Under the pieces are notes generated by a model. The model worked only from the letters and a program-made list of their open reading frames with translations. It did not search any database and had not been told where the DNA came from. Below, one piece after another: positions 1 to 64,000 of a DNA stretch of 64,000 nt. Location: NCBI GenBank assembly GCA_016183775.1, contig JACPDY010000002.1, forward strand, positions 16,060 through 80,059, written 5' to 3'. Source of the stretch: Bacteroidota bacterium (GTDB lineage: Bacteria; Bacteroidota; Bacteroidia; JABDFU01). Made by a program: the position numbers and the translations under genes. Every line of letters starts with the position of its first letter. The stretch's first letter is position 1.

Positions 1-13
1 GGTAGATATAAGT

Positions 14-355
14 ATGGTCAAATACATTTCAGAACAGATGATTGAGCTTGTAGACTCCCTTAACTTCCGACTATTGCCTTCTGATTATCCGCTCGCCAAT
101 TTTATAAAGGAAATGACCGGACGGATTAACAAATATGTCCGCTATCTGGAGGAAGAGGATTTTAAAAAAGTTAAGATCAGAATTGCTGAAGACACATTGG
201 CTGAAATGAAATCCGTTATCGCCCGTATTGGAACCACTGCCCCGGATGTGGAGCATAGCACACCAAAAGCAGGAAATACCACGGGGCGCAAGTATAACTC
301 CTACGAGCGCAGGGCTAAGATGCGGGAATACGGCATAATACCCAAACATAGCTGA
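14..355 (+). CDS. hypothetical protein (cargo of the integrated element next to the recombinase)
   Basis: ORF of 113 aa with no recognisable motifs; lies upstream of the serine recombinase on the same strand. Confidence 0.3.
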   Translation: MVKYISEQMIELVDSLNFRLLPSDYPLANFIKEMTGRINKYVRYLEEEDFKKVKIRIAEDTLAEMKSVIARIGTTAPDVEHSTPKAGNTTGRKYNSYERRAKMREYGIIPKHS

Positions 356-499
356 TATTCAGCTCATAAAAACTTTCAAACAAAGTTGAACATGTCAGGG
401 TAAAGGATTATACTTGTAACACATTGATTATCAATGTAAACTGAGGTTATGGTGATCTGTTTAACACCCTGACCCCAGCATAAAAAATGGCAAAAACAG

Positions 500-811
500 A
501 TGAGACATTTAACCTTAGTTGAACCAGCAAACACCTTTGCCATGAGTAAAGAATTACAAAACATAGTAAATGCAGAGATCAAAAGCATCAATCCGGCAAA
601 AAAGCCGCTGACCATAGAAGTGCTTCGCACCTTTCCGGAATTCAGGAATGTAACTGATGCGGAGGCGGATGAAATTATTTTTTCGCTCCAGATTTTTACC
701 GAGTTATTCCATGAGTTTTATGTAGAACTGGAAAAGATGAAACAGCGCGGAGAAATAAATGACATCATTGAGTATTTAATGAATCAGGAACCTTTAAAAA
801 TAGCAGCATGA
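500..811 (+). CDS. hypothetical small acidic protein, possible recombinase accessory factor
   Basis: ORF of 103 aa; its stop overlaps the recombinase start (ATGA overlap at 808), suggesting translational coupling. Confidence 0.3.
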   Translation: MRHLTLVEPANTFAMSKELQNIVNAEIKSINPAKKPLTIEVLRTFPEFRNVTDAEADEIIFSLQIFTELFHEFYVELEKMKQRGEINDIIEYLMNQEPLKIAA

Positions 812-2499
812 GTACACTTTTAAAAAACACAGACCTCTTTGCACGGTTCGGACGGCAGAGCAAGAACAACATCAAACTCGTTACCACGAACGGGGATATT
901 GTTTACACCCGCGTTTCCAGTAAAGAGCAGGCAGAAAAAAATCTTTCTCTTGAAACTCAAAAGAAGGCAATGGATGAATATGCCCGGAAATACAACCGGA
1001 ATATCCTTGCCTATTTTGGCGGCACATACGAGAGCGCGAAAACAGACGGGCGAAAGGAATTTCAGCGGATGCTTGACTTTATCAAAAAGAACAAAGGTAA
1101 GGTCAGCCAGATTCTTGTTTATAGCATGGACCGCTTCAGCCGTACCGGAGGCGAGGCTATCAAACTGGCGGCTGACCTTCGCAGAAAATACGGTGTTACG
1201 GTTCATGCCGTAACCCAACCCACAGATACTACCAACCCAAGCGGTGTATTACACCAGAATATACAGCTCCTGTTTTCTGAATACGACAATCAATTACGTA
1301 AACAGAAAGCAATGGCCGGCATGAAAGAGAAATTTGAAAAGGGGATTTGGGTTGTAAAGCCACCGCAGGGCTATGATATTATACGTATAAACGGTGATAG
1401 GCGAATTGTCTTGAATGAACAGGGAAAGAAAATCAAAAAGGCATGGGACTGGAAGCTACGCGGCATGAAAAATGACGACATAGTTGCCAAACTCCGCTCA
1501 ATGGGAGTGAATATGTACAAACAGCAGATTCATAAAATCTTTACGAATCCTTTTTACTGCGGCATGATCTCACACGGAATGCTGAACGGAAAAGTAGTGG
1601 AAGGAACCCATGAGCCAATGGTCAGCCGGGATGTTTTTCTGAAAGTGAATGGCTTCATTAGAACTTCTGCGAAATACGGGGTTCCGCATTGCAAGGAGAA
1701 CGAGAATGTGCCCCTGAAGGTTTTCGTAAAGTGCTCGGATTGCGGTGAGCCGTTTACAGGATATATCGTAAAGGCAAAGGGGCTGTATTACTACAAATGC
1801 CGGACCAAGGGCTGCAAATGCAACCGGAGCGCCAAGCAGATGCACGAGCTGTTCCTGAAGCATCTGGCGCAGTATGCCGTAAAAAAGGAAGTAGCCAAAG
1901 CCCCCTTACTTTACCAACTGGAGCACACCTATGAAAAGTTAACCCAGGGCGACACCGACCAGGAACAACTCGTAAAATCCCAGCTTGCTGAGGTGGATAA
2001 GAAAATTGAAAGTATAGAGGAGGCTCACTATGTTCTCAAGCAAATGCCGAAAGATTCCTTCGACCGTTTTTACGTAAAATACGCCACCGAAAAGAAGCGA
2101 ATCATCGAGCAATTGGAGAAGCTCGGCAGCAACATTTCGAACCCGCAGACCTATTTTAAGGCGGCAATTATTGTGAGCCAAAAGCTCGCTTCTCTATGGG
2201 GGAAATCAGGTATTTCCATCAAGGAGCGACTACAAAAGCTGGTATTCCCTGAAGGATTGGCGTATGATCGGGAAAAGGGGGCATTTCGAACCCCAAAAGT
2301 CAACCTGATTTTTGAATTAATCAGCTATTTTTCGAATGGAAATGGGGGCAATAAAAAAGGACTGCCCCCTTTTTTACGAGGGCAGTCCCTTTCAGCGGAG
2401 AGGGTGGGATTCGAACCCACGTTACCTTTCGGTAAACACGCTTTCCAAGCGTGCGCGTTCGGCCACTCTGCCACCTCTCCTGTACTAGTTTTTACCTAG
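808..2499 (+). CDS. large serine recombinase (resolvase-type catalytic domain, recombinase domain and zinc ribbon)
   Basis: N-terminal Y-T-R-V-S-S-K-E-Q catalytic serine motif and DRFSR; central recombinase domain; C-terminal Cys cluster CSDCGEP...YKCRTKGCKC. The last ~45 codons run antisense through the tRNA-Ser and its terminator. Confidence 0.85.
   Translation: MSTLLKNTDLFARFGRQSKNNIKLVTTNGDIVYTRVSSKEQAEKNLSLETQKKAMDEYARKYNRNILAYFGGTYESAKTDGRKEFQRMLDFIKKNKGKVSQILVYSMDRFSRTGGEAIKLAADLRRKYGVTVHAVTQPTDTTNPSGVLHQNIQLLFSEYDNQLRKQKAMAGMKEKFEKGIWVVKPPQGYDIIRINGDRRIVLNEQGKKIKKAWDWKLRGMKNDDIVAKLRSMGVNMYKQQIHKIFTNPFYCGMISHGMLNGKVVEGTHEPMVSRDVFLKVNGFIRTSAKYGVPHCKENENVPLKVFVKCSDCGEPFTGYIVKAKGLYYYKCRTKGCKCNRSAKQMHELFLKHLAQYAVKKEVAKAPLLYQLEHTYEKLTQGDTDQEQLVKSQLAEVDKKIESIEEAHYVLKQMPKDSFDRFYVKYATEKKRIIEQLEKLGSNISNPQTYFKAAIIVSQKLASLWGKSGISIKERLQKLVFPEGLAYDREKGAFRTPKVNLIFELISYFSNGNGGNKKGLPPFLRGQSLSAERVGFEPTLPFGKHAFQACAFGHSATSPVLVFT
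2350..2388 (-). terminator. rho-independent terminator of tRNA-Ser
   Basis: Inverted repeat GGACTGCCC (2359-2367) / GGGCAGTCC (2380-2388), followed on the minus strand by TTTTTTATT. Confidence 0.6.
2396..2480 (-). tRNA. tRNA-Ser (anticodon GGA), type II with long variable arm
   Basis: Reverse complement reads GGAGAGGTGGCAGAGTGGCCGAACGCGCACGCTTGGAAAGCGTG...GGGTTCGAATCCCACCCTCTCC: 7-bp acceptor stem, anticodon loop TTGGAAA, long variable arm, T-loop GGTTCGAATCC. Confidence 0.85.
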
Positions 2500-2768
2500 A
2501 CCACCTTTTTGCATTTGCAAGCAATTTGCAAGCGCTTTGGGTCAGTCCTGGTTAAATTATAATTTAAATTTTTAAGGTTACAAATGTAGGATTTTCAACT
2601 GAACTTCCCCCAATTAATCGTTGCATTCAGGTGTTTTATTATCTGTGAGGCTATTAATATAACGTGCTTATAGGACACCTTCTGTTCTATAAGATCACGT
2701 TATGTTAAGATAGCCTTGGATTTTTAGCTAAGGATTGCTTTTATTACCTTGCATTAGGATTTAACATC

Positions 2769-3512
2769 ATGGAATCATTTGATAAAATATATAAATACTT
2801 GCCATTGTTTACTTTGTGGGCTTTAATCCTATGCTCAGTAAGATTAGTGCTGTATTATATGCAATTTGGAATAAACATTATTCCATTCGTTTCTTTAGGA
2901 GAAATAACTAAAAGCATACTTGATATTCTTGTCCCAATTTTTTTAACATGTTTACTTTTTTTCGGCCATTTATATTTTTACATTATTACCCATAAATCTT
3001 ACAATGAAAAGAAGTCAATAAAAATTCAAACGAGCGCCTCGATTTTTAGAAAATTAAATATTTTCAATTTTGGCAATAAGTATGCAACACTAATTTTCAC
3101 TAACATGATGTTGTTACTGTATTCATTTTCTTCAATTTATATAAGCTATTTCCGTAAATCTGAGTTGTTGAAAATTCTAATTTTCGCAACAGGCATATTA
3201 TGCATTCTTAAACTAATACTTGATTTATTTGCGGTTAATAAAGATGACCTTGATGCATATGTAAAACAAGGCCGAGATCTCAGAACTTTAGTCTTTATAT
3301 CCTTTTTACATATAAGTTTAGCCCTGGTTCTAATCTCTCCTTCCATTGAAAAATGGACGTGCCTTAACTTTCCAGATAAAGTTTCATTTAAGTATGCTTC
3401 TAAAGTAATAAGTAGTGATGTCATAAACTATTACATTGGTTCTACAGAAAATAATTTATTTATGTATGATTTACTTTCAAAAAAACAACCGTATATAAAA
3501 TGGATCACATAG
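2769..3512 (+). CDS. hypothetical polytopic membrane protein (AT-rich islet)
   Basis: 247 aa with several hydrophobic segments; very AT-rich codon usage; no recognisable motif. Confidence 0.35.
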   Translation: MESFDKIYKYLPLFTLWALILCSVRLVLYYMQFGINIIPFVSLGEITKSILDILVPIFLTCLLFFGHLYFYIITHKSYNEKKSIKIQTSASIFRKLNIFNFGNKYATLIFTNMMLLLYSFSSIYISYFRKSELLKILIFATGILCILKLILDLFAVNKDDLDAYVKQGRDLRTLVFISFLHISLALVLISPSIEKWTCLNFPDKVSFKYASKVISSDVINYYIGSTENNLFMYDLLSKKQPYIKWIT

Positions 3513-3547
3513 ACAGTTTAGTCTTTTCAAAAAATACACAATAGCTA

Positions 3548-3994
3548 ATGGACAAGAACATCTACATACAGGCCTTAGAAATTGGAACAAAAAACATGAC
3601 CAATGGGATTTCTTATAATGAATTACTGGAAAAGTTAAATGCATTTGGCCTAAAGCCACATGGCGAATTTCAAAAATATTTTCATTTGTGGTTTTACAAA
3701 AAATTTTATTACCCAGCATTATTCAGATACATAAACTTACCTTCAAATGGAGGTGCTGTTGAAGAAAATGAACTTGAGGGGCATGATAATCAATTCGCAA
3801 TATTAACAGCAGAAGGATATACTGAGTATCTTGATTTTCTAAAGCTGGAACAGGCTAAAATTGATACTCAAAGAGCACATGAATTATCTATGACAGCAAT
3901 TAAATGGTCAAGGATAGCCGTATATATATCCGCAGGAATGGCGTTAATTCAAATTTTACTTCAATTATTTCAATCAAATAATTCCTGTCATTAA
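3548..3994 (+). CDS. hypothetical protein with C-terminal TM segment
   Basis: 148-aa ORF, AT-rich, no known motif. Confidence 0.3.
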   Translation: MDKNIYIQALEIGTKNMTNGISYNELLEKLNAFGLKPHGEFQKYFHLWFYKKFYYPALFRYINLPSNGGAVEENELEGHDNQFAILTAEGYTEYLDFLKLEQAKIDTQRAHELSMTAIKWSRIAVYISAGMALIQILLQLFQSNNSCH

Positions 3995-4014
3995 AAATAT
4001 CTGTCACATAAAAC

Positions 4015-4965
4015 TCAGGTAACATATTGTACCGGCTTCTTTAACCTGTATAATAAAAACATACTCATTAAAACCATTGCCAAACTTGATAATGCCCAGC
4101 TTAATGTTACTTTATCGCTTTCCATTCCCATTTGTTCTACCTCCTTTGGTAAATATCCCGTGTTCACCAGATAAATGAGCACCAAAACCAGCCCGTTGTT
4201 CAAAAAATGAATGATTATACTTGTCCATAACGAACCGCTCCAAACGTAAGTATATCCCAATACAGCCCCCAGCAATACCCTTGGTATAAATCCGTAAAAC
4301 TGCATATGAAAGGCGCTGAATAAAATTGCTGTGATCCAAACCGATAAATGAACATTTTTTGAAAGGTTAAGCATGGATCGCTGAATTAGTCCCCTGAAAA
4401 ATAACTCTTCGCTGAATGCTGCCATAAAGGCAATAACAAAGAGGTTCATTAACAGATCGCCGACAGATTGATCCTTCAAAAATGCTTCCTCAATCTGTTG
4501 TATCTTCAATTCGCTGGCCTTCATCCAGGTCTCAATTTCTGAAAAAACGGCCGGCATGGTCACAGCCTTATTTAGCCCTTCCAGGTACGCAATGAGCGGA
4601 AGGGCTGTAATAATTAAAACACAACTTATAACAACAAAAAGAAATGGAGGAGACCTGTGTAATAAAAAATAGTGCAGTTTATCAGTGGAAAAAAACAGGA
4701 CAAACATGCATGCAGGAAGAATGAACACCATAATAACACTCACAGCTTGCGCAACCTTCATCAGGAACAGGGTTTCCTTGTTATCCATATCCAAAGACAT
4801 ATCGCCGAATGAGCTCCAGATCGTGATCCCAAGCAGCAAAACAAAGTAGATCATAACAACTACAAAAAAACGAAGCGGGCTCAACGCCTTGAACATGCGG
4901 TTAATATTAGATTTTATACCTTTGTTACATAAAAAACAGGTTTCACTGCAATTTTGTGAAGCCAA
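4015..4965 (-). CDS. CPBP family intramembrane metalloprotease (CAAX protease/Abi-like)
   Basis: Three signature motifs in order: FSEELFFRG (EExxxR), FSAFHMQF (FxxxH), IIHFLNN (HxxxN); multiple TM helices. Confidence 0.75.
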   Translation of the reverse strand: MASQNCSETCFLCNKGIKSNINRMFKALSPLRFFVVVMIYFVLLLGITIWSSFGDMSLDMDNKETLFLMKVAQAVSVIMVFILPACMFVLFFSTDKLHYFLLHRSPPFLFVVISCVLIITALPLIAYLEGLNKAVTMPAVFSEIETWMKASELKIQQIEEAFLKDQSVGDLLMNLFVIAFMAAFSEELFFRGLIQRSMLNLSKNVHLSVWITAILFSAFHMQFYGFIPRVLLGAVLGYTYVWSGSLWTSIIIHFLNNGLVLVLIYLVNTGYLPKEVEQMGMESDKVTLSWALSSLAMVLMSMFLLYRLKKPVQYVT

Positions 4966-5005
4966 AGTTAAAAATTAAGGGGCACAAACTATTTAAATTA
5001 CTACG

Positions 5006-5998
5006 TTGATAAAAATAGGTAATATAGAACTTGGTGAATTCCCTCTGCTCCTCGCGCCAATGGAAGATGTGAGTGATCCTCCCTTTCGTTTTGTGTGCAA
5101 ACAGCACGGTGCCGACCTGATGTATACTGAATTTATTTCTTCAGAAGGCCTGATCCGTGACGCGGTTAAAAGTGTACATAAGCTCGATATATTTGAATAC
5201 GAACGCCCCATTGGCATACAACTTTTTGGCAGCGATATCAATTCTATGCGCGAAGCGGGAAGCATTGCCGACAAAGCAAACCCCGACCTGATCGATATTA
5301 ACTACGGTTGTCCTGTTAAAGCGGTGGCCTGTAAAGGTGCAGGTGCCGCATTATTACAGAATGTTCCGAAAATGGTGGAAATGACGAGTGAGATCGTTAA
5401 GATCGCCACCCGACCTGTAACCGTTAAAACCCGATTGGGATGGGATGACAATACAAAAAACGTGGTTGAAGTGGCCGAACGGCTGCAGGATGTGGGAATA
5501 GCCGCTTTAACCGTACACGGACGCACCCGTAAACAAATGTACAAGGGGCAGGCCGACTGGACACTTATAGCGGAAATAAAGAATAACCCGCGCATACGCA
5601 TTCCCATATTCGGCAATGGCGATGCGGATTCTCCTGAAAAGGTGAAGCTGATGAAAGATACCTATGGAATTGATGGAGTAATGATCGGTCGTGGCAGCAT
5701 TGGCCACCCGTGGATATTCAACGAAGTAAAGCACTTTTTAAAAACAGGAACACACCTTACTCCTCCCACCATTGAAGACAGAGTAAGTGTTTGCAAAACT
5801 CACCTTCAAAAATCAATTGAATGGAAAGGTGAAAAGCTTGGCGTAATTGAAATGCGCAGACACTACGCGAATTATTTTAAGGGACTCGATCATTTTAAGG
5901 AATACAGAATGAAACTGGTGACACTGTATGATGCAAATGAAATTTTTGGTATTCTGGAAGAAGTCGTGAATCACTATGGCCAGCTTCAGGCTGTTTGA
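5006..5998 (+). CDS. dusB: tRNA-dihydrouridine synthase
   Basis: LAPMEDVSDPPFR N-terminus, NYGCPVKAV...KGAGAALL active-site region, TIM-barrel Dus family length (330 aa). Confidence 0.85.
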   Translation: MIKIGNIELGEFPLLLAPMEDVSDPPFRFVCKQHGADLMYTEFISSEGLIRDAVKSVHKLDIFEYERPIGIQLFGSDINSMREAGSIADKANPDLIDINYGCPVKAVACKGAGAALLQNVPKMVEMTSEIVKIATRPVTVKTRLGWDDNTKNVVEVAERLQDVGIAALTVHGRTRKQMYKGQADWTLIAEIKNNPRIRIPIFGNGDADSPEKVKLMKDTYGIDGVMIGRGSIGHPWIFNEVKHFLKTGTHLTPPTIEDRVSVCKTHLQKSIEWKGEKLGVIEMRRHYANYFKGLDHFKEYRMKLVTLYDANEIFGILEEVVNHYGQLQAV

Positions 5999-7212
5999 AA
6001 GACAGCGAAATAACGCCTCGTAAATAATTTTACCGGATACCACGCTGCCAAAAGCCCTATAAACAGTACAACAGCGAACACCACTATATAATCGATCGCC
6101 AGCATTTTTACCGGATAAGCCGACACAACAAATGATTCGTTGAATGTTACCCAGGAAAATTGCTGTTGTCCCAAACAAATAAGCGTACCCAGCAGCAAGC
6201 CGCTGAATATTCCGATCAATGTTATAAGCGTACCCTCAATTAAAAATATTTTTTGGATCAGTCCAAGATCGGCACCCATATTCCATAAAATACCAATATC
6301 CTTTTTCTTTTCAATGATGAGCATAGTGAGTGAACCTATCACGTTAAATGTGGCCACAACCATAATAAATACAAGTATGATGAAGGTCCATAGCTTTTCG
6401 GATTTTAATGTTTTAAACAACAGCTCATTTTGTTCGTATTTATTTTTCACCACAAATTTTTTTCCTAACATGTCGCTGATCTGTTGTTTAATTAATTCAG
6501 CATTCACGCCGGAACTGAGCCCCAATTCAACAGCACTTACTTCATTCGTATAATCAAATACCCTGCGGGCGAAATCAATTGGAACAAGTACGTACTTATA
6601 ATCAAAATCATCATTAATGCTAAAAACACCTGAGACATAGATATGCTGTTTGTTAAAACCATCTTCAGGGTTCAAAGAGGTGCTTATTCCGCGTATAGGC
6701 GCGTATACTGAAACGGGAGTGAGCAATTCCCCCGGCCCCACATTGAGCAGGTAGCTGATCCCTTTCCCGATAACAGCCATATTTTGCGGTCCGCTTTTCA
6801 AAATAAAATTACCTTCCTTGACAAGCGTATCAAAACGCGACATTTCCTGATAGTCGTCACTTACACCTCTTATCGATGCCAGGCATTGCTGATCGTTATA
6901 TTTTAACAAAGCATTTTCCTCGAGTACTTCGGTATAAAAACGAACACCTTTCATTTTTTTCAGCCGCCGGATATCAAGATCGTTCAGCTGAAACATCTTC
7001 CCTTGTTTATGCGTGATACGGATATCGGCATTGAAAGAATTATAAAGTGATTTAACAAGGTCAGAAAGCCCATTGAAACCCGAAAGCACAATAATAAGTG
7101 CCATAGTTCCGATACAGATGCCACCTATCGACACAGCCGAAATTATGTTAATGGCATTATGCGATTTTTTGGAAATAAGATATCGCCTGGCTATGAAGAG
7201 AGATAAATTCAA
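5986..7212 (-). CDS. ABC transporter permease, FtsX/LolC/E-like
   Basis: 408 aa; N-terminal TM helix, large periplasmic loop and C-terminal 3-TM FtsX-like domain; start LFIARRYLISKKSHNAINIISAVSIGGI is typical of LolE/MacB-type permeases. Confidence 0.75.
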   Translation of the reverse strand: MNLSLFIARRYLISKKSHNAINIISAVSIGGICIGTMALIIVLSGFNGLSDLVKSLYNSFNADIRITHKQGKMFQLNDLDIRRLKKMKGVRFYTEVLEENALLKYNDQQCLASIRGVSDDYQEMSRFDTLVKEGNFILKSGPQNMAVIGKGISYLLNVGPGELLTPVSVYAPIRGISTSLNPEDGFNKQHIYVSGVFSINDDFDYKYVLVPIDFARRVFDYTNEVSAVELGLSSGVNAELIKQQISDMLGKKFVVKNKYEQNELLFKTLKSEKLWTFIILVFIMVVATFNVIGSLTMLIIEKKKDIGILWNMGADLGLIQKIFLIEGTLITLIGIFSGLLLGTLICLGQQQFSWVTFNESFVVSAYPVKMLAIDYIVVFAVVLFIGLLAAWYPVKLFTRRYFAVFQTA

Positions 7213-7561
7213 AATGCTACAAATTACAGATCAATACAAAACAGCAAACACTCATGAATTCTTATAAAATTAATTAAAAGAATCAGAGATTATATCGAAT
7301 AAGATAATTAAATAGATTTTAAAAACATATTTAGCGGATACTGCCGGCAGGCAGGAACACTAAAGCCCACCAAAAATTCTTAGTCGACATAAAGCTCTAT
7401 TGAGTAATATATGAAATCGATATCTCAGGAAACAGGTAGTCCGCGATAAAGATTATAGTTGAAAAGATCTGATCGAAGATGTGTTGATACTTTATAAAAT
7501 CAACTGTATAAATCTGCGCCTCCTGCTATATCACAATAAAGTGCCGGAAATGAATTGGTCT

Positions 7562-8329
7562 TTAAAAATTGATCGAAATGCCCGCTGTAAAATTAACCAG
7601 GCCAACCACCTGGGCGTATTTTTTTGTATCAATATAAGTGGAGTTGGCAGTAATTCCATTTACGAACTTCACCTCTGTCGACTCCGTTTTGTCGGCATAC
7701 TTTACAACAGTTCCCAGATAATCAACATTTACCAATAAGCCGATCTTGCTTGCCAGCTTGTAATTTATACCCACACCAACATCATATCCAAGCCCCCTGG
7801 AGGAGGGCACTTCAATATTTTTTTCCTGCGTCCACCCTGAAGAAGATGATTCAGAGGTTATGATCGGGAACTTTACAGTTGCAAGACCTGCTAAGATCCT
7901 CACCATAATATCATAGCTTTGACCATCGCTGAAATATACAAATGCACCGCCAAGATAATTGCCAATCAAATACTGCTTTGCACTCCAGCTGGTTTTGATT
8001 GAAGCTGTATCCAAAAATTGCTTTCCATAATCATCGGCATTAAAACTATTCAAAGTCCCGCCTACCATAGCCATTACACCCAAAAAGGGCATTACTTTAT
8101 AGCCGACAGTTCCGTTAAAATGTATACCCATTTTAGCATACCCCGATCCTTCTATTGTATCCGATTTACCATAATCCGACATAGGCAAGCCCCCGCCCAC
8201 AGAAACGCCGATAAATCCATTCGACCATTTTCTATGGCTATGTGAGCCCCTTCTTCCGGGAGGTTCGGCATTTACAATTGAAGCTGCTAAAAAAGCTGTC
8301 AATAATGTAAGCAAGATTTTAGTCTTCAT
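7562..8329 (-). CDS. outer-membrane beta-barrel protein
   Basis: Signal peptide MKTKILLTLLTAFLAASIVNA; alternating amphipathic beta-strand pattern; C-terminal ...GISINF aromatic end. Confidence 0.5.
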   Translation of the reverse strand: MKTKILLTLLTAFLAASIVNAEPPGRRGSHSHRKWSNGFIGVSVGGGLPMSDYGKSDTIEGSGYAKMGIHFNGTVGYKVMPFLGVMAMVGGTLNSFNADDYGKQFLDTASIKTSWSAKQYLIGNYLGGAFVYFSDGQSYDIMVRILAGLATVKFPIITSESSSSGWTQEKNIEVPSSRGLGYDVGVGINYKLASKIGLLVNVDYLGTVVKYADKTESTEVKFVNGITANSTYIDTKKYAQVVGLVNFTAGISINF

Positions 8330-8438
8330 GCCAATTATGATTTTGAAGTTGAACAGATCAAATATAAAGTTAAATTTTTATACCACAGCTAAATGAGTTT
8401 GCGGAAAGAAAATCAGCTAACCCTGCTCGTCTACATCC

Positions 8439-9245
8439 CTATTTCCAGGCCTTTACAATAAGACCGGTACCTGTTTTGTGCTTAAAAACAGTATCCATGA
8501 AATTCAGCACAAAAGCCACAGGATAGGTTACTGCATAGTAAAACGGAAGAATAATAAAAAACAATTTGCTTGTTCCCAGCATTAAAATCGGGTATTTCAT
8601 GGATAAACGCCATGATATTTTTCCCGGTGTGCCATAAGAATAGCGTACCTCCACCTTTGAAAAACCGACAGACCTCAATTTATCCTCAATTTCTTTAATG
8701 TTATAGCCATCCCGCACATGCTCTTCAATAAATGAGGCTTCTCCATCGCCCTGAACATCTGACCCGCCCTGATCGGAAGGTGTAGAAATAAGTAACATTC
8801 CGCCCTGTTTCAATGACGCATAAATGTTCTGAAAAACCAGCACATCCTCCAGTATATGTTCCATCACATCAACCGACAAAACCAGATCGCAGGTATTTTC
8901 CTGCCTGAACTTTGTGAGATCGGCCATTTCAAATTTTACGTTTAACCGACCGATCTGCCTGAAAAAATTATTACAATCCTCCACCTGTTCCTGCTTCACG
9001 TCTATCGCAAGTATTTTCCAATTGGCGTTGATGGTCGATAAGTAATACGAATACTGTCCATAACCCGCGCCCGCATCTAAAACCGATACATTTCCCGGAG
9101 CTGTTCTCAGCCAGACTTTGATCTCTTTGTGAATGTGCCAGGCACGCAGCAGTAATAGGTCGAGCAGGTTGTAAAATACTTTACGCAGAAAAGGTGAACG
9201 GTTAAATACGTTGCCAAGTGTACGTTTTATAGGGTCGTAATGCAT
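8439..9245 (-). CDS. class I SAM-dependent methyltransferase
   Basis: Motif I VLDAGAGYGQYSYYL plus post-I acidic residue (AIDV). Confidence 0.7.
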   Translation of the reverse strand: MHYDPIKRTLGNVFNRSPFLRKVFYNLLDLLLLRAWHIHKEIKVWLRTAPGNVSVLDAGAGYGQYSYYLSTINANWKILAIDVKQEQVEDCNNFFRQIGRLNVKFEMADLTKFRQENTCDLVLSVDVMEHILEDVLVFQNIYASLKQGGMLLISTPSDQGGSDVQGDGEASFIEEHVRDGYNIKEIEDKLRSVGFSKVEVRYSYGTPGKISWRLSMKYPILMLGTSKLFFIILPFYYAVTYPVAFVLNFMDTVFKHKTGTGLIVKAWK

Positions 9246-9374
9246 CTGCTATAATTCTATTTATACAAATCAGTACAAATAATTAGGATTTAGGATTAGG
9301 GATTTAGGATTTTAAAGTTTATTTGCGGGCTTAGCAATGTATTTCATTTTTTGATTCCTTTAATCCTTACAATA

Positions 9375-9788
9375 CTATTTATTCAGCAACTCATTTATTC
9401 GTGCGGCATAATCCATCGAATCGTCAATATAAAAATTAATTTCAGGAATTATCCGTACTTGTTTTCCTATGCGCTGACCCAATTTCTTTCTTATTTCGGG
9501 AACATTTTCTTTTATTAAAGTCAATAAAGCATTCCGGTCCTTAGTACCATATAAACTCAGGTATATCTTCGCAAACGACATATCCGGACTTATACGCACT
9601 CCCGTAACAGTGATCAATGCACTGCCAAAATAATTTTTGCCTTCACGCAGAAAAATATCAGCTACTTCCTTTTGTATAAGGCGAGCTACCTTTAGTTGAC
9701 GGGTTGAATCCATTGCCTCATCCGTTCTCCGGAAACCTTCTCCAGCCGGAGAAGTATGTATTGAAGAATCGGTCTGCAAAGGTATCAA
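9375..9788 (-). CDS. rbfA: ribosome-binding factor A (likely true start at the internal Met, 9713)
   Basis: LKVARLIQKEVADIF...VTGVRISPDMSFAKIYLS...LGQRIGKQVRIIPEINFYIDDSMDYAARINELL matches the RbfA KH-like family; the first 25 codons are probably a 5' over-extension. Confidence 0.75.
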   Translation of the reverse strand: MIPLQTDSSIHTSPAGEGFRRTDEAMDSTRQLKVARLIQKEVADIFLREGKNYFGSALITVTGVRISPDMSFAKIYLSLYGTKDRNALLTLIKENVPEIRKKLGQRIGKQVRIIPEINFYIDDSMDYAARINELLNK

Positions 9789-10002
9789 AATAATGTTTAG
9801 AGGAAACGTTCAATTTACCACATCAGGACTTTCTTATAAAAAACATAAGGTGCGGCGCACCGCAATATATAATGTGTCGGTGCGCCCCAGCTTACATTTA
9901 ATGCTGTAAAATCTAAACCTTGCAAATATTCCGCGACTCTGCCGCTTTTTATAAGAAAGCCACACATACTAAAATCTAAAGTATAGAGTTATATTTGTTC
10001 TG

Positions 10003-11847
10003 ATGAAGAAGTTATTCGGGGTGTTAAAATATGTGAAGGGCTATTGGAATTATGCAATTCTAAATATTGCATTCAATATTCTTTCTGTTATTTTTTCGGT
10101 TTTCTCCATTATTATGCTGTTCCCTTTTTTGCAGATCCTTTTTTCTGATAACAATGAAAAGTTAAACGAGGTCATCAACAAAGGAGAACCAACCCTTCAC
10201 CTTTCCACCGATGCCGTTATTAACAAGGTAAATTACATCCTGGCCAAAGGAGTTGTTGATCACGGAAAAATGCAGGTGTTGGTATGGATATGCGCCTTTA
10301 TAGTAGTCACCATTTTATTGAAAAACATTACACGATACTTTGCCATGTTCTTTCTTTCGCCGATACGGACGGGGGTTATACGCGACATGCGTAATAAAGT
10401 GTTTGAGAAAACCATGGAATTGCCTCTCTCCTATTATTCCGATGAACGCAAGGGTGATATTATGTCGCGCATGACGGCCGACATGCAGGAAATTGAATGG
10501 AGCATCATGCAATCGCTGGAGATGATATTCCGTGAGCCGCTTAACATTATCCTGTTTCTTGTAATGATGATCGCGATGAGCCCAAGCCTTACATTAATAG
10601 CGTTTATAACACTTCCCGTAACCGCCCTGCTGATCGTGTGGATCGGGAAAAGCCTGAAAAAATCGGCGACAAAAGGAAAAGAAAAAATGGGAACGCTGCT
10701 TTCCATAATGGAAGAAACACTGGGCGGACTCCGCATCATTAAAGGATTTAACGCGGAAAGTCAGGTAGCCGGTAAATTTCTTTCCGAGAACAGGCAATAC
10801 ACCAACCTTACCAACCGTGTAAACCGCCAGGTTGACCTGGCATCACCATTAAGCGAGTTCCTGGGAATCTCTGTATTTGTGATCATATTATATTTCGGCG
10901 GGGCAATGGTATTGAATGAAAAAAGTATGGAAGGAGCGGTATTTATTACTTATCTCGCTATGTTTTCGCAGCTTATTACCCCGGCAAAATCCTTTACCAA
11001 CGCTTATTATAATGTACAGAAGGGTCTTGCCTCGGCAGAACGTGTCAATAAAATTATAAATGCCGAAGTGACAATAAAAAACACAAACAACCCAAAACCG
11101 ATCAGAAATTTTGAGAAAGAAATTGAATTTAAAAATGTTTCTTTCGCTTATACGTGCGGTGATAATGGCTGGGCTTTACGCAACATCAATTTAAAAATTG
11201 AAAAAGGAAAAACCATAGCCTTAGTCGGTCAGTCCGGTTCGGGAAAAACAACATTGGCCGATATGTTACCGCGCTTTTACGATGCTACCGAAGGAAATGT
11301 ATTGATCGATGGCTGTGCCATAAAAGAAGTGAACATAGCCGACCTGCGCAAACTGATGGGAATTGTTACACAGGAATCCATCTTATTCAATGATACCGTG
11401 TTCAACAACATCGCATTGGGCCTGGCGCATGCGAAAGAAGAAGATGTGATAGCAGCCGCCAAAGTAGCAAACGCGCATGAGTTCATCATGCAAATGCCGC
11501 AGGGTTATCAGACCAATATCGGCGACCGCGGGGGCAAAATGTCGGGCGGACAGCGCCAGCGACTGAGTATTGCCCGGGCAGTTTTAAAAAATCCTCCGAT
11601 ACTTATTTTAGATGAAGCCACCTCTGCGCTTGACACAGAATCGGAACGACTGGTACAGGATGCCCTTAATAAATTAATGAAGAACCGTACATCAGTTGTT
11701 ATCGCGCACCGTCTTTCAACTATTCAGCATGCGGATGAAATTATTGTACTTCAAAAGGGTGAGCTGGTTGAACGGGGCAGCCACATACAGCTTTTACTCC
11801 AAAATGGAGTGTATAAACGATTGTATGATCTGCAGGCGTTTGTGTAA
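10003..11847 (+). CDS. ABC transporter, fused permease/ATPase (MsbA/lipid exporter-like)
   Basis: Six-TM N-terminal domain; Walker A GQSGSGKTT, signature LSGGQRQR, Walker B ILILDEATSALD, H-loop AHRL. Confidence 0.85.
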   Translation: MKKLFGVLKYVKGYWNYAILNIAFNILSVIFSVFSIIMLFPFLQILFSDNNEKLNEVINKGEPTLHLSTDAVINKVNYILAKGVVDHGKMQVLVWICAFIVVTILLKNITRYFAMFFLSPIRTGVIRDMRNKVFEKTMELPLSYYSDERKGDIMSRMTADMQEIEWSIMQSLEMIFREPLNIILFLVMMIAMSPSLTLIAFITLPVTALLIVWIGKSLKKSATKGKEKMGTLLSIMEETLGGLRIIKGFNAESQVAGKFLSENRQYTNLTNRVNRQVDLASPLSEFLGISVFVIILYFGGAMVLNEKSMEGAVFITYLAMFSQLITPAKSFTNAYYNVQKGLASAERVNKIINAEVTIKNTNNPKPIRNFEKEIEFKNVSFAYTCGDNGWALRNINLKIEKGKTIALVGQSGSGKTTLADMLPRFYDATEGNVLIDGCAIKEVNIADLRKLMGIVTQESILFNDTVFNNIALGLAHAKEEDVIAAAKVANAHEFIMQMPQGYQTNIGDRGGKMSGGQRQRLSIARAVLKNPPILILDEATSALDTESERLVQDALNKLMKNRTSVVIAHRLSTIQHADEIIVLQKGELVERGSHIQLLLQNGVYKRLYDLQAFV

Positions 11848-11882
11848 GGATTTATAACTCTTACCGAATTTCAAACTAATAA

Positions 11883-12263
11883 TTACAATAGAAGTCGAAT
11901 TTCTGCAAGCTCCCTTCCTACTTGTTGAATACCGCTTAAAATTCGTCCTATTTGAGTAGAGGAAGGCGTTTTATTGCCCTTGATGTATTGCGCCAAAAGA
12001 CTTTGGTTCATACCTATGCGTTCTGAAAGTGCCTTAGCATTAATTACCTTATAAAACTCAAAAAACTGAGGCAAATCCAGGGTTATTTTTAAATTCTTTT
12101 CAGTAATTTTTTTACCCTTTTCTACAAAGTTAAGATTTAAGGCCTCAACAATATTTTTCTTAAGTTCCGACAAACTTTTTCCTGTAGTCGCAACAGCGTA
12201 CTTTTTCGCAAACGCCGAATATCCTGTTCTCGTGCGTTCAACAACTATTTCAATTTTCTTCAT
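11883..12263 (-). CDS. hicB: HicB-family antitoxin (N-terminal HicB fold plus C-terminal HTH)
   Basis: Immediately downstream of hicA with a 12-bp gap; C-terminal HTH LLAQYIKGNKTPSSTQIGRILSGI. Confidence 0.6.
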   Translation of the reverse strand: MKKIEIVVERTRTGYSAFAKKYAVATTGKSLSELKKNIVEALNLNFVEKGKKITEKNLKITLDLPQFFEFYKVINAKALSERIGMNQSLLAQYIKGNKTPSSTQIGRILSGIQQVGRELAEIRLLL

Positions 12264-12275
12264 AATCAGTATTTT

Positions 12276-12461
12276 TTATTCCAAGCCCGCGTCTTTCAGA
12301 ATCTTATTTTGTAACCCTTTGCCGACTTCCTGACTACCATGACTCGGCACCACAATTTGCCCGCTTTTTGTAGGATGCCTCATGATCATATGGCTACCCG
12401 CTTGCCGTATTACAAACCAACCATCCTTTTTCAATGTTCTGATAAGCTCACTGCTTTTCAT
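12276..12461 (-). CDS. hicA: HicA mRNA interferase toxin
   Basis: 61 aa; ...LKKDGWFVIRQAGSHMIMRHP...VVPSHGSQEVGKGLQNKILKDAGL matches the YcfA/HicA family. Confidence 0.7.
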   Translation of the reverse strand: MKSSELIRTLKKDGWFVIRQAGSHMIMRHPTKSGQIVVPSHGSQEVGKGLQNKILKDAGLE

Positions 12462-12592
12462 TGATCGAAGGTAATAAATTTATTACCTATATTAAAATAA
12501 AATAATGAAATTCTCAGAGGGGTCTTTCCTTTTACGTTCTAAGCCCGAACCGGTAAAGAGGACGTTTGTGTGAAACTGACATAGGAATTTTT

Positions 12593-13756
12593 TCAGATCT
12601 TTTCCAGGTACTTCTCCAAAAAAGTTCTTAGTGAGCACACCCTGACATTTTCTTTGAGAAAATAATCCTCACTTTCCTTTGTAATTATAAAATTATTTTT
12701 CGCTTTCAAATCATTAATTGAAATTGTATTGCCTCGGGATAATGTTGGCGTTGACGTATGCTTAATTTCGGCTGTTGCAACTACGGTATTCGCTTTAACA
12801 AACACAATATCCAATTCGCTCCCATCACTTGTACGATAGAAAAATAATTTAAAATCATCTGCCAAAAGCTGATACACTTGTTCAATAACATAACCTTCCC
12901 ATGAATTGCCTATTAGTATGTTATTATAGAGATCATCATACGAATAAATTGCATTTTGATAATGCAGCAAACCACTGTCGCGAATATAAAGCTTGGGAGA
13001 TTTCACCAATCGCTTTTTTGTATTCATACTATAGGGTTGCAATCGCCTGATAAGAAAGGCCTGCTCCAAAAAATCAATGTAAGTTTTTACACTTGTAACT
13101 GAAATTTCAAGGGATTTGGCCAAATTTGAATAATTTAATTCCTGGCCATGCAGATGTGAAAGCATTGCCCACAAACGCTGTGTTAGTATAGGTGATGCAG
13201 GCATTCCCAACATAGGAAGATCCCTTTCAATATATGTTTTAACGAAATTACTGACCCACTTTTGCCACAAACTTGCCGTAGGAGCAAGAAGAGCATCGGG
13301 AAAGCCTCCCCTTAACCACAACAAATTTGAATTCGCTTTATTTTTTATTTCTGTTATGTTCAAAGGAGTTAATTCAATATACCCAATCCGTCCCGCAAGT
13401 GATTCCGAACTATCGCGAATTAAATCCGGAGAAGCCGAACCTAATAACAAAAATCTGGCCGGGACCCTGTTCTTATCAATTAATGCACGTAATAATGGGA
13501 ATAACTCCGGCATGCGCTGCACCTCGTCAATAATCACACATTTATCCACATACTGCTCCAAAAACAATTGAGGGTCCTTAAGTTTGTTGTAATCCGAACT
13601 CAACTCCAAATCCAGGTATACGAATGGCTTTTTTATTTTTTTAATGAGCAATTTTGCCAATGTTGTTTTACCCACCTGCCTTGGCCCAACAATAGCTACT
13701 GCGGGGAAGTACCCTATAAGTTCTATTAAATATTTTTCCGCTTTTCGCCTTAGCAT
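12593..13756 (-). CDS. AAA+ ATPase, DUF4143 family
   Basis: P-loop VGPRQVGKTTLAKLL, Walker B IIDEVQ; C-terminal DUF4143-like region; common accessory ATPase of Bacteroidota. Confidence 0.7.
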   Translation of the reverse strand: MLRRKAEKYLIELIGYFPAVAIVGPRQVGKTTLAKLLIKKIKKPFVYLDLELSSDYNKLKDPQLFLEQYVDKCVIIDEVQRMPELFPLLRALIDKNRVPARFLLLGSASPDLIRDSSESLAGRIGYIELTPLNITEIKNKANSNLLWLRGGFPDALLAPTASLWQKWVSNFVKTYIERDLPMLGMPASPILTQRLWAMLSHLHGQELNYSNLAKSLEISVTSVKTYIDFLEQAFLIRRLQPYSMNTKKRLVKSPKLYIRDSGLLHYQNAIYSYDDLYNNILIGNSWEGYVIEQVYQLLADDFKLFFYRTSDGSELDIVFVKANTVVATAEIKHTSTPTLSRGNTISINDLKAKNNFIITKESEDYFLKENVRVCSLRTFLEKYLEKI

Positions 13757-13770
13757 GGTACAAATATACT

Positions 13771-13825
13771 ATAAATTAATGCAGCAAATTTAAAATTAAA
13801 TTTTAAATTTGCTGCATTAATTTAT
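13771..13825. promoter_or_regulatory. 55-bp near-perfect palindrome in the divergent promoter region
   Basis: ataaattaatgcagcaaatttaaaatt-a-aattttaaatttgctgcattaatttat; lies between divergently oriented 12593..13756 (-) and 13915..14853 (+). Confidence 0.5.
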
Positions 13826-13914
13826 AGGCAAATTACGGCCATTACGTATATTAAATCCCGCTTTGAATTCCCACCAATATTTATTACATTTACCTACCAT
13901 AAAAACTCAAACCT

Positions 13915-14853
13915 ATGTTTAAAAAATTACTTTCAACGCTTCTTATAGCTTCAGTTAGTGTAACTATTGGTTTTGCACAACAACCTCCTAACGCCGGGTT
14001 TGAATCTACCTGGGTAGCTCAAAGTGGATACTCCGAGCCTCCGGGATGGGGAACTCCAAATTTATTGAGTAGTAGTACTTCCATTTTTGGCCCTAATGCG
14101 GTATCAGTAACTCAGGCAACATCACCGAATGTGAATGGTGGTACTTATGCTGTAAAAATATCAACAATTAAATATACTCCCGGATTCGTTGATATTAGCA
14201 CCTATCTGCCAAATGATACATTTGGTTTCGTTTTTTCAGGTAAAATAATGCCTTCATCGCCTTATTTATTTCCAGGCTATACACAAACTACGCGCTATGC
14301 ACAACTTGATTTTTACGCTAAATACACACCGGTAGGAAGCGACAATGGAACATGCACTGTGTTTTTTCAAAGGAGAAACGGAAGCAAGGTTGACACTATT
14401 GCTTATGGCGCAACGGTTATTGCAAGTAACGCATCTTTTGCACAACTTTCTGTCCCTCTCATCTACAAATCGGGTTTAGCTCCGGATACGGCAACTATTA
14501 TCTTTAATTCCAGTTATACTAAACCACAGATCGGCAGTGCTCTTTGGATTGATGATCTTTCTTTTTCGGGCTTAGTGGCAGGAATTAACGAGCGCAATAT
14601 GCTTATTAACGCTATTAAAGTATTCCCAAACCCTGCGACCGACAATATTACATTTGCTGCTTCAGTGGCCAACGAAAGTCTTTCAATGGTTGAAGTTTTT
14701 GATGCTACTGGCCGCAGAATTGACGGAGTTGCTATTCAAAACAACCGCCACGAATTGAACGTAAATAAATATGCTGAAGGCTTATATATGTACAATGCCT
14801 ATAATGGTAAGAAGGAACTGATCGGCATTGGTAAATTCAATGTAACAAAGTAA
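13915..14853 (+). CDS. secreted protein with T9SS type-A C-terminal sorting domain
   Basis: Signal peptide MFKKLLSTLLIASVSVTIGFAQ; C-terminus IKVFPNPATDNITF...VEVFDATGRRI...GLYMYNA = Por_Secre_tail pattern. Confidence 0.7.
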   Translation: MFKKLLSTLLIASVSVTIGFAQQPPNAGFESTWVAQSGYSEPPGWGTPNLLSSSTSIFGPNAVSVTQATSPNVNGGTYAVKISTIKYTPGFVDISTYLPNDTFGFVFSGKIMPSSPYLFPGYTQTTRYAQLDFYAKYTPVGSDNGTCTVFFQRRNGSKVDTIAYGATVIASNASFAQLSVPLIYKSGLAPDTATIIFNSSYTKPQIGSALWIDDLSFSGLVAGINERNMLINAIKVFPNPATDNITFAASVANESLSMVEVFDATGRRIDGVAIQNNRHELNVNKYAEGLYMYNAYNGKKELIGIGKFNVTK

Positions 14854-14876
14854 TTTTTTAATCTTAATACTTAAAA

Positions 14877-14910
14877 GCCCCTTCCCAGGTAAATTGGGGA
14901 GGGGTTTTTT
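14877..14910 (+). terminator. rho-independent terminator
   Basis: GCCCCTTCCC-aggtaaatt-GGGGAGGGG followed by TTTTTT, 24 bp after the stop at 14853. Confidence 0.7.
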
Positions 14911-15021
14911 GTTTGCCCGCTTAAATAAAATGGAACGCTGATATCGGGTCATTACGATTGTCATGATTAGATCAGCCTGGATCATAACAATCATAACAAT
15001 CTGCGTTCCATTGTGTACTAA

Positions 15022-16665
15022 ATGAGAAAACATTTTTATATTTTATTTATCGCATGCGCACTTACTTGCTGTAAGCCTGCAACTGAGCAAGTACCCAAAA
15101 CCGAACCCGTAAAAAAAACGGAAAATATAGATGCACACGTTTCGAAACTGTTAAAAAAACACCTGCAAAATATTGATTCGGCTTCAATAATAGTTATTGC
15201 CTCCGATACGCTTGCAGCCCCGGTACAATTGGCCAGACTTTATGCCGGATTTGGATCAAATTCCATCTGGACGAGCAAAGGTTTCCTCAATAAAAATGGA
15301 GATACGCTCCTTAATATACTGAGGAAGACTTATATGTATGGACTTATCCCCGAAAATTATTACACAAACCAGATCGATTCCTTTTTAAAAACGGCTGCTG
15401 ATAAGCCAGGGACAATTGATGCAGTCAAGATCACGAATGCGGAACTGCTTTTATCTGACGGATTATTTAAACTGGCCGTTCACCTGAACAAAGGGCGCCT
15501 GAACCCTGACAGTCTCCGGAGAGAATGGAAAATAAAACAGGTTGATACCGCGATCGTTTCCACGTTCACAAAAGCCATTCATGAAAACACATTACATGCC
15601 GTGATCGATTCACTGGAACCAAAGCACGATCAATATAAAAAATTAAAACTCGCACTAAATGCATTTCGTAAAGAGTTTGCAAACAGTAATTGGGACAGCC
15701 TTCCACCTATTCAAAACGATACGATCGCATTTTATAATCTGCTCAAACAAAGGCTCATTGCAAGTCACCAATATGATTCCACATTAAAGATAAACGATGA
15801 AAAAAAACTGATCAGAGCCTTAAAAAAGTTTCAGTTGCAGCACGCGCTTAACGATGATGGCCGCATCGGTAAATATACCTACGCCGCACTCAACGTATCT
15901 AAAGAAAATAAAATCCGGCAGATCGAGGTGAACATGGAACGCTGGCGCTGGGAAAATAAGCCCGGCAAGCGTTACCTGTGGATAAACATTCCTTCTTACA
16001 TGCTGAAACTGATCGATGCCGACACCATTCATACCGAAGTAAAAGTGATCACGGGCAGCCCTAAACACCCTACTCCGCTTTTAAAAAGCAGCATTACCTG
16101 GTTCATCATTTATCCCTACTGGAGCGTGCCTTACAAAATTGCCTCCGAAGAAATTCTACCCCGTATTAAGTGGGACACGGCTTACCTGCGTAAGAATAAT
16201 TTCGATGTGTTGGATTGGAACTACCAGGTGGTGGATCCCAGATATATAAAATGGAAGAAATACAACAAAACCAATCTGCCATACAAATTCAGGCAGCGCG
16301 AAGGAGAAGACAATTCACTGGGAGTAATTAAATTCATGTTCAAAAACAGGTTCGGGGTATACCTGCACGATACAAATTCAAAACGATTATTCAATAAAGA
16401 GATCAGGGCCTTAAGTCATGGCTGCGTTCGCATGCAAAACCCATGGGTGCTGGCCGAATACCTTATTGAAGACGACAAACGCTACACTACCGATTCGTTG
16501 TTTAACTATTACGAAAAAGAACAAAAAAAGACAATTGCCATAAAAAAGCCTCTGCCCATAAATATTAAATATTTTACCTGTGAAGTGGATACCAATAACA
16601 CCTTGTTTTTTTATACAGATATTTACGAAAAAGACAAAAAAATGTTCAAAACCCTTTATAAATAA
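15022..16665 (+). CDS. L,D-transpeptidase family protein with peptidoglycan-binding domain (YcbB-like)
   Basis: PG_binding-like LKKFQLQHALNDDGRIGKYTYAAL; YkuD catalytic motif GVYLHDTN...LSHGCVRM. Confidence 0.75.
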   Translation: MRKHFYILFIACALTCCKPATEQVPKTEPVKKTENIDAHVSKLLKKHLQNIDSASIIVIASDTLAAPVQLARLYAGFGSNSIWTSKGFLNKNGDTLLNILRKTYMYGLIPENYYTNQIDSFLKTAADKPGTIDAVKITNAELLLSDGLFKLAVHLNKGRLNPDSLRREWKIKQVDTAIVSTFTKAIHENTLHAVIDSLEPKHDQYKKLKLALNAFRKEFANSNWDSLPPIQNDTIAFYNLLKQRLIASHQYDSTLKINDEKKLIRALKKFQLQHALNDDGRIGKYTYAALNVSKENKIRQIEVNMERWRWENKPGKRYLWINIPSYMLKLIDADTIHTEVKVITGSPKHPTPLLKSSITWFIIYPYWSVPYKIASEEILPRIKWDTAYLRKNNFDVLDWNYQVVDPRYIKWKKYNKTNLPYKFRQREGEDNSLGVIKFMFKNRFGVYLHDTNSKRLFNKEIRALSHGCVRMQNPWVLAEYLIEDDKRYTTDSLFNYYEKEQKKTIAIKKPLPINIKYFTCEVDTNNTLFFYTDIYEKDKKMFKTLYK

Positions 16666-16748
16666 TAGTTACCATTCCACCCGTTTAAACTCGCTTTTTT
16701 GCCTAAAAAATTTATCTTTGCTACCTCTCATTTCAGGATAAGATCAGG

Positions 16749-18557
16749 ATGGAAAATTTCGTAGTATCGGCCCGTAAATACAGACCTGCAACCTTTAATA
16801 CAGTTGTAGGCCAGGCCTCTATTACAAATACCCTTAAAAATGCCATTAAAAACCATCACCTGGCACAGGCCTTTTTATTCTGCGGTCCGCGCGGGGTTGG
16901 AAAAACCACCTGCGCCCGCATTCTGGCTAAAACCATCAATTGCCAGAACCTGACTGAGAATACAGAAGCCTGCGACAAATGTGAATCGTGTAAATCATTC
17001 AATAGCGGCCAATCATTAAATGTATATGAGCTGGATGCGGCTTCCAATAACTCGGTCGATGATATTCGTAACCTTGTTGACCAGGTTCGTTTTGCACCGC
17101 AATTAGGAAACTACAAAGTGTATATTATAGATGAGGTGCACATGCTGTCGCAAGCCGCCTTTAACGCCTTTCTTAAAACACTTGAAGAGCCCCCAAAACA
17201 TGCCATTTTTATCCTGGCGACAACCGAAAAGCATAAAATAATCCCGACCATACTTTCACGCTGCCAGATCTTTGATTTCAATCGCATACAGGTTGAAGAT
17301 ATTGCCAGCCACCTGGCATTTATCGCCAAAAGCGAAAATATAACCGCGGACGCGGATGCACTTCACATTATAGCTCAAAAGGCAGATGGAGCGTTGCGCG
17401 ACGCCTGTTCCATATTTGACCAGATCGTAAGCTTTGCGGGAAACAACCTCACATACAAAGCCGTGATCGACAACCTTAATATTCTCGATTACGATTACTA
17501 TTTTAAAGTAACGGATGCGCTTATAACTGAAAATATACCGGCGGCACTGCTGCTCTTCAATGAAATTTTAAACAATGGTTTTGACGGACATAACTTCATA
17601 ACAGGACTTGGCGAACACCTTCGCAACCTGCTGGTATGTAAAGATGCTTCAACATTATCATTATTAGAGGTGAGTGCTAACATAAAAGATAAATACAAAG
17701 AACAAAGCGGGAAATGCCCGCAGCTATTACTGTTGAGGGGCCTCAACATCATTAACCGCTGCGATACGCAATATAAATCCAGCAAAAATCACCGGCTGCA
17801 GGTCGAACTTGCCCTGATGCAACTGTGTTCTATCAATACCCCTGATACTGAAAAAAAAAATGACAGTATTAAGGTAAATACTGCTAATACAGCCATACAG
17901 AGTGATGCGCCTCCGGCAAAAACGACTACAACTGCTTCAACCGGCTCAGATATTCCGGGGAACAATGGCAAATCTGCGTCGGTTAACGCTGCTCCTGCTT
18001 CAACAGCAGTTAAGACTACTCCCACTCCAACCGCAGCCATTACTTCGCCAACTGTTGCAACAATCAAGAAACCGGGGCTAAAAACATCTTCTCCTTCCAT
18101 CAACCAGTTTATCAATCAAACAAAAACTGAGACAAAAAAGATAACCACTGAAGCAAATGAGGCTGCTCCTGATTACGAAAAACCGGCTATGGCTTTCTCC
18201 CAGGAAATCCTGGAGAATACCTGGAATCTTTATGCGAAGAATATCCAACAAAAAGGCAAGATCAATTTATACAGTACACTTTCTTTCCGAAAACCATTAC
18301 TGAAAGAAAATTTCATCATTGAATTTACCATTGAAAACAAAGTGCAGCAGGAAGTACTTGAACAGGAACGATTGGATCTGTTAAGTTTTTTAAGAAAAGA
18401 GCTGAACAACTACAGCATAAACCTTAAAACGATAATAAACACCATTGAAAGCGAACGCAAACCTTATACAACAGGAGATAAATTTAAACGCATGGCCGAA
18501 AAAAATCCGGCTATAAATAAATTAAAACAATTGTTCGATCTTGATATTGACGGCTGA
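16749..18557 (+). CDS. dnaX: DNA polymerase III subunit gamma/tau
   Basis: GPRGVGKTT Walker A, Zn module CQNLTENTEACDKCESC, DEVHML, SRC sensor; Pro/Thr/Ala-rich tau linker. Confidence 0.9.
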   Translation: MENFVVSARKYRPATFNTVVGQASITNTLKNAIKNHHLAQAFLFCGPRGVGKTTCARILAKTINCQNLTENTEACDKCESCKSFNSGQSLNVYELDAASNNSVDDIRNLVDQVRFAPQLGNYKVYIIDEVHMLSQAAFNAFLKTLEEPPKHAIFILATTEKHKIIPTILSRCQIFDFNRIQVEDIASHLAFIAKSENITADADALHIIAQKADGALRDACSIFDQIVSFAGNNLTYKAVIDNLNILDYDYYFKVTDALITENIPAALLLFNEILNNGFDGHNFITGLGEHLRNLLVCKDASTLSLLEVSANIKDKYKEQSGKCPQLLLLRGLNIINRCDTQYKSSKNHRLQVELALMQLCSINTPDTEKKNDSIKVNTANTAIQSDAPPAKTTTTASTGSDIPGNNGKSASVNAAPASTAVKTTPTPTAAITSPTVATIKKPGLKTSSPSINQFINQTKTETKKITTEANEAAPDYEKPAMAFSQEILENTWNLYAKNIQQKGKINLYSTLSFRKPLLKENFIIEFTIENKVQQEVLEQERLDLLSFLRKELNNYSINLKTIINTIESERKPYTTGDKFKRMAEKNPAINKLKQLFDLDIDG

Positions 18558-18595
18558 CAAGCCGCATTTGTAATAATACCTTTCAGACATATAAT

Positions 18596-21500
18596 ATGTA
18601 TAAACATTTTAAGCAGGATTCATCAGCTCAATCCGGCACAAAATATTTTCAAACCAATTTGAGGAACAACTTTGTTTACACCTTCATTGTTTTGGCATTT
18701 GTTTTATTTTCATGTAATCCATCGAAAAAATCAAAAGCCGCGTACGAGGTTGTAGAAAATGACCCCCTTAAAGCACGCATCTATACCCTTGATAATGGTC
18801 TTAAAGTATATATGACCGTTTATAAGAACGCGCCCCGCATTCAAACCTGCATTGCAGTTAAAGCCGGCAGCAAAAATGATCCGGCAGATGCTACAGGCCT
18901 CGCTCATTACCTTGAACACATGTTGTTTAAAGGGACAGACAAGTTCGGATCGAAAGATTTTGCAAAAGAAGAATCCGAAATAAAAAAAATTGAAACCTTG
19001 TATGATGAGTACAGGCAGGTGAAAGATACTGCTTTGCGAAAAGCCATATATCATAAAATAGACAGTGTTTCCGGTGTCGCTTCAAAATATGCTATCGCGA
19101 ATGAATTTGATAAAATGATGGCTTCGATCGGCGCGGTCGGCTCCAACGCGTACACTTCGCACGAACAAACTGTTTACATAGAGGATATTCCCTCCAACCA
19201 GTTTGAAAAATGGGCAACTATTGAGGCGGAGCGCTACAGGAAGCCGGTCATGCGTTTGTTTCATACCGAACTGGAAGCTGTTTACGAGGAGAAGAACCGT
19301 GGATTGGATAACGACAACTCAAAAATATGGGAAACATTGCTTGCCGGACTATTCCAAAAACACACTTACGGTACCCAAACTACGATCGGCACTATTGAGC
19401 ACCTTAAAAATCCATCTATAACCAAGATCAATGAGTACTTCAATACCTATTATGTTCCAAACAATATGGCCATTTGCCTTTCAGGCGATTTTGATCCCGA
19501 CTCGGCTATAAAAGTAATCGAACAAAAATTCTCAGGATTTCAAAGCAAGCCTGTACCTGTTTTTATACCCGCCAAAGAAGATCCCATTTCAAAACCAATC
19601 ATAAAAGAAGTTGTTGGTCCAAACGCGGAAGAGGTGAGCTTCGCCTTCCGTTTCGAGGGCGCAGGATCGAACGATGCGAATATGATCACGCTCATCAGCA
19701 AGATACTTGCAAATGGCAAAGCCGGTCTTATCGATCTTGATCTTATTCAAAAGCAGGAGGTTTTGGCCGCTTACACATTTCCACTTATTCTGAAAGATTA
19801 TTCCGCATTGATCTTCGATGCACAGCCCAAAAAAGAACAATCCCTTGACCAGGTAAGATATCTTTTGCTTCAGCAGATCGAAAAAATAAAACAAGGTAAT
19901 TTCCCTGATTGGCTGCTTCCTGCTATCATCAACAATATGAAACTGGAAGAAATAAAAGCTTACGAAGATAACTCGAGACGCACCGATGCTTTTGTAAAAG
20001 CATTTACCACTGGTATCAATTGGCGCGATCATGTTGAAACCATGAACAAATTATCGCAGGTAACCAAACAACAGGTCATTGACTTTGCTAAGGCAAACTT
20101 CAAAGACAATTATGTGATCGTTTACAAACGAACAGGGGAAGATAAAAATGTGCAAAAGGTTGAAAAACCCGCAATCACACCCGTAGAGGTGAACCGTAAC
20201 GATCAGTCGGAATTCGTTAAAAAGATCATTAACTCTCCCTCCCCGGCTATTGAACCCGTTTTTATTGATTACAGCAAAGACATTAAAAAATTCAATGTAA
20301 AAAATAATATTCCTGTGCTGTATAATGAGAACAGCGAAAACAAAACCTTTGATATGCATTTTGTGGTTGATATGGGAACCAACCAGGATAAAAAATTAAA
20401 GATCGCCACTGACTACCTGAATTACCTGGGCACATCAAAATATTCGCCCGAACAGGTACAGCAGGAGTTCTACAAACTCGCATGTTCATATAATGTGTTC
20501 AGTTCGGAAGACGAAACACGCGTTAGCCTGAGCGGCCTGTCGGAAAATTTCGAGAAGGCCCTGGCACTTTTTGAAGAACTTTTAAGCGACGCTCAGCCAA
20601 ATAAAGAAGCATTGGTTAATTTGGTTTCTGACGTACTTAAAAAACGACAGGATGATATGCTTGACAAGAACACCATCCTGTTTGACGGAATGGTTTACTA
20701 CGGAATGTATGGTCAAACGTCTCCTTTCACTAACATATTAACGGAAGCTGAATTAAAAGTCCTTCAGCCGGAAGAGCTGATCAGCATAATAAAAAAGTTA
20801 AATGCATATGAACATCATATTTTATATTACGGAACGCTCCAGGAAGAAGAGCTTGTCTCGTCAATTAATAAATATCATAAAGTCCCGGCGAAGTTAGATC
20901 CCGTTCCTCCTAACATCCCATTCCCGTTCAAAACAACAGATAATAATGTGTATGTTGTTAATTATGACATGAAACAGGCGGAGATCATTATGATATCGAA
21001 AAGTGAGTTGTACAACAAGGATATTGTTCCGGGCTCAGTATTATTCAACGAATATTTTGGCGGGGGCATGTCATCTGTCGTATTCCAGGAATTACGTGAA
21101 TCCAAAGCCCTTGCATACAGTGTTTTCGCCAACTTCCGCACCGCTAAGCGAAAAGATAAGAACAACTATATTCTTTCATACATTGGCACTCAAAGCGACA
21201 AGCTGCCGGAGGCCATGGCCGGTATGACCGGACTGCTGAACAATATGCCCGAATCGGAAAATGCATTTAAGTCGGCGAAAGAATCTGTTTTACAGGGATT
21301 GCGCACAGAACGCATTACACGATCGGATATCCTGCTTAATTATGAGAAGAACAGGAAATTAGGTGTCGATCATGATATCCGTAAAGATATTTACGCGAAA
21401 GTTCCTGCCATGACAATGGAAAACATTAAAAAGTTTCAACAGCAATATGTAAAAGATAAAAGCTACAATATTCTCGTTTTAGGTAAAAAAGAAAATCTCG

Positions 21501-21601
21501 ACTTCAAAACACTTGAAAAATATGGTAAAATAAACTTTTTACAACTGAAGGATATTTTCGGGTATGATAAAACGCCTTCGGCTGAAAAGGTTTTGAATTA
21601 G
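18596..21601 (+). CDS. M16 family zinc peptidase (tandem insulinase-like halves), probable lipoprotein
   Basis: Inverted zinc motif HYLEHMLFKG...E; ~1000 aa with two M16 units; N-terminal ...VLAFVLFSCN lipobox-like signal. Confidence 0.8.
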   Translation: MYKHFKQDSSAQSGTKYFQTNLRNNFVYTFIVLAFVLFSCNPSKKSKAAYEVVENDPLKARIYTLDNGLKVYMTVYKNAPRIQTCIAVKAGSKNDPADATGLAHYLEHMLFKGTDKFGSKDFAKEESEIKKIETLYDEYRQVKDTALRKAIYHKIDSVSGVASKYAIANEFDKMMASIGAVGSNAYTSHEQTVYIEDIPSNQFEKWATIEAERYRKPVMRLFHTELEAVYEEKNRGLDNDNSKIWETLLAGLFQKHTYGTQTTIGTIEHLKNPSITKINEYFNTYYVPNNMAICLSGDFDPDSAIKVIEQKFSGFQSKPVPVFIPAKEDPISKPIIKEVVGPNAEEVSFAFRFEGAGSNDANMITLISKILANGKAGLIDLDLIQKQEVLAAYTFPLILKDYSALIFDAQPKKEQSLDQVRYLLLQQIEKIKQGNFPDWLLPAIINNMKLEEIKAYEDNSRRTDAFVKAFTTGINWRDHVETMNKLSQVTKQQVIDFAKANFKDNYVIVYKRTGEDKNVQKVEKPAITPVEVNRNDQSEFVKKIINSPSPAIEPVFIDYSKDIKKFNVKNNIPVLYNENSENKTFDMHFVVDMGTNQDKKLKIATDYLNYLGTSKYSPEQVQQEFYKLACSYNVFSSEDETRVSLSGLSENFEKALALFEELLSDAQPNKEALVNLVSDVLKKRQDDMLDKNTILFDGMVYYGMYGQTSPFTNILTEAELKVLQPEELISIIKKLNAYEHHILYYGTLQEEELVSSINKYHKVPAKLDPVPPNIPFPFKTTDNNVYVVNYDMKQAEIIMISKSELYNKDIVPGSVLFNEYFGGGMSSVVFQELRESKALAYSVFANFRTAKRKDKNNYILSYIGTQSDKLPEAMAGMTGLLNNMPESENAFKSAKESVLQGLRTERITRSDILLNYEKNRKLGVDHDIRKDIYAKVPAMTMENIKKFQQQYVKDKSYNILVLGKKENLDFKTLEKYGKINFLQLKDIFGYDKTPSAEKVLN

Positions 21602-21602
21602 T

Positions 21603-21640
21603 CTTGAGCCTGGCCCCTTCGACTCCGCTCAGGGTGCCGC
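21603..21640. repeat. small REP-like intergenic element (copy 1)
   Basis: ccttcgactccgctcag shares a 16-bp core with the 22948..23010 copy; both immediately follow convergent gene ends. Confidence 0.35.
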
Positions 21641-21712
21641 ATAAATCAATACGAACGGAGGCGAATACTACAAAGAAGAAATAAATATTTTTAATTTAAA
21701 TACTTAAACAAT

Positions 21713-22942
21713 ATGCAAAAGATCAAAGTAGCAAATCCTGTTGTGGAACTTGATGGGGATGAAATGACCCGTGTGATATGGAAATATATTAAAGACAAAC
21801 TGATCCTCCCCTACCTGGATCTCGACATTAAATATTACGACCTCGGTGTTGAGTATCGTGATAAAACGGATGATAAAGTAACCGTTGAATCAGCGGAAGC
21901 GATTAAAAAATATAATGTCGGTATTAAATGTGCCACTATTACGCCCGATGAGGCCCGTGTGAAAGAATTTAACCTGAAACAAATGTGGAAATCGCCAAAC
22001 GGCACTATCCGGAATATTCTGGATGGTACCGTTTTTCGCGAACCCATTGTAATGAAAAATGTTCCACGGCTGGTTCCTAACTGGACAGCGCCTATATGTA
22101 TAGGCCGTCACGCTTTTGGAGATCAGTACCGTGCTACAGATTTTCTGACCAAAGGAAAAGGGAAACTGACTATCACCTATTCTCCCGAAGACGGAAGTAC
22201 TCCTCAATCATTCGAAGTATTTAACTATAAGGGAGACGGCGTTGCAATGGCCATGTTCAATACTGATGAGTCGATTCGCGGATTTGCCAATGCGTGTTTC
22301 AATACGGCATTACTTAAAAAATGGCCCTTATACCTTTCAACAAAAAATACGATCTTGAAAAAATATGATGGACGGTTTAAGGATATTTTCGAAGAAATAT
22401 TTGAAAAAGATTTTAAAACCAAATTTGATGCTGCAGGGATTACATATGAACACCGTTTGATTGATGACATGGTGGCAAGTGCATTAAAATGGAATGGAAA
22501 TTTTGTTTGGGCCTGCAAAAATTATGATGGTGATGTACAAAGCGATACTGTTGCACAGGGCTTTGGTTCATTAGGACTTATGACTTCAGTACTTGTTACA
22601 CCCGATGGAAAAACAATGGAAGCGGAAGCCGCACACGGCACAGTAACACGCCACTTCCGCGAACATCAAAAAGGAAAGCCAACCTCAACTAATCCTATAG
22701 CTTCGATCTTTGCATGGACGCGTGGCCTTGCTTTCAGGGGATTGCTCGATAAAAACCAGCAGCTGACCAATTTCTGCACCACACTTGAAAAAGTTTGCGT
22801 TGAAACTGTCGAATCAGGTAAAATGACCAAAGACCTCGCTGTTTGTATTCATGGCAACAAAGTAAATCACGGTGAACATTATTTGTACACTGATGAGTTT
22901 CTTTCGGCTATTGACAGTAATTTGAAAGCAAAGCTTAAGTAG
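21713..22942 (+). CDS. icd: NADP-dependent isocitrate dehydrogenase (eukaryote-like dimeric type)
   Basis: [23 protein letters not shown]... and overall 409-aa length are characteristic of type II NADP-IDH. Confidence 0.9.
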
Positions 22943-22947
22943 CCACC

Positions 22948-23010
22948 CCTGAGTCTTCGATTCCGCTCAGACTCTCACACCCGGGCACACTGAGCGGAGT
23001 CAAAGTCCAC
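22948..23010. repeat. small REP-like intergenic element (copy 2), hairpin
   Basis: gagtcttcgattccgctcagactc ... ctgagcggagtc forms an imperfect inverted repeat; shares core cttcgaYtccgctcag with 21603..21640. Confidence 0.35.
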
Positions 23011-23118
23011 TTCAGATTTACGATTGAATTATACAAATATTTTTATTAAAAAATCCACCAACTATTTTTGGCATCATTACCGTATTTTTATTATCCAAAC
23101 CCTCATTCGTTCCATTAT

Positions 23119-26100
23119 CTAAGGTGTACTTAAGTTAACATTTACACTACACCCATTCTTATCTTTAATATTTATTGTGTATGTACCTGGACAAAGCTGA
23201 TTCTTGTATCTGTTAACATAACCATCGAGCCAGGAATAACTGTAAGGACTTGTACCACCCATAGCATTTACCATTATCCATTGTTTACAACCGCATCCTG
23301 TGCAGCCTGCAGTTCCTTTGACAATTTGTCCAACTACTGCGGAAGGAGAAATTATTGCAGCCATTGACATTGCGCTGCAACCTTTAGAATCAGTAATGGT
23401 TACTGAATAATTACCTGCTATAAGACCCGTTGCTGTTTGTGTTGTTTGTCCGTTACTCCAGCTGTAGGTATATGGAACTGTGCCACTACCCGGACTCGCA
23501 AGTATAGTACCATTGGAACTTCCATTACAGGTTATATTGCCAGATGAAGTGGTTAAAGTAACGGACGGATTGACTGTTACTACAGCTGTTGAAGTTGATG
23601 TATTTCCACCGGCATCTTTTATTGTTACTGTATAAGTTGTGGTTGACGCAGGACAAGGATTTATATTTTGTGTTGTTGCACTATTGCTCCAGGTATAAGT
23701 ATAAGGAGTGGTTCCGCCCGCACCGTTCGAAGTTATTGTTGCGCATGCACCCGGACACACTGAACCACCAACGGCACTTACCGTAGGAGCATTGCAATTA
23801 ACTACCACTATACTTTGGGTTACAGAATTATTACATGTTCCGTCTTTGACTGTATGAACAACACTGTAAGTTCCTGCAGTTAAAAAAGTATAAGAAAAAT
23901 TAGTGGTGGTACCGCTTACGTTTGCAGGGGCTATAGTTGAAATTAGCCAGGTATACGTTATGCCTGAACCGGGAGGAGTACCGGTATTTGTAAAATTCAC
24001 TTTAGTTCCAACACATGCCGTGGACACATTAAATGTTGCCGAAACGGGAGAGCTTCCTGTAATTGTAAAAGTCTTAGTAATGACACAACCCAAATTATCG
24101 GAAATAGTTAATGTATAACTTCCCGCAACCGCGTTTGAAAGTTCGGAACCATCTAAAATACCGATCTTGGTGCCTGTTCCTGTTTGACCTGTATTCCAGG
24201 TATAATAGTAAGGAGCGGTTCCACCGACAATGGTCGCATAAGCCCTTCCGCTTGTGGTACAACTGATATTTGCACTAGCAGTATTTACAGTTGGCGATGA
24301 TTTAGTAACTAAAACAACTGTGGTTCTTATGGTACATCCTGTATTATCTGTCACAGAACACGTATATGTACCAGGAGGAATACCCGTTGCATTTGCACCC
24401 GTCTGACCCGAAGGAGACCACAAATACGTATATGGACCTGTTCCGCCTGTAACTACCACTCCTGCAGTTCCATTTGGCGCCCCCGGACATGCCGGGTTGA
24501 TAGAAGTGGTCGTTAATGTTAGGCCTGTTGAAGTTTCTATAGCAACGGTCGTTACATTAAAACCTCCATTACATCCGTTAACATCAGTCACGGCAACCGT
24601 ATAAATACCCGGAGACAAACCTGTTGCCGTTTGCCCCGTTTGGCCAGATGGATTCCACAGGAAACTGTATGGGCCAGTTCCACCGGCTACCGAAACTGTG
24701 GCAGTTCCATTGTTACCGGCACCACAACTAAGGGGCGTTGGATTAACGCTCAAAGTTAACAGCGGCTGACAATTAACAACATTGAATTGAATTGATGCAA
24801 CAAAGCCATCACCGCAGGCAAGTACCTCGCCCGATATGCCTAATGCCACATCATATACAGTATCAGCGGTTGCGACAGATGCCACATAATTCAATGTTGA
24901 ATCGAATTTGCTCACTCCGTCATGTGTCCCAACATATACATTCCCACATCCATCGATTACTATGCCACTGTTATTACCAACACTTCCATTACTTACAGTT
25001 ACAGAAGAAATTGCAGCACCTGTATTGATGTTTCGTTTATAAATAGTTTTACCATCATAGGTCATGATAAACTTATTGTTTACAGTTATACCATTGAAGC
25101 CCTGGAAAGAGCCTGCAGCTTGTACATAATTCATACCGGCCGATTCCGCGATCAGGTAACCATTACCTACATTATAAATCGGAGCAATGGCAGGAGTTGA
25201 AGCCGCCAGAACATTTCCTGCTGCTGTTGCTACGCCAAGCCAGTCAACATGCAGACTGTAGATCCGGCCCGTAAAAGAAACCGCTAAAGACCTTAATTCA
25301 CGGCCTGTACCCGTACCCCCCACAGGCTGGATGCCTGTCACAGCACCGGTAACCGGGTTTACGCGTCCGATGCCTCCTGTTCCATCAAAATATCCTCCGA
25401 CAATTAAATTATTATAATTGCAATCGAATCCGATCCGCCAAAGTTCAGTACGGTCCCGAACCAATCCTGTGGAAGAAAAATAAACTAAATTCCCGGATGG
25501 ATCTACTTTAACAATTCCTCCCTTCCAGGCCCCGTCACACAGGTAGGTATTTCCATTTAAGTCGAGTGCAAAATCACCATAATATGATGCACCTAATTGA
25601 ACCGGAGTAAAAGTCCACAGAAGAGTGCCAGCAGAAGAATATTTCTTTAATTGATAGGGGCCCTGCCATCCGTCACCACCACCATAAATAAAGACATTCC
25701 CTGCCGCATCACGCGCAATATCATACGCCTGATTTGCAATGGTCATTGCAGGATTGGCTGTCCAGGGGTCAATGACCACTGCTTTTGACCTGTCATAGCC
25801 ATCAAGTCTGAAAGCCACGTTATTGCCATCCAAAACGGAGAATTGTGAATTGATCATCCCGCCATTTTCCGAATAATATGTTTGTGGCGCATGGTCAATT
25901 ATTGTTCCTGCCAAACCATTTATATGTATATTCCCATCTCTATCCAGGGAAACTTCTTTTGCATTACCATAGTGCATTCTGATGTCAGAAGGATCAGCTC
26001 CGGGATGCAGAATAAAAGAATATTTTATTCCTGTTGTTTTATGAAACACATACTCTACATCAATTCCCGGATAAAGATCTTTATAAGTGAGCTTCTTATA

Positions 26101-26586
26101 TCCGAAAGCCTTAACCGTTTTATTATTTTCTTTGAAACCATAAGTAAAATAATCGGCGGAAATATCTTCAGCAACAATTTTTACATCCGGATTTGCATTT
26201 AGCCAGTTCATGTCAAGGCCGTAAACTTTACCTCTTCTCTCTTTCATCTTCCCTCTTTCGGCAGCTTCTTCATTCTGATCTAAAATATTTTCTGTACTAA
26301 TTTTTTCAATACTCTCCGAAGACTCCTTCTCATACAATTTATAGGTCAACCCCTTTGATGTAAAATATGCCTCTATGCCATTACTATTTATGCCATATTT
26401 TATTTCGACTCCTTTCTCTAAACCATTTTCAAAAAACTGTCCGCTGTTCTCAATAAAAACATTGTCTTTAAAAATATCCCTTCTTATCCAATCTGATGAA
26501 TAGCTTCCAGAAACCCGGCTGAACGACTGAGCGCACAAGAATTGACCTGATAGCAAAACCAAAATGGCAAGTGTTCGTATTTTCAT
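23119..26586 (-). CDS. giant secreted SBBP beta-propeller / SprB-repeat surface protein ending in the conserved Cys-rich C-terminal module (paralog 1)
   Basis: Signal peptide MKIRTLAILVLLSGQFLCAQ. N-terminal domain (ENSGQ...HPGADP) shared with the paralogs. SBBP repeats (W-T-YGG...D.G..I..D..GN.Y..G.T.S.(D/N)FP). More than 8 SprB-type ~75-aa repeats (C-G--NG-A-V-V-GGTGPY-Y-W...G-YTV-VTD-NGC). C-terminal module CTGCGCKQWIM...NLSTP-stop. Confidence 0.75.
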   Translation of the reverse strand: MKIRTLAILVLLSGQFLCAQSFSRVSGSYSSDWIRRDIFKDNVFIENSGQFFENGLEKGVEIKYGINSNGIEAYFTSKGLTYKLYEKESSESIEKISTENILDQNEEAAERGKMKERRGKVYGLDMNWLNANPDVKIVAEDISADYFTYGFKENNKTVKAFGYKKLTYKDLYPGIDVEYVFHKTTGIKYSFILHPGADPSDIRMHYGNAKEVSLDRDGNIHINGLAGTIIDHAPQTYYSENGGMINSQFSVLDGNNVAFRLDGYDRSKAVVIDPWTANPAMTIANQAYDIARDAAGNVFIYGGGDGWQGPYQLKKYSSAGTLLWTFTPVQLGASYYGDFALDLNGNTYLCDGAWKGGIVKVDPSGNLVYFSSTGLVRDRTELWRIGFDCNYNNLIVGGYFDGTGGIGRVNPVTGAVTGIQPVGGTGTGRELRSLAVSFTGRIYSLHVDWLGVATAAGNVLAASTPAIAPIYNVGNGYLIAESAGMNYVQAAGSFQGFNGITVNNKFIMTYDGKTIYKRNINTGAAISSVTVSNGSVGNNSGIVIDGCGNVYVGTHDGVSKFDSTLNYVASVATADTVYDVALGISGEVLACGDGFVASIQFNVVNCQPLLTLSVNPTPLSCGAGNNGTATVSVAGGTGPYSFLWNPSGQTGQTATGLSPGIYTVAVTDVNGCNGGFNVTTVAIETSTGLTLTTTSINPACPGAPNGTAGVVVTGGTGPYTYLWSPSGQTGANATGIPPGTYTCSVTDNTGCTIRTTVVLVTKSSPTVNTASANISCTTSGRAYATIVGGTAPYYYTWNTGQTGTGTKIGILDGSELSNAVAGSYTLTISDNLGCVITKTFTITGSSPVSATFNVSTACVGTKVNFTNTGTPPGSGITYTWLISTIAPANVSGTTTNFSYTFLTAGTYSVVHTVKDGTCNNSVTQSIVVVNCNAPTVSAVGGSVCPGACATITSNGAGGTTPYTYTWSNSATTQNINPCPASTTTYTVTIKDAGGNTSTSTAVVTVNPSVTLTTSSGNITCNGSSNGTILASPGSGTVPYTYSWSNGQTTQTATGLIAGNYSVTITDSKGCSAMSMAAIISPSAVVGQIVKGTAGCTGCGCKQWIMVNAMGGTSPYSYSWLDGYVNRYKNQLCPGTYTINIKDKNGCSVNVNLSTP

Positions 26587-26613
26587 TGTCCAAAATCTCT
26601 TTCGTACTAATAT

Positions 26614-29592
26614 CTATGGTGTACTTAAATTAACATTTACACTACACCCGTTCTTATCTTTTATATTTACAGTATAATTACCCGGACAAAGTCGGTTTTT
26701 GTATCTGTTAACATAACCATCAGGCCAGGAATATGAGTATGGGCTCGTCCCACCTGAGGCAGTTACCATTATCCATTGTTTACAGCCGCAACCTGAACAA
26801 ACTGCTGTTCCCTTGGCAAATTGACCGACCATGGGCGGTGATACAATTACAGTGGCTGTAGCGGTAGATGTAGCTCCTCCCGAATCAGTTATTTTAACTG
26901 TATAGGTTGTTGTCACTGTTGGGCAGGGATTTATGTTTTGTGTTGTAGCGCCAGTGCTCCACGAATAAATATAAGGTGCTGTGCCTCCCGTTACATTTGA
27001 CTTTACCATCGCACAAGATCCTGAACAAAGGATTGTATCTGAGGCATATGCTGTAATACCTCCGCAGGATGGACCGGTGATTGTAAATGTTGCTGTTTGT
27101 GTTTGATTACAATTACTGGTTGCTGTTACTGTATAGGTTCCGGCGCATAAACCCGAAATGCTGCTTGTGGCTGACGTAACGCCGGATTGTATTGTTCCAT
27201 TACTCCATTTATAAGTGTAAGGATCAACGCCGCAGCTTAATGAAACAGTAGCCGTGCCATTGCAAACACACGAAGTTGAATTAGCCTGGCTTTTGTTAAT
27301 TGTGGATGGTATCGGGCTGAATTTGTAAATAGCAAATCCGGCATCACCATTTCCTGTGTTATCAAAATAGGCTCCACCGCCCGGGTTTACAAATTGGGTG
27401 TTTACGGTAGTGAGGTCGCTGCTGGAGCCGATAAAGATATTACTTTGATTGTCAATAACAATTGTTGGTACGTGATCGTCCCCATCTCCTTTAATGTAGG
27501 TTGCCCAAAGTATATTATCCATTGGGGTGAATTTGATCAGGAATAAATTACATTGCCAGGATATCCCTTTGGGATTTGAAAATGTTGACTGAAAATATCC
27601 CATATTGCAAGCATCTTGCTTAGTGAAAAGATTAGGAGATCTTGTGGAGAAGCTTAGATAAACGTTTCCGCAAATATCCGTGTTCAGATATGGGGACCAA
27701 TAAGACTGCGTCGCTTCCTGGCCGGATCCGCCAAAAAGAGTTGCCCACAAAAGTGATTCCGAACTACTGAATTTAAGAATGTAAACGTCAGACCTTCCTC
27801 CGGGTGTATTATCATAATATCCGCCCGAATTTAATGTGTTAAAATCTGTCGGTTGAACGACGCCTCCGCTCATTGAAGTGGAACCAGCCACATAAAGATT
27901 CCCATTCGCATGTTTCAATAAATAGCCTCCCATTTCATCTCCCGATCCTCCGTAATAGGTTGACCATAGAAGCAGATAGGAAGCACTAAACTTAAGAATA
28001 AAACAATCTGATGATCCATTCAGCGTATTATCGAAATAACCTCCTGAATTTAACGTAGGCAGATTAGTAGAATATGTCATACCCGATATGTAAATAGTTC
28101 CTGCACCATCACAAATAATGGACCAAGGGTCTTCATATCCCGTCCCACCAAAGTAGGTGGACCACAGAATCGCATTCGCTGCATTAAACTTCACAATGAA
28201 AAGATCATTGCTCCCCGCATTTGCATTATCAAAATATCCTCCCGAATTTACAAGCGGCAAATCAGCCGAATTGGTTAAGCCTGTTACATAAATTTGGCCG
28301 CTGCCATCTGTTGTTATCGATTTGCAGGTTTCCATAACAGTACCTCCATAGTAGGTTCCCCATTGCCTTACCCCTGATAAATTGAATTTAATTATAAAAC
28401 CATCGGAAGATCCGCCAATTGCATTGTCAAAGTAGCCCGTAGAAGCCTGTACGGGAAAATTCGCAGACCGGGTGGTTCCTGCAATGTATAAATTATCAGA
28501 AATATCGCAGACCATGCTGAATGGATAATCATAGGCTGAGCCCCCATAATAAGTTGCCCACAACAAAACACCTGCATTAGTAAACTTAAGTATGGCCAGG
28601 TCAAGATTTCCGCCGTTGACAAGCTGCATATAATATGTTCCGGAATTGAATGTTGGAAATCCTAAAGATTGTGAATATCCGCATGTGTAGAAGTTTCCAA
28701 AACTATCCATTGTTGACGATGCAGCCCACTCCGCAAGCTCACCCCCGTAATATGTAGCCCATACAAGTTGGGGATCTATAATAATAGTTTGCGAGTTGGG
28801 GAATTCAGTATACGGAAGCTGAAAAGTAACCTCTACATTGTAATCATCAATTGGCTTTTTATTGAACCGGCTTTCTATTTTAGTTTTTTCATTTTGAATA
28901 TATGAATATGGCGCGTTTTCAGTTAATGTGCCAAGTTTTGTTTTTATCCGGATATCTCCATCAATTGCAAGCGGTTTTTCGCTTTCGTAAATAAGCTTAA
29001 TTTTATTTGGATCTGCGCCCGGATGAATAATAAAATCGTACTTCATTCCTTTTTTATCCGAACTATAAAACACCCAGTCAATTCCCGGATAAACATCTTT
29101 GATTATAATTTTTTCGTATTGATAAACATCATAAATACCTTGCGGACAATGCCCGTAGAAATAGTTTTGATGTTCTTTACTTTGACCTTCTTTAACAATA
29201 TTTTCACGATTAATGCTTGCGTCCTTTAAAAGAACATTTACCCAAGCCATTTCTGTTTTCGTGTTTTCTCCCGGCAAATGAAATTGCCCTGCTTTATTTA
29301 TTTCGTGTTCTTCCTTTTCATTCCTTTCTGATCTTACAAATACATAGGTGAGGCCCTTTTCGGTAATGTAAACATTCATGCCAGGCGCTTCAGCTTTGAA
29401 AAGCACAAAGGGAACTGCATTAAAATCTGTATTCATTATCTGGCCTTTGTTCTCAATAAATTTTACCGGCATGCTCTGCAATTGCTGCAGGGCAGGATCG
29501 TTAGCCCGAAATTCTCCCACTACATTTTCTGCAAAAAGTGAAATAGATAGTAAGAGTAAAACAGCAATAGTGATTTTAATTTTATCCAACAT
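26614..29592 (-). CDS. giant secreted SBBP beta-propeller surface protein with conserved Cys-rich C-terminal module (paralog 2)
   Basis: Signal peptide MLDKIKITIAVLLLLSISLFA; N-terminal domain ENKGQ...HPGADPNKI; many SBBP repeats; SprB-type repeats; C-terminal ...CSGCGCKQWIM...NLSTP-stop; 27 bp downstream of paralog 3 (tandem). Confidence 0.75.
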   Translation of the reverse strand: MLDKIKITIAVLLLLSISLFAENVVGEFRANDPALQQLQSMPVKFIENKGQIMNTDFNAVPFVLFKAEAPGMNVYITEKGLTYVFVRSERNEKEEHEINKAGQFHLPGENTKTEMAWVNVLLKDASINRENIVKEGQSKEHQNYFYGHCPQGIYDVYQYEKIIIKDVYPGIDWVFYSSDKKGMKYDFIIHPGADPNKIKLIYESEKPLAIDGDIRIKTKLGTLTENAPYSYIQNEKTKIESRFNKKPIDDYNVEVTFQLPYTEFPNSQTIIIDPQLVWATYYGGELAEWAASSTMDSFGNFYTCGYSQSLGFPTFNSGTYYMQLVNGGNLDLAILKFTNAGVLLWATYYGGSAYDYPFSMVCDISDNLYIAGTTRSANFPVQASTGYFDNAIGGSSDGFIIKFNLSGVRQWGTYYGGTVMETCKSITTDGSGQIYVTGLTNSADLPLVNSGGYFDNANAGSNDLFIVKFNAANAILWSTYFGGTGYEDPWSIICDGAGTIYISGMTYSTNLPTLNSGGYFDNTLNGSSDCFILKFSASYLLLWSTYYGGSGDEMGGYLLKHANGNLYVAGSTSMSGGVVQPTDFNTLNSGGYYDNTPGGRSDVYILKFSSSESLLWATLFGGSGQEATQSYWSPYLNTDICGNVYLSFSTRSPNLFTKQDACNMGYFQSTFSNPKGISWQCNLFLIKFTPMDNILWATYIKGDGDDHVPTIVIDNQSNIFIGSSSDLTTVNTQFVNPGGGAYFDNTGNGDAGFAIYKFSPIPSTINKSQANSTSCVCNGTATVSLSCGVDPYTYKWSNGTIQSGVTSATSSISGLCAGTYTVTATSNCNQTQTATFTITGPSCGGITAYASDTILCSGSCAMVKSNVTGGTAPYIYSWSTGATTQNINPCPTVTTTYTVKITDSGGATSTATATVIVSPPMVGQFAKGTAVCSGCGCKQWIMVTASGGTSPYSYSWPDGYVNRYKNRLCPGNYTVNIKDKNGCSVNVNLSTP

Positions 29593-29620
29593 AAATCTAA
29601 AAAATAGTTAGTCTTAAATT

Positions 29621-32440
29621 CTATGGCGTACTCAGGTTAAGATTTACACTACACCCATTCTTATCAGTAATATTTACAATATAATTACCAGGGCAAAGAT
29701 GATTCTTGTATCTGTTAACATAACCATCAGGCCAGGAATATGAGTATGGGCTTGTGCCGCCTATTGCGTTTATCATTATCCATTGTTTGCAGCCGCAACC
29801 CGCACAGTTGGATGTTCCTTTGGTAAATTGTCCGGCCAAATTACACGTAACACAAGAATTAACTGTTATATATGCAATTTTTTTCAACGAATCACAGGAG
29901 GTATATAGTTTGACATCATACGTACCTGGAGTATTGTACACTATTCCTATTGGGTTTTGAGTTGTGGACGTATTAGGTGTGCCACCCGGGAAACTCCAGG
30001 AATATGCACTTCCGGATGAATTACAAACAGGATTTATGGAAGTATAATTAACTGCCTGGCCGGCACAAAAAGATGTTTGGCTGGCATTGAAATCCAAATT
30101 ACCTGCATTACCACCGCAAGTATTGATGTTTAATTTGGCTAAAGCAATATCATAACTTCCATCGCAGGTAGTTTGATATGCTCCGGCCGTTACAGGATAA
30201 CCGCAGGCTGTCATTACCACCATGTAAACAGAACATCCATCTATTGCAATGCTGCCACCTAATACATCACCAAAGACAGATTCATTATTAGCATTATTTG
30301 TACAGGTCAGGCCCATATAACCAGAACATATCAATGTTCCATTCGGATCAAAGGTTGTTATGAATTGATCTTCTGATCCCTTAAATGTTGTTTGATAGGC
30401 ACACGACGTGACCGGAAAATCAATTGAATAGGTATCCCCCGAAACGATCACATTATTATTTGCATCACAGGCAATGCCGGTACAATTTTCGTCATTGATG
30501 GACGTTGCAGTTGCTCCTCCTCCTAAATAGGTTCCCCAAAGCCGTTGTCCAATGCTGTTGAATTTAACAACAAAAATATCGTAATCCCACCCCCCCGGAC
30601 TATTAACAAGTGTAGTTTGAAAAGCTCCCGAAGTAGCAATAGGAGAAGGAGTTCCCCCTGCAGGTGTCGAGGTCAATCCTCCTGCAACTACATTTCCAAG
30701 TCCGTCCGTTGCCACACACTGTATCATCCCGGAATAATATGTAGCCCAAAGTCGGGCACCGGTCGGATTAAATTTAAATAAATAGCCTCTGGATATTGGG
30801 GCAGTTGTAAGAAACGCTCCAGGACTTACCGGAAAATTCACACCATTAGTCCGTCCTCCTATGTATATATCTCCATTCAGATCACAAGTAATGCCACCAC
30901 AGAGTTCTCCGCACGAACTGCCAACATATGTTCCCCAAACACGGGCCCCATTTGACGCGAACTTAACAACAAAAATATCGCTTTGAAGACTGCCGCCACA
31001 AAATCCACTATTAATTGCCGGCTGAAATGAACCGCCGGTTGAAATGGCAGTTGTGGATTTGGTATTCCCGTATAAATAAACATTACTTCCATCCGTTGAA
31101 ACATCATACCCCTTGTCCTCATCAGTGCCCCCATAATAAGTTCCCCAAAGGCGGATTCCTCCGGGATCAAATTTTACAAGAAAAGCGTCATTACCGGCTA
31201 CGGCCGCATAAGTACTTTGATGAACTACATTACCTGCTGTGGCTCCTGCAATGGCATTGGTAGAAAATGTGTATCCGGAAACCAGCACATTATTTAAGTT
31301 ATCGGTAGCAATGCCTGTTCCCCATTCACAACCTGAACCTCCGTAAAAAGTGGCCCATAAACGGACACCACTGCTATTCATTTTTACAACAAACGCATCA
31401 TTCAAACAGGCACCCATTACAGTTTGATGAGCGCCCGGTGATCTGGGAAAATTGGCGGAATATGTTTGTCCTGTAAAAAGCACATTTCCCAAATTATCTG
31501 TTGTTACTGACCCTGTCATTTCAGTGTTATTGCCTCCATAATAAGTTACCCAAGGGTCAACCACTAATGCGAAGGAAGGGTTAAAAGTTGAAAATGAAAA
31601 ATGAACAATCACATCACTATTTGACAATTGTTCGAGTCTATACTCTGATTTTATGTCAATAATTTTTCCGTTTATATTCTGGTAAATTTTGGGCAACTGT
31701 TCTGTTATTTCATGGACTGAATTCTTAATTCTTAATTCTCCTCCCGGACCTGCCGAAGGATTAATTGTCAATCCACCTGTTCCACGGTATTTTAATTTAA
31801 TATCATCAGGATTTCCTCCGGGATTAATAATGATATCGTATTTCAAACCTTTTGCTCTGCTTCCACCTGCATTGAGCGAAGCCGAGCCGTAATATTTCAC
31901 ATCAATATTTTTATAAATATTCTTTACTGTTACTTCATTGTAGGAATTAACACGGGTTATGCCTTGCGGGCATTGACTGAGATAGTAATTTGTATAGCCC
32001 TCAATCCTTTCGGCTGTTTCGGTACGGGCATTTAAATTGGCATTTACAAAGTCAATATCTATACGGTGTAATTTAATAATTTGTTTTTCATACAAGGCTT
32101 GTTTAAACTCCTGCTCTTCCTCTTCAGTAATCAGCCCGGTTTGTTCCTTTGCTTCAGCTTGCTCATCAATTTCATGCATTATTTCATTTGCATTACTTAA
32201 CACAAAGCTGAAGCCTGCTTTTCGTATGTATACATCCGCCCCGGCGGTCTCCCCTCTGAATAAAACATCAGAACAAAAATGTTGTTCCATATCAGCAATC
32301 TGACCTTTGTTCTCTGTAAAAAAAAGATCATTCCCTTTAAGAGATTGCGCATTCGTGTGGCTAACGAAAAAAACAACAGCGGCAAGGGGTATTAAGCAGA
32401 TGCTTCTGTTTATTTGTTTTATGTGGAGTTGTGGTATCAT
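29621..32440 (-). CDS. giant secreted SBBP beta-propeller surface protein with PKD-like domain and conserved Cys-rich C-terminal module (paralog 3)
   Basis: Probable start at Met 32440 (MIPQLHIKQINRSICLIPLAAVVFFVSHTNAQ signal). N-terminal domain ENKGQ...NPGGNPDDI, SBBP repeats, PKD-like segment, C-terminal module ...NLNLSTP-stop. The ORF can be extended to 32539, but that extension is a relic of another C-terminal module. Confidence 0.7.
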   Translation of the reverse strand: MIPQLHIKQINRSICLIPLAAVVFFVSHTNAQSLKGNDLFFTENKGQIADMEQHFCSDVLFRGETAGADVYIRKAGFSFVLSNANEIMHEIDEQAEAKEQTGLITEEEEQEFKQALYEKQIIKLHRIDIDFVNANLNARTETAERIEGYTNYYLSQCPQGITRVNSYNEVTVKNIYKNIDVKYYGSASLNAGGSRAKGLKYDIIINPGGNPDDIKLKYRGTGGLTINPSAGPGGELRIKNSVHEITEQLPKIYQNINGKIIDIKSEYRLEQLSNSDVIVHFSFSTFNPSFALVVDPWVTYYGGNNTEMTGSVTTDNLGNVLFTGQTYSANFPRSPGAHQTVMGACLNDAFVVKMNSSGVRLWATFYGGSGCEWGTGIATDNLNNVLVSGYTFSTNAIAGATAGNVVHQSTYAAVAGNDAFLVKFDPGGIRLWGTYYGGTDEDKGYDVSTDGSNVYLYGNTKSTTAISTGGSFQPAINSGFCGGSLQSDIFVVKFASNGARVWGTYVGSSCGELCGGITCDLNGDIYIGGRTNGVNFPVSPGAFLTTAPISRGYLFKFNPTGARLWATYYSGMIQCVATDGLGNVVAGGLTSTPAGGTPSPIATSGAFQTTLVNSPGGWDYDIFVVKFNSIGQRLWGTYLGGGATATSINDENCTGIACDANNNVIVSGDTYSIDFPVTSCAYQTTFKGSEDQFITTFDPNGTLICSGYMGLTCTNNANNESVFGDVLGGSIAIDGCSVYMVVMTACGYPVTAGAYQTTCDGSYDIALAKLNINTCGGNAGNLDFNASQTSFCAGQAVNYTSINPVCNSSGSAYSWSFPGGTPNTSTTQNPIGIVYNTPGTYDVKLYTSCDSLKKIAYITVNSCVTCNLAGQFTKGTSNCAGCGCKQWIMINAIGGTSPYSYSWPDGYVNRYKNHLCPGNYIVNITDKNGCSVNLNLSTP

Positions 32441-32845
32441 GTAATCAGGCAAAATTTTGCAAATCAAATATTGTGGTATACTCAGGTTCAGATTCACACT
32501 GGTCAGAAAACTTAGGCCCGCCAGCTTTGACGTCACCAATGGCCTGAGAAAAAAGTGTACCTGAAAAAAATATCTGAAAAAAGAGATTTAAACAAAATGC
32601 GCAATGAACAAATCCGTTTTTGAACCTTAATAAATTTTTCACTTTGCCCATTTTTTAAAGGTATTATGATGCGATACGGAATCAAAAACATATATTTACA
32701 AATATAGTTTGTTTGAAAATACAAAAATGCATTTAACATATTAGTTATCAATAACTTAAATAAACATTTAATAATGTTAGTAAATTTAAATTAAGGAAGG
32801 GTTTAAGCCAAATAAATACAGGGTTATTGAATTCTATTTTTTTTT

Positions 32846-32931
32846 GCCACCAAAACACGAAAGCACAAAACCTGCCTGCCTGCCGGCAGGTTTCACCAAA
32901 CGCATTTCGTGGGGTTTAGTGTTTTGGTGGC
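32846..32931. promoter_or_regulatory. nested palindromic element in the divergent intergenic region
   Basis: gccaccaaaacac (32846-32858) ... gtgttttggtggc (32919-32931), a 13-bp perfect IR flanking the inner palindrome cctgcctgccggcagg; additional ttggtggcaaaa half-site; between the divergent starts at 32440 (-) and 33055 (+). Confidence 0.45.
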
Positions 32932-33054
32932 TTGGTGGCAAAATTTATTGCTTTTATAACGTTATACCAATTTGATTTTAATTTAAGCCCAATCAATACT
33001 GGTATAATGCCGATGTGATTAGAATTTAACAACCCTGATAAATACACAAGATTC

Positions 33055-34611
33055 ATGAAAACAAATTCTTCCGAACTATTTGACACGATCAAATCTCTAA
33101 GCACACAGGAGAAAAAACGAATCAGAAAAGAAATGTCTCAAAATAACAAAGACAAAAAAACACTATTATTATATGATCTTATCGACAAACAAAAAAAATT
33201 TGACGATGCCGCTATTCAAAAAAAACTGGGTCATCCTAAATGGTACCCGCAGCTAAAAAAATATTTACTTGAACGTCTTACCGATAAAATATTCAGCGGA
33301 AATCCCGATAAAAAAAACTACACTTATGTGCTCAGGTTAATAACCATTGCCGAACAATTTTACGCGAAAGGATTGTTTAAACAGTCACAAAAGAAATTTG
33401 AACAAGCCGCCGACACCTGCAAAAAAAACGACTGGCTGGAATATATCCCGATCATCAATGCCAGGCTTAGCAATATTATAGGCACTAAACACGAGCAAAG
33501 AAAAAATTACATTTTTTATACAGAAGCCTACCAGGCTTTAAATCAATCCTATTTGGAAAAAAAATACTCGCTCTTGTTTCGCTGTTTGGAATTCTCAAAC
33601 AAAACAATGCAATCAAAACAACTTATAAACAATCTGAATATAAATGAATGCTTATCTGATGAAACGCGCCTGACTACCCTGCTTCAAAAACTGCATTACT
33701 ACCAATTTTTAGCTTCCTATTATAAAAACATTGAAATCAATCATAGCCAAAGCTATTTCTATTGCAAAAAATATCTCGATGTTGTAGTGAAAAAAAATCA
33801 GGAAGATGAAAATAAAAATGCGGCTTCCGAAAGCCAGAAAACTTCGCGCGAAAGAAATAATATTGTAGGCTTGCTTAATGTAATCGTCGCGGCAATTAAT
33901 GCAAATTTATTTGAAGATTTAAATGCCCTGTATCTATCATTCCTTGACCTGAAAAATAAGTTCAACATAAAGGATGATCACAGTCTGGCTCTCCTGTTCG
34001 AGGAAAGCCGTTTAATTCTTTACCTGTTAATTTCCACTTCTAATATCACAAGACGAGGATTGGAACATCCGGATTTCGATTTCTATCTCAGGCAATTTTA
34101 TCATAATGAAAATAAACTACCCCGGCCAACATCAACATCCTGCAATGAACTCATCGCTTTCACCTTCTTTATGAAAAAAAAATGGGCCGATTGCACCGCT
34201 TCAATTAATAAAATAGTAAATGACAACGAGATCTACAAAATTTATTCAGAAACATACGCTAACATACTTCTTCTCCGGCTATTCGTGAATTACGAAACAG
34301 GGGATCTTGATATCCTGGATTTCAACCTGAAGAAAACGGAACGATATTTCGGGAAGCGCTATTGGGCTTTGCCATACGAAAATCTGATATTGTCATTTTT
34401 CAACGAAATAACAATCAACGGTCAGGCTGCTCACTTCAACATATTGAAGAAATACAAGAGCCATCTGGATCACTTACTATTAACTGACAGATCATTCGCA
34501 GCAACGTATTTAGCTGAAAGAATATTTATTGATTTCGGCTGTTGGCTCGATTCCAGGATCACCAATAAGCCACTTAGAGATGTGTTAAAAGAAAAATGGA
34601 ATAAGAATTGA
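33055..34611 (+). CDS. ~517-aa family protein A (AT-rich, Lys-rich, predicted cytoplasmic alpha-helical); function unknown
   Basis: No signal peptide; MKTNSSELFDTIKSLSTQEKKRIRKEMS N-terminus shared with paralogs at 46514 and 53230; stop is 6 bp from the stop of the convergent giant gene 34618..37404. Confidence 0.6.
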   Translation: MKTNSSELFDTIKSLSTQEKKRIRKEMSQNNKDKKTLLLYDLIDKQKKFDDAAIQKKLGHPKWYPQLKKYLLERLTDKIFSGNPDKKNYTYVLRLITIAEQFYAKGLFKQSQKKFEQAADTCKKNDWLEYIPIINARLSNIIGTKHEQRKNYIFYTEAYQALNQSYLEKKYSLLFRCLEFSNKTMQSKQLINNLNINECLSDETRLTTLLQKLHYYQFLASYYKNIEINHSQSYFYCKKYLDVVVKKNQEDENKNAASESQKTSRERNNIVGLLNVIVAAINANLFEDLNALYLSFLDLKNKFNIKDDHSLALLFEESRLILYLLISTSNITRRGLEHPDFDFYLRQFYHNENKLPRPTSTSCNELIAFTFFMKKKWADCTASINKIVNDNEIYKIYSETYANILLLRLFVNYETGDLDILDFNLKKTERYFGKRYWALPYENLILSFFNEITINGQAAHFNILKKYKSHLDHLLLTDRSFAATYLAERIFIDFGCWLDSRITNKPLRDVLKEKWNKN

Positions 34612-34617
34612 ATTGCA

Positions 34618-37404
34618 TCAAGGCACGGCAAGATCAATATTTATGCTGCAGCCGTTTTTATCTTTTATATTTATAGTATAAGCACCCGGGCACAGCTGAT
34701 TTTTATATCTCCTGGCAGATCCATCGGGCCACAAATAAGTGTACGGGCCGGTGCCGCCTGTGGCAGTTACAAGTATCCATTCTTTGCATCCGCATGCTGT
34801 ACAACCAGCGGCACCTTTGGCAAACTGACCAATTAAATTACATACAGTGCAAGGGCTAATAGTTATGTTTATGCTTTTGCTGCTGCTATCGCAGGTGGTT
34901 TTTGCTTTAAGCTGCACAGTGTAATTGCCTGGTGTTGTATATACTATACCTGTTGGGTTTTGGTTAACTGAGGCAGCGGGGGTACCGCCCGGAAAACTCC
35001 AGGTATAGCTTACAACGCTATTATCGCAACTAATGGAAAAATTGCCTGTGAAATTTATTGGTGTGTTGTTGCATAAAGGGTTAGTGCTTGTTGAAGCGAC
35101 GAGTGCGGTTGTTTTATCAAAGCCACAACTGTTTTTGTACAATTGGGCTACAAAGGCATCACTGGTTCCGCCCCCATAAACCGTTTGATGTGCTGCGGGA
35201 GTAACGGGATAGCTACCCCCGACATACCCCGTCATATATACAAAGCAGCCATAAAGGGTTATAACACATTCTTCATCATGAGGTATTGCCGGACTGCCTA
35301 CGTAGGAGGAACAAATGAGCTGTCCAGCCTGACTAAAGTGAGTAACAAAGCCATCTTCTTCACCTCCTAATGTTTGCTGCCACGCGCAGGAACTTACGGG
35401 AAAGTTTAAGCTATAGGTATCTCCCGATACATAAACGTCATTTGTAAGTTGATCCACCGCGACAGACAGCGCATAATCACGATCCGATCCTCCCAGGTAA
35501 GTTGCCCAGATACGACTTGCAGCGCCTCCGGCACTGTCAAATTTCACAAGAAAGGCATCATAAAAAACACTGCCACCAAAAACATTTTGAAATCCACCGG
35601 CAGCGATACCAATAGCGCTGGTGGTCTGGCCAGCCATATACACATTTCCTGCTACATCGGTGGCCACGCTGTTACCCCCATCATAAGCCGTTCCTCCATA
35701 GTAAGTGGCCCAGAGGCGTCCGCCTGAGGTGGAGTTAAATTTCACAAGAAAAGCATCAGTACCACCGCCCAAAACATTTTGAAACCCACCTGAAGCGATG
35801 CCTGCAGTACTGGGAGTATTTCCGGCAAGATATACATTTCCTGATGCATCGGTGGCTACGCTTTTACCCATATCATCACCTGTTCCTCCGTAGTAAGTGC
35901 CCCAGACACGGGATCCAGCCCCGCTAAATTTCACAAGAAAGGCGTCAAAAGTTCCGCCTCCAAAAATATTTTGAAATCCAGTGGAAGCGATACCGGCAGT
36001 GCTGACTGTATATCCGGCCAGATACACATTTCCCAATGCATCCGTGGCTATGCTTTGACCATAATCACCACTCATTCCTCCATAATAAGTAGCCCAAAGG
36101 CGGGTTCCTGACACAGAATTAAATTTTACAAGAAAGGCATCAAAAGTACCCCCAAAAATATTTTGAAATCCGGCGGAGGCTATACCTGTAGTGCTGGTGG
36201 TTTGGCCGGCAAGATAGATATTTCCTAATGCATCGGCAGCTACACTTTTACCCTGATCACTACCAGTCCCTCCATAGTAAGTGGCCCAGAGACGGGCTCC
36301 GGCCCCGTTAAATTTCACAAGAAAAGCATCCGCGCCTCCGCTCTTAACATTCTGAAATCCAGCGGAGGAAATGCTTGCAACGCTGCTGGTCCAACCGCCT
36401 AAATATACATTTCCCGATGCATCGGTTGCTATGCTGGTCCCAGCATCACCACCTGTTCCCCCATAGTATGTTACCCAGGGGTCTACCACTAAAGCATGTT
36501 CCGGGTTCCAGGTTCCAAGTTCAAATGTTACAAGCCCCTCTCCGGCTCTCCCCGGGAGGGAGAGAGTTAAATTGTAGTTAGCTTTTACATCAACAATTTT
36601 CCCGTTTATGTTTTGGTAAACTCTGGGTATTGATTCGGTAAATTCGTTTACACTTGTTTTAATTACCAAACTGCCTTCGCGATTAATGTGTATGCTTTCG
36701 GCTCCGCTCCAGCGAAGTTTAATTTGATTGGGGTTGGCATGGGGTTGTACTACCAGATCATACTTTATCCCCTGCCTGTCCGTCAGGCAAGCATTTTGCT
36801 TGTTACCATAATAGGTTATGTCAATACCATCATAAATATTTTTGTACGTTACTTTGTTGTATTGCTTTACGTTTAATACTCCATTGGGGCAATGCGCGTA
36901 GTAGTAATTGTTGTAGCCCTCTATTTCATCTTCATTAACAAACCTGCAGTTAGCATTGGCTCCGGCAAAATCCATATCAACCCTATTTACTTTAATTTTT
37001 TCATCACGCATTAATTCATCTTGTTTCGTATCCTCATCGGCTTCGGTTAATGTTCCGGCATTAATTAATGCTTCCACCTTTTCGTGAACTTTGTATTGGA
37101 CTTCGCCCATATTGTTGTACACATAACTAATGCCGCTTTTGCGTAAATAAATATCAGCACCCCTGCTTTCACCTTTATATAAAATATCGGGACAAAGATT
37201 ACCATTCATATCAGCTACCTGACCTTTATTAGGGATAAAACATAATCCGTTGCTACCCAATAGTTTCCCGGTTTGGGCATTTCCCAAAGCATATGTTTGT
37301 TGAGCATGGCTATGACTCACCATTAACCCAATCCCAACAAAAAATAAAATATTTTTTATCCCCGACGAGAGGCCAAGTCGTTTATTTTTGCTTTTTGATT
37401 CCAT
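34618..37404 (-). CDS. giant secreted SBBP beta-propeller surface protein with PKD-like domain and conserved Cys-rich C-terminal module (paralog 4)
   Basis: Signal peptide ...ILFFVGIGLMVSHSHAQQ; ENKGQ-type N-terminal domain (PNKGQ...QPHANPNQI); ~9 SBBP repeats (ATYYGGTG.D.G.SVATDA.GN.YLAG.T.ST.GIAS.GFQN..GG..DAFLVKF); PKD-like segment; C-terminus ...CTACGCKEWIL...DLAVP-stop. Confidence 0.75.
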   Translation of the reverse strand: MESKSKNKRLGLSSGIKNILFFVGIGLMVSHSHAQQTYALGNAQTGKLLGSNGLCFIPNKGQVADMNGNLCPDILYKGESRGADIYLRKSGISYVYNNMGEVQYKVHEKVEALINAGTLTEADEDTKQDELMRDEKIKVNRVDMDFAGANANCRFVNEDEIEGYNNYYYAHCPNGVLNVKQYNKVTYKNIYDGIDITYYGNKQNACLTDRQGIKYDLVVQPHANPNQIKLRWSGAESIHINREGSLVIKTSVNEFTESIPRVYQNINGKIVDVKANYNLTLSLPGRAGEGLVTFELGTWNPEHALVVDPWVTYYGGTGGDAGTSIATDASGNVYLGGWTSSVASISSAGFQNVKSGGADAFLVKFNGAGARLWATYYGGTGSDQGKSVAADALGNIYLAGQTTSTTGIASAGFQNIFGGTFDAFLVKFNSVSGTRLWATYYGGMSGDYGQSIATDALGNVYLAGYTVSTAGIASTGFQNIFGGGTFDAFLVKFSGAGSRVWGTYYGGTGDDMGKSVATDASGNVYLAGNTPSTAGIASGGFQNVLGGGTDAFLVKFNSTSGGRLWATYYGGTAYDGGNSVATDVAGNVYMAGQTTSAIGIAAGGFQNVFGGSVFYDAFLVKFDSAGGAASRIWATYLGGSDRDYALSVAVDQLTNDVYVSGDTYSLNFPVSSCAWQQTLGGEEDGFVTHFSQAGQLICSSYVGSPAIPHDEECVITLYGCFVYMTGYVGGSYPVTPAAHQTVYGGGTSDAFVAQLYKNSCGFDKTTALVASTSTNPLCNNTPINFTGNFSISCDNSVVSYTWSFPGGTPAASVNQNPTGIVYTTPGNYTVQLKAKTTCDSSSKSINITISPCTVCNLIGQFAKGAAGCTACGCKEWILVTATGGTGPYTYLWPDGSARRYKNQLCPGAYTINIKDKNGCSINIDLAVP

Positions 37405-37409
37405 AATAC

Positions 37410-39071
37410 TTATGGTGTTGTAAGGTTAACATTTACACTACAGCCATTTTTATCTTTAATGTTTATAGTGTAAGCGCCGGGACACAGATCATTTTTGTAC
37501 CTGTTAGTATATCCATCCGGCCATAAATAAGAATAAGGGCTTGTTCCTCCTGTTGCAGTTATCATTATCCATTGTTTGCAGCCGCAACCGGCACAACTGG
37601 AAGTTCCTTTAGTGAATTGCCCGGCAAGCAAACATCCACATGAACTTACTGTTATATTTTGTTTCAATGTATCAGTGCCACAAGCATAACTGAGCACCAG
37701 CTTAACAGTATACGTTCCGGCACCACTAAATGTATGATTTGCACTATTAACAGTGGAAGTATTGTTTATACCAGAGGCCGGGTCGCCAAAATTCCACAAA
37801 ACAGAACTAATAGCATTTGAAGATCCGGAACAGTTCGTAACATTAACTTGTGGCGCCGTAAAAATTCCATTCAGACAATTGACAGATGCCGTAAATGGTG
37901 GCGGTGGTGGCTTAAAATAATAGTTTACAAAATTCGGGAACCCATTCCTGATTATCCTTCCTGATAAAGCAACTCCATTTACTACAAAATTACATCCAAC
38001 ACCAAGCGTGTTCGGATTATTAATAACTCCTGCCCAGCTTCCTTGCAATAAGGCAACGTATATTTTTTTATCCGGACCTAACTGAAGAGCACCCCTGAAA
38101 GCAGCTGGTGTGTTGATCAGAATTCCGGAATTAGCTACGGCTGCGTTAGAGCCTGCGCAAAGGTTAAACTGGTAAATATGACCGGAGACACAAGCCCCAT
38201 ACATTTTTGTACCATCAGGTGAGAATTCTACACCATATAGAATACTGCCGCCGGCAGATAACGGCAACACGATACCGTTGGAAACCACTCCTGTTGAATT
38301 ATTAAAATCAAATAACTCAAAACTCATACCCTGTACCGCGGAACCAAGCTTTTTTCCGTTCGGAGATGCTTTTAATTGTCCGTGTGTATTCAGAACAGAG
38401 CCATTAACCACAAGACCGGCGTTGCTCACAACCGGCACTGTGTTAACACCTGCAGATGTAACGAGATAAGTACGGAAAGCGTTTGAATTCCAGTCATGTG
38501 TTACCACCCATACATCTTTGTTATTGCAATGTCTTACTCCCGCTATTTTTTCACAAGAGGGCGTGTTAAGCAGAATGTTTTTGTTGGCTGTTACATTACC
38601 AAGCCCCGCGTTCAGGGTCATATCAACTTCTGAATATCTTATCCCTCTTAGTTGTGCTTCATAGTCTGCTGTAAATATATAATAGATTGTGGTACTTCCC
38701 GGTTTTTGGATAATTACAGACGATTGTGTTGAGGAATTATGACCCATCAAACCAAATCCATTGGGCATCTGGATGTGATTTTTGTTCCAGACAAATGTTC
38801 CATCGGTATAAAAGAGCAGGTTTCCAGCCACGTCAGATATGGAGGCACACCCTTCTGATGCAAACATTTGACCATCAGTAACTGCAACGGGAGGCCCAAA
38901 ATTAAAATGCAAACCCGCATTCTGCCCAAAATACCACCAGTTTGCTTCACCCTGTGCATATACTTCATCATTAATTCTCAGAAAAAAAGGAGAAAAGTAA
39001 AGGAAGACAATTGCCAAATGAATTTTAAAAAATTTCTTATGGTAAAGGCATCTTTCTATCTTCATGGTCAT
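37410..39071 (-). CDS. secreted protein with a distinct non-SBBP N-terminal domain, PKD domain and the same conserved Cys-rich C-terminal module
   Basis: PKD motif WNFGDPASG...HTFSGAGTYTVKLV; C-terminus GQFTKGTSSCAGCGCKQWIM...NLTTP-stop; 5 bp downstream of 34618..37404. Confidence 0.65.
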   Translation of the reverse strand: MTMKIERCLYHKKFFKIHLAIVFLYFSPFFLRINDEVYAQGEANWWYFGQNAGLHFNFGPPVAVTDGQMFASEGCASISDVAGNLLFYTDGTFVWNKNHIQMPNGFGLMGHNSSTQSSVIIQKPGSTTIYYIFTADYEAQLRGIRYSEVDMTLNAGLGNVTANKNILLNTPSCEKIAGVRHCNNKDVWVVTHDWNSNAFRTYLVTSAGVNTVPVVSNAGLVVNGSVLNTHGQLKASPNGKKLGSAVQGMSFELFDFNNSTGVVSNGIVLPLSAGGSILYGVEFSPDGTKMYGACVSGHIYQFNLCAGSNAAVANSGILINTPAAFRGALQLGPDKKIYVALLQGSWAGVINNPNTLGVGCNFVVNGVALSGRIIRNGFPNFVNYYFKPPPPPFTASVNCLNGIFTAPQVNVTNCSGSSNAISSVLWNFGDPASGINNTSTVNSANHTFSGAGTYTVKLVLSYACGTDTLKQNITVSSCGCLLAGQFTKGTSSCAGCGCKQWIMITATGGTSPYSYLWPDGYTNRYKNDLCPGAYTINIKDKNGCSVNVNLTTP

Positions 39072-39166
39072 AAATAATTTTCATTTTCATAAAAACTTAT
39101 CGGTGTGCTTTCTTTTACATTGCCATGTTGTATGATCCAGATTGTTACATGTTCCTTATGAAATAA

Positions 39167-40321
39167 CTATTTCAATTTAACATTTTTTATTGTGTGAATA
39201 TGATCCGGCTGTTTTTTTACATGATAAAAATCAAGCACATTTCCCAAATAAGTATCCGCCTTAGGCAACGGAACCCCGACAATATCTAATATACGTCTCG
39301 TTTTTTTATTTTCAAAAACCTGTTTATCTGCTATAAACTCTAAAAACATAGACAGATTTTGTAACTTTTTTTTATTCTTTATGTTAGAAAATATACTAAA
39401 AATGAACAGCAGAAATTTAAAAAGCCTTAATGGAACCAACCTGGTAGTTGGGATAGCGTAGTTCTTGCTTTTGTAAAACTCCTGAACTTTTTTTGCAAGT
39501 TCCTGAATTTCGATGGATTGCCCGGGCCCCGAAGTAAGGTGAAGTATTTTTCCAATCGTGGACGTTTGCTGCGTTGACCAGACAATAACTTTAGCCACAT
39601 AATCAGAAGGCACAGTATCCAGTTTTACATTTTTTATTTGGGGAAGAAAGCCTGCGGTATATTTCCCTGTTAAAAAATCTGTTAAGTGATAAAAAATCTG
39701 GAAATGAATAGTTTTTCCTGTAATAGAATCGCCAACCACCATGCTCGGCCTGTGAATAGTTATCGGCCAGCCTATATTTATTTTTTGTAAAACCAGTTCT
39801 TCCGCTTTTGTTTTTGACGACTCATAAGTATTATGAAAGGCTCTTGGCGTAATAAGCGGCGTTTCAGGGATGCTGCCCGGCATTTTACCGGCAATACCTA
39901 CCGTGCTTATATATTCGATTTTTTCAAGTGTGCCATTTTGTAAACATAAATCAGCCAGCTGCAATAAATTTTCTGTGGAACGTACGCTTGAGCGGTGCGC
40001 CTGCTCCTCCGTCATATTCATTTTAACAGTGGCCGCACAATGAATAATATGTGTTATAGAATGAATGATCTCTTTAAATATAGTTGGATTTATGCCAAAC
40101 CCATCTTCAGTAATATCGCCACGGACCGGAATTAGTGTTGGTACATCTGCATTGAAATCCCAATACGCTAACAGGTCATTGAAACGTTCTGCCAACTTTT
40201 CGTCAGATTCAGCACGCAGCAAAAGATAAACCCTGGATGGATTAAGTTCCATCAGGAAAGGCACTATGCTGCTGCCCAGGGCTCCAGAGGCCCCTGTAAG
40301 AAATATAGTTTTTAGTGACAT
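39167..40321 (-). CDS. NAD(P)-dependent thioester/fatty-acyl reductase (NAD_binding_4, male-sterility-type SDR)
   Basis: Rossmann motif LTGASGALGSSI; catalytic YESSKTKAE; 384-aa length typical of the thioester-reductase family; overlaps the upstream ligase stop. Confidence 0.6.
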   Translation of the reverse strand: MSLKTIFLTGASGALGSSIVPFLMELNPSRVYLLLRAESDEKLAERFNDLLAYWDFNADVPTLIPVRGDITEDGFGINPTIFKEIIHSITHIIHCAATVKMNMTEEQAHRSSVRSTENLLQLADLCLQNGTLEKIEYISTVGIAGKMPGSIPETPLITPRAFHNTYESSKTKAEELVLQKINIGWPITIHRPSMVVGDSITGKTIHFQIFYHLTDFLTGKYTAGFLPQIKNVKLDTVPSDYVAKVIVWSTQQTSTIGKILHLTSGPGQSIEIQELAKKVQEFYKSKNYAIPTTRLVPLRLFKFLLFIFSIFSNIKNKKKLQNLSMFLEFIADKQVFENKKTRRILDIVGVPLPKADTYLGNVLDFYHVKKQPDHIHTIKNVKLK

Positions 40322-42027
40322 AAAAAATAGTATCCCTTTTTGTTTTTAAGTTCTTCGAAAAAGTAATCAAAGCTCCCGCGCGACAGTTCTATTTTTTTGT
40401 ATAACTCCTCGATTTCGCTTTGATAATTTTCCTCAATTGCTTTTCTTCTTATTTTTAAGCCGGCTGTAAGTTCTGCTTTTTCAATGGAAAAGCTATTTTC
40501 TAAAATAATTCCGCCTCTTATTTTTTCGTAAGAGCTGCGGTTTAAATTAGTTTTTTGAATTGAATGAACGGTATCATCTACAATGGTACGAATATTTTTA
40601 TCCTTACTGCTTTCTTTGTTAATTGTAACCAGGCAAGCCAGGCAGGGCCTGTTTGCGCCAACCAGTACTACCTGGTTTAAAAACGGACTGGCCATTAACT
40701 GCTCACCAATTGCTCCGATTGAGATCTTGCGTCCTGTGGACATTTTGATCAGATCATTTTTTCTTCCGGTAAGAAATAAAAAACCTTGTTTATCAAAATA
40801 ACCAAGGTCTCCTGTAGGGAAAAATCCATCATCACTAAAATGGGTTTTTGTGTCTTTGTCAATATACCCATTAAAGAGTCCAGGGCCTTTTATGAAAATT
40901 TCTCCGTCAGCTGCAATTTTTACCTGGTTAGGAAGCAATGGTTTTCCAACACTCCCCAATTTATATTCTTTGGGTCGATTTAATGCAATTGGAAGCACAT
41001 TCTCACTCATCCCGTAAGCTTCTATAAGAGGGATGCCAATGGATTCAAAAAAAGTTAATACCTCTAATCGGCATGGGGCGGAGCCTGTAAGCATATACTG
41101 CATCTTTCCACCGAAAATAGCGGCTATTTTTTTTAACAATAAGGTATAAACAGGTTTGTAAAAAACATTGCTTTTTTTAATCCTTAAAAGCCGGTTAAGC
41201 AAAAGCCTGATTGAGAACGGTTGGGAATTCATTTTCTGTTTTACCGAGGCGTACACCTTTTCATACAATAATGGTACACCAATTAATACGGTAGGTTGAA
41301 TTGTTGGTAAAACATTAATTATGTCCTTTGGATTAGTAACAAAGTAAATGGAAGCATTCGTGATAAGCGCACAAAGATTAACCATTCGTTGAAAAAGACT
41401 TGCCAATGGCAGCCAGCAAATTGTTCGTCCATTTTCCTGGGCAAATGCGATAGAAAGCGTTTGAGCCGCCTGTATAAGTTGCCTGTGTGTGTATGCAATT
41501 CCCTTTTGTTTGCCTGTACTCCCGGAGGTGAAAATGATGGTAGCCACTGTATCTGCTGATACAATGGGCCAAACAGTTCTTTGGGTAACAGGCAAATCCA
41601 CCCAGGTATTTTGATCTATATTGTAAAAAACATCTTTTGATATATTAAATTGTTCCTGAAGCGTTACAGCTGTTTTTTTGTCCTCAATAATAACTAATTG
41701 AGGGGATACCTGTTTAATTATTTCATTCATGGAATCGGGCCGGGCATGCGTTTCAATACCGACAATGGTTGCGCCAATCAGTAAACAGGCTTTTTCAAAT
41801 AAATCCCATTGAATGGAAGTCGGTAAAATAATTACTACCCGATCTTCAGTTTTAATGTTTAACGCTAATAAAAGTTCCGCCGCGCTTTTTATTTTTTCAT
41901 AATAGGCAGTCCAGTTAAGATCCGACCAAACCCCTACTTCCGCGTTTTTATACATTGCAACTTTCTTTGCTGGAAAGCGCTGCACCTGTTCAGTTAAAAA
42001 CTCCGGAATAGTTAATATGCTTTCCAT
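40312..42027 (-). CDS. acyl-AMP/acyl-CoA ligase (AMP-dependent synthetase family)
   Basis: AMP-binding motif IIFTSGSTGKQKGIAY and GDLGYFDKQGFLFLTGRKNDLIK (A8-like). Start chosen at MESILTIPEF (42027) because that Met and 21 bp upstream are what was duplicated at 44371..44562; the ORF extends to 42111. Confidence 0.7.
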   Translation of the reverse strand: MESILTIPEFLTEQVQRFPAKKVAMYKNAEVGVWSDLNWTAYYEKIKSAAELLLALNIKTEDRVVIILPTSIQWDLFEKACLLIGATIVGIETHARPDSMNEIIKQVSPQLVIIEDKKTAVTLQEQFNISKDVFYNIDQNTWVDLPVTQRTVWPIVSADTVATIIFTSGSTGKQKGIAYTHRQLIQAAQTLSIAFAQENGRTICWLPLASLFQRMVNLCALITNASIYFVTNPKDIINVLPTIQPTVLIGVPLLYEKVYASVKQKMNSQPFSIRLLLNRLLRIKKSNVFYKPVYTLLLKKIAAIFGGKMQYMLTGSAPCRLEVLTFFESIGIPLIEAYGMSENVLPIALNRPKEYKLGSVGKPLLPNQVKIAADGEIFIKGPGLFNGYIDKDTKTHFSDDGFFPTGDLGYFDKQGFLFLTGRKNDLIKMSTGRKISIGAIGEQLMASPFLNQVVLVGANRPCLACLVTINKESSKDKNIRTIVDDTVHSIQKTNLNRSSYEKIRGGIILENSFSIEKAELTAGLKIRRKAIEENYQSEIEELYKKIELSRGSFDYFFEELKNKKGYYFLCH

Positions 42028-42048
42028 GATGTTGAAATTTTTATTTAG
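41857..42048. repeat. 192-bp direct repeat, copy A (5' end plus RBS of the acyl-AMP ligase gene)
   Basis: About 93% identical to 44371..44562. Confidence 0.8.
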
Positions 42049-42079
42049 AATTAGTTTCCTGTTGTTTTTTATTAAAAAT

Positions 42080-42751
42080 TTATTTGTTGATGATAATTTT
42101 TTTTGCCTCAAGTATGTATTCGGGACAGATAGATAGCGGGATTAATTGAATAAAATAAATTCCGGTTTGTTGGTTGCTTAAATCAAGCCCTGTTTTTTCT
42201 CCGATAATTTTAGTTTTAAAAATAATTTGTCCCAGAACATCCGTAATAATCACATTACTATTTTGTTCTGCTCCCTCAATAATGAATGTTCCTGTGCCTG
42301 GGGTGGGGTAAATAGTAAATTCTGTAATTCTATTGCAACTAACCGCCACTAAATTAAAATAGTTATACTGCCCGTTAAAGTCGGTTTGTTTTAAACGGTA
42401 GTACGAAGTTCCATTCAATGGTTCATTATGGGCAAAAGTATAAGACATGGTTTGGCTGCTGTTGCCAGTACCATCAATGATGCCAATAATTTCAAAGTTA
42501 ACACCATCTATAGTTCGTTCAATGGTAAAATAATCGTTATTTATTTCTGATGCCGTTGCCCACATTAAATTTACTTTTCGGTTATTGCATTTCGCTTCAA
42601 ACGAAAGTAACCCAATTGGTAAAGGCACTTCACTACCCACAGAGCCAACACAACTAAACGAAAAGCCATCATCGTTTCCTACCGAATAAATTTGGGAAAA
42701 GGTATTTGAAAAACATCCCATTAATACAAAAAACAATAGATTTACTCTCAT
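42080..42751 (-). CDS. small secreted protein with fn3-like domain and T9SS type-A C-terminal sorting domain
   Basis: Signal peptide MRVNLLFFVLMGCFSNTFSQ (start 42751); C-terminus ...TEFTIYPTPGTGTFIIE...ITDVLGQII...GIYFIQL = Por_Secre_tail; internal LPIGLLSFEAK...NNDYFTIERT...YYRLKQTD domain shared with 51139..53045. Confidence 0.65.
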   Translation of the reverse strand: MRVNLLFFVLMGCFSNTFSQIYSVGNDDGFSFSCVGSVGSEVPLPIGLLSFEAKCNNRKVNLMWATASEINNDYFTIERTIDGVNFEIIGIIDGTGNSSQTMSYTFAHNEPLNGTSYYRLKQTDFNGQYNYFNLVAVSCNRITEFTIYPTPGTGTFIIEGAEQNSNVIITDVLGQIIFKTKIIGEKTGLDLSNQQTGIYFIQLIPLSICPEYILEAKKIIINK

Positions 42752-42789
42752 GATTTTAATTGGTTGATAAATAATAAAAACAACCCCGG

Positions 42790-44541
42790 CTAAGGCGCCA
42801 CACGAACACCACGACAACCGAAAACGTTGGAACGACTGAGGTTTGTGAGAGCTCCGAAGTAGCGGTCGGACACACGCAGGTAACTTGTAGCAGTGCTATA
42901 ATTACCGCCACGCATGTCAGTGCCTATGGCATCGGTACCTGGCCAGTTACTTGCATCGGCATTGCCCGATGCGCTTATTATACCATTGCCATGGATGCCT
43001 GTAAAAGCCCTGCCTGTGGCATTGCCAACCGTTACACAGCGTTTCCACAAGTTGCCGCTGAGTTCCATAATGCCGTAATAACTTGCTCCTACACCTACTC
43101 GTGTATTTACTCCTTGCCCGAAATTGCCTACCCGCATAGGTCCTTGTACACTTGCATGAAAGCCATAATCACAGTTGGCAGCTCCATTACTGGAAGTTTC
43201 GTTGGTTAAGCCGGCATTGCTAATGCCTGTTGCTTGTGTAACAGATGCGCTGCCCCATGCGTATTCATTTGCAACAGTGGCAAGTGTGCCTCTGGCGGCT
43301 TTTTCGTATTCCAATTCGGTCATAGGGCGCAGAGCTGTCCAGTCCAAATAAGCGGCAAGGTCTGCCCAACTTAAATAATTGCAGGCAATGCTTTGCCCGT
43401 CATTAGTTTCATCGCCAGTGCCATCACCATCAAGATCGCAATAAAAGGTAATAGGATCAGATGTATGTATTGTTGCATCACAACGAATTCCATTACGATA
43501 TTGCAAAGTCGAATTATTGGACATAACATACCTGTTTGTAACAGCGGTAGTTCCGGGGGCAAGGCCAGTAGCTGTCCTGGTATTTTGTTGGTCGCGTGTT
43601 AATTTGTTTAAAAATGCCACATATTGTGCTTGTGTAATTTCGTATTTCATACAGTAAAAGGCGTTATAACCCTTGGGGAATGCTGCAGGGATAGGTCCTG
43701 TTTGGTCGCCAGAGGAAGTAGATGGATTTGGGTAGTAGAGGTTGCCTGCGGTAGTACCTACGGTAATGGCTCCCTCGCTAGTTATTTGGTAAGGATTGGT
43801 AGTAGTGGGGTAAGTATAAAATGCTCCGCTTTCTGTACCGCCACTACCTACATAAAAACTTGCTTGCGGCACATATACCATTTCTATGGCAAATACGCAT
43901 AGTTCTACTTTATCGACGTCTATTAATCCATCTACACCGTAATTCCAACGAAGTTGTGTTCCGGTATAACTTACACTACCCTGTGCCATATCGGCATTAC
44001 GATATATAAAAATGCCATACGCACCATTGGCACCATTGTCGTTACTGGTGGTTATATTGCTGTTGGGGGGGGGGGTATGTCCATCTCCGCTGCCTGTGCC
44101 ATCCGCCCAATTTAAGGTAGCGTGGTTCCAGGTGGTTTCTCCTTCTAAACGGTATTTTACAAATACCCAGGCGGCATCCCAATTAGAGGTACCTGAAGAG
44201 GTGCGCCAAGAGTTGTCCCAACTGATATCAAACTGCACGTGGGTATAATCCGAAATGGTATTTTGACCGGTTAAGCGTACATTAGCCACATTGATATTGT
44301 TGGAAAAGCAATATTGAGGCACCGAAACTATAAGTATTACAGTTATACCAAACCAAAATGATAATAAAATGTTTAACGATAATAAAAGCTCCGCCGCGCT
44401 TTTTAGTTTTTCATAATAGGCAGTCCAATTAAGATCCCACCAAACCGCTACTTCCGCGTTTTTATACATCGCAACTTTCTTTGCTGGAAAGCGCTGCACC
44501 TGTTCAGTTAAAAACTCCGGAATAGTTAATATGCTTTCCAT
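42790..44541 (-). CDS. FGE-sulfatase (SUMF1/GldJ/GldK/PorK-like) domain protein with chimeric N-terminus copied from the acyl-AMP ligase
   Basis: FGE-domain motifs EMVYVPQASFYVGS, YCMKYEITQAQYVAFL, SWADLAAYLDWTALRPMTELEYEKAARG, GNLWKRCV, RGGNYSTATSYLRVSDR; first 57 aa (MESILTIPEF...AELLLSLNI) are ~95% identical to the ligase N-terminus because of the 192-bp duplication. Confidence 0.65.
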   Translation of the reverse strand: MESILTIPEFLTEQVQRFPAKKVAMYKNAEVAVWWDLNWTAYYEKLKSAAELLLSLNILLSFWFGITVILIVSVPQYCFSNNINVANVRLTGQNTISDYTHVQFDISWDNSWRTSSGTSNWDAAWVFVKYRLEGETTWNHATLNWADGTGSGDGHTPPPNSNITTSNDNGANGAYGIFIYRNADMAQGSVSYTGTQLRWNYGVDGLIDVDKVELCVFAIEMVYVPQASFYVGSGGTESGAFYTYPTTTNPYQITSEGAITVGTTAGNLYYPNPSTSSGDQTGPIPAAFPKGYNAFYCMKYEITQAQYVAFLNKLTRDQQNTRTATGLAPGTTAVTNRYVMSNNSTLQYRNGIRCDATIHTSDPITFYCDLDGDGTGDETNDGQSIACNYLSWADLAAYLDWTALRPMTELEYEKAARGTLATVANEYAWGSASVTQATGISNAGLTNETSSNGAANCDYGFHASVQGPMRVGNFGQGVNTRVGVGASYYGIMELSGNLWKRCVTVGNATGRAFTGIHGNGIISASGNADASNWPGTDAIGTDMRGGNYSTATSYLRVSDRYFGALTNLSRSNVFGCRGVRVAP

Positions 44542-44562
44542 GATGTTAGGATTTTTATTTAG
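44371..44562. repeat. 192-bp direct repeat, copy B (provides start codon and RBS for the FGE-like gene)
   Basis: About 93% identical to 41857..42048. Confidence 0.8.
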
Positions 44563-45661
44563 TACTAACCATACTGGTGTGACTATTGACTACAGAAACA
44601 GGTGGATCATAAGCCCCTTTTGGCAAAGTGATCTTTAGTTGATCAGGTTTAAGGGTAAGCCACTCCATAGATTTAGTGACAAACTGTCCCATAAAAATTT
44701 TATTTTTTATCATAAAATCAACAAACGGCGCCATAAACTTCCAATAAGTAAGGCTTGCTTTTCCTTCACGTATAAGCGCTGAAAATTCAGGGATATAGGG
44801 ATTATACCCGAAATGCGCGAGGTCTGAATACATCAGGAGCCATTGAATCGGATAGTTGCTGAAAATCGGACTCGCGTGTTTTGAATTTTTAACAAGGCCG
44901 AGCTCAACAACCTTTTTCATTACTTCCTCCTGATTATAGTTCCATGCATGGAAGGGCGCAATGTATCTTGGAAATATGGTACCCTCTGGATAGCGATGGG
45001 GGTTCCAAAAGCGGGAAAGTTCCTGCTCAGTAAATTCTCCGCATGCTTTTAAATGTGGAGGTGTCCAATCTGTATCAGCGATAAGCTCTTTGGAAAATTC
45101 ATAGATCATACGTTCAGGTTCAGGTTGGCCCGGAGAATAGCCTGCAAAAACCAAAGGAATTTTTTTATCCGTTGCTAATTGAAGCGCATCACCTTCAAAG
45201 AGTGGAGCATAAACATACGACAGTGAATATACGGCCCCCCTTTGTTCCTGGTGCCGCAAAATGTAACTGAACAGCTTTCTGTAGAATGCGTCGCTAGGAC
45301 GGTAAACCAGATGATCGATTTCAAGTTTAGCTATTGTTCGTTTTATATTATCCCATGCAATAGCAGGTATATTTATATCCGTTGTGAAGGCTAAAATTTT
45401 CAGCCCATACTCCACCTTTAAACGATAAAGCAGGTAAAGACTGTCTTTCCCTCCGCTAAGACAAACAACAGCATCATACTCCGCTTTACCTTTGCTGTTT
45501 CGGATGGTTTCTTCCAGATCATTTTCAAATTGAGCCCTGTTTTTATCCCAGGGAGCCAGGTGTGATTGCTTAGGGGCAAAACAATATTCACACACATTAT
45601 CAGCGTTTATGTTGGACCCTGGAACGGATTCCGGCAGCAGACATTTTTTACAGTGGCGCAT
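44555..45661 (-). CDS. PP-loop ATP-pyrophosphatase family protein with N-terminal zinc ribbon (N-acetyl sugar amidotransferase/WbuX-like)
   Basis: CKKCLLPESVPG...CEYC zinc ribbon, then PP-loop VVCLSGGKDSLYLL; ~370 aa as in that family. Confidence 0.5.
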   Translation of the reverse strand: MRHCKKCLLPESVPGSNINADNVCEYCFAPKQSHLAPWDKNRAQFENDLEETIRNSKGKAEYDAVVCLSGGKDSLYLLYRLKVEYGLKILAFTTDINIPAIAWDNIKRTIAKLEIDHLVYRPSDAFYRKLFSYILRHQEQRGAVYSLSYVYAPLFEGDALQLATDKKIPLVFAGYSPGQPEPERMIYEFSKELIADTDWTPPHLKACGEFTEQELSRFWNPHRYPEGTIFPRYIAPFHAWNYNQEEVMKKVVELGLVKNSKHASPIFSNYPIQWLLMYSDLAHFGYNPYIPEFSALIREGKASLTYWKFMAPFVDFMIKNKIFMGQFVTKSMEWLTLKPDQLKITLPKGAYDPPVSVVNSHTSMVSTK

Positions 45662-45702
45662 AAAATTGTTTCGTTAAGATTGTGAGATGAATTGATTTCG
45701 CA

Positions 45703-46323
45703 TTACTCATAATACCCTTTAATACCAAATCGCCGGGCCATTTTTTTCACCTCTAACATCATCGGCGCGATGTAATTTCCTATATGCTCATTGTATTTTA
45801 TTTCGCCTACCAGTATCGCTCCCAAGCGTTCCATTGTTGGCTGCAGTTTATAATTTACCGGAAAAAACGCGTAATCTACCTTGCGATCATTACCTACTTT
45901 AAGCGCTTCTTTTATCAGGGAATATAAAAGTTTTACGCTGCAATTTGGCTTATTTATGGCCAACATACCTACACCCGCAAATCTGCCCTGAAGCTTGGAA
46001 CGTAATTTTTTATACTCTTCATGATACTGATCGCAGGGCAATTCCTGTCCGGGATTTTCAATGATTGTTGTACGTATTGTTCCGATGTATTTTTCACCAT
46101 TACTTGCCAGCAAGTTCACTGTTCCTTTATGTGTATCGAACTTGTCGTTTAACTTTTCATCCGAAAAATTTGCCTTATTAAATTTTTTATCATCCTCAAC
46201 AAATACTTTATACCGTAACCGATAAACTACATCTAACTGATGTGTTGTTACCGCCTCCTGAACTCTGTAGTTTGGCACATTAGGGTTTGCGGCTATTAGT
46301 GCTTCTTGTTCTTCTGTTTTCAT
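45703..46323 (-). CDS. GNAT-fold acyltransferase, N-acyl amino acid synthase / autoinducer-synthase-like
   Basis: YRLRYKVFVEDD motif typical of LuxI/FeeM/exosortase-associated NAS families; ~200 aa; first gene of the co-directional operon. Confidence 0.4.
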   Translation of the reverse strand: MKTEEQEALIAANPNVPNYRVQEAVTTHQLDVVYRLRYKVFVEDDKKFNKANFSDEKLNDKFDTHKGTVNLLASNGEKYIGTIRTTIIENPGQELPCDQYHEEYKKLRSKLQGRFAGVGMLAINKPNCSVKLLYSLIKEALKVGNDRKVDYAFFPVNYKLQPTMERLGAILVGEIKYNEHIGNYIAPMMLEVKKMARRFGIKGYYE

Positions 46324-46513
46324 GTGTCTGATGATTAGGTTTCTGTCTGTTTGCTTTATTTAAAAGTATTTCAATAGAATCCGGATTCATAAACATATAT
46401 TTGTATTAATTTTGTTAGTAAAAGCATAATAATTTTTCAATTGACTGATTATCAAATATTTAATAATATATTAATGCTGTTAGTAAAGAGGTAAAAATTT
46501 AAATATTACACCT

Positions 46514-48070
46514 GTGAAAACCTACTCTTCCGAATTGCACGATCTTGTAAAATCTCTTAGCACGCAGGAGAAAAAGCGTATCAGGAAAGAAATGTCCCTT
46601 ACTAACAAGAATAAAAAAATAGTACTGCTATATGATATTATTGATAAACAAAATTTTTTTGATGAAGCTTTAATTCAAAAAAAATTAGGAAACCCCAAAT
46701 GGTATCCGGGTCTCAAAAAATACTTGCTCGAATACCTCACGGATAAAATATATTGCGGTAATTCCGATAAGAAAAGCAAAACCTATTTACTTAAATTAAT
46801 AACCATCGCAGAACAGTTTCACACAAAAGGATTAATTAAAGCGACCAAAAAAAAATTGATCCAGGCATTGGATCTATGCAAAGAAAATAGTTGGATAGAA
46901 TATGCGCCCATTATTAATTCTAAACTGGATAATATTATCGGAGAAAAAGCAGAGCAAAGGAAAAGTTACACTTTTTATACGGAGTCTTACCGGGCGTTAA
47001 ATCAGGCGTATTTAGAAAAAAAATATTCCATTTTATTCCGTTGCTTGGAGCATTCGGATAAGACAATACAGGCACCGGAATTTATGGCCGGCTTAAGCAT
47101 CGATGAATGTTTATCCGACGAAAAGCACCTGACAACTTTTCATCAGAAATTACACTATTATCAATTTTTAAGTGCATATTATAGACACATCGAACTAAAT
47201 TATTCTCAAAGTTATTTTTACGCTAAAAAAAGCATGGAAGTAATTCTTAAAAAAAATAAGGAAGAGGAAAATATGGAACCCTTCTCTCAGACACAACAAA
47301 ATGCCAGGGAAAGAAGTAATATGGTACAAATCTATAACCTGATCGCAGGTGCAATAAACGCAAATTTTCTTGATGATCTTTATACCCTCTTTAAATCTTA
47401 CGTTTTACTTCGAAGAAAGTTTAATATACGAAAGGGCCATATTCTTCATAAACTATACAATGAACTTTATCAATCTCTTTGTTTCCTTATTTCAGCTGTA
47501 AATATTACAAGGAGAGGGGTTGAGTCCCCGGATTTTCATTCCCACCTTCATCAATTTTATCTGATCGAAAAAAAATTACCTTACAACATATTAGTTGTTT
47601 GCAATGAAATGATATCCTTTTATTTTTTTATGAAAAGAGACTGGAATAATTGCACTTCCACCATTAACAAAATATTAAATGACAATGAGTTATACAAAAT
47701 TTATCCTGAAACATATGCCAATATGCTGCTTCTCCGGTTATTTGTAAATTATGAAACGGATGATCTGGATGTTCTAGATTATAACTTAAAAAGAACAGAG
47801 CGATATTTCGAAAAACATTATTCCGCACTGGGGTATGAAAAAATAGTCATAGCATTCTTTAATGAAATCGTCAATGATTTTTCAGGCAGAATAAAAACGA
47901 TGCAAAAATACATGGACAAAATAAATGAACTACTTTTAAATGATAGAAATTTTTCTTTTACCTATTTAACTGAAAAAATATTTATTGATTTTAAATGCTG
48001 GCTGGATTCAAAAATCACCAACAGGATGTTCACAGAGATTTTAAAAGAAAAAAAAAGAAATAAGAATTGA
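46514..48070 (+). CDS. ~517-aa family protein B (paralog of 33055..34611)
   Basis: MKTYSSELHDLVKSLSTQEKKRIRKEMS...; collinear similarity over the full length; stop is 8 bp from the stop of the convergent giant gene 48079..51138. Confidence 0.6.
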   Translation: MKTYSSELHDLVKSLSTQEKKRIRKEMSLTNKNKKIVLLYDIIDKQNFFDEALIQKKLGNPKWYPGLKKYLLEYLTDKIYCGNSDKKSKTYLLKLITIAEQFHTKGLIKATKKKLIQALDLCKENSWIEYAPIINSKLDNIIGEKAEQRKSYTFYTESYRALNQAYLEKKYSILFRCLEHSDKTIQAPEFMAGLSIDECLSDEKHLTTFHQKLHYYQFLSAYYRHIELNYSQSYFYAKKSMEVILKKNKEEENMEPFSQTQQNARERSNMVQIYNLIAGAINANFLDDLYTLFKSYVLLRRKFNIRKGHILHKLYNELYQSLCFLISAVNITRRGVESPDFHSHLHQFYLIEKKLPYNILVVCNEMISFYFFMKRDWNNCTSTINKILNDNELYKIYPETYANMLLLRLFVNYETDDLDVLDYNLKRTERYFEKHYSALGYEKIVIAFFNEIVNDFSGRIKTMQKYMDKINELLLNDRNFSFTYLTEKIFIDFKCWLDSKITNRMFTEILKEKKRNKN

Positions 48071-48078
48071 AAATTGCA

Positions 48079-51000
48079 TCAGGGTACTGCAAGATCAATA
48101 TTTATGTTACAGCCGGTTTTATCTTTAATATTTATAGTATAAGCACCCGGGCACAGCTGATTTTTGTATCTCCTGGCAGATCCATCCGGCCATAAATAAG
48201 TGTATGGGCTTGTGCCGCCTGCGGCAGTTACCATTATCCACTCTTTACAGCCGCAGGTGGTGCAACTGGCGGTGCCTTTGGTAAATTGGCCTGTTAAAGC
48301 AGGTAGTGAAATTATTGCAGCGGTAGAACTTGCGGTGCAGCCTTTTGAATCAGTTACGGTTACTGTATAGTTGCCCGTAGTAAGCCCAGTGGCTGTTTGC
48401 GCGGTTTGTCCGTTATTCCAGAAATAGGTATAAGCTGCAGTACCATTTGTGGCTGTTATAGTGGCGCTACCCAATCCAGAACAGTTGGCATTTTGATTAC
48501 TTATTAAGTTTAAACTTCCGGCACTTCCTGTGAGACTATAATAAATGGTATCTCTGTTGCATGTCGCATCAGTTACTTCTACCCAATAAGGGCCAGGACA
48601 CAGGTTTGTTATAGTATTTGCAGCACTTGAACTGTTGATCGTATTATTACCATTACTCCATATGTAATTTAATGGCAGAGCTCCACAATTTGTTACGGTT
48701 ACTGTTGCGGTGCCATCACAGGCACAGGACGATATATTAACCTGCGTAGATGTATAAGTAGGTAAAACGGGGGTAAATTTCAAAATGAAAGAATCGTCAA
48801 GTCCATTCGGTGTGTTATCGAAATACGCCGATCCTCCGGGATTAAACAATGGTAACGCTGTACCTGAAGTATAATTCAAAAATTCCCCAGCCAGAAATAA
48901 ATTTCGATCATTATCAATTGTAAGAGAATAACGCAAATCTTCACCATTGCTTCCGATGTATGATGCCCATAATAGCTGCCCATTACTTGTAAATTTTGTA
49001 ATGAATATATCGAATGGAGGAGGAGACCCTGTTCCTGCTCCAAAAATGCCATCAAAATAAGTTCCGCAACCAGGATTTAGTGTAGTAATGTCTGTAGATC
49101 TGGTGTCAAATGAAACATATAAATTACCACAATTATCCGTTTGAATATTGTCGAATGTTTCATAAAAGGCTCGGATTTCATCGTTGCTCCCTCCATAATA
49201 GGTGGCCCATTGACGAATGCCGGCATTATCGAATTTTAAAATAAAAACATCTTGTGTACCACCTAATGCACCATCAAAATAAGTTCCTGCATTTTGAGTT
49301 GGAAAATCCGAAGATTTTGTAACTCCCATTAAAAACATATTACCGGATACATCTATGGTAATGGAATGACCTTCATCACTATTACTTCCTCCATAGAAAG
49401 TCGCCCATTCCCTAATTCCGGCATTTGAAAACCTAAGAATAAATGCATCTCCAAATCCTCCTCCTCCAAATACAGCATCCAAATAGGCGCCAAGGAATGG
49501 TCCTGTTCCGGCCTGGATAGGAAAATCGGTTGAACTTGTAATTCCCGTTATATAAATATTTCCTGAAGCATTGGTTTTTATTGAATAGCCATTGTCAGCA
49601 CCACTTCCTCCATAATAGGTAGCCCAATCGCAGTTACCGGTAGCTGAAAAACGAAGAACAAATCCATCCTGTGCTCCTCCTAATGCCGAATTAAAATAAG
49701 CGCCTCCCCATGACTGTACAGGAAAATCAATTGATCGGGTGCTCCCGGTAATATATATGTTCCCTAAAACATCACTATCTATTGAGTATCCATTATCAAA
49801 ATTATTTCCACCGTATAAAGTGGCCCAATCCCTGGCTCCTGTATTGGAAAACCTAAGAATAAACACATCACTTCCTGATGAGCCTAAAACATTATCAAAA
49901 TAAGCAGAACCCCATGCCTGGGCAGGAAAATCGAATGAAGCGCTATATCCGGCAACATAGATATTTCCTGAAATATCAATTTCTATAGATATTGCATAAT
50001 CAGAGTTACTCCCTCCGTAATAAGTTGCCCAATTTAAAATTCCCGAATTCGAAAAGTTGACAATAAAAGCATCAGTTGGCGATCCTGATACTCCTTGGAA
50101 ATATGCACTACCCGATGATTGTGTTGGAAAGTTTGTTGAAGTCGTGTACCCAGCAACATATATGTTTCCACTTGCATCACAATCCATACTCATTATACCA
50201 TCTGCTGAGTTTCCACCAATAAGTGTACCCCAGGTTAATTGCGGATCAATTATTAATGTAGAAAGATGATTTAATGATGAAGTAATAAAGGAAAAGGTAA
50301 TAGTAGTTTGGTAATAATCATCGCACTGTTTGGTACTTGTTAATTGAAACTTGCTTGCTACTTCCTGATCGGTTTCCTGGATATAACTATAAGGGGCATT
50401 TTCAGTTAGTGTACCTCTATCGGTTTTAAGTTTTATTTCACCATGGTTGTTTAATTTCAATTGGTTTAGTGATGAGTAAACAAGTTGTATCTGGTTAGGA
50501 TCGGCCCCGGGATGAACAATAAAATCGTACTTAAATCCTTTATCACTGGAATTATATAATACCCAGTCTATTCCCGGATAAATTTTCCGGATGACAATTT
50601 TGTCAAATTGCTTTACTCCGTAAATACCTTCGGGACAATGCCCGTAGAAATAATTATAGTCGCTTGTAGAAGGATTTTCTTTACAGACATTTTCCTTTTT
50701 TATACTTGCGTCTTTCAGTTCCATATCCACCCGCTCCCATTTGAAAATGATATTTTCATCACTCTCCGTAAACATCTTTACTTTGTTTTCCCTTTCAGTT
50801 TGTTCGTCTTCCTTTTCTTCTGCCTGAAGAAAAGTATAGGTGATTCCCCTTTCGGTTATATACATATCCAGACCAGGTACTTCTGCTTTAAACAATACAA
50901 AAGGCACAGGATTCCCTTCCATGTCTGTCATTTGGCCTTTGTTTTCCAAAAATTTAACCGATTGATTCTGCATCCAATGCCGGATTTGTTCTTTAGAATC

Positions 51001-51138
51001 GGGCGTACCGGTTTTATTATTATTGGCGGCAAAAGCAAGCAAATTGCTTACAATAAAAAATATTGTATTAAAGAAATATGTTTTTACCCTAACGGGATGT
51101 GGCATATTTATTTTATTAAATTGCGCTATAATTTCCAT
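48079..51138 (-). CDS. giant secreted SBBP beta-propeller / SprB-repeat surface protein with conserved Cys-rich C-terminal module (paralog 5)
   Basis: ENKGQ...HPGADPNQI N-terminal domain; ~8 SBBP repeats (W.T.YGG.N.D...SI..D.SGN.Y.(A/T)G.T.S.DFP.Q); SprB-type repeats; C-terminus ...CTTCGCKEWIM...DLAVP-stop. Confidence 0.75.
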   Translation of the reverse strand: MEIIAQFNKINMPHPVRVKTYFFNTIFFIVSNLLAFAANNNKTGTPDSKEQIRHWMQNQSVKFLENKGQMTDMEGNPVPFVLFKAEVPGLDMYITERGITYTFLQAEEKEDEQTERENKVKMFTESDENIIFKWERVDMELKDASIKKENVCKENPSTSDYNYFYGHCPEGIYGVKQFDKIVIRKIYPGIDWVLYNSSDKGFKYDFIVHPGADPNQIQLVYSSLNQLKLNNHGEIKLKTDRGTLTENAPYSYIQETDQEVASKFQLTSTKQCDDYYQTTITFSFITSSLNHLSTLIIDPQLTWGTLIGGNSADGIMSMDCDASGNIYVAGYTTSTNFPTQSSGSAYFQGVSGSPTDAFIVNFSNSGILNWATYYGGSNSDYAISIEIDISGNIYVAGYSASFDFPAQAWGSAYFDNVLGSSGSDVFILRFSNTGARDWATLYGGNNFDNGYSIDSDVLGNIYITGSTRSIDFPVQSWGGAYFNSALGGAQDGFVLRFSATGNCDWATYYGGSGADNGYSIKTNASGNIYITGITSSTDFPIQAGTGPFLGAYLDAVFGGGGFGDAFILRFSNAGIREWATFYGGSNSDEGHSITIDVSGNMFLMGVTKSSDFPTQNAGTYFDGALGGTQDVFILKFDNAGIRQWATYYGGSNDEIRAFYETFDNIQTDNCGNLYVSFDTRSTDITTLNPGCGTYFDGIFGAGTGSPPPFDIFITKFTSNGQLLWASYIGSNGEDLRYSLTIDNDRNLFLAGEFLNYTSGTALPLFNPGGSAYFDNTPNGLDDSFILKFTPVLPTYTSTQVNISSCACDGTATVTVTNCGALPLNYIWSNGNNTINSSSAANTITNLCPGPYWVEVTDATCNRDTIYYSLTGSAGSLNLISNQNANCSGLGSATITATNGTAAYTYFWNNGQTAQTATGLTTGNYTVTVTDSKGCTASSTAAIISLPALTGQFTKGTASCTTCGCKEWIMVTAAGGTSPYTYLWPDGSARRYKNQLCPGAYTINIKDKTGCNINIDLAVP

Positions 51139-53045
51139 GCATTATTTATTGACGATCAATTTTTGTTTATAAATAGAGTTATCGGATGTTGCGGAAATAA
51201 TATAAACACCGGGTGAAAGTGTATTGGAAGGATCAATCGCTACAATATTTTCACTATGTTTCTCTAATACAATTATTTTTGATAAAATCTCCGCTAATTA
51301 TGTTTTCCATCATAGTCAGTTTGCTTCAGCCGGTAGTAATTTATTCCTTTTAGCGGCTTCGAATCAATTAATTCATATTCCAATTTTGTTGTATTGTTAC
51401 CGGCGCCCTTTATTGTTTGCACTAAGTCGTAATTTGAACCATTCCCCGAACGCTCAACGGTAAAATAATCATTATTAGTTTCTGTGGCTGTTGACCAGTT
51501 GAGTTTTACAAATGACTTTTCAGATACCGCGGTAAATCCAAGTAATTCAATTGGAAGCCAATTTACCTGTGAGATTGAAGCAAGGGCAAATGGACTAAAA
51601 CTTGTAACCGCGGCACTTGAAACAACTGTACCGGAAGTGGTGCTGCCGGTTGTGCCGCCATTACCATAATCCTGCCACTTTGTTCCGTCCCACTTTGCAA
51701 CAGTAAGGTCAGTCAATGAAGCTACATTACATAACGGCAGCGCTATTGTGTTCCAGGATAAAGTAACCGTCGCATCGCCAGACCCGGACGCTTGATCTCG
51801 GTTTAAAATCCAATATTCACACTGACTTATGTTATCTATTGTACTCACTTTAGAATAATGTGAGTACATAGGGTGAGAATCTGCATTATAGTATTCAGTC
51901 ATAAACTCAAGACCATTTCCACAACACGTGTTAGAAATAGAAATAGCGATTGGACGATAATAACTTCCCTTTCCAACCGGAAATGTAAATGGATCGGTTC
52001 CTATTTTAGAACAAGCTCCGGAAATAAAACTGTTATTGTTTGCCCCTGATACCATCACGCCACTACCAAACTTAAGAATATTGACAGGACTGGTTATAGG
52101 ATCGGTTATAAGAATACCTTTAACAAACGTAAGTGTTTGACCAAAATAATTTAACAAACAACCGGATAACAAAGTGATGTTGTTTCCCGTCTTATTGATC
52201 GTTATATTTCCATCAAAAAGACCGGCAGCACCGGTCAGATCAAAATTTTGATTATTACCGCCTGCAAAAATTAACTCCCCTGTACCCCCATCAAAACCGG
52301 AGCCGACTGTTACAGTGCCCCTTGCTTCAATCTTAGCATTAGATACTCCATTCGTGTAAGAAAGATCATTGGAAACATCAATAGTATCACCTACAGCAGT
52401 AGCTATTATGGTGAAAGCGCCGCAGGTTCCTGTAGCATTAATGGTAAAGTTATAAAAGCTTGTAGATGTTAACAGGTCAATAGTAAATGTACGGGTCGCG
52501 CAGGGAGAGCTTCCGGGATTAAGGGTAAGTGTACCATTGTTATGATTAAATGTGCCGGCACTATGAGTAAATAACGTTGGGCTGGTGGTCCATGTTCCAC
52601 CAATAGAAAAAATTCCGGATGTACCAGTAAAATTCCCCCCTGACAAAGTAAACGTCCCTACATTAATAGTAATGGCAGAAGAGCCTCCTGTAAACGCACC
52701 ACTTGATACACTAAAATTCGAACTTCCAACGGTAATGGTATTCGTGCCTTGTGAAACAGTGCCGGTATATCCGGCTATTGAAAAGCCCGCTACATTAACC
52801 GCAGCATCAATACTACAATTGCCATTTTTGGTTCCTGCGCCGCCATCAAAAATAGCAATATCACCCGACCCCGGAACCGATGCACCTCCCGCTCCATTTG
52901 AACTGGCAGACCAGTTAGCTGTATTGTTCCAGCTGGAGGCTCCCACTGATACCCAGTATCGGTTAGCGGAAAAACAACAGGAAAGTAACAGAAAAGAAAG
53001 AAACATAATTAAAAGTAACGTCAAATGTGATTTTTGGGATGTCAT
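51139..53045 (-). pseudogene. T9SS type-A cargo protein, apparently frameshifted between passenger and C-terminal sorting domain
   Basis: Main ORF 51294..53045 ends ...YRLKQTDYDGKHN-stop. A -1 frame continues AEILSKIIVLEKHSENIVAIDPSNTLSPGVYIISATSDNSIYKQKLIVNK-stop, a classic T9SS C-terminal domain, ending at 51139. One extra A in the AA run at ~51296-51298 would fuse them. The intact paralog 42080..42751 has the same fn3-like domain in frame with its C-terminal domain. Confidence 0.55.
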
Positions 53046-53229
53046 TATATTTTAAAATTCAATAATGTGAATCAAAGGATTCACTGAAATGATATAACAT
53101 GCAATATATCCCTACATATAATATTCTACAAAACATCTTTCTATGAATTATTAATTTTCTGATTTTAACATTATATGCATTTTCAATCAATAAAAGCATT
53201 AATTTTAATAAAAATATTAATTCTCTGTT

Positions 53230-54780
53230 TTGAAAAAAAATTATCTGTTTACATTAATAAAATCTCTAAATATGTCGGAAAAGAGATATATAAAACTGTC
53301 ATTAAGGAAAAATGCAATTGGGGATAGCAGCAATTATCTTACACTCTTTGATATGATCGCTGCTCAAATAGAATATGATGAAAAAGCCATCAAAAGAGAT
53401 TTGGTAAATTATTCTTTGAAGAAGAATTTTGCCGTGACTAAGCTTTATCTATATCATTTGATTTTACGCACACTCAAAAATTTTCACTTTGAAACCTCTA
53501 CAGACATGTTGTTGGCAGATAAAATACAACAGGCTAATCTTTTACTTGATAAAGAATTATTCGATCAATGTGAAAATATTACTCTTAAAGCCTTATCAAT
53601 TGCTAACAAACACGAACTTAAGCTTAAGACCATTGAACTTTTGGATATTGAATTACGAGCACTTCAAGGACAACTGCAAATCAAAAAAATAAAAGAAAAG
53701 GCAGAGAAGTACTATAGAATGAAGCAAAAATTATGGGAACAGCAAGAACAGATATTTTACCTGCAAAAAATTGCGTATAATAATTTCGTCCAATTGAAAA
53801 CAGAATGGGTGACAGAACTAGAACAAAAAACCATTTTCAAGTCACCGAGTCAAATAAAAGAAGGAGATTTACTTTCCATACATGCTAAAATATTATATCA
53901 CCACGTCTGGAGCGGCTATTTATTCTCCGTAAATAAATCTGAAAAAACTTTCAAACATTTGATGAAGCTGGATATGTTATTTGACAAAAACCCGCATCTG
54001 ATCGGAGATTATTGTAATTTATACATTTCTATGCTAAACAATCTTAATGTTGTTTTATTGGGGCGTAATGATTTCAAGAGAGTTCTTCTTAACATAGAGA
54101 AAATGAAACTATTGAAAATGCGCTCTGTAGAAGGTCGAATACGTGTGCGCGAACGCCTGGTTAGTGCTGAAATGAGTTTGCATAAGCATACCGGAGAATT
54201 TGAGAATTCCCTGCCATTAGTGAATGAGGCAAACAAGTTGCTTGAAAACAAAAAACTGAGTGAGGTATATCGGATGGTATTTAATTTACACTTGTTTATT
54301 TACTATTTTGCGTTTGAGGAATACAAAACAGCACTTAGGTTTTTGAATCATTTCCTATCCGGATCAAGAAAAAATATTCGTAAAGATTTACATAAAACGG
54401 CACGCTTACTTTATATGATTACGCATTACAAACTTCGTAATTTTGATTATCTTGAATCATTCTTAAAAAACGCAGTACGATCTTTCAACAGCAATGAGGG
54501 CATGGATAAAATGGAAAGACTATTCCTTTCATTCTTCACTAATATTATTTTGATTACTAAAGAGGATGAAAGGCGATCACATTTTTTGACATTTAAATTA
54601 GCCCTCGAAAAACTTGAAAAGCAAAAAATAATGCTTGCAACGTATTTTTATAATTTCAATTTTTCTGATTGGGCAGAGGCAGAAATGACTAATAGAAAAT
54701 ACAAAGAATTTGTTTATGAAAAATTTCATCCGGACGCGTTGGCAAAATATACAAAACAGTTTAAAGCCCGAATAAATTAA
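53230..54780 (+). CDS. ~517-aa family protein C (divergent paralog of 33055 and 46514)
   Basis: LFTLIKSLNMSEKRYIKLSL... aligns with LFDTIKSLSTQEKKRIRKEMS; same length (516 aa), same AT-rich composition, convergent with giant gene 54844..57864 (63 bp apart). Confidence 0.5.
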   Translation: MKKNYLFTLIKSLNMSEKRYIKLSLRKNAIGDSSNYLTLFDMIAAQIEYDEKAIKRDLVNYSLKKNFAVTKLYLYHLILRTLKNFHFETSTDMLLADKIQQANLLLDKELFDQCENITLKALSIANKHELKLKTIELLDIELRALQGQLQIKKIKEKAEKYYRMKQKLWEQQEQIFYLQKIAYNNFVQLKTEWVTELEQKTIFKSPSQIKEGDLLSIHAKILYHHVWSGYLFSVNKSEKTFKHLMKLDMLFDKNPHLIGDYCNLYISMLNNLNVVLLGRNDFKRVLLNIEKMKLLKMRSVEGRIRVRERLVSAEMSLHKHTGEFENSLPLVNEANKLLENKKLSEVYRMVFNLHLFIYYFAFEEYKTALRFLNHFLSGSRKNIRKDLHKTARLLYMITHYKLRNFDYLESFLKNAVRSFNSNEGMDKMERLFLSFFTNIILITKEDERRSHFLTFKLALEKLEKQKIMLATYFYNFNFSDWAEAEMTNRKYKEFVYEKFHPDALAKYTKQFKARIN

Positions 54781-54843
54781 CTTGATTTTTGTTTTTACTA
54801 ATTTATTTTTCATCAAAATGTATCACTATTATTCACTAAAAAC

Positions 54844-57800
54844 TCATGGAACCGTTAGATTAACATTAATACCACACCCATTTTTGTCTTTAATATTTAT
54901 AGTGTAATTGCCCGGACAAAGTTGATTTTTATACCGGTTTATATATCCATCCGACCATGTATAAGTATACGGAGTTGTTCCTCCCGTAGCCGTGGTCATT
55001 ATCCACTCCTTGCAGCCACAACCTGCACAGTTGGCTGTACCTTTTACAAATTGTCCAGCCAAAGCGGAAGGCGAAATTATTACAGCTGTTACAGTTGAGA
55101 TACAGCTGCCTGCATCGGTAACTGTAATTGTATAAGAACCGGCAGTTATACCATTGAATTGATATGTGGCGAAAGTGCTTATGGCACTCACTCCTGTACT
55201 CCAGCTATAAGTATAAGGTCCGCTGCCATTACTTATTGTTACTGATACAGAACCTGTTCCGACACTGCATGCCGGGTTACTTAAAACAGTGCTTTGAGCT
55301 GATAAAGAACACGCGCAGCTGTTAACAACAATATTTTCAGTTAACGAATCTTTATTACACCCGTCATCAACAACCAGTTTTACAGCATAGGTTCCGGCAA
55401 CAGCATATATAATACCTGAAGGATTTTGTTGGGCGGAAAAATTGGGTGTGCCACCTGCGAATGTCCAGCTATAAACAGGAACAGCACCGGAGCAGCTTGT
55501 GGTATAGCTTCCATTAAAATTTTGCGCTGAATTGGGACAAAAGCCGTTGTTGTTTGTAAATGCTATGGTGCCAACTGTTGGTGATCCGCACATGGAAGCA
55601 CATAGCGATGCGATCACAAGATCATAACTTCCGGCATTTGTCGTTTGAAATGCGCCCGGAGTTACAGGAAAAACGGGAAATGCATATCCCAATAAGAAAA
55701 CAGTGTTCTTATATATGGCTATACAATTACCGGGTAATGTTTCATCATCCTGCACAGAATTTCCCCCGACATAGGTTGAACAAATAAATTGCCCGTTAGG
55801 GTCGAAATGAGCAAAGAACAGATCTTCCTTCCCGCCGAAAACAGACTGGAATGCACAGGTGCCGATTGGCATATCAGATGAATATGTATCTCCTCCCAGA
55901 TAAATGTCATTATTGCCATCCGTAATTACGCCATTACCCTCTTCCCTGCCGGCAGTACCTCCATAATAAGTCGACCATAAACGATTCCCGGCCGGATCAA
56001 ATTTTATTATAAAGGCATCTGACGCTCCTTTCCGAATGATTTGAAACGCACCTGCCGTTACAGGAAGATCAGGAGAATAGGTCAATCCGGAAACTATAAC
56101 ATTCCCGATATTGTCAGTTGTTACACTTTGACCAAAGTCAAAATCGCTGCCTCCATAATAAGTGGCCCATAAGCGTCCGCCTGCCGGATTAAATTTGACT
56201 ATATACGCATCTTCCTTTATTCCGTTAAGCGCTAACTGAAACGCCCCTGCTGATACAGGAAAATTTGCCGACTTTGTTTGTCCCGTTATTATGAAATTCC
56301 CACTGCTATCTGTGCTTATCGCATTATACATATATTCATCGGCAGTTCCTCCATAATAGGTGGCCCATAAGCGGTTGCCGGCAGAATTAAATTTCACAAC
56401 AAAAGCATCCCACAGTCCGGCCTTTGTCAGCTGAAATGCTCCTCCCGTAACAGGAAAATTTGTCGATTCTGTACAGCCTGTTATAGCTATATTTCCACCT
56501 ATATCAGCAACTACCCCAACCCCATAATCTCCTGAACTACCTCCATAAAAAGTCGCCCATAAACGGGCTCCTGCAGGGTTAAATTTTACCACAAATGCAT
56601 CCGAAGTACCACCACCGGAAACACCCTGGAACGCCCCGGCCGTTACCGGAAAATCAGTCGAGTAAGTAATACCTGTAATGGATATTTCATTGCTCCCGCT
56701 TTTATCAACACAAATACCTCTGCCTTCTTCACCAAATGTTCCTCCATAATAGGTGGCCCATAAACGGTTACCTGCATTATTAAACTTTACCACAAAGGCA
56801 TTAGAAAATGACTTTTGAACTACTTGAAACGCCCCGGCAGTTACGGGAAAATCGAATGAAGACGTTGCCCCCGTAATCACTATATTCCCATTATTATCCG
56901 TGTCTATGCCCTGCCCTTGCTCAACATCACTGCCACCGTAATAAGTGATCCAGGGGTCAACCACCAAAGGAAATGAAGAATTAAAAATTGAAAATAAAAA
57001 ATGAACGATCACCTCATTGTTTGATAAATACTCAAGCCTGTATTCCGTTTTTACATCAATAATTTTCCCATTTATATTTTGATAAACCTTTGGCAATACT
57101 TCCGTCATTTCTGCAATGGAGTTTTTAATTCTTAATTCTCCATCTTTTATTTCCACCTCATCCGCTCCGCTATACTTTAACTTTATCTGATCCGGATTTC
57201 CTCCCGGTTTTACTATTATATCATATTTTAACCCCTGCCTGCGAGCCGGGGTGCCCTCCGGCTGGCAAGCCTGCCCTTTTGCCCCGTAATATTTCAAATC
57301 TATATTGTTATAAATATTCTTTATAATCACTTCATTATATGAATTCACTTTCAGTATTCCCTGCGGACAATGTGGATAATAATAATTAGAATAACCCTCC
57401 AACTGATCTCTCTCATATATCTCCGGGTCCCGGTTACAGTTTATAAAGTCAACATCCACACGATGGAAGTTCAGCTTTTGGTTTGCTATACGTTCTTGTT
57501 TTACATTCCTGACGGCAGCCTGGTTATTTTGCTCATCATTTCTATTGTTTCTTTCTATCTCTTCCTCCCGTTCGTCAGCTTCATGCATTATCTCTCCCAA
57601 ATCACCCAGCACATAACTGAGACCGGTTTTACGCAGATATATCTGTGCTTCGCCTGCATTCCCTTTGTACAGCACTTCGGGGCAAAGATTACCACCCATA
57701 TCAATTATCTGTCCATTATTTTTTGTAAAGCACAACCCATTTCCCCGCTCAGCCTCATGACCGCCCGGATGAGCAGTAGTAGTTCGCGCAGACTTCTCAA

Positions 57801-57864
57801 AATTACCTGCGGCAAATAAATTTCCCGATATAAAAACGACTGTAATGATAAAACTTTGCCTCAT
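54844..57864 (-). CDS. giant secreted SBBP beta-propeller / SprB-repeat surface protein with conserved Cys-rich C-terminal module (paralog 6)
   Basis: Signal peptide MRQSFIITVVFISGNLFAAG; N-terminal domain KNNGQ...KPGGNPDQI; ~8 SBBP repeats; SprB-type repeat; C-terminus ...CAGCGCKEWIM...NLTVP-stop. Confidence 0.75.
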   Translation of the reverse strand: MRQSFIITVVFISGNLFAAGNFEKSARTTTAHPGGHEAERGNGLCFTKNNGQIIDMGGNLCPEVLYKGNAGEAQIYLRKTGLSYVLGDLGEIMHEADEREEEIERNNRNDEQNNQAAVRNVKQERIANQKLNFHRVDVDFINCNRDPEIYERDQLEGYSNYYYPHCPQGILKVNSYNEVIIKNIYNNIDLKYYGAKGQACQPEGTPARRQGLKYDIIVKPGGNPDQIKLKYSGADEVEIKDGELRIKNSIAEMTEVLPKVYQNINGKIIDVKTEYRLEYLSNNEVIVHFLFSIFNSSFPLVVDPWITYYGGSDVEQGQGIDTDNNGNIVITGATSSFDFPVTAGAFQVVQKSFSNAFVVKFNNAGNRLWATYYGGTFGEEGRGICVDKSGSNEISITGITYSTDFPVTAGAFQGVSGGGTSDAFVVKFNPAGARLWATFYGGSSGDYGVGVVADIGGNIAITGCTESTNFPVTGGAFQLTKAGLWDAFVVKFNSAGNRLWATYYGGTADEYMYNAISTDSSGNFIITGQTKSANFPVSAGAFQLALNGIKEDAYIVKFNPAGGRLWATYYGGSDFDFGQSVTTDNIGNVIVSGLTYSPDLPVTAGAFQIIRKGASDAFIIKFDPAGNRLWSTYYGGTAGREEGNGVITDGNNDIYLGGDTYSSDMPIGTCAFQSVFGGKEDLFFAHFDPNGQFICSTYVGGNSVQDDETLPGNCIAIYKNTVFLLGYAFPVFPVTPGAFQTTNAGSYDLVIASLCASMCGSPTVGTIAFTNNNGFCPNSAQNFNGSYTTSCSGAVPVYSWTFAGGTPNFSAQQNPSGIIYAVAGTYAVKLVVDDGCNKDSLTENIVVNSCACSLSAQSTVLSNPACSVGTGSVSVTISNGSGPYTYSWSTGVSAISTFATYQFNGITAGSYTITVTDAGSCISTVTAVIISPSALAGQFVKGTANCAGCGCKEWIMTTATGGTTPYTYTWSDGYINRYKNQLCPGNYTINIKDKNGCGINVNLTVP

Positions 57865-58024
57865 TTAAGACCGCTGATGATGCTATATTGCTTAGCAAAT
57901 TAACTTAAAAATACACATAAAATCTCCACATTATATGGACATACATTTGCCCTTGACTTCTAGGTAATCAATTTCATAACTATTTTATCAACAAAACTGA
58001 CAACAATGAACAAAAGAGTTATTT

Positions 58025-60435
58025 TTGAAAACTATTAATGATTGCTACGCATCGCACTATTTTTGCATGACAAAAAAAAACTACCTCGATGAATTAAACC
58101 CGGTGCAGCGGCAAGCTGTTGAATGCACTGAAGGCCCCGTTATGATCATTGCAGGAGCAGGTTCAGGGAAAACACGTGTTCTTACCTATCGTGTGGCACA
58201 CCTCATAGAGAAAGGAATTGACCCTTTCAACATACTTGCTCTCACATTCACTAACAAGGCCGCGCGTGAAATGAAGGAGCGAATTGCAAAGATTACCGGT
58301 AACAATGCCCGTAATTTATGGATGGGCACCTTCCATTCGGTTTTCGCGAAAATATTACGCGTTGAAGCGGACAAAATAGGATACCCCAAAAATTTCACCA
58401 TCTACGACACAGAGGATTCCAAAGGTCTGCTGAAGGATATTACCAAAGAACTCGGACTGGATGAAAAGATCTATAAACCCTCCCTGGTATACAATCGTAT
58501 TTCGGCGGCTAAAAACATGCTGATATCGGCCCAGGCATATAACCTCAACGACCGCATTACTGAAGAAGACAGGATGAGCGCCAAGCCACGGATAGGAGAG
58601 ATATACAGCAAATACAGCAACCGTTGCTTTAAAGCAGGGGCTATGGATTTTGACGATCTTCTTTTTAAAACAAACGTACTGCTGCGTGACTTTCCTGATG
58701 TACTTCACAAATACCAGGAAAAGTTCAAATATATTTTAGTTGACGAGTACCAGGATACTAACTTTTCTCAATACGTTATTGTTAAACAGCTGGCCGCACG
58801 TTTTGAAAATATTTGTGTGGTTGGTGACGACGCGCAAAGCATTTACGCGTTCCGCGGCGCGAACATTCAGAATATTCTGAATTTTGAAAAAGATTACCCT
58901 GACCTGAAGACATTTAAACTGGAACAAAACTACCGTTCAACAAAAACCATTGTCGGTGCGGCAAACAGTGTTATCGCGAACAATAAGGAACAGCTGGATA
59001 AAAAAGTATGGACAGAAAACGATCCCGGTGAAAAGATAAAAGTTACACGCGCACTGACTGACAACGAAGAGGGCATAAATGTGGCCTCTTCGATTTTTGA
59101 AACACGGGCGAATAAACAGGCCAGAAACGACGCGTTTGCCATACTGTACCGCACCAACGCACAATCGCGTGCTATGGAAGAAGCTTTACGCAAACTGAAT
59201 ATCCCCTATCGCATTTACGGAGGCTTATCATTTTATCATCGCAAAGAAATCAAGGATCTGCTGGCATACTTCCGTTTAGCGATCAACCCGCACGATGAAG
59301 AATCACTCAAGCGAATTATCAACTTCCCTGCACGTGGCATCGGACAAACAACCATAGATAAACTGATAGTCGCCGCTTCAGATAATGATGTAAGTATCTG
59401 GACAGCCATTGACAATATTATTGATTTCAAGTTGGACATTAATGCCGGAACAGCAAGTAAAATCAGCGACTTTGCCGCCATGATAAAAAGTTTTGGCGTT
59501 ATGGTTATGAAAATATACAGGAACTGCTCAATGGGTTGAAGGAGTTTGTTGAAGAAAGTGGCGAGGGACAAGAGGCGGGGGACGAGGAAGGGGATAAGTC
59601 CGAAGTCCGAAGTCCGAAGTTCGAAGAAAAAGATGAGACAGGAGACAGGAGACAGGAGTTAGAAGAAGTGGCAGGAAGCAGGAAGCAGGAAGCAGAAAAC
59701 ACAACCGATGAAAATACTGGTCTCAAATCTCAAATCTCAAATCTCAAATCTCTTGACCTATTCATGCAGGACATCGCGTTACTTACCGATGCGGATAAAA
59801 AAACAGAAGGAGAAGAAGACCGTAACCGGGTTTCGCTGATGACCATACATGCGGCCAAAGGCCTTGAATTCCCTTATGTTTATATTGTGGGCCTGGAAGA
59901 GAATTTATTTCCCTCACAAATGGCTCTTAACTCGCGCGAGGAGTTGGAAGAAGAGAGACGGCTATTTTATGTAGCCTTAACCCGCGCCGAAAAACAGGTT
60001 ACTTTAAGTTATGCTGTTACACGCTATCGCTGGGGTAATTTAATAAATTGTGAACCAAGCCGTTTTATTGATGAACTCGCAGAAGAACACCGTGAAATGC
60101 CTGCCCCACAAAGCAGGGAACATGAAGAAACCTGGGGCATTCAGACTAAACCATTTGTCAGAAAACAAAAAACACAGCAGGTTACAACAACAAAAGCATC
60201 CCCACCTAAAAATCTTGTTAAACTAAATGCTGCTTCACGATCAACCGGCAGCAATAACGATCCCGAAAATTTAAAAGACCTGCAAGCCGGCATGGAAGTG
60301 CATCACGAACGCTTTGGAACAGGAAAAGTAATAAGTATGGAAGGAGTGTTTCCGAATAACAAGGCAACGGTTTTGTTCCCTGTTGTCGGACAAAAACAAT
60401 TGTTGCTAAGGTTTGCGAAGTTGAAAATTGTGTAA
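58025..60435 (+). CDS. uvrD: ATP-dependent DNA helicase UvrD/PcrA, interrupted by an apparent 1-nt frameshift (two ORFs 58025..59539 and 59536..60435)
   Basis: Motif I AGAGSGKTRVL, II VDEYQDTN, downstream motif VI TIHAAKGLEFPYV; frames join as ...FGVMVMKNIQELLNGLKEFVEE if one A is added to the A4 run at 59510-59513; contains a low-complexity insert built from 7-bp tandem repeats. Confidence 0.8.
59598..59750 (+). repeat. four adjacent tandem heptanucleotide repeat tracts inside uvrD
   Basis: (GTCCGAA)x3 plus imperfect copy at 59598-59625; (GAGACAG)x3 at 59635-59655; (GCAGGAA)x3 at 59671-59694; (TCTCAAA)x4 at 59721-59748; encode an acidic low-complexity linker. Confidence 0.85.
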
Positions 60436-60604
60436 GCGTCAGGCTACCCTTGTCTCATCCCAGCCTGCCGGCAGCTATCGTGTGGACACAAATATGTGTG
60501 ATTTTCAATCGAATATATTGATTTCGATCAAAAACACCGAAGGTGTAAAATTATTGTAGAATAAATTTGAAAGGAAATAAATTAAGGGAGGTTTTTCTGA
60601 AAGT

Positions 60605-62155
60605 GTGGGATTACTTAAGAATAAAATGATACAATTAAAACAACTTTGGGAAGAAAAACCGCTGAAACTTATCATTTTTGCCGGACTTTTCTTCAGGGCA
60701 TTAGCCGTTATCTTCTCAAAAGGATTCGGCATGCACGACGATCATTTCCTGATCATTGAAGCCGCTCAATCCTGGGCCGATGGTTCCGACTACAATTATT
60801 GGCTCCCCGGCTCCGGCGCCACTCAGCCAAGCGGTCATAGTTTTTTTTATGTAGGATTACATTATTTTCTATTCCGCTTATTTAACCTTATCGGCTTTAC
60901 TGATCCTGACGCTAAAATGTATGTTATACGTTTTCTGCATGCCGTATTTTCGGTGATCACTATCATACTTGGTTATAAAATAACCGAACATTATTCCGAC
61001 AAAAAAAATGCGCGCACTGCGGGCTTGTTACTTGCCATTTATTGGTTCATGCCGATGCTTAGTGTACGCAACCTCGTGGAAGTGGTTTGTGTTCCCTTTT
61101 TATTATACGCAACCTGGCTCATCATTATAGCTGAATCAAACAACAAACAAACCACTTTTTTATATGCCGGATTAATTGCGGGCCTTGCTTTTTCAATTCG
61201 TTTTCAATCCCTGTTTTTTGTCGGCGGATTCGGATTATACCTGTTGATAAAAAAACAATTTAAACCAGCTATTCTGTTTGGGCTGGGCGCTTTTTCCTGT
61301 ATGGCATTGATACAGGGCCTTATTGACTACAATACCTGGGGACGACCCTTCGCTGAGTTTTTTGAGTACGTTAATTACAATATGCACAGCCCTTATGCAT
61401 ACAGTACGCAGCCCTGGTACAATTACTTCCTTACATTAGGAGGGATCCTAATTCCGCCGGTAAGCCTGTTTCTGCTAATTGGTTATTTCAAACTCTGGAG
61501 AAAAAATTTACTGCTCTTTCTGCCTGCATTCCTTTTCCTCGCCTTTCATTCCTACTTTCCCAATAAACAAGAGCGCTTTATATTTCCGATCGTCCCGTTC
61601 ATCATTATGCTTGGCATTATCGGATGGAATGAATTTATTGATAAGTCAGGCTTTTGGCAAAAGCGGCAAAAATTATTGCGAGGCTGTTGGATATTTTTTT
61701 GGGCATTGAACATATTATCCCTGTTATTCATTACCTGCTCTTACTCCAAGCGCAATCGCGTAGAGGCGATGTTATACCTGCAAACAAAGGGCGATGTAAA
61801 GAACCTGATCATTGAGGACAGTAATCGTAATGACTGGATGATGCCTCCTTTGTTTTATCTGAAAAAATGGATATCTCCTTATGGAGTAACGCAAATATTA
61901 ACACATGACACACTTAAATTTAATTTGCGCACCGTGCCTGTTCCTAAACGGCCCAATTATGTGATTTTTATGCAGGCCGAGAACCTTGATAAACGTGTGG
62001 CTGATTTCCGGAAAAATTATGCAACGCTTAAATACGAAACTACTGTAGAACCGGGTTCAATGGACAGATTGCTTCATTGGTTAAACCCAAACAATGAAAA
62101 CAATACCAGCACCATATATAAAATAGAAAAAGTGCTGCCCGATACAATTCGTTGA
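60605..62155 (+). CDS. polytopic membrane glycosyltransferase-like protein (GT-C fold; GT22/PMT/ArnT-like)
   Basis: ~12 predicted TM segments; N-terminal loop motif GMHDDHFLIIEAAQSWADG resembles the HPDExFQ..E loop of GT-C mannosyltransferases. Confidence 0.4.
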   Translation: MGLLKNKMIQLKQLWEEKPLKLIIFAGLFFRALAVIFSKGFGMHDDHFLIIEAAQSWADGSDYNYWLPGSGATQPSGHSFFYVGLHYFLFRLFNLIGFTDPDAKMYVIRFLHAVFSVITIILGYKITEHYSDKKNARTAGLLLAIYWFMPMLSVRNLVEVVCVPFLLYATWLIIIAESNNKQTTFLYAGLIAGLAFSIRFQSLFFVGGFGLYLLIKKQFKPAILFGLGAFSCMALIQGLIDYNTWGRPFAEFFEYVNYNMHSPYAYSTQPWYNYFLTLGGILIPPVSLFLLIGYFKLWRKNLLLFLPAFLFLAFHSYFPNKQERFIFPIVPFIIMLGIIGWNEFIDKSGFWQKRQKLLRGCWIFFWALNILSLLFITCSYSKRNRVEAMLYLQTKGDVKNLIIEDSNRNDWMMPPLFYLKKWISPYGVTQILTHDTLKFNLRTVPVPKRPNYVIFMQAENLDKRVADFRKNYATLKYETTVEPGSMDRLLHWLNPNNENNTSTIYKIEKVLPDTIR

Positions 62156-62928
62156 TAATGGACCTCATTTTCTTAACCATTTTCGCTTTCATCGCGGGCT
62201 TTATTGACTCAGTAGTCGGAGGCGGCGGACTCATACAAATGCCCGCGTTTTTTATTTTCTTTCCCCAGCTGTCTGTTGCAACTGTATATGGAAGCAATAA
62301 ATTTGCAGCCTTTTCAGGCACATCTGTTGCCGCGTTCCGTTATGCAAAAAACACACGCATCCCATGGGATGCGGTGATGCCGGCACTTATAACGGCTTTT
62401 ATTTTTTCCATCCTGGGGGCAAGCGTTGTAAGCCTGATCAACAAAGAAGTTATCAAACCCATAGTGCTGAGCCTGCTTATTGCAGTCGCCATTTATACAT
62501 TTACCAAAAAAGAGTTCGGCCTGCATCACGTTCCAAAGCTGGACAAAAACAAAACACTTCTGTATTCATTACTCACCGGTGCGGCACTTGGTTTTTACGA
62601 CGGGTTCTTTGGCCCTGGTACAGGCAGTTTCCTGATCATGATATTCATTAGTGTGTTCGGATTTAATTTTCTTATTGGATCCGCTTCTGCCAAGCTGGTG
62701 AATTGCGCCACCAACATTTCAGCGCTTGTCTTTTTTATATATATGGGGCAGGTCCGTTATGATATTGCTATTCCAATAGCCTTAAGCAACATGGCCGGAT
62801 CGTGGATCGGTGCACGCATGGCCCTTAAAAAAGGGAGCGGGTTTGTACGTGTTCTTTTCCTGGTAATTGTTACAGGAATGATAATCAAATTCGGGTATGA
62901 TATTTTCTTCGGGGAAACACAACGATAA
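62152..62928 (+). CDS. sulfite exporter TauE/SafE family membrane protein
   Basis: FAFIAGFIDSVVGGGGLIQMPAFFIFF motif and a second half-repeat (GFYDGFFGPGTGSFLI); 258 aa with ~8 TM helices. Confidence 0.75.
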   Translation: MIMDLIFLTIFAFIAGFIDSVVGGGGLIQMPAFFIFFPQLSVATVYGSNKFAAFSGTSVAAFRYAKNTRIPWDAVMPALITAFIFSILGASVVSLINKEVIKPIVLSLLIAVAIYTFTKKEFGLHHVPKLDKNKTLLYSLLTGAALGFYDGFFGPGTGSFLIMIFISVFGFNFLIGSASAKLVNCATNISALVFFIYMGQVRYDIAIPIALSNMAGSWIGARMALKKGSGFVRVLFLVIVTGMIIKFGYDIFFGETQR

Positions 62929-63030
62929 ACAAATAAAAATCACTACAATCTTAAAAAAGGAAAACCTTTATGGAACGGAACTAAGTCCATTTATACCATC
63001 GGTATTACTTTCTCCTTTGCCATCTAATGA

Positions 63031-64000
63031 TCACGGTACACTCAAATTAACATTTATATTACACCCGTTTTTATCTTTAATATTTACGCTATAATTACCC
63101 GGGCAAAGCTGGTTTTTATACCTGTTGCTGTAACCGCCCGGCCAGGTATAACTATATGGGCTGGTGCCGCCTGTTGCAGTTACCATTACCCATTCCTTGC
63201 AACCACAGCCGGTACAGTTGGCTGTTCCCTTAGTAAATTGCCCGACTAATGCACATCCACATGGGTTAACAGTAATATAATTGGCTTTTGTAACACTATC
63301 TTTTTTACAAATTGTGGTAACTACTAATTTAACATCGTGTGTACCGATACCGGAAAATGTTACGGTAGGCTTTACCGAGTCTGAACTTGCAGGATTGCCT
63401 CCGGCAAATTCCCAATGAAATTTATAGTCAGTGGTATCGCAGGAGTTATTTATTGCCGGAGTAAATTTAACGGGTGTATTTATACATGTATTGGTAGTGC
63501 CGGAAGTGTAGGTTAAATCGAGGACTTTACCTTCACAAATATTAGCGCATAATGAGGCTACAAAGGCATCGCTACCTCCGGAATAATACGGAACAAAAGG
63601 GCCGGCATAAGTTGTTTGGAAAGCACCTGTTGTTACAGGGTATCCGCCATCTGTAGCACCAGTGATATATATTGAATTACCATATACAGTTATTCCTCCT
63701 CCTGGTTCCAGATCATCCTCCCCTGTACCACCCATATATGTTGCACATAATTTTTTACCGGCCGGGGTAAATTTCACTATTAGCTGGTCTTCGATAAAGG
63801 GCGATCCGCTGGGATTTGTACTTGAGCCTCCGTTAAATACCGGTTGATAGCTGCAAACATCAACAAGCGAAGCGGTAGCAACATCTTCTCCCTCCATCAG
63901 TAAATAAATGTTATTATTTATATCCGTTGTAACGCTATTTCCAGTTTCATCAACACTTGTTCCATAAAAAGTCGCCCACAAACGGGTACCTGATGGATCG
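63031..64000 (-). CDS. C-terminal part of another SBBP-repeat secreted protein with PKD-like domain and the conserved Cys-rich C-terminal module (paralog 7; continues beyond the window)
   Basis: ...WATFYGTSVDETGNSVTTD (SBBP), PKD-like segment, C-terminus GQFTKGTANCTGCGCKEWVM...NLSVP-stop. Confidence 0.7.
   Translation of the reverse strand, partial: DPSGTRLWATFYGTSVDETGNSVTTDINNNIYLLMEGEDVATASLVDVCSYQPVFNGGSSTNPSGSPFIEDQLIVKFTPAGKKLCATYMGGTGEDDLEPGGGITVYGNSIYITGATDGGYPVTTGAFQTTYAGPFVPYYSGGSDAFVASLCANICEGKVLDLTYTSGTTNTCINTPVKFTPAINNSCDTTDYKFHWEFAGGNPASSDSVKPTVTFSGIGTHDVKLVVTTICKKDSVTKANYITVNPCGCALVGQFTKGTANCTGCGCKEWVMVTATGGTSPYSYTWPGGYSNRYKNQLCPGNYSVNIKDKNGCNINVNLSVP

Follow-up and report, generated by a model that had tools for sequence, protein, structure and literature searches.

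A helicase gene in the window, that is, the whole stretch of 64,000 nucleotides of Bacteroidota DNA that was analysed, carries four different tandem heptanucleotide arrays and a 14-nt pair, which are packed into positions 59556-59752 inside a hypervariable acidic linker. The arrays are far more numerous than chance allows, have orthologous counterparts in related species, and show turnover; one of them differs between intact relatives by exactly three units, which leaves the gene in frame. Just upstream of the linker, a 100-nt deletion breaks the reading frame (Table 1). The reading that we favour, at a probability of roughly 60%, is that the arrays reflect slippage-driven turnover in a structurally tolerant linker, with selection retaining the in-frame outcomes.

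Table 1. Positions in the window of the helicase ORFs, the deletion junction, the linker and its repeats
Feature	Positions	Strand	Description
Helicase 5' part	58067-59539	+	frame 1; domains 1A, 1B, 2A-N and most of 2B
Deletion junction GTTATG/GTTATG	59498-59509	+	100 nt absent relative to all relatives
Helicase 3' part	59507-60435	+	frame 3; stop 60433-60435
Hypervariable acidic linker	59530-59760	+	77 codons between ENIQELL and FMQDIALL
Period-14 (2 x 7) pair AAGTGGCGAGGGAC / AAGAGGCGGGGGAC	59556-59583	+	present in L093, absent from L081
Array 1	59596-59626	+	AAGTCCG/GTCCGAA x4.4, one mismatch in last unit; encodes KSEVRSPKFE
Array 2	59635-59658	+	GAGACAG x3.4, perfect
Array 3	59671-59695	+	GCAGGAA x3.6, perfect
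Array 4	59721-59752	+	TCTCAAA x4.6, perfect; encodes LKSQISNLKSQISNLKS

The gene had been called uvrD in an earlier note on this DNA, which is correct for the family but only approximate as a name. The intact sister protein P0001 matches PcrA (1pjr) at 8.7e-175 in phmmer, yet it falls below the NCBIfam equivalog cut-offs for PcrA (791 bits vs 911), UvrD (657/965 and 625/1144), and Rep (605/951). As judged by these profiles, P0001 belongs to the UvrD/PcrA/Rep (SF1A) family without being a curated equivalog. The 5' part of the window gene is matched by the Pfam family UvrD-helicase (PF00580, 5.6e-90), and the UvrD_C profile (PF13361) is split over both ORFs, with profile positions 2-160 in the 5' part and 236-348 in the 3' part. 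The latter contains the ENIQELL segment, the linker, motifs V and VI (MTIHAAKGLEF and VALTRA), a variable tail, and a PcrA/UvrD tudor domain; it is matched by UvrD_C, UvrD_C_2, and PcrA_UvrD_tudor, the last of these (PF21196) at 2e-06 and 28 bits against a cut-off of 23.9. Compared with L081, a locus of the same clade, the 5' part shows 127 synonymous and nine non-synonymous differences over 479 codons, and the 3' part shows 54 and 10, respectively, over 225 codons, all of the latter 10 being within the variable tail.

The earlier note had treated the gene as intact, which does not hold. Protein and DNA alignments with relatives place a deletion of 100 nt (33 codons plus one base, 3n+1) 90 nt upstream of the repeats, with a GTT microhomology at the break (59504-59506). 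The missing stretch, which encodes ADKNAFDVGNHIANASGILRELYNDKTPEGVS plus one extra base, corresponds approximately to PcrA residues 475-508, a conserved segment of domain 2B; 32 conserved residues, present in all 13 aligned relatives, are gone from the window helicase. The 5' part runs out of frame for an 11-residue tail (MKIYRNCSMG*) and ends at a premature TGA (59537-59539), and because of the frameshift the 3' part is not translated from the upstream start. The window helicase is thus neither a single uninterrupted ORF nor does it retain a complete 2B domain. Programmed frameshifting or bypass at the frame break was rejected because the 33 conserved codons are physically absent, and it is also contradicted by the upstream sequence, which is read in frame in the relatives. 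The 930 nt on the 3' side of the lesion have acquired no further stop or frameshift and keep the purifying pattern given above (54 synonymous to 10 non-synonymous differences). This lack of decay downstream of the deletion indicates that the lesion is either recent or an artefact, so that the gene either would have been knocked out by a microhomology deletion or would only seem so through an artefact of assembly or of a minor variant. Provided that the sequence is right, the genome carries a natural UvrD/PcrA null allele; for annotation, the gene is best treated as a pseudogene rather than as an intact uvrD. A genome-wide footprint of helicase loss, such as repeat instability or many broken genes, was rejected: no other perfect arrays were found in the window. 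An overlapping ORF trio at 40312-44541 that had looked suspicious consists of three unrelated genes, and neighbouring genes are intact.

The four distinct heptamer tracts described in the earlier note were recovered both by TRF and by an independent scan, which agree on four period-7 arrays, and the acidic low-complexity peptide given for them matches the frame-3 translation. The tracts are not back to back, as had been stated; they are separated by spacers of 8, 12, and 25 nt, and the fifth element, the 14-nt pair, had been overlooked. A single heptamer phase shared by all arrays was rejected, the distances between arrays not being multiples of 7. All four units are free of stop codons in all three sense phases, and the arrays amount to no more than 1.1-1.5 peptide repeats each. 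Read as reverse complements, GTCCGAA, GAGACAG, and GCAGGAA, though not TCTCAAA, are stop-free as well, which accounts for an antisense ORF of 73 aa at 59505-59726 that was rejected as a gene. In the repeats, no RNA element was matched in Rfam at E <= 1, the fold z-score of +0.6 gave no sign of a DNA structure, and promoter and terminator scans returned only chance-level hits. Elsewhere in the window, an intergenic (TTAGGAT)4.3 array is located at 9283-9312.

The earlier view that such a cluster exceeds chance was confirmed. A period-independent criterion, requiring at least 14 consecutive lag matches at periods from 2 to 15, yielded four arrays in the window, all of them in the linker, compared with none in 93 kb of clade loci and two in 608 kb of distant orthologous loci. 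The background of comparable arrays is therefore two in 701 kb of related Bacteroidota DNA, or ~3e-6 per bp, and the random expectation for one such run per 64 kb, computed from base composition, is ~3e-4. The lag-7 autocorrelation of the window linker (0.57) lies ~10 sd above nucleotide or codon shuffles. Period-7 arrays fall inside the linker in eight of eight cases in 81 kb of clade loci and in none of 17 cases in distant loci. A genome-wide heptamer habit was rejected as an explanation, since the period-independent scan argues against any strong effect; among the imperfect arrays reported by TRF, period 7 is only mildly in excess (17 arrays, vs nine of period 6 and five of period 8).

Relative to the PcrA and UvrD structures, the linker is an insertion; it occupies the loop that connects the final two helices of domain 2B, which is short in PcrA (residues 523-525), and array 4 runs into the start of the conserved LKSLDLF helix. 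The equivalent residues 531-571 of P0001 are modelled by AF2 as coil with pLDDT values of 24-34, and the linker is thus predicted to be a disordered, structurally tolerant loop at the C-terminal end of 2B. Its length, as delimited, ranges from 23 to 84 residues among clade members, whose linker sequences are unalignable. The alternative offered in the earlier note, an unusual expanding insert in the 2B-domain linker, therefore describes the locus well: the insertion is hypervariable, unstructured in the AF2 model, and subject to gain and loss of heptamers.

A lag-7 signal is also present in the linkers of L081 and L084 (both 0.50; z 6.4 and 7.4, respectively) and, more weakly, in those of L085 (0.35) and L087 (0.38; z about 3 in both), and no such signal was found in the linkers of further orthologs. 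Most of the 51 linkers compared, a set including the window and clade loci L081-L085, peak at lags 9, 15, or 18. On these autocorrelations, the heptamer mode is common to a small clade only. The arrays of the sister species are degenerate, with 69-88% matches, and occupy the same linker positions, some of them in register. Array 1 is orthologous to, and in register with, the AAGTCGG-type arrays of L081 (4.3 units) and L085. Identical copy numbers in all relatives, which according to the earlier note would refute a switch, are not what is found: array 1 counts 1.4 units in L093 against 4.3 in L081, a difference of exactly 21 nt between genes that are 96.4% identical. Array 2 has 1.4 units (GAGACAGGAG) in both L081 and L093; between the window and L081 it differs by two units (14 nt), which the adjacent segment offsets by +19 nt, giving a net change of +33 nt. 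Array 3 is specific to the window, with no alignable counterpart in L081 or L093. Array 4 is in register, and has the same unit count (4.6-4.7), in L084 (80% matches) and in L081 (unit AAATCCT).

Unit sequences have changed together. At position 6 of array 1, each of the four window units has C where those of L081 have G/G/A/G, and in array 4 a derived C is common to four of the five L081 units; the units, to judge from these positions, are homogenised within each lineage. Since the split of the window from L081, for which fourfold sites give K = 0.43, the 112 nt of the arrays should have taken up ~24 neutral substitutions, compared with at most one observed deviation from periodicity. At the same time, three independent samples carry the same P0001 allele, and degenerate arrays hardly differ between genes with an identity of only 91%. 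L081, L093, and L095 also hint that entire linker alleles may have recombined. The nine distinct intact alleles that were examined all keep the frame, and none of the intact relatives showed a repeat allele out of frame, P0001, P0241, P0242, P0243, and P0002-P0005 all being full-length and in frame. An exact look-up of the truncated ORF of the window returned no same-species variant, neither the fused protein nor the isolated linker, used as protein queries, matched anything above 88% identity, four clade contigs were all that a degenerate anchor for LFMQDIALLTDADK retrieved in a metagenome scan, and the best identity in a scan of species-representative genomes was 65%.

These data are best explained by recurrent replication slippage (slipped-strand mispairing), which would generate arrays in the disordered acidic loop, so that in the small clade the loop would evolve chiefly as 7-nt units are gained and lost. 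In the literature, 7 nt is given as the length of unit most favoured by slippage in prokaryotes. Translation passes through a perfect 7-mer array in each of the three phases, and therefore only stop-free units survive; a change of a single unit shifts the frame, and therefore intact genes show only net in-frame outcomes, which would be either 3-unit steps or frameshifts made good by a change in the array next to it. The window lineage may have recently re-homogenised and expanded its arrays, which would be why they are perfect. The 100-nt microhomology deletion just upstream of the linker would be a separate event that inactivated the gene, if it is not an artefact. According to Mrazek et al. 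(2007), as summarised in PMC4679880, heptanucleotides are the most abundant longer simple repeat class in most prokaryotic genomes, for which a polymerase-contact explanation has been proposed.

Some features fit less well with slippage filtered by selection. Selection should favour 3n units, as in the distant orthologs, and the exclusive use of 7 or 14 nt across four to five unrelated units is not fully explained. The lack of a strong genome-wide heptamer habit and the static state of degenerate arrays within an allele also count against it. In addition, array 4 has a fixed count (4.6-4.7) in species so diverged that their fourfold sites have reached saturation (K = 1.3), which suggests some constraint on this array beyond free slippage. 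If the arrays are mere slippage products, the locus offers a clean natural example of a linker evolving through frameshift-prone repeats by 3-unit or compensated changes only, and a useful marker of very recent repeat turnover.

The arrays might instead have been perfected and multiplied after the 100-nt deletion had killed the gene, when slippage was no longer filtered. The allele in the window alone is broken, and its arrays alone are perfect; among alleles at ~88% nucleotide identity it also has the most arrays. Slippage being much faster than point mutation, such remodelling could precede other decay, and free slippage would leave the linker in frame by chance in about one case in three. 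We nevertheless regard this order of events as unlikely. The linker is still in frame with both of its conserved flanks, arrays 1 and 4 match the counts of intact orthologs (4.4 vs 4.3 and 4.6 vs 4.7, respectively), and the downstream 930 nt retain an open frame under the purifying pattern. Moreover, the intact gene of L084 has four to five period-7 arrays, which is more than the window has.

The earlier note had proposed a slipped-strand switch for a mutator phenotype. In such a contingency (phase-variation) locus, the non-3n arrays would be maintained because gain or loss of one unit reversibly switches the repair helicase, which would yield a heritable, reversible mutator or hyper-recombination subpopulation. 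The mechanical part of this proposal stands. When any one of the four arrays was lengthened or shortened in silico by one or two units, the protein ended ahead of motifs V and VI, the stops falling 39-116 codons inside the 3' part; with ±3 units it was full-length. The tracts are uninterrupted intragenic non-3n repeats above chance length and lie above the threshold of at least three units used in PMC2651432. Array turnover that far outpaces point mutation is also consistent with a switch, as is the use of a non-3n period although a 3n period would be safer. The constant count of array 4 and the difference of exactly three units in array 1 are the traces expected if alleles cycled through OFF neighbours while selection favoured ON, and for the change of two units in array 2 there must have been compensation close by. 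Precedents are provided by heptanucleotide tracts that are proven switches in the H. influenzae hmw loci (PMC2651432), by a GGTGCCC tract that evolved experimentally in P. fluorescens (bioRxiv 10.1101/2024.05.01.592015), and by repeat-mediated mutL switching in Salmonella (PMC2955026).

The comparative data are less favourable to a switch. The absence of any out-of-frame repeat allele among the nine intact alleles examined, and the unchanged P0001 allele in three samples, speak against it, and the only aligned copy-number difference between intact alleles is three units. With 3.4-4.6 units, the tracts are at the bottom of the candidate range (at least three; PMC2651432), and fall well short of the 13-38 units in proven heptamer switches. 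The arrays of sister species are degenerate, contrary to what would be expected if selection preserved switching, and the sole inactive allele, that of the window, was broken by an irreversible deletion rather than by a repeat change. The idea is mechanically possible and is neither refuted nor shown; we consider it quite improbable. A more specific version, in which an environmental Bacteroidota lineage maintains a multi-tract heptanucleotide switch in its UvrD/PcrA helicase, turned OFF by single-unit slippage in any of the four tracts, for a transient mutator or hyper-recombination state, and ON again by slippage in the same or an adjacent one, would explain the non-3n unit, the conservation of unit counts modulo 3, the offset change of two units, and the concerted evolution of units, and it appears to us a long shot. 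If a switch were real, it would extend contingency loci from pathogen surface genes to a core repair helicase of an environmental bacterium and provide a reversible route to mutator states, with a contingency locus controlling genome stability itself in a free-living organism.

Protein-level selection for 7-residue peptide repeats (3 x 7 nt = 7 aa), with the DNA period as a by-product, finds its best case in array 4, which encodes SQISNLK x1.5 with an I/L spacing of 3 or 4, as in a coiled-coil heptad, abuts a helix, and differs between the window and L084 at four positions in 28 nt, being better kept than saturated fourfold sites. This explanation seems very improbable: 1.1-1.5 peptide repeats per array are few, the other units give charged peptides containing proline or glycine (KSEVRSP, ETGDRRQ, and AGSRKQE), the peptides are not conserved among relatives, the AF2 model shows coil at very low confidence, and selection on peptides does not yield perfect nucleotide identity between units that are read in three phases. 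Finally, sequencing or assembly errors, or mere low complexity, hardly deserve credence as the source of the arrays, despite the purine-rich, low-complexity character of the region and the unexplained 100-nt deletion nearby in the same assembly, because period-7 arrays occur at the same positions in independent assemblies of four or five related species (Logan, JGI, and ENA), shuffled linkers never come near the observed lag-7 value (z about 10), and the background rate is only ~3e-6 per bp.

The arrays can be compared with several known systems. Among the simple-sequence contingency loci known from host-adapted bacteria, those of H. influenzae include tetra- and heptanucleotides, such as the intragenic (AATTTTG)14 in hmw1a of strain PittAA (PMC2651432). 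These contingency loci and the window share perfect non-3n tandem repeats in an ORF, where one unit shifts the frame and truncates the product. The tracts of the window, however, are short (3.4-4.6 units), with four different units clustered in one loop, and they lie in a housekeeping repair helicase of an environmental Bacteroidota rather than in a surface or restriction-modification gene; neither an out-of-frame allele among the intact relatives examined nor heterogeneity within populations was observed. In P. fluorescens, a GGTGCCC contingency tract evolved de novo in pflu0185, and such tracts can start from one to two copies (bioRxiv 10.1101/2024.05.01.592015). It resembles the window in having a 7-nt unit in a coding region and a frame switched by duplication or loss of units, in the window in silico, and differs in consisting of one tract, close to the 5' end of a regulator gene, with its function shown experimentally. 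The same study reports the selection of uvrD and mutS loss-of-function alleles as global mutators in other lineages, where they arose by ordinary mutations and not by repeats (bioRxiv 10.1101/2024.05.01.592015).

For a DNA-repair gene, the closest parallel is mutL of Salmonella and E. coli, in which 6-bp repeats mediate switching (Chen et al. 2010, PMC2955026). Both cases involve short tandem repeats whose change in copy number has been proposed to toggle the mutability of a population. The mutL unit of 6 bp, however, stays in frame and alters the ATP-binding region instead of truncating the protein, and its allele conversion was measured experimentally, whereas the 7-nt units of the window occur in a dispensable-looking loop and are known from sequence alone. 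Long simple sequence repeats of prokaryotes, with units of 5-11 nt, include heptamer arrays of cyanobacteria, Beggiatoaceae, and Bacteroidetes, such as TAACTGA. They resemble the arrays of the window in unit length, in being short (2-6 copies are typical), and in a proposed origin by slippage; they are mostly intergenic and often use one unit genome-wide, whereas the window has several units in one coding loop and no genome-wide family. The repeat tract of E. coli tolA is an intragenic variable tandem-repeat linker (PMC3477136), and the linker of the window shares with this class a tolerant segment and a varying length, though not a 3n unit. In both proteins, a low-complexity linker varies in length, among strains in the case of tolA, by gain and loss of repeats, which is tolerated by the protein. 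The tolA repeats are 3n and remain in frame, whereas with units of 7 and 14 nt each single step shifts the frame, and what survives is limited to 3-unit or compensated changes.

Four period-7 arrays lie in the acidic linker of the window's helicase gene (58067-60435, plus strand), spanning 59596-59752 with gaps of 8, 12 and 25 nt between successive arrays. Strong arrays were counted with a period-independent criterion, a run of 14 or more consecutive matches at lag p (p = 2-15): the window, 64 kb long, holds four, all in this linker, whereas close-relative loci totalling 93 kb hold none and distant orthologous loci totalling 608 kb hold two, one of period 5 and one of period 6. At lag 7 the linker has an autocorrelation of 0.57, which exceeds that of nucleotide- or codon-shuffled versions by about 10 standard deviations. 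Scan and shuffling bear out the earlier note, which held the cluster not to be a product of chance: it is real, statistically striking and far beyond chance. The linker peptide quoted there is the frame-3 translation of the repeat region. None of the four units contains a stop codon in any of the three sense phases, as must be so for the arrays to be observable. The antisense ORF over the arrays is probably not a gene: it owes its existence solely to the lack of stops in the reverse complements of three units (all except TCTCAAA).

Repeat arrays and neighbouring features (window positions unless a locus of a relative is named)
Feature	Position	Unit	Copies	Remark
Array 1	59596-59626	AAGTCCG	4.4	last unit AAGTTCG
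Array 2	59635-59658	GAGACAG	3.4	perfect
Array 3	59671-59695	GCAGGAA	3.6	perfect
Array 4	59721-59752	TCTCAAA	4.6	perfect
14-nt (2x7) pair	59556-59583			shortly upstream of array 1
TGA ending the ORF from ATG 58067	59537-59539
Deletion junction	59498-59509			GTTATG/GTTATG; GTT microhomology
Antisense ORF	59505-59726			73 aa, minus strand
Intergenic array	9283-9312	TTAGGAT	4.3	82% matches; between two minus-strand ORFs
Weak TRF array	36498-36522	GTTCCAG	3.6
Weak TRF array	56971-57002	AAATTAA	4.6
Long tandem repeat	35526-36468	192 nt	4.9	also scored 384 nt x2.1; inside ORF 34618..37404(-)
GT22 gene	60605-62155
TauE gene	62152-62928
Linker array 4, L081	11680-11712
Imperfect array, L070	2922-2955		4-5	intergenic
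Imperfect array, L065	3004-3035		4-5	intergenic
Imperfect array, L046	5364-5400		4-5	intergenic

The gene matches Pfam UvrD-helicase, UvrD_C and PcrA_UvrD_tudor, and its intact sister protein P0001, from the relative's locus L081, matches PcrA (1pjr) at 8.7e-175. It is a UvrD/PcrA/Rep-family SF1 helicase gene, for which uvrD is an approximate name because P0001 falls under the curated equivalog cut-offs of PcrA, UvrD and Rep alike. The earlier note overlooked that the gene is interrupted: the first ORF terminates early, and the remainder, repeats included, continues in a different frame. In an alignment with 13 relatives, 32 conserved residues, ADKNAFDVGNHIANASGILRELYNDKTPEGVS, are missing between GVMV and RYENIQELL, and compared with L081 exactly 100 nt (3x33+1) are absent. 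The deleted segment corresponds to about residues 475-508 of PcrA, within domain 2B as delimited in the PcrA and UvrD structures. In the 225 codons 3' of the lesion, window and L081 differ by 54 synonymous and 10 non-synonymous changes, the latter all in the naturally variable tail, with no additional stop or frameshift. This part of the gene is thus free of visible decay, and the lesion is therefore a recent event, a minority variant caught by assembly, or an artefact. The truncated product was absent from public assemblies in a record look-up, and the other window genes checked are intact. Synteny differs between window 57864-62928 and L081 8328-15612: in L081 a 519-aa gene precedes the helicase, and a methyltransferase gene of 231 aa separates the helicase from the GT22 glycosyltransferase; the window lacks both, and GT22 and TauE directly follow its helicase.

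The repeat-encoded segment sits between the conserved helices ...ENIQELLNGLKEF and LDLFMQDIALLTDADK, and its counterpart in G. stearothermophilus PcrA is a short loop, residues 523-525. Among relatives the linker, as delimited, varies from 23 to 84 residues and is unalignable. An AlphaFold2 model of P0001, of medium overall quality (mean pLDDT 66, pTM 0.50), shows helices at 513-530 and 572-587 and, between them, coil at residues 531-571 (pLDDT 24-34). The product of the repeats is therefore predicted to be an acidic, disordered loop where domain 2B ends, in agreement with the 2B-domain linker guessed in the earlier note.

No same-species sequence was found (the top protein match was 88% identical, the top species-representative genome 65%), and loci of the closest relatives served as comparison DNA. 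Linker lag-7 autocorrelation is 0.50 in both L081 (z 6.4) and L084 (protein P0002, z 7.4), 0.35 in L085 (P0003) and 0.38 in L087 (P0005), the last two with z about 3; the signal is absent from the linkers of the next relatives, and most of 51 linkers, a set including the window and L081-L085, peak at lags 9, 15 or 18. All eight TRF period-7 arrays in the clade loci (81 kb) lie within the linker, as do none of 17 in the distant loci. The heptamer mode thus belongs to a small clade, whose arrays are degenerate (69-88% matches), perfect ones occurring in the window only. The imperfect period-7 arrays of three distant Sphingobacteriia-type loci (L070, L065 and L046) adjoin the helicase gene, just 5' of its start or just 3' of its end.

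Elsewhere in the window, the reverse complement of the intergenic TTAGGAT array (AAATCCT AAATCCC TAATCCT AAATCCT) carries the unit of array 4 in L081; the window has no other site of this kind. The two weak arrays occupy homologous positions in paralogous DUF7948/SBBP/PKD/SprB surface proteins, at about residues 288-303, just ahead of an LVVDPW[VI] motif, and the 192-nt repeat corresponds to SBBP beta-propeller repeats.

Array 1 (AAGTCNG family) is in register across the window, L081 and L085; in the window as in L084 and L081, array 4 keeps 4.6-4.7 units, in register with its right flank. At position 6 of array 1, all four window units have C, compared with G/G/A/G in L081, and four of five units of array 4 in L081 have a derived C in common, which shows units homogenised within lineages. 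Window and L081 have diverged by K = 0.43 at fourfold sites, from which about 24 neutral substitutions would be expected on the window lineage across the 112 nucleotides of the arrays; these depart from periodicity once at most (P ~8e-10), and the window arrays seem to have been re-made much later than the species split. Copy numbers, which the earlier note proposed to compare, do differ among relatives: L093, whose helicase gene is 96.4% identical to that of L081, has 1.4 units of array 1 versus 4.3, a gap of exactly 21 nt, and keeps the 14-mer pair missing in L081. Out-of-frame alleles were not found among them. For array 2 the count is 3.4 units in the window and 1.4 in both L081 and L093; this change of +14 nt, a non-multiple of 3, is offset by +19 nt in the adjacent unalignable segment with array 3, and therefore at least one out-of-frame change was compensated nearby. 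Within an allele the degenerate arrays are stable, the P0001 gene having one and the same sequence in three samples. Identity across the gene is only 91.1% for L081 and L095, yet their left linkers differ at 1/132 positions, whereas the closer pair L081 and L093 differ at 17/132 plus indels, a mosaic that suggests recombination of linker alleles within the species complex.

In silico, gain or loss of one or two units in any array truncates the protein: translation stops 39-116 codons into the 3' part, ahead of motif V or shortly past its beginning, which costs the protein motifs V and VI as well as the tudor domain. With three units gained or lost the product stays full-length, lengthened or shortened by 7 residues. 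Edits in two arrays compensate each other only when the arrays are adjacent, and in one direction per pair. Slippage would drive turnover of the arrays inside a tolerant loop, and selection for net in-frame products would filter its outcomes. We consider this the best-supported account, with a probability of about 0.6; the expanding insert envisaged in the earlier note is thereby supported, and extended by clade-wide heptamer turnover, in-frame three-unit steps and compensated changes.

Relaxed selection after the deletion could also have let the perfect window arrays expand, with a chance of staying in frame of about 1 in 3; intact orthologs with equal unit counts and the lack of further decay make this improbable. 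A contingency switch, in which unit gain or loss turns the repair helicase off and on, is mechanically possible and fits the modulo-3 pattern and the compensated change; precedents exist both among heptanucleotide tracts, some of which are proven switches, and among repair genes that repeats switch. However, no out-of-frame allele turned up, the tracts are short, the sister-species arrays are decaying, and the sole inactive allele observed, that of the window, arose by irreversible deletion rather than repeat change. The mutator switch of the earlier note thus keeps its one-unit truncation in silico but is unproven, and we regard it as quite improbable. Selection at the peptide level is very unlikely, and an artefact is barely credible.

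Slippage filtered for frame can be set beside what is known of such repeats. In the account of Mrazek et al. (2007) as cited in PMC4679880, heptanucleotides are the most abundant longer simple-repeat class in most prokaryotic genomes, possibly owing to the DNA length contacting the polymerase, and coding regions usually hold 3n units. In the 608 kb of distant Bacteroidota loci, 7 is the commonest TRF period among imperfect arrays (17 arrays; periods 6 and 8 account for 9 and 5), a weak general excess, whereas strong period-7 arrays showed none in the period-independent scan. Why all of the four to five unrelated units in this one coding loop are 7 or 14 nt long is thus explained only in part. 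The locus belongs with intragenic simple-sequence repeats, or else is a candidate contingency locus.
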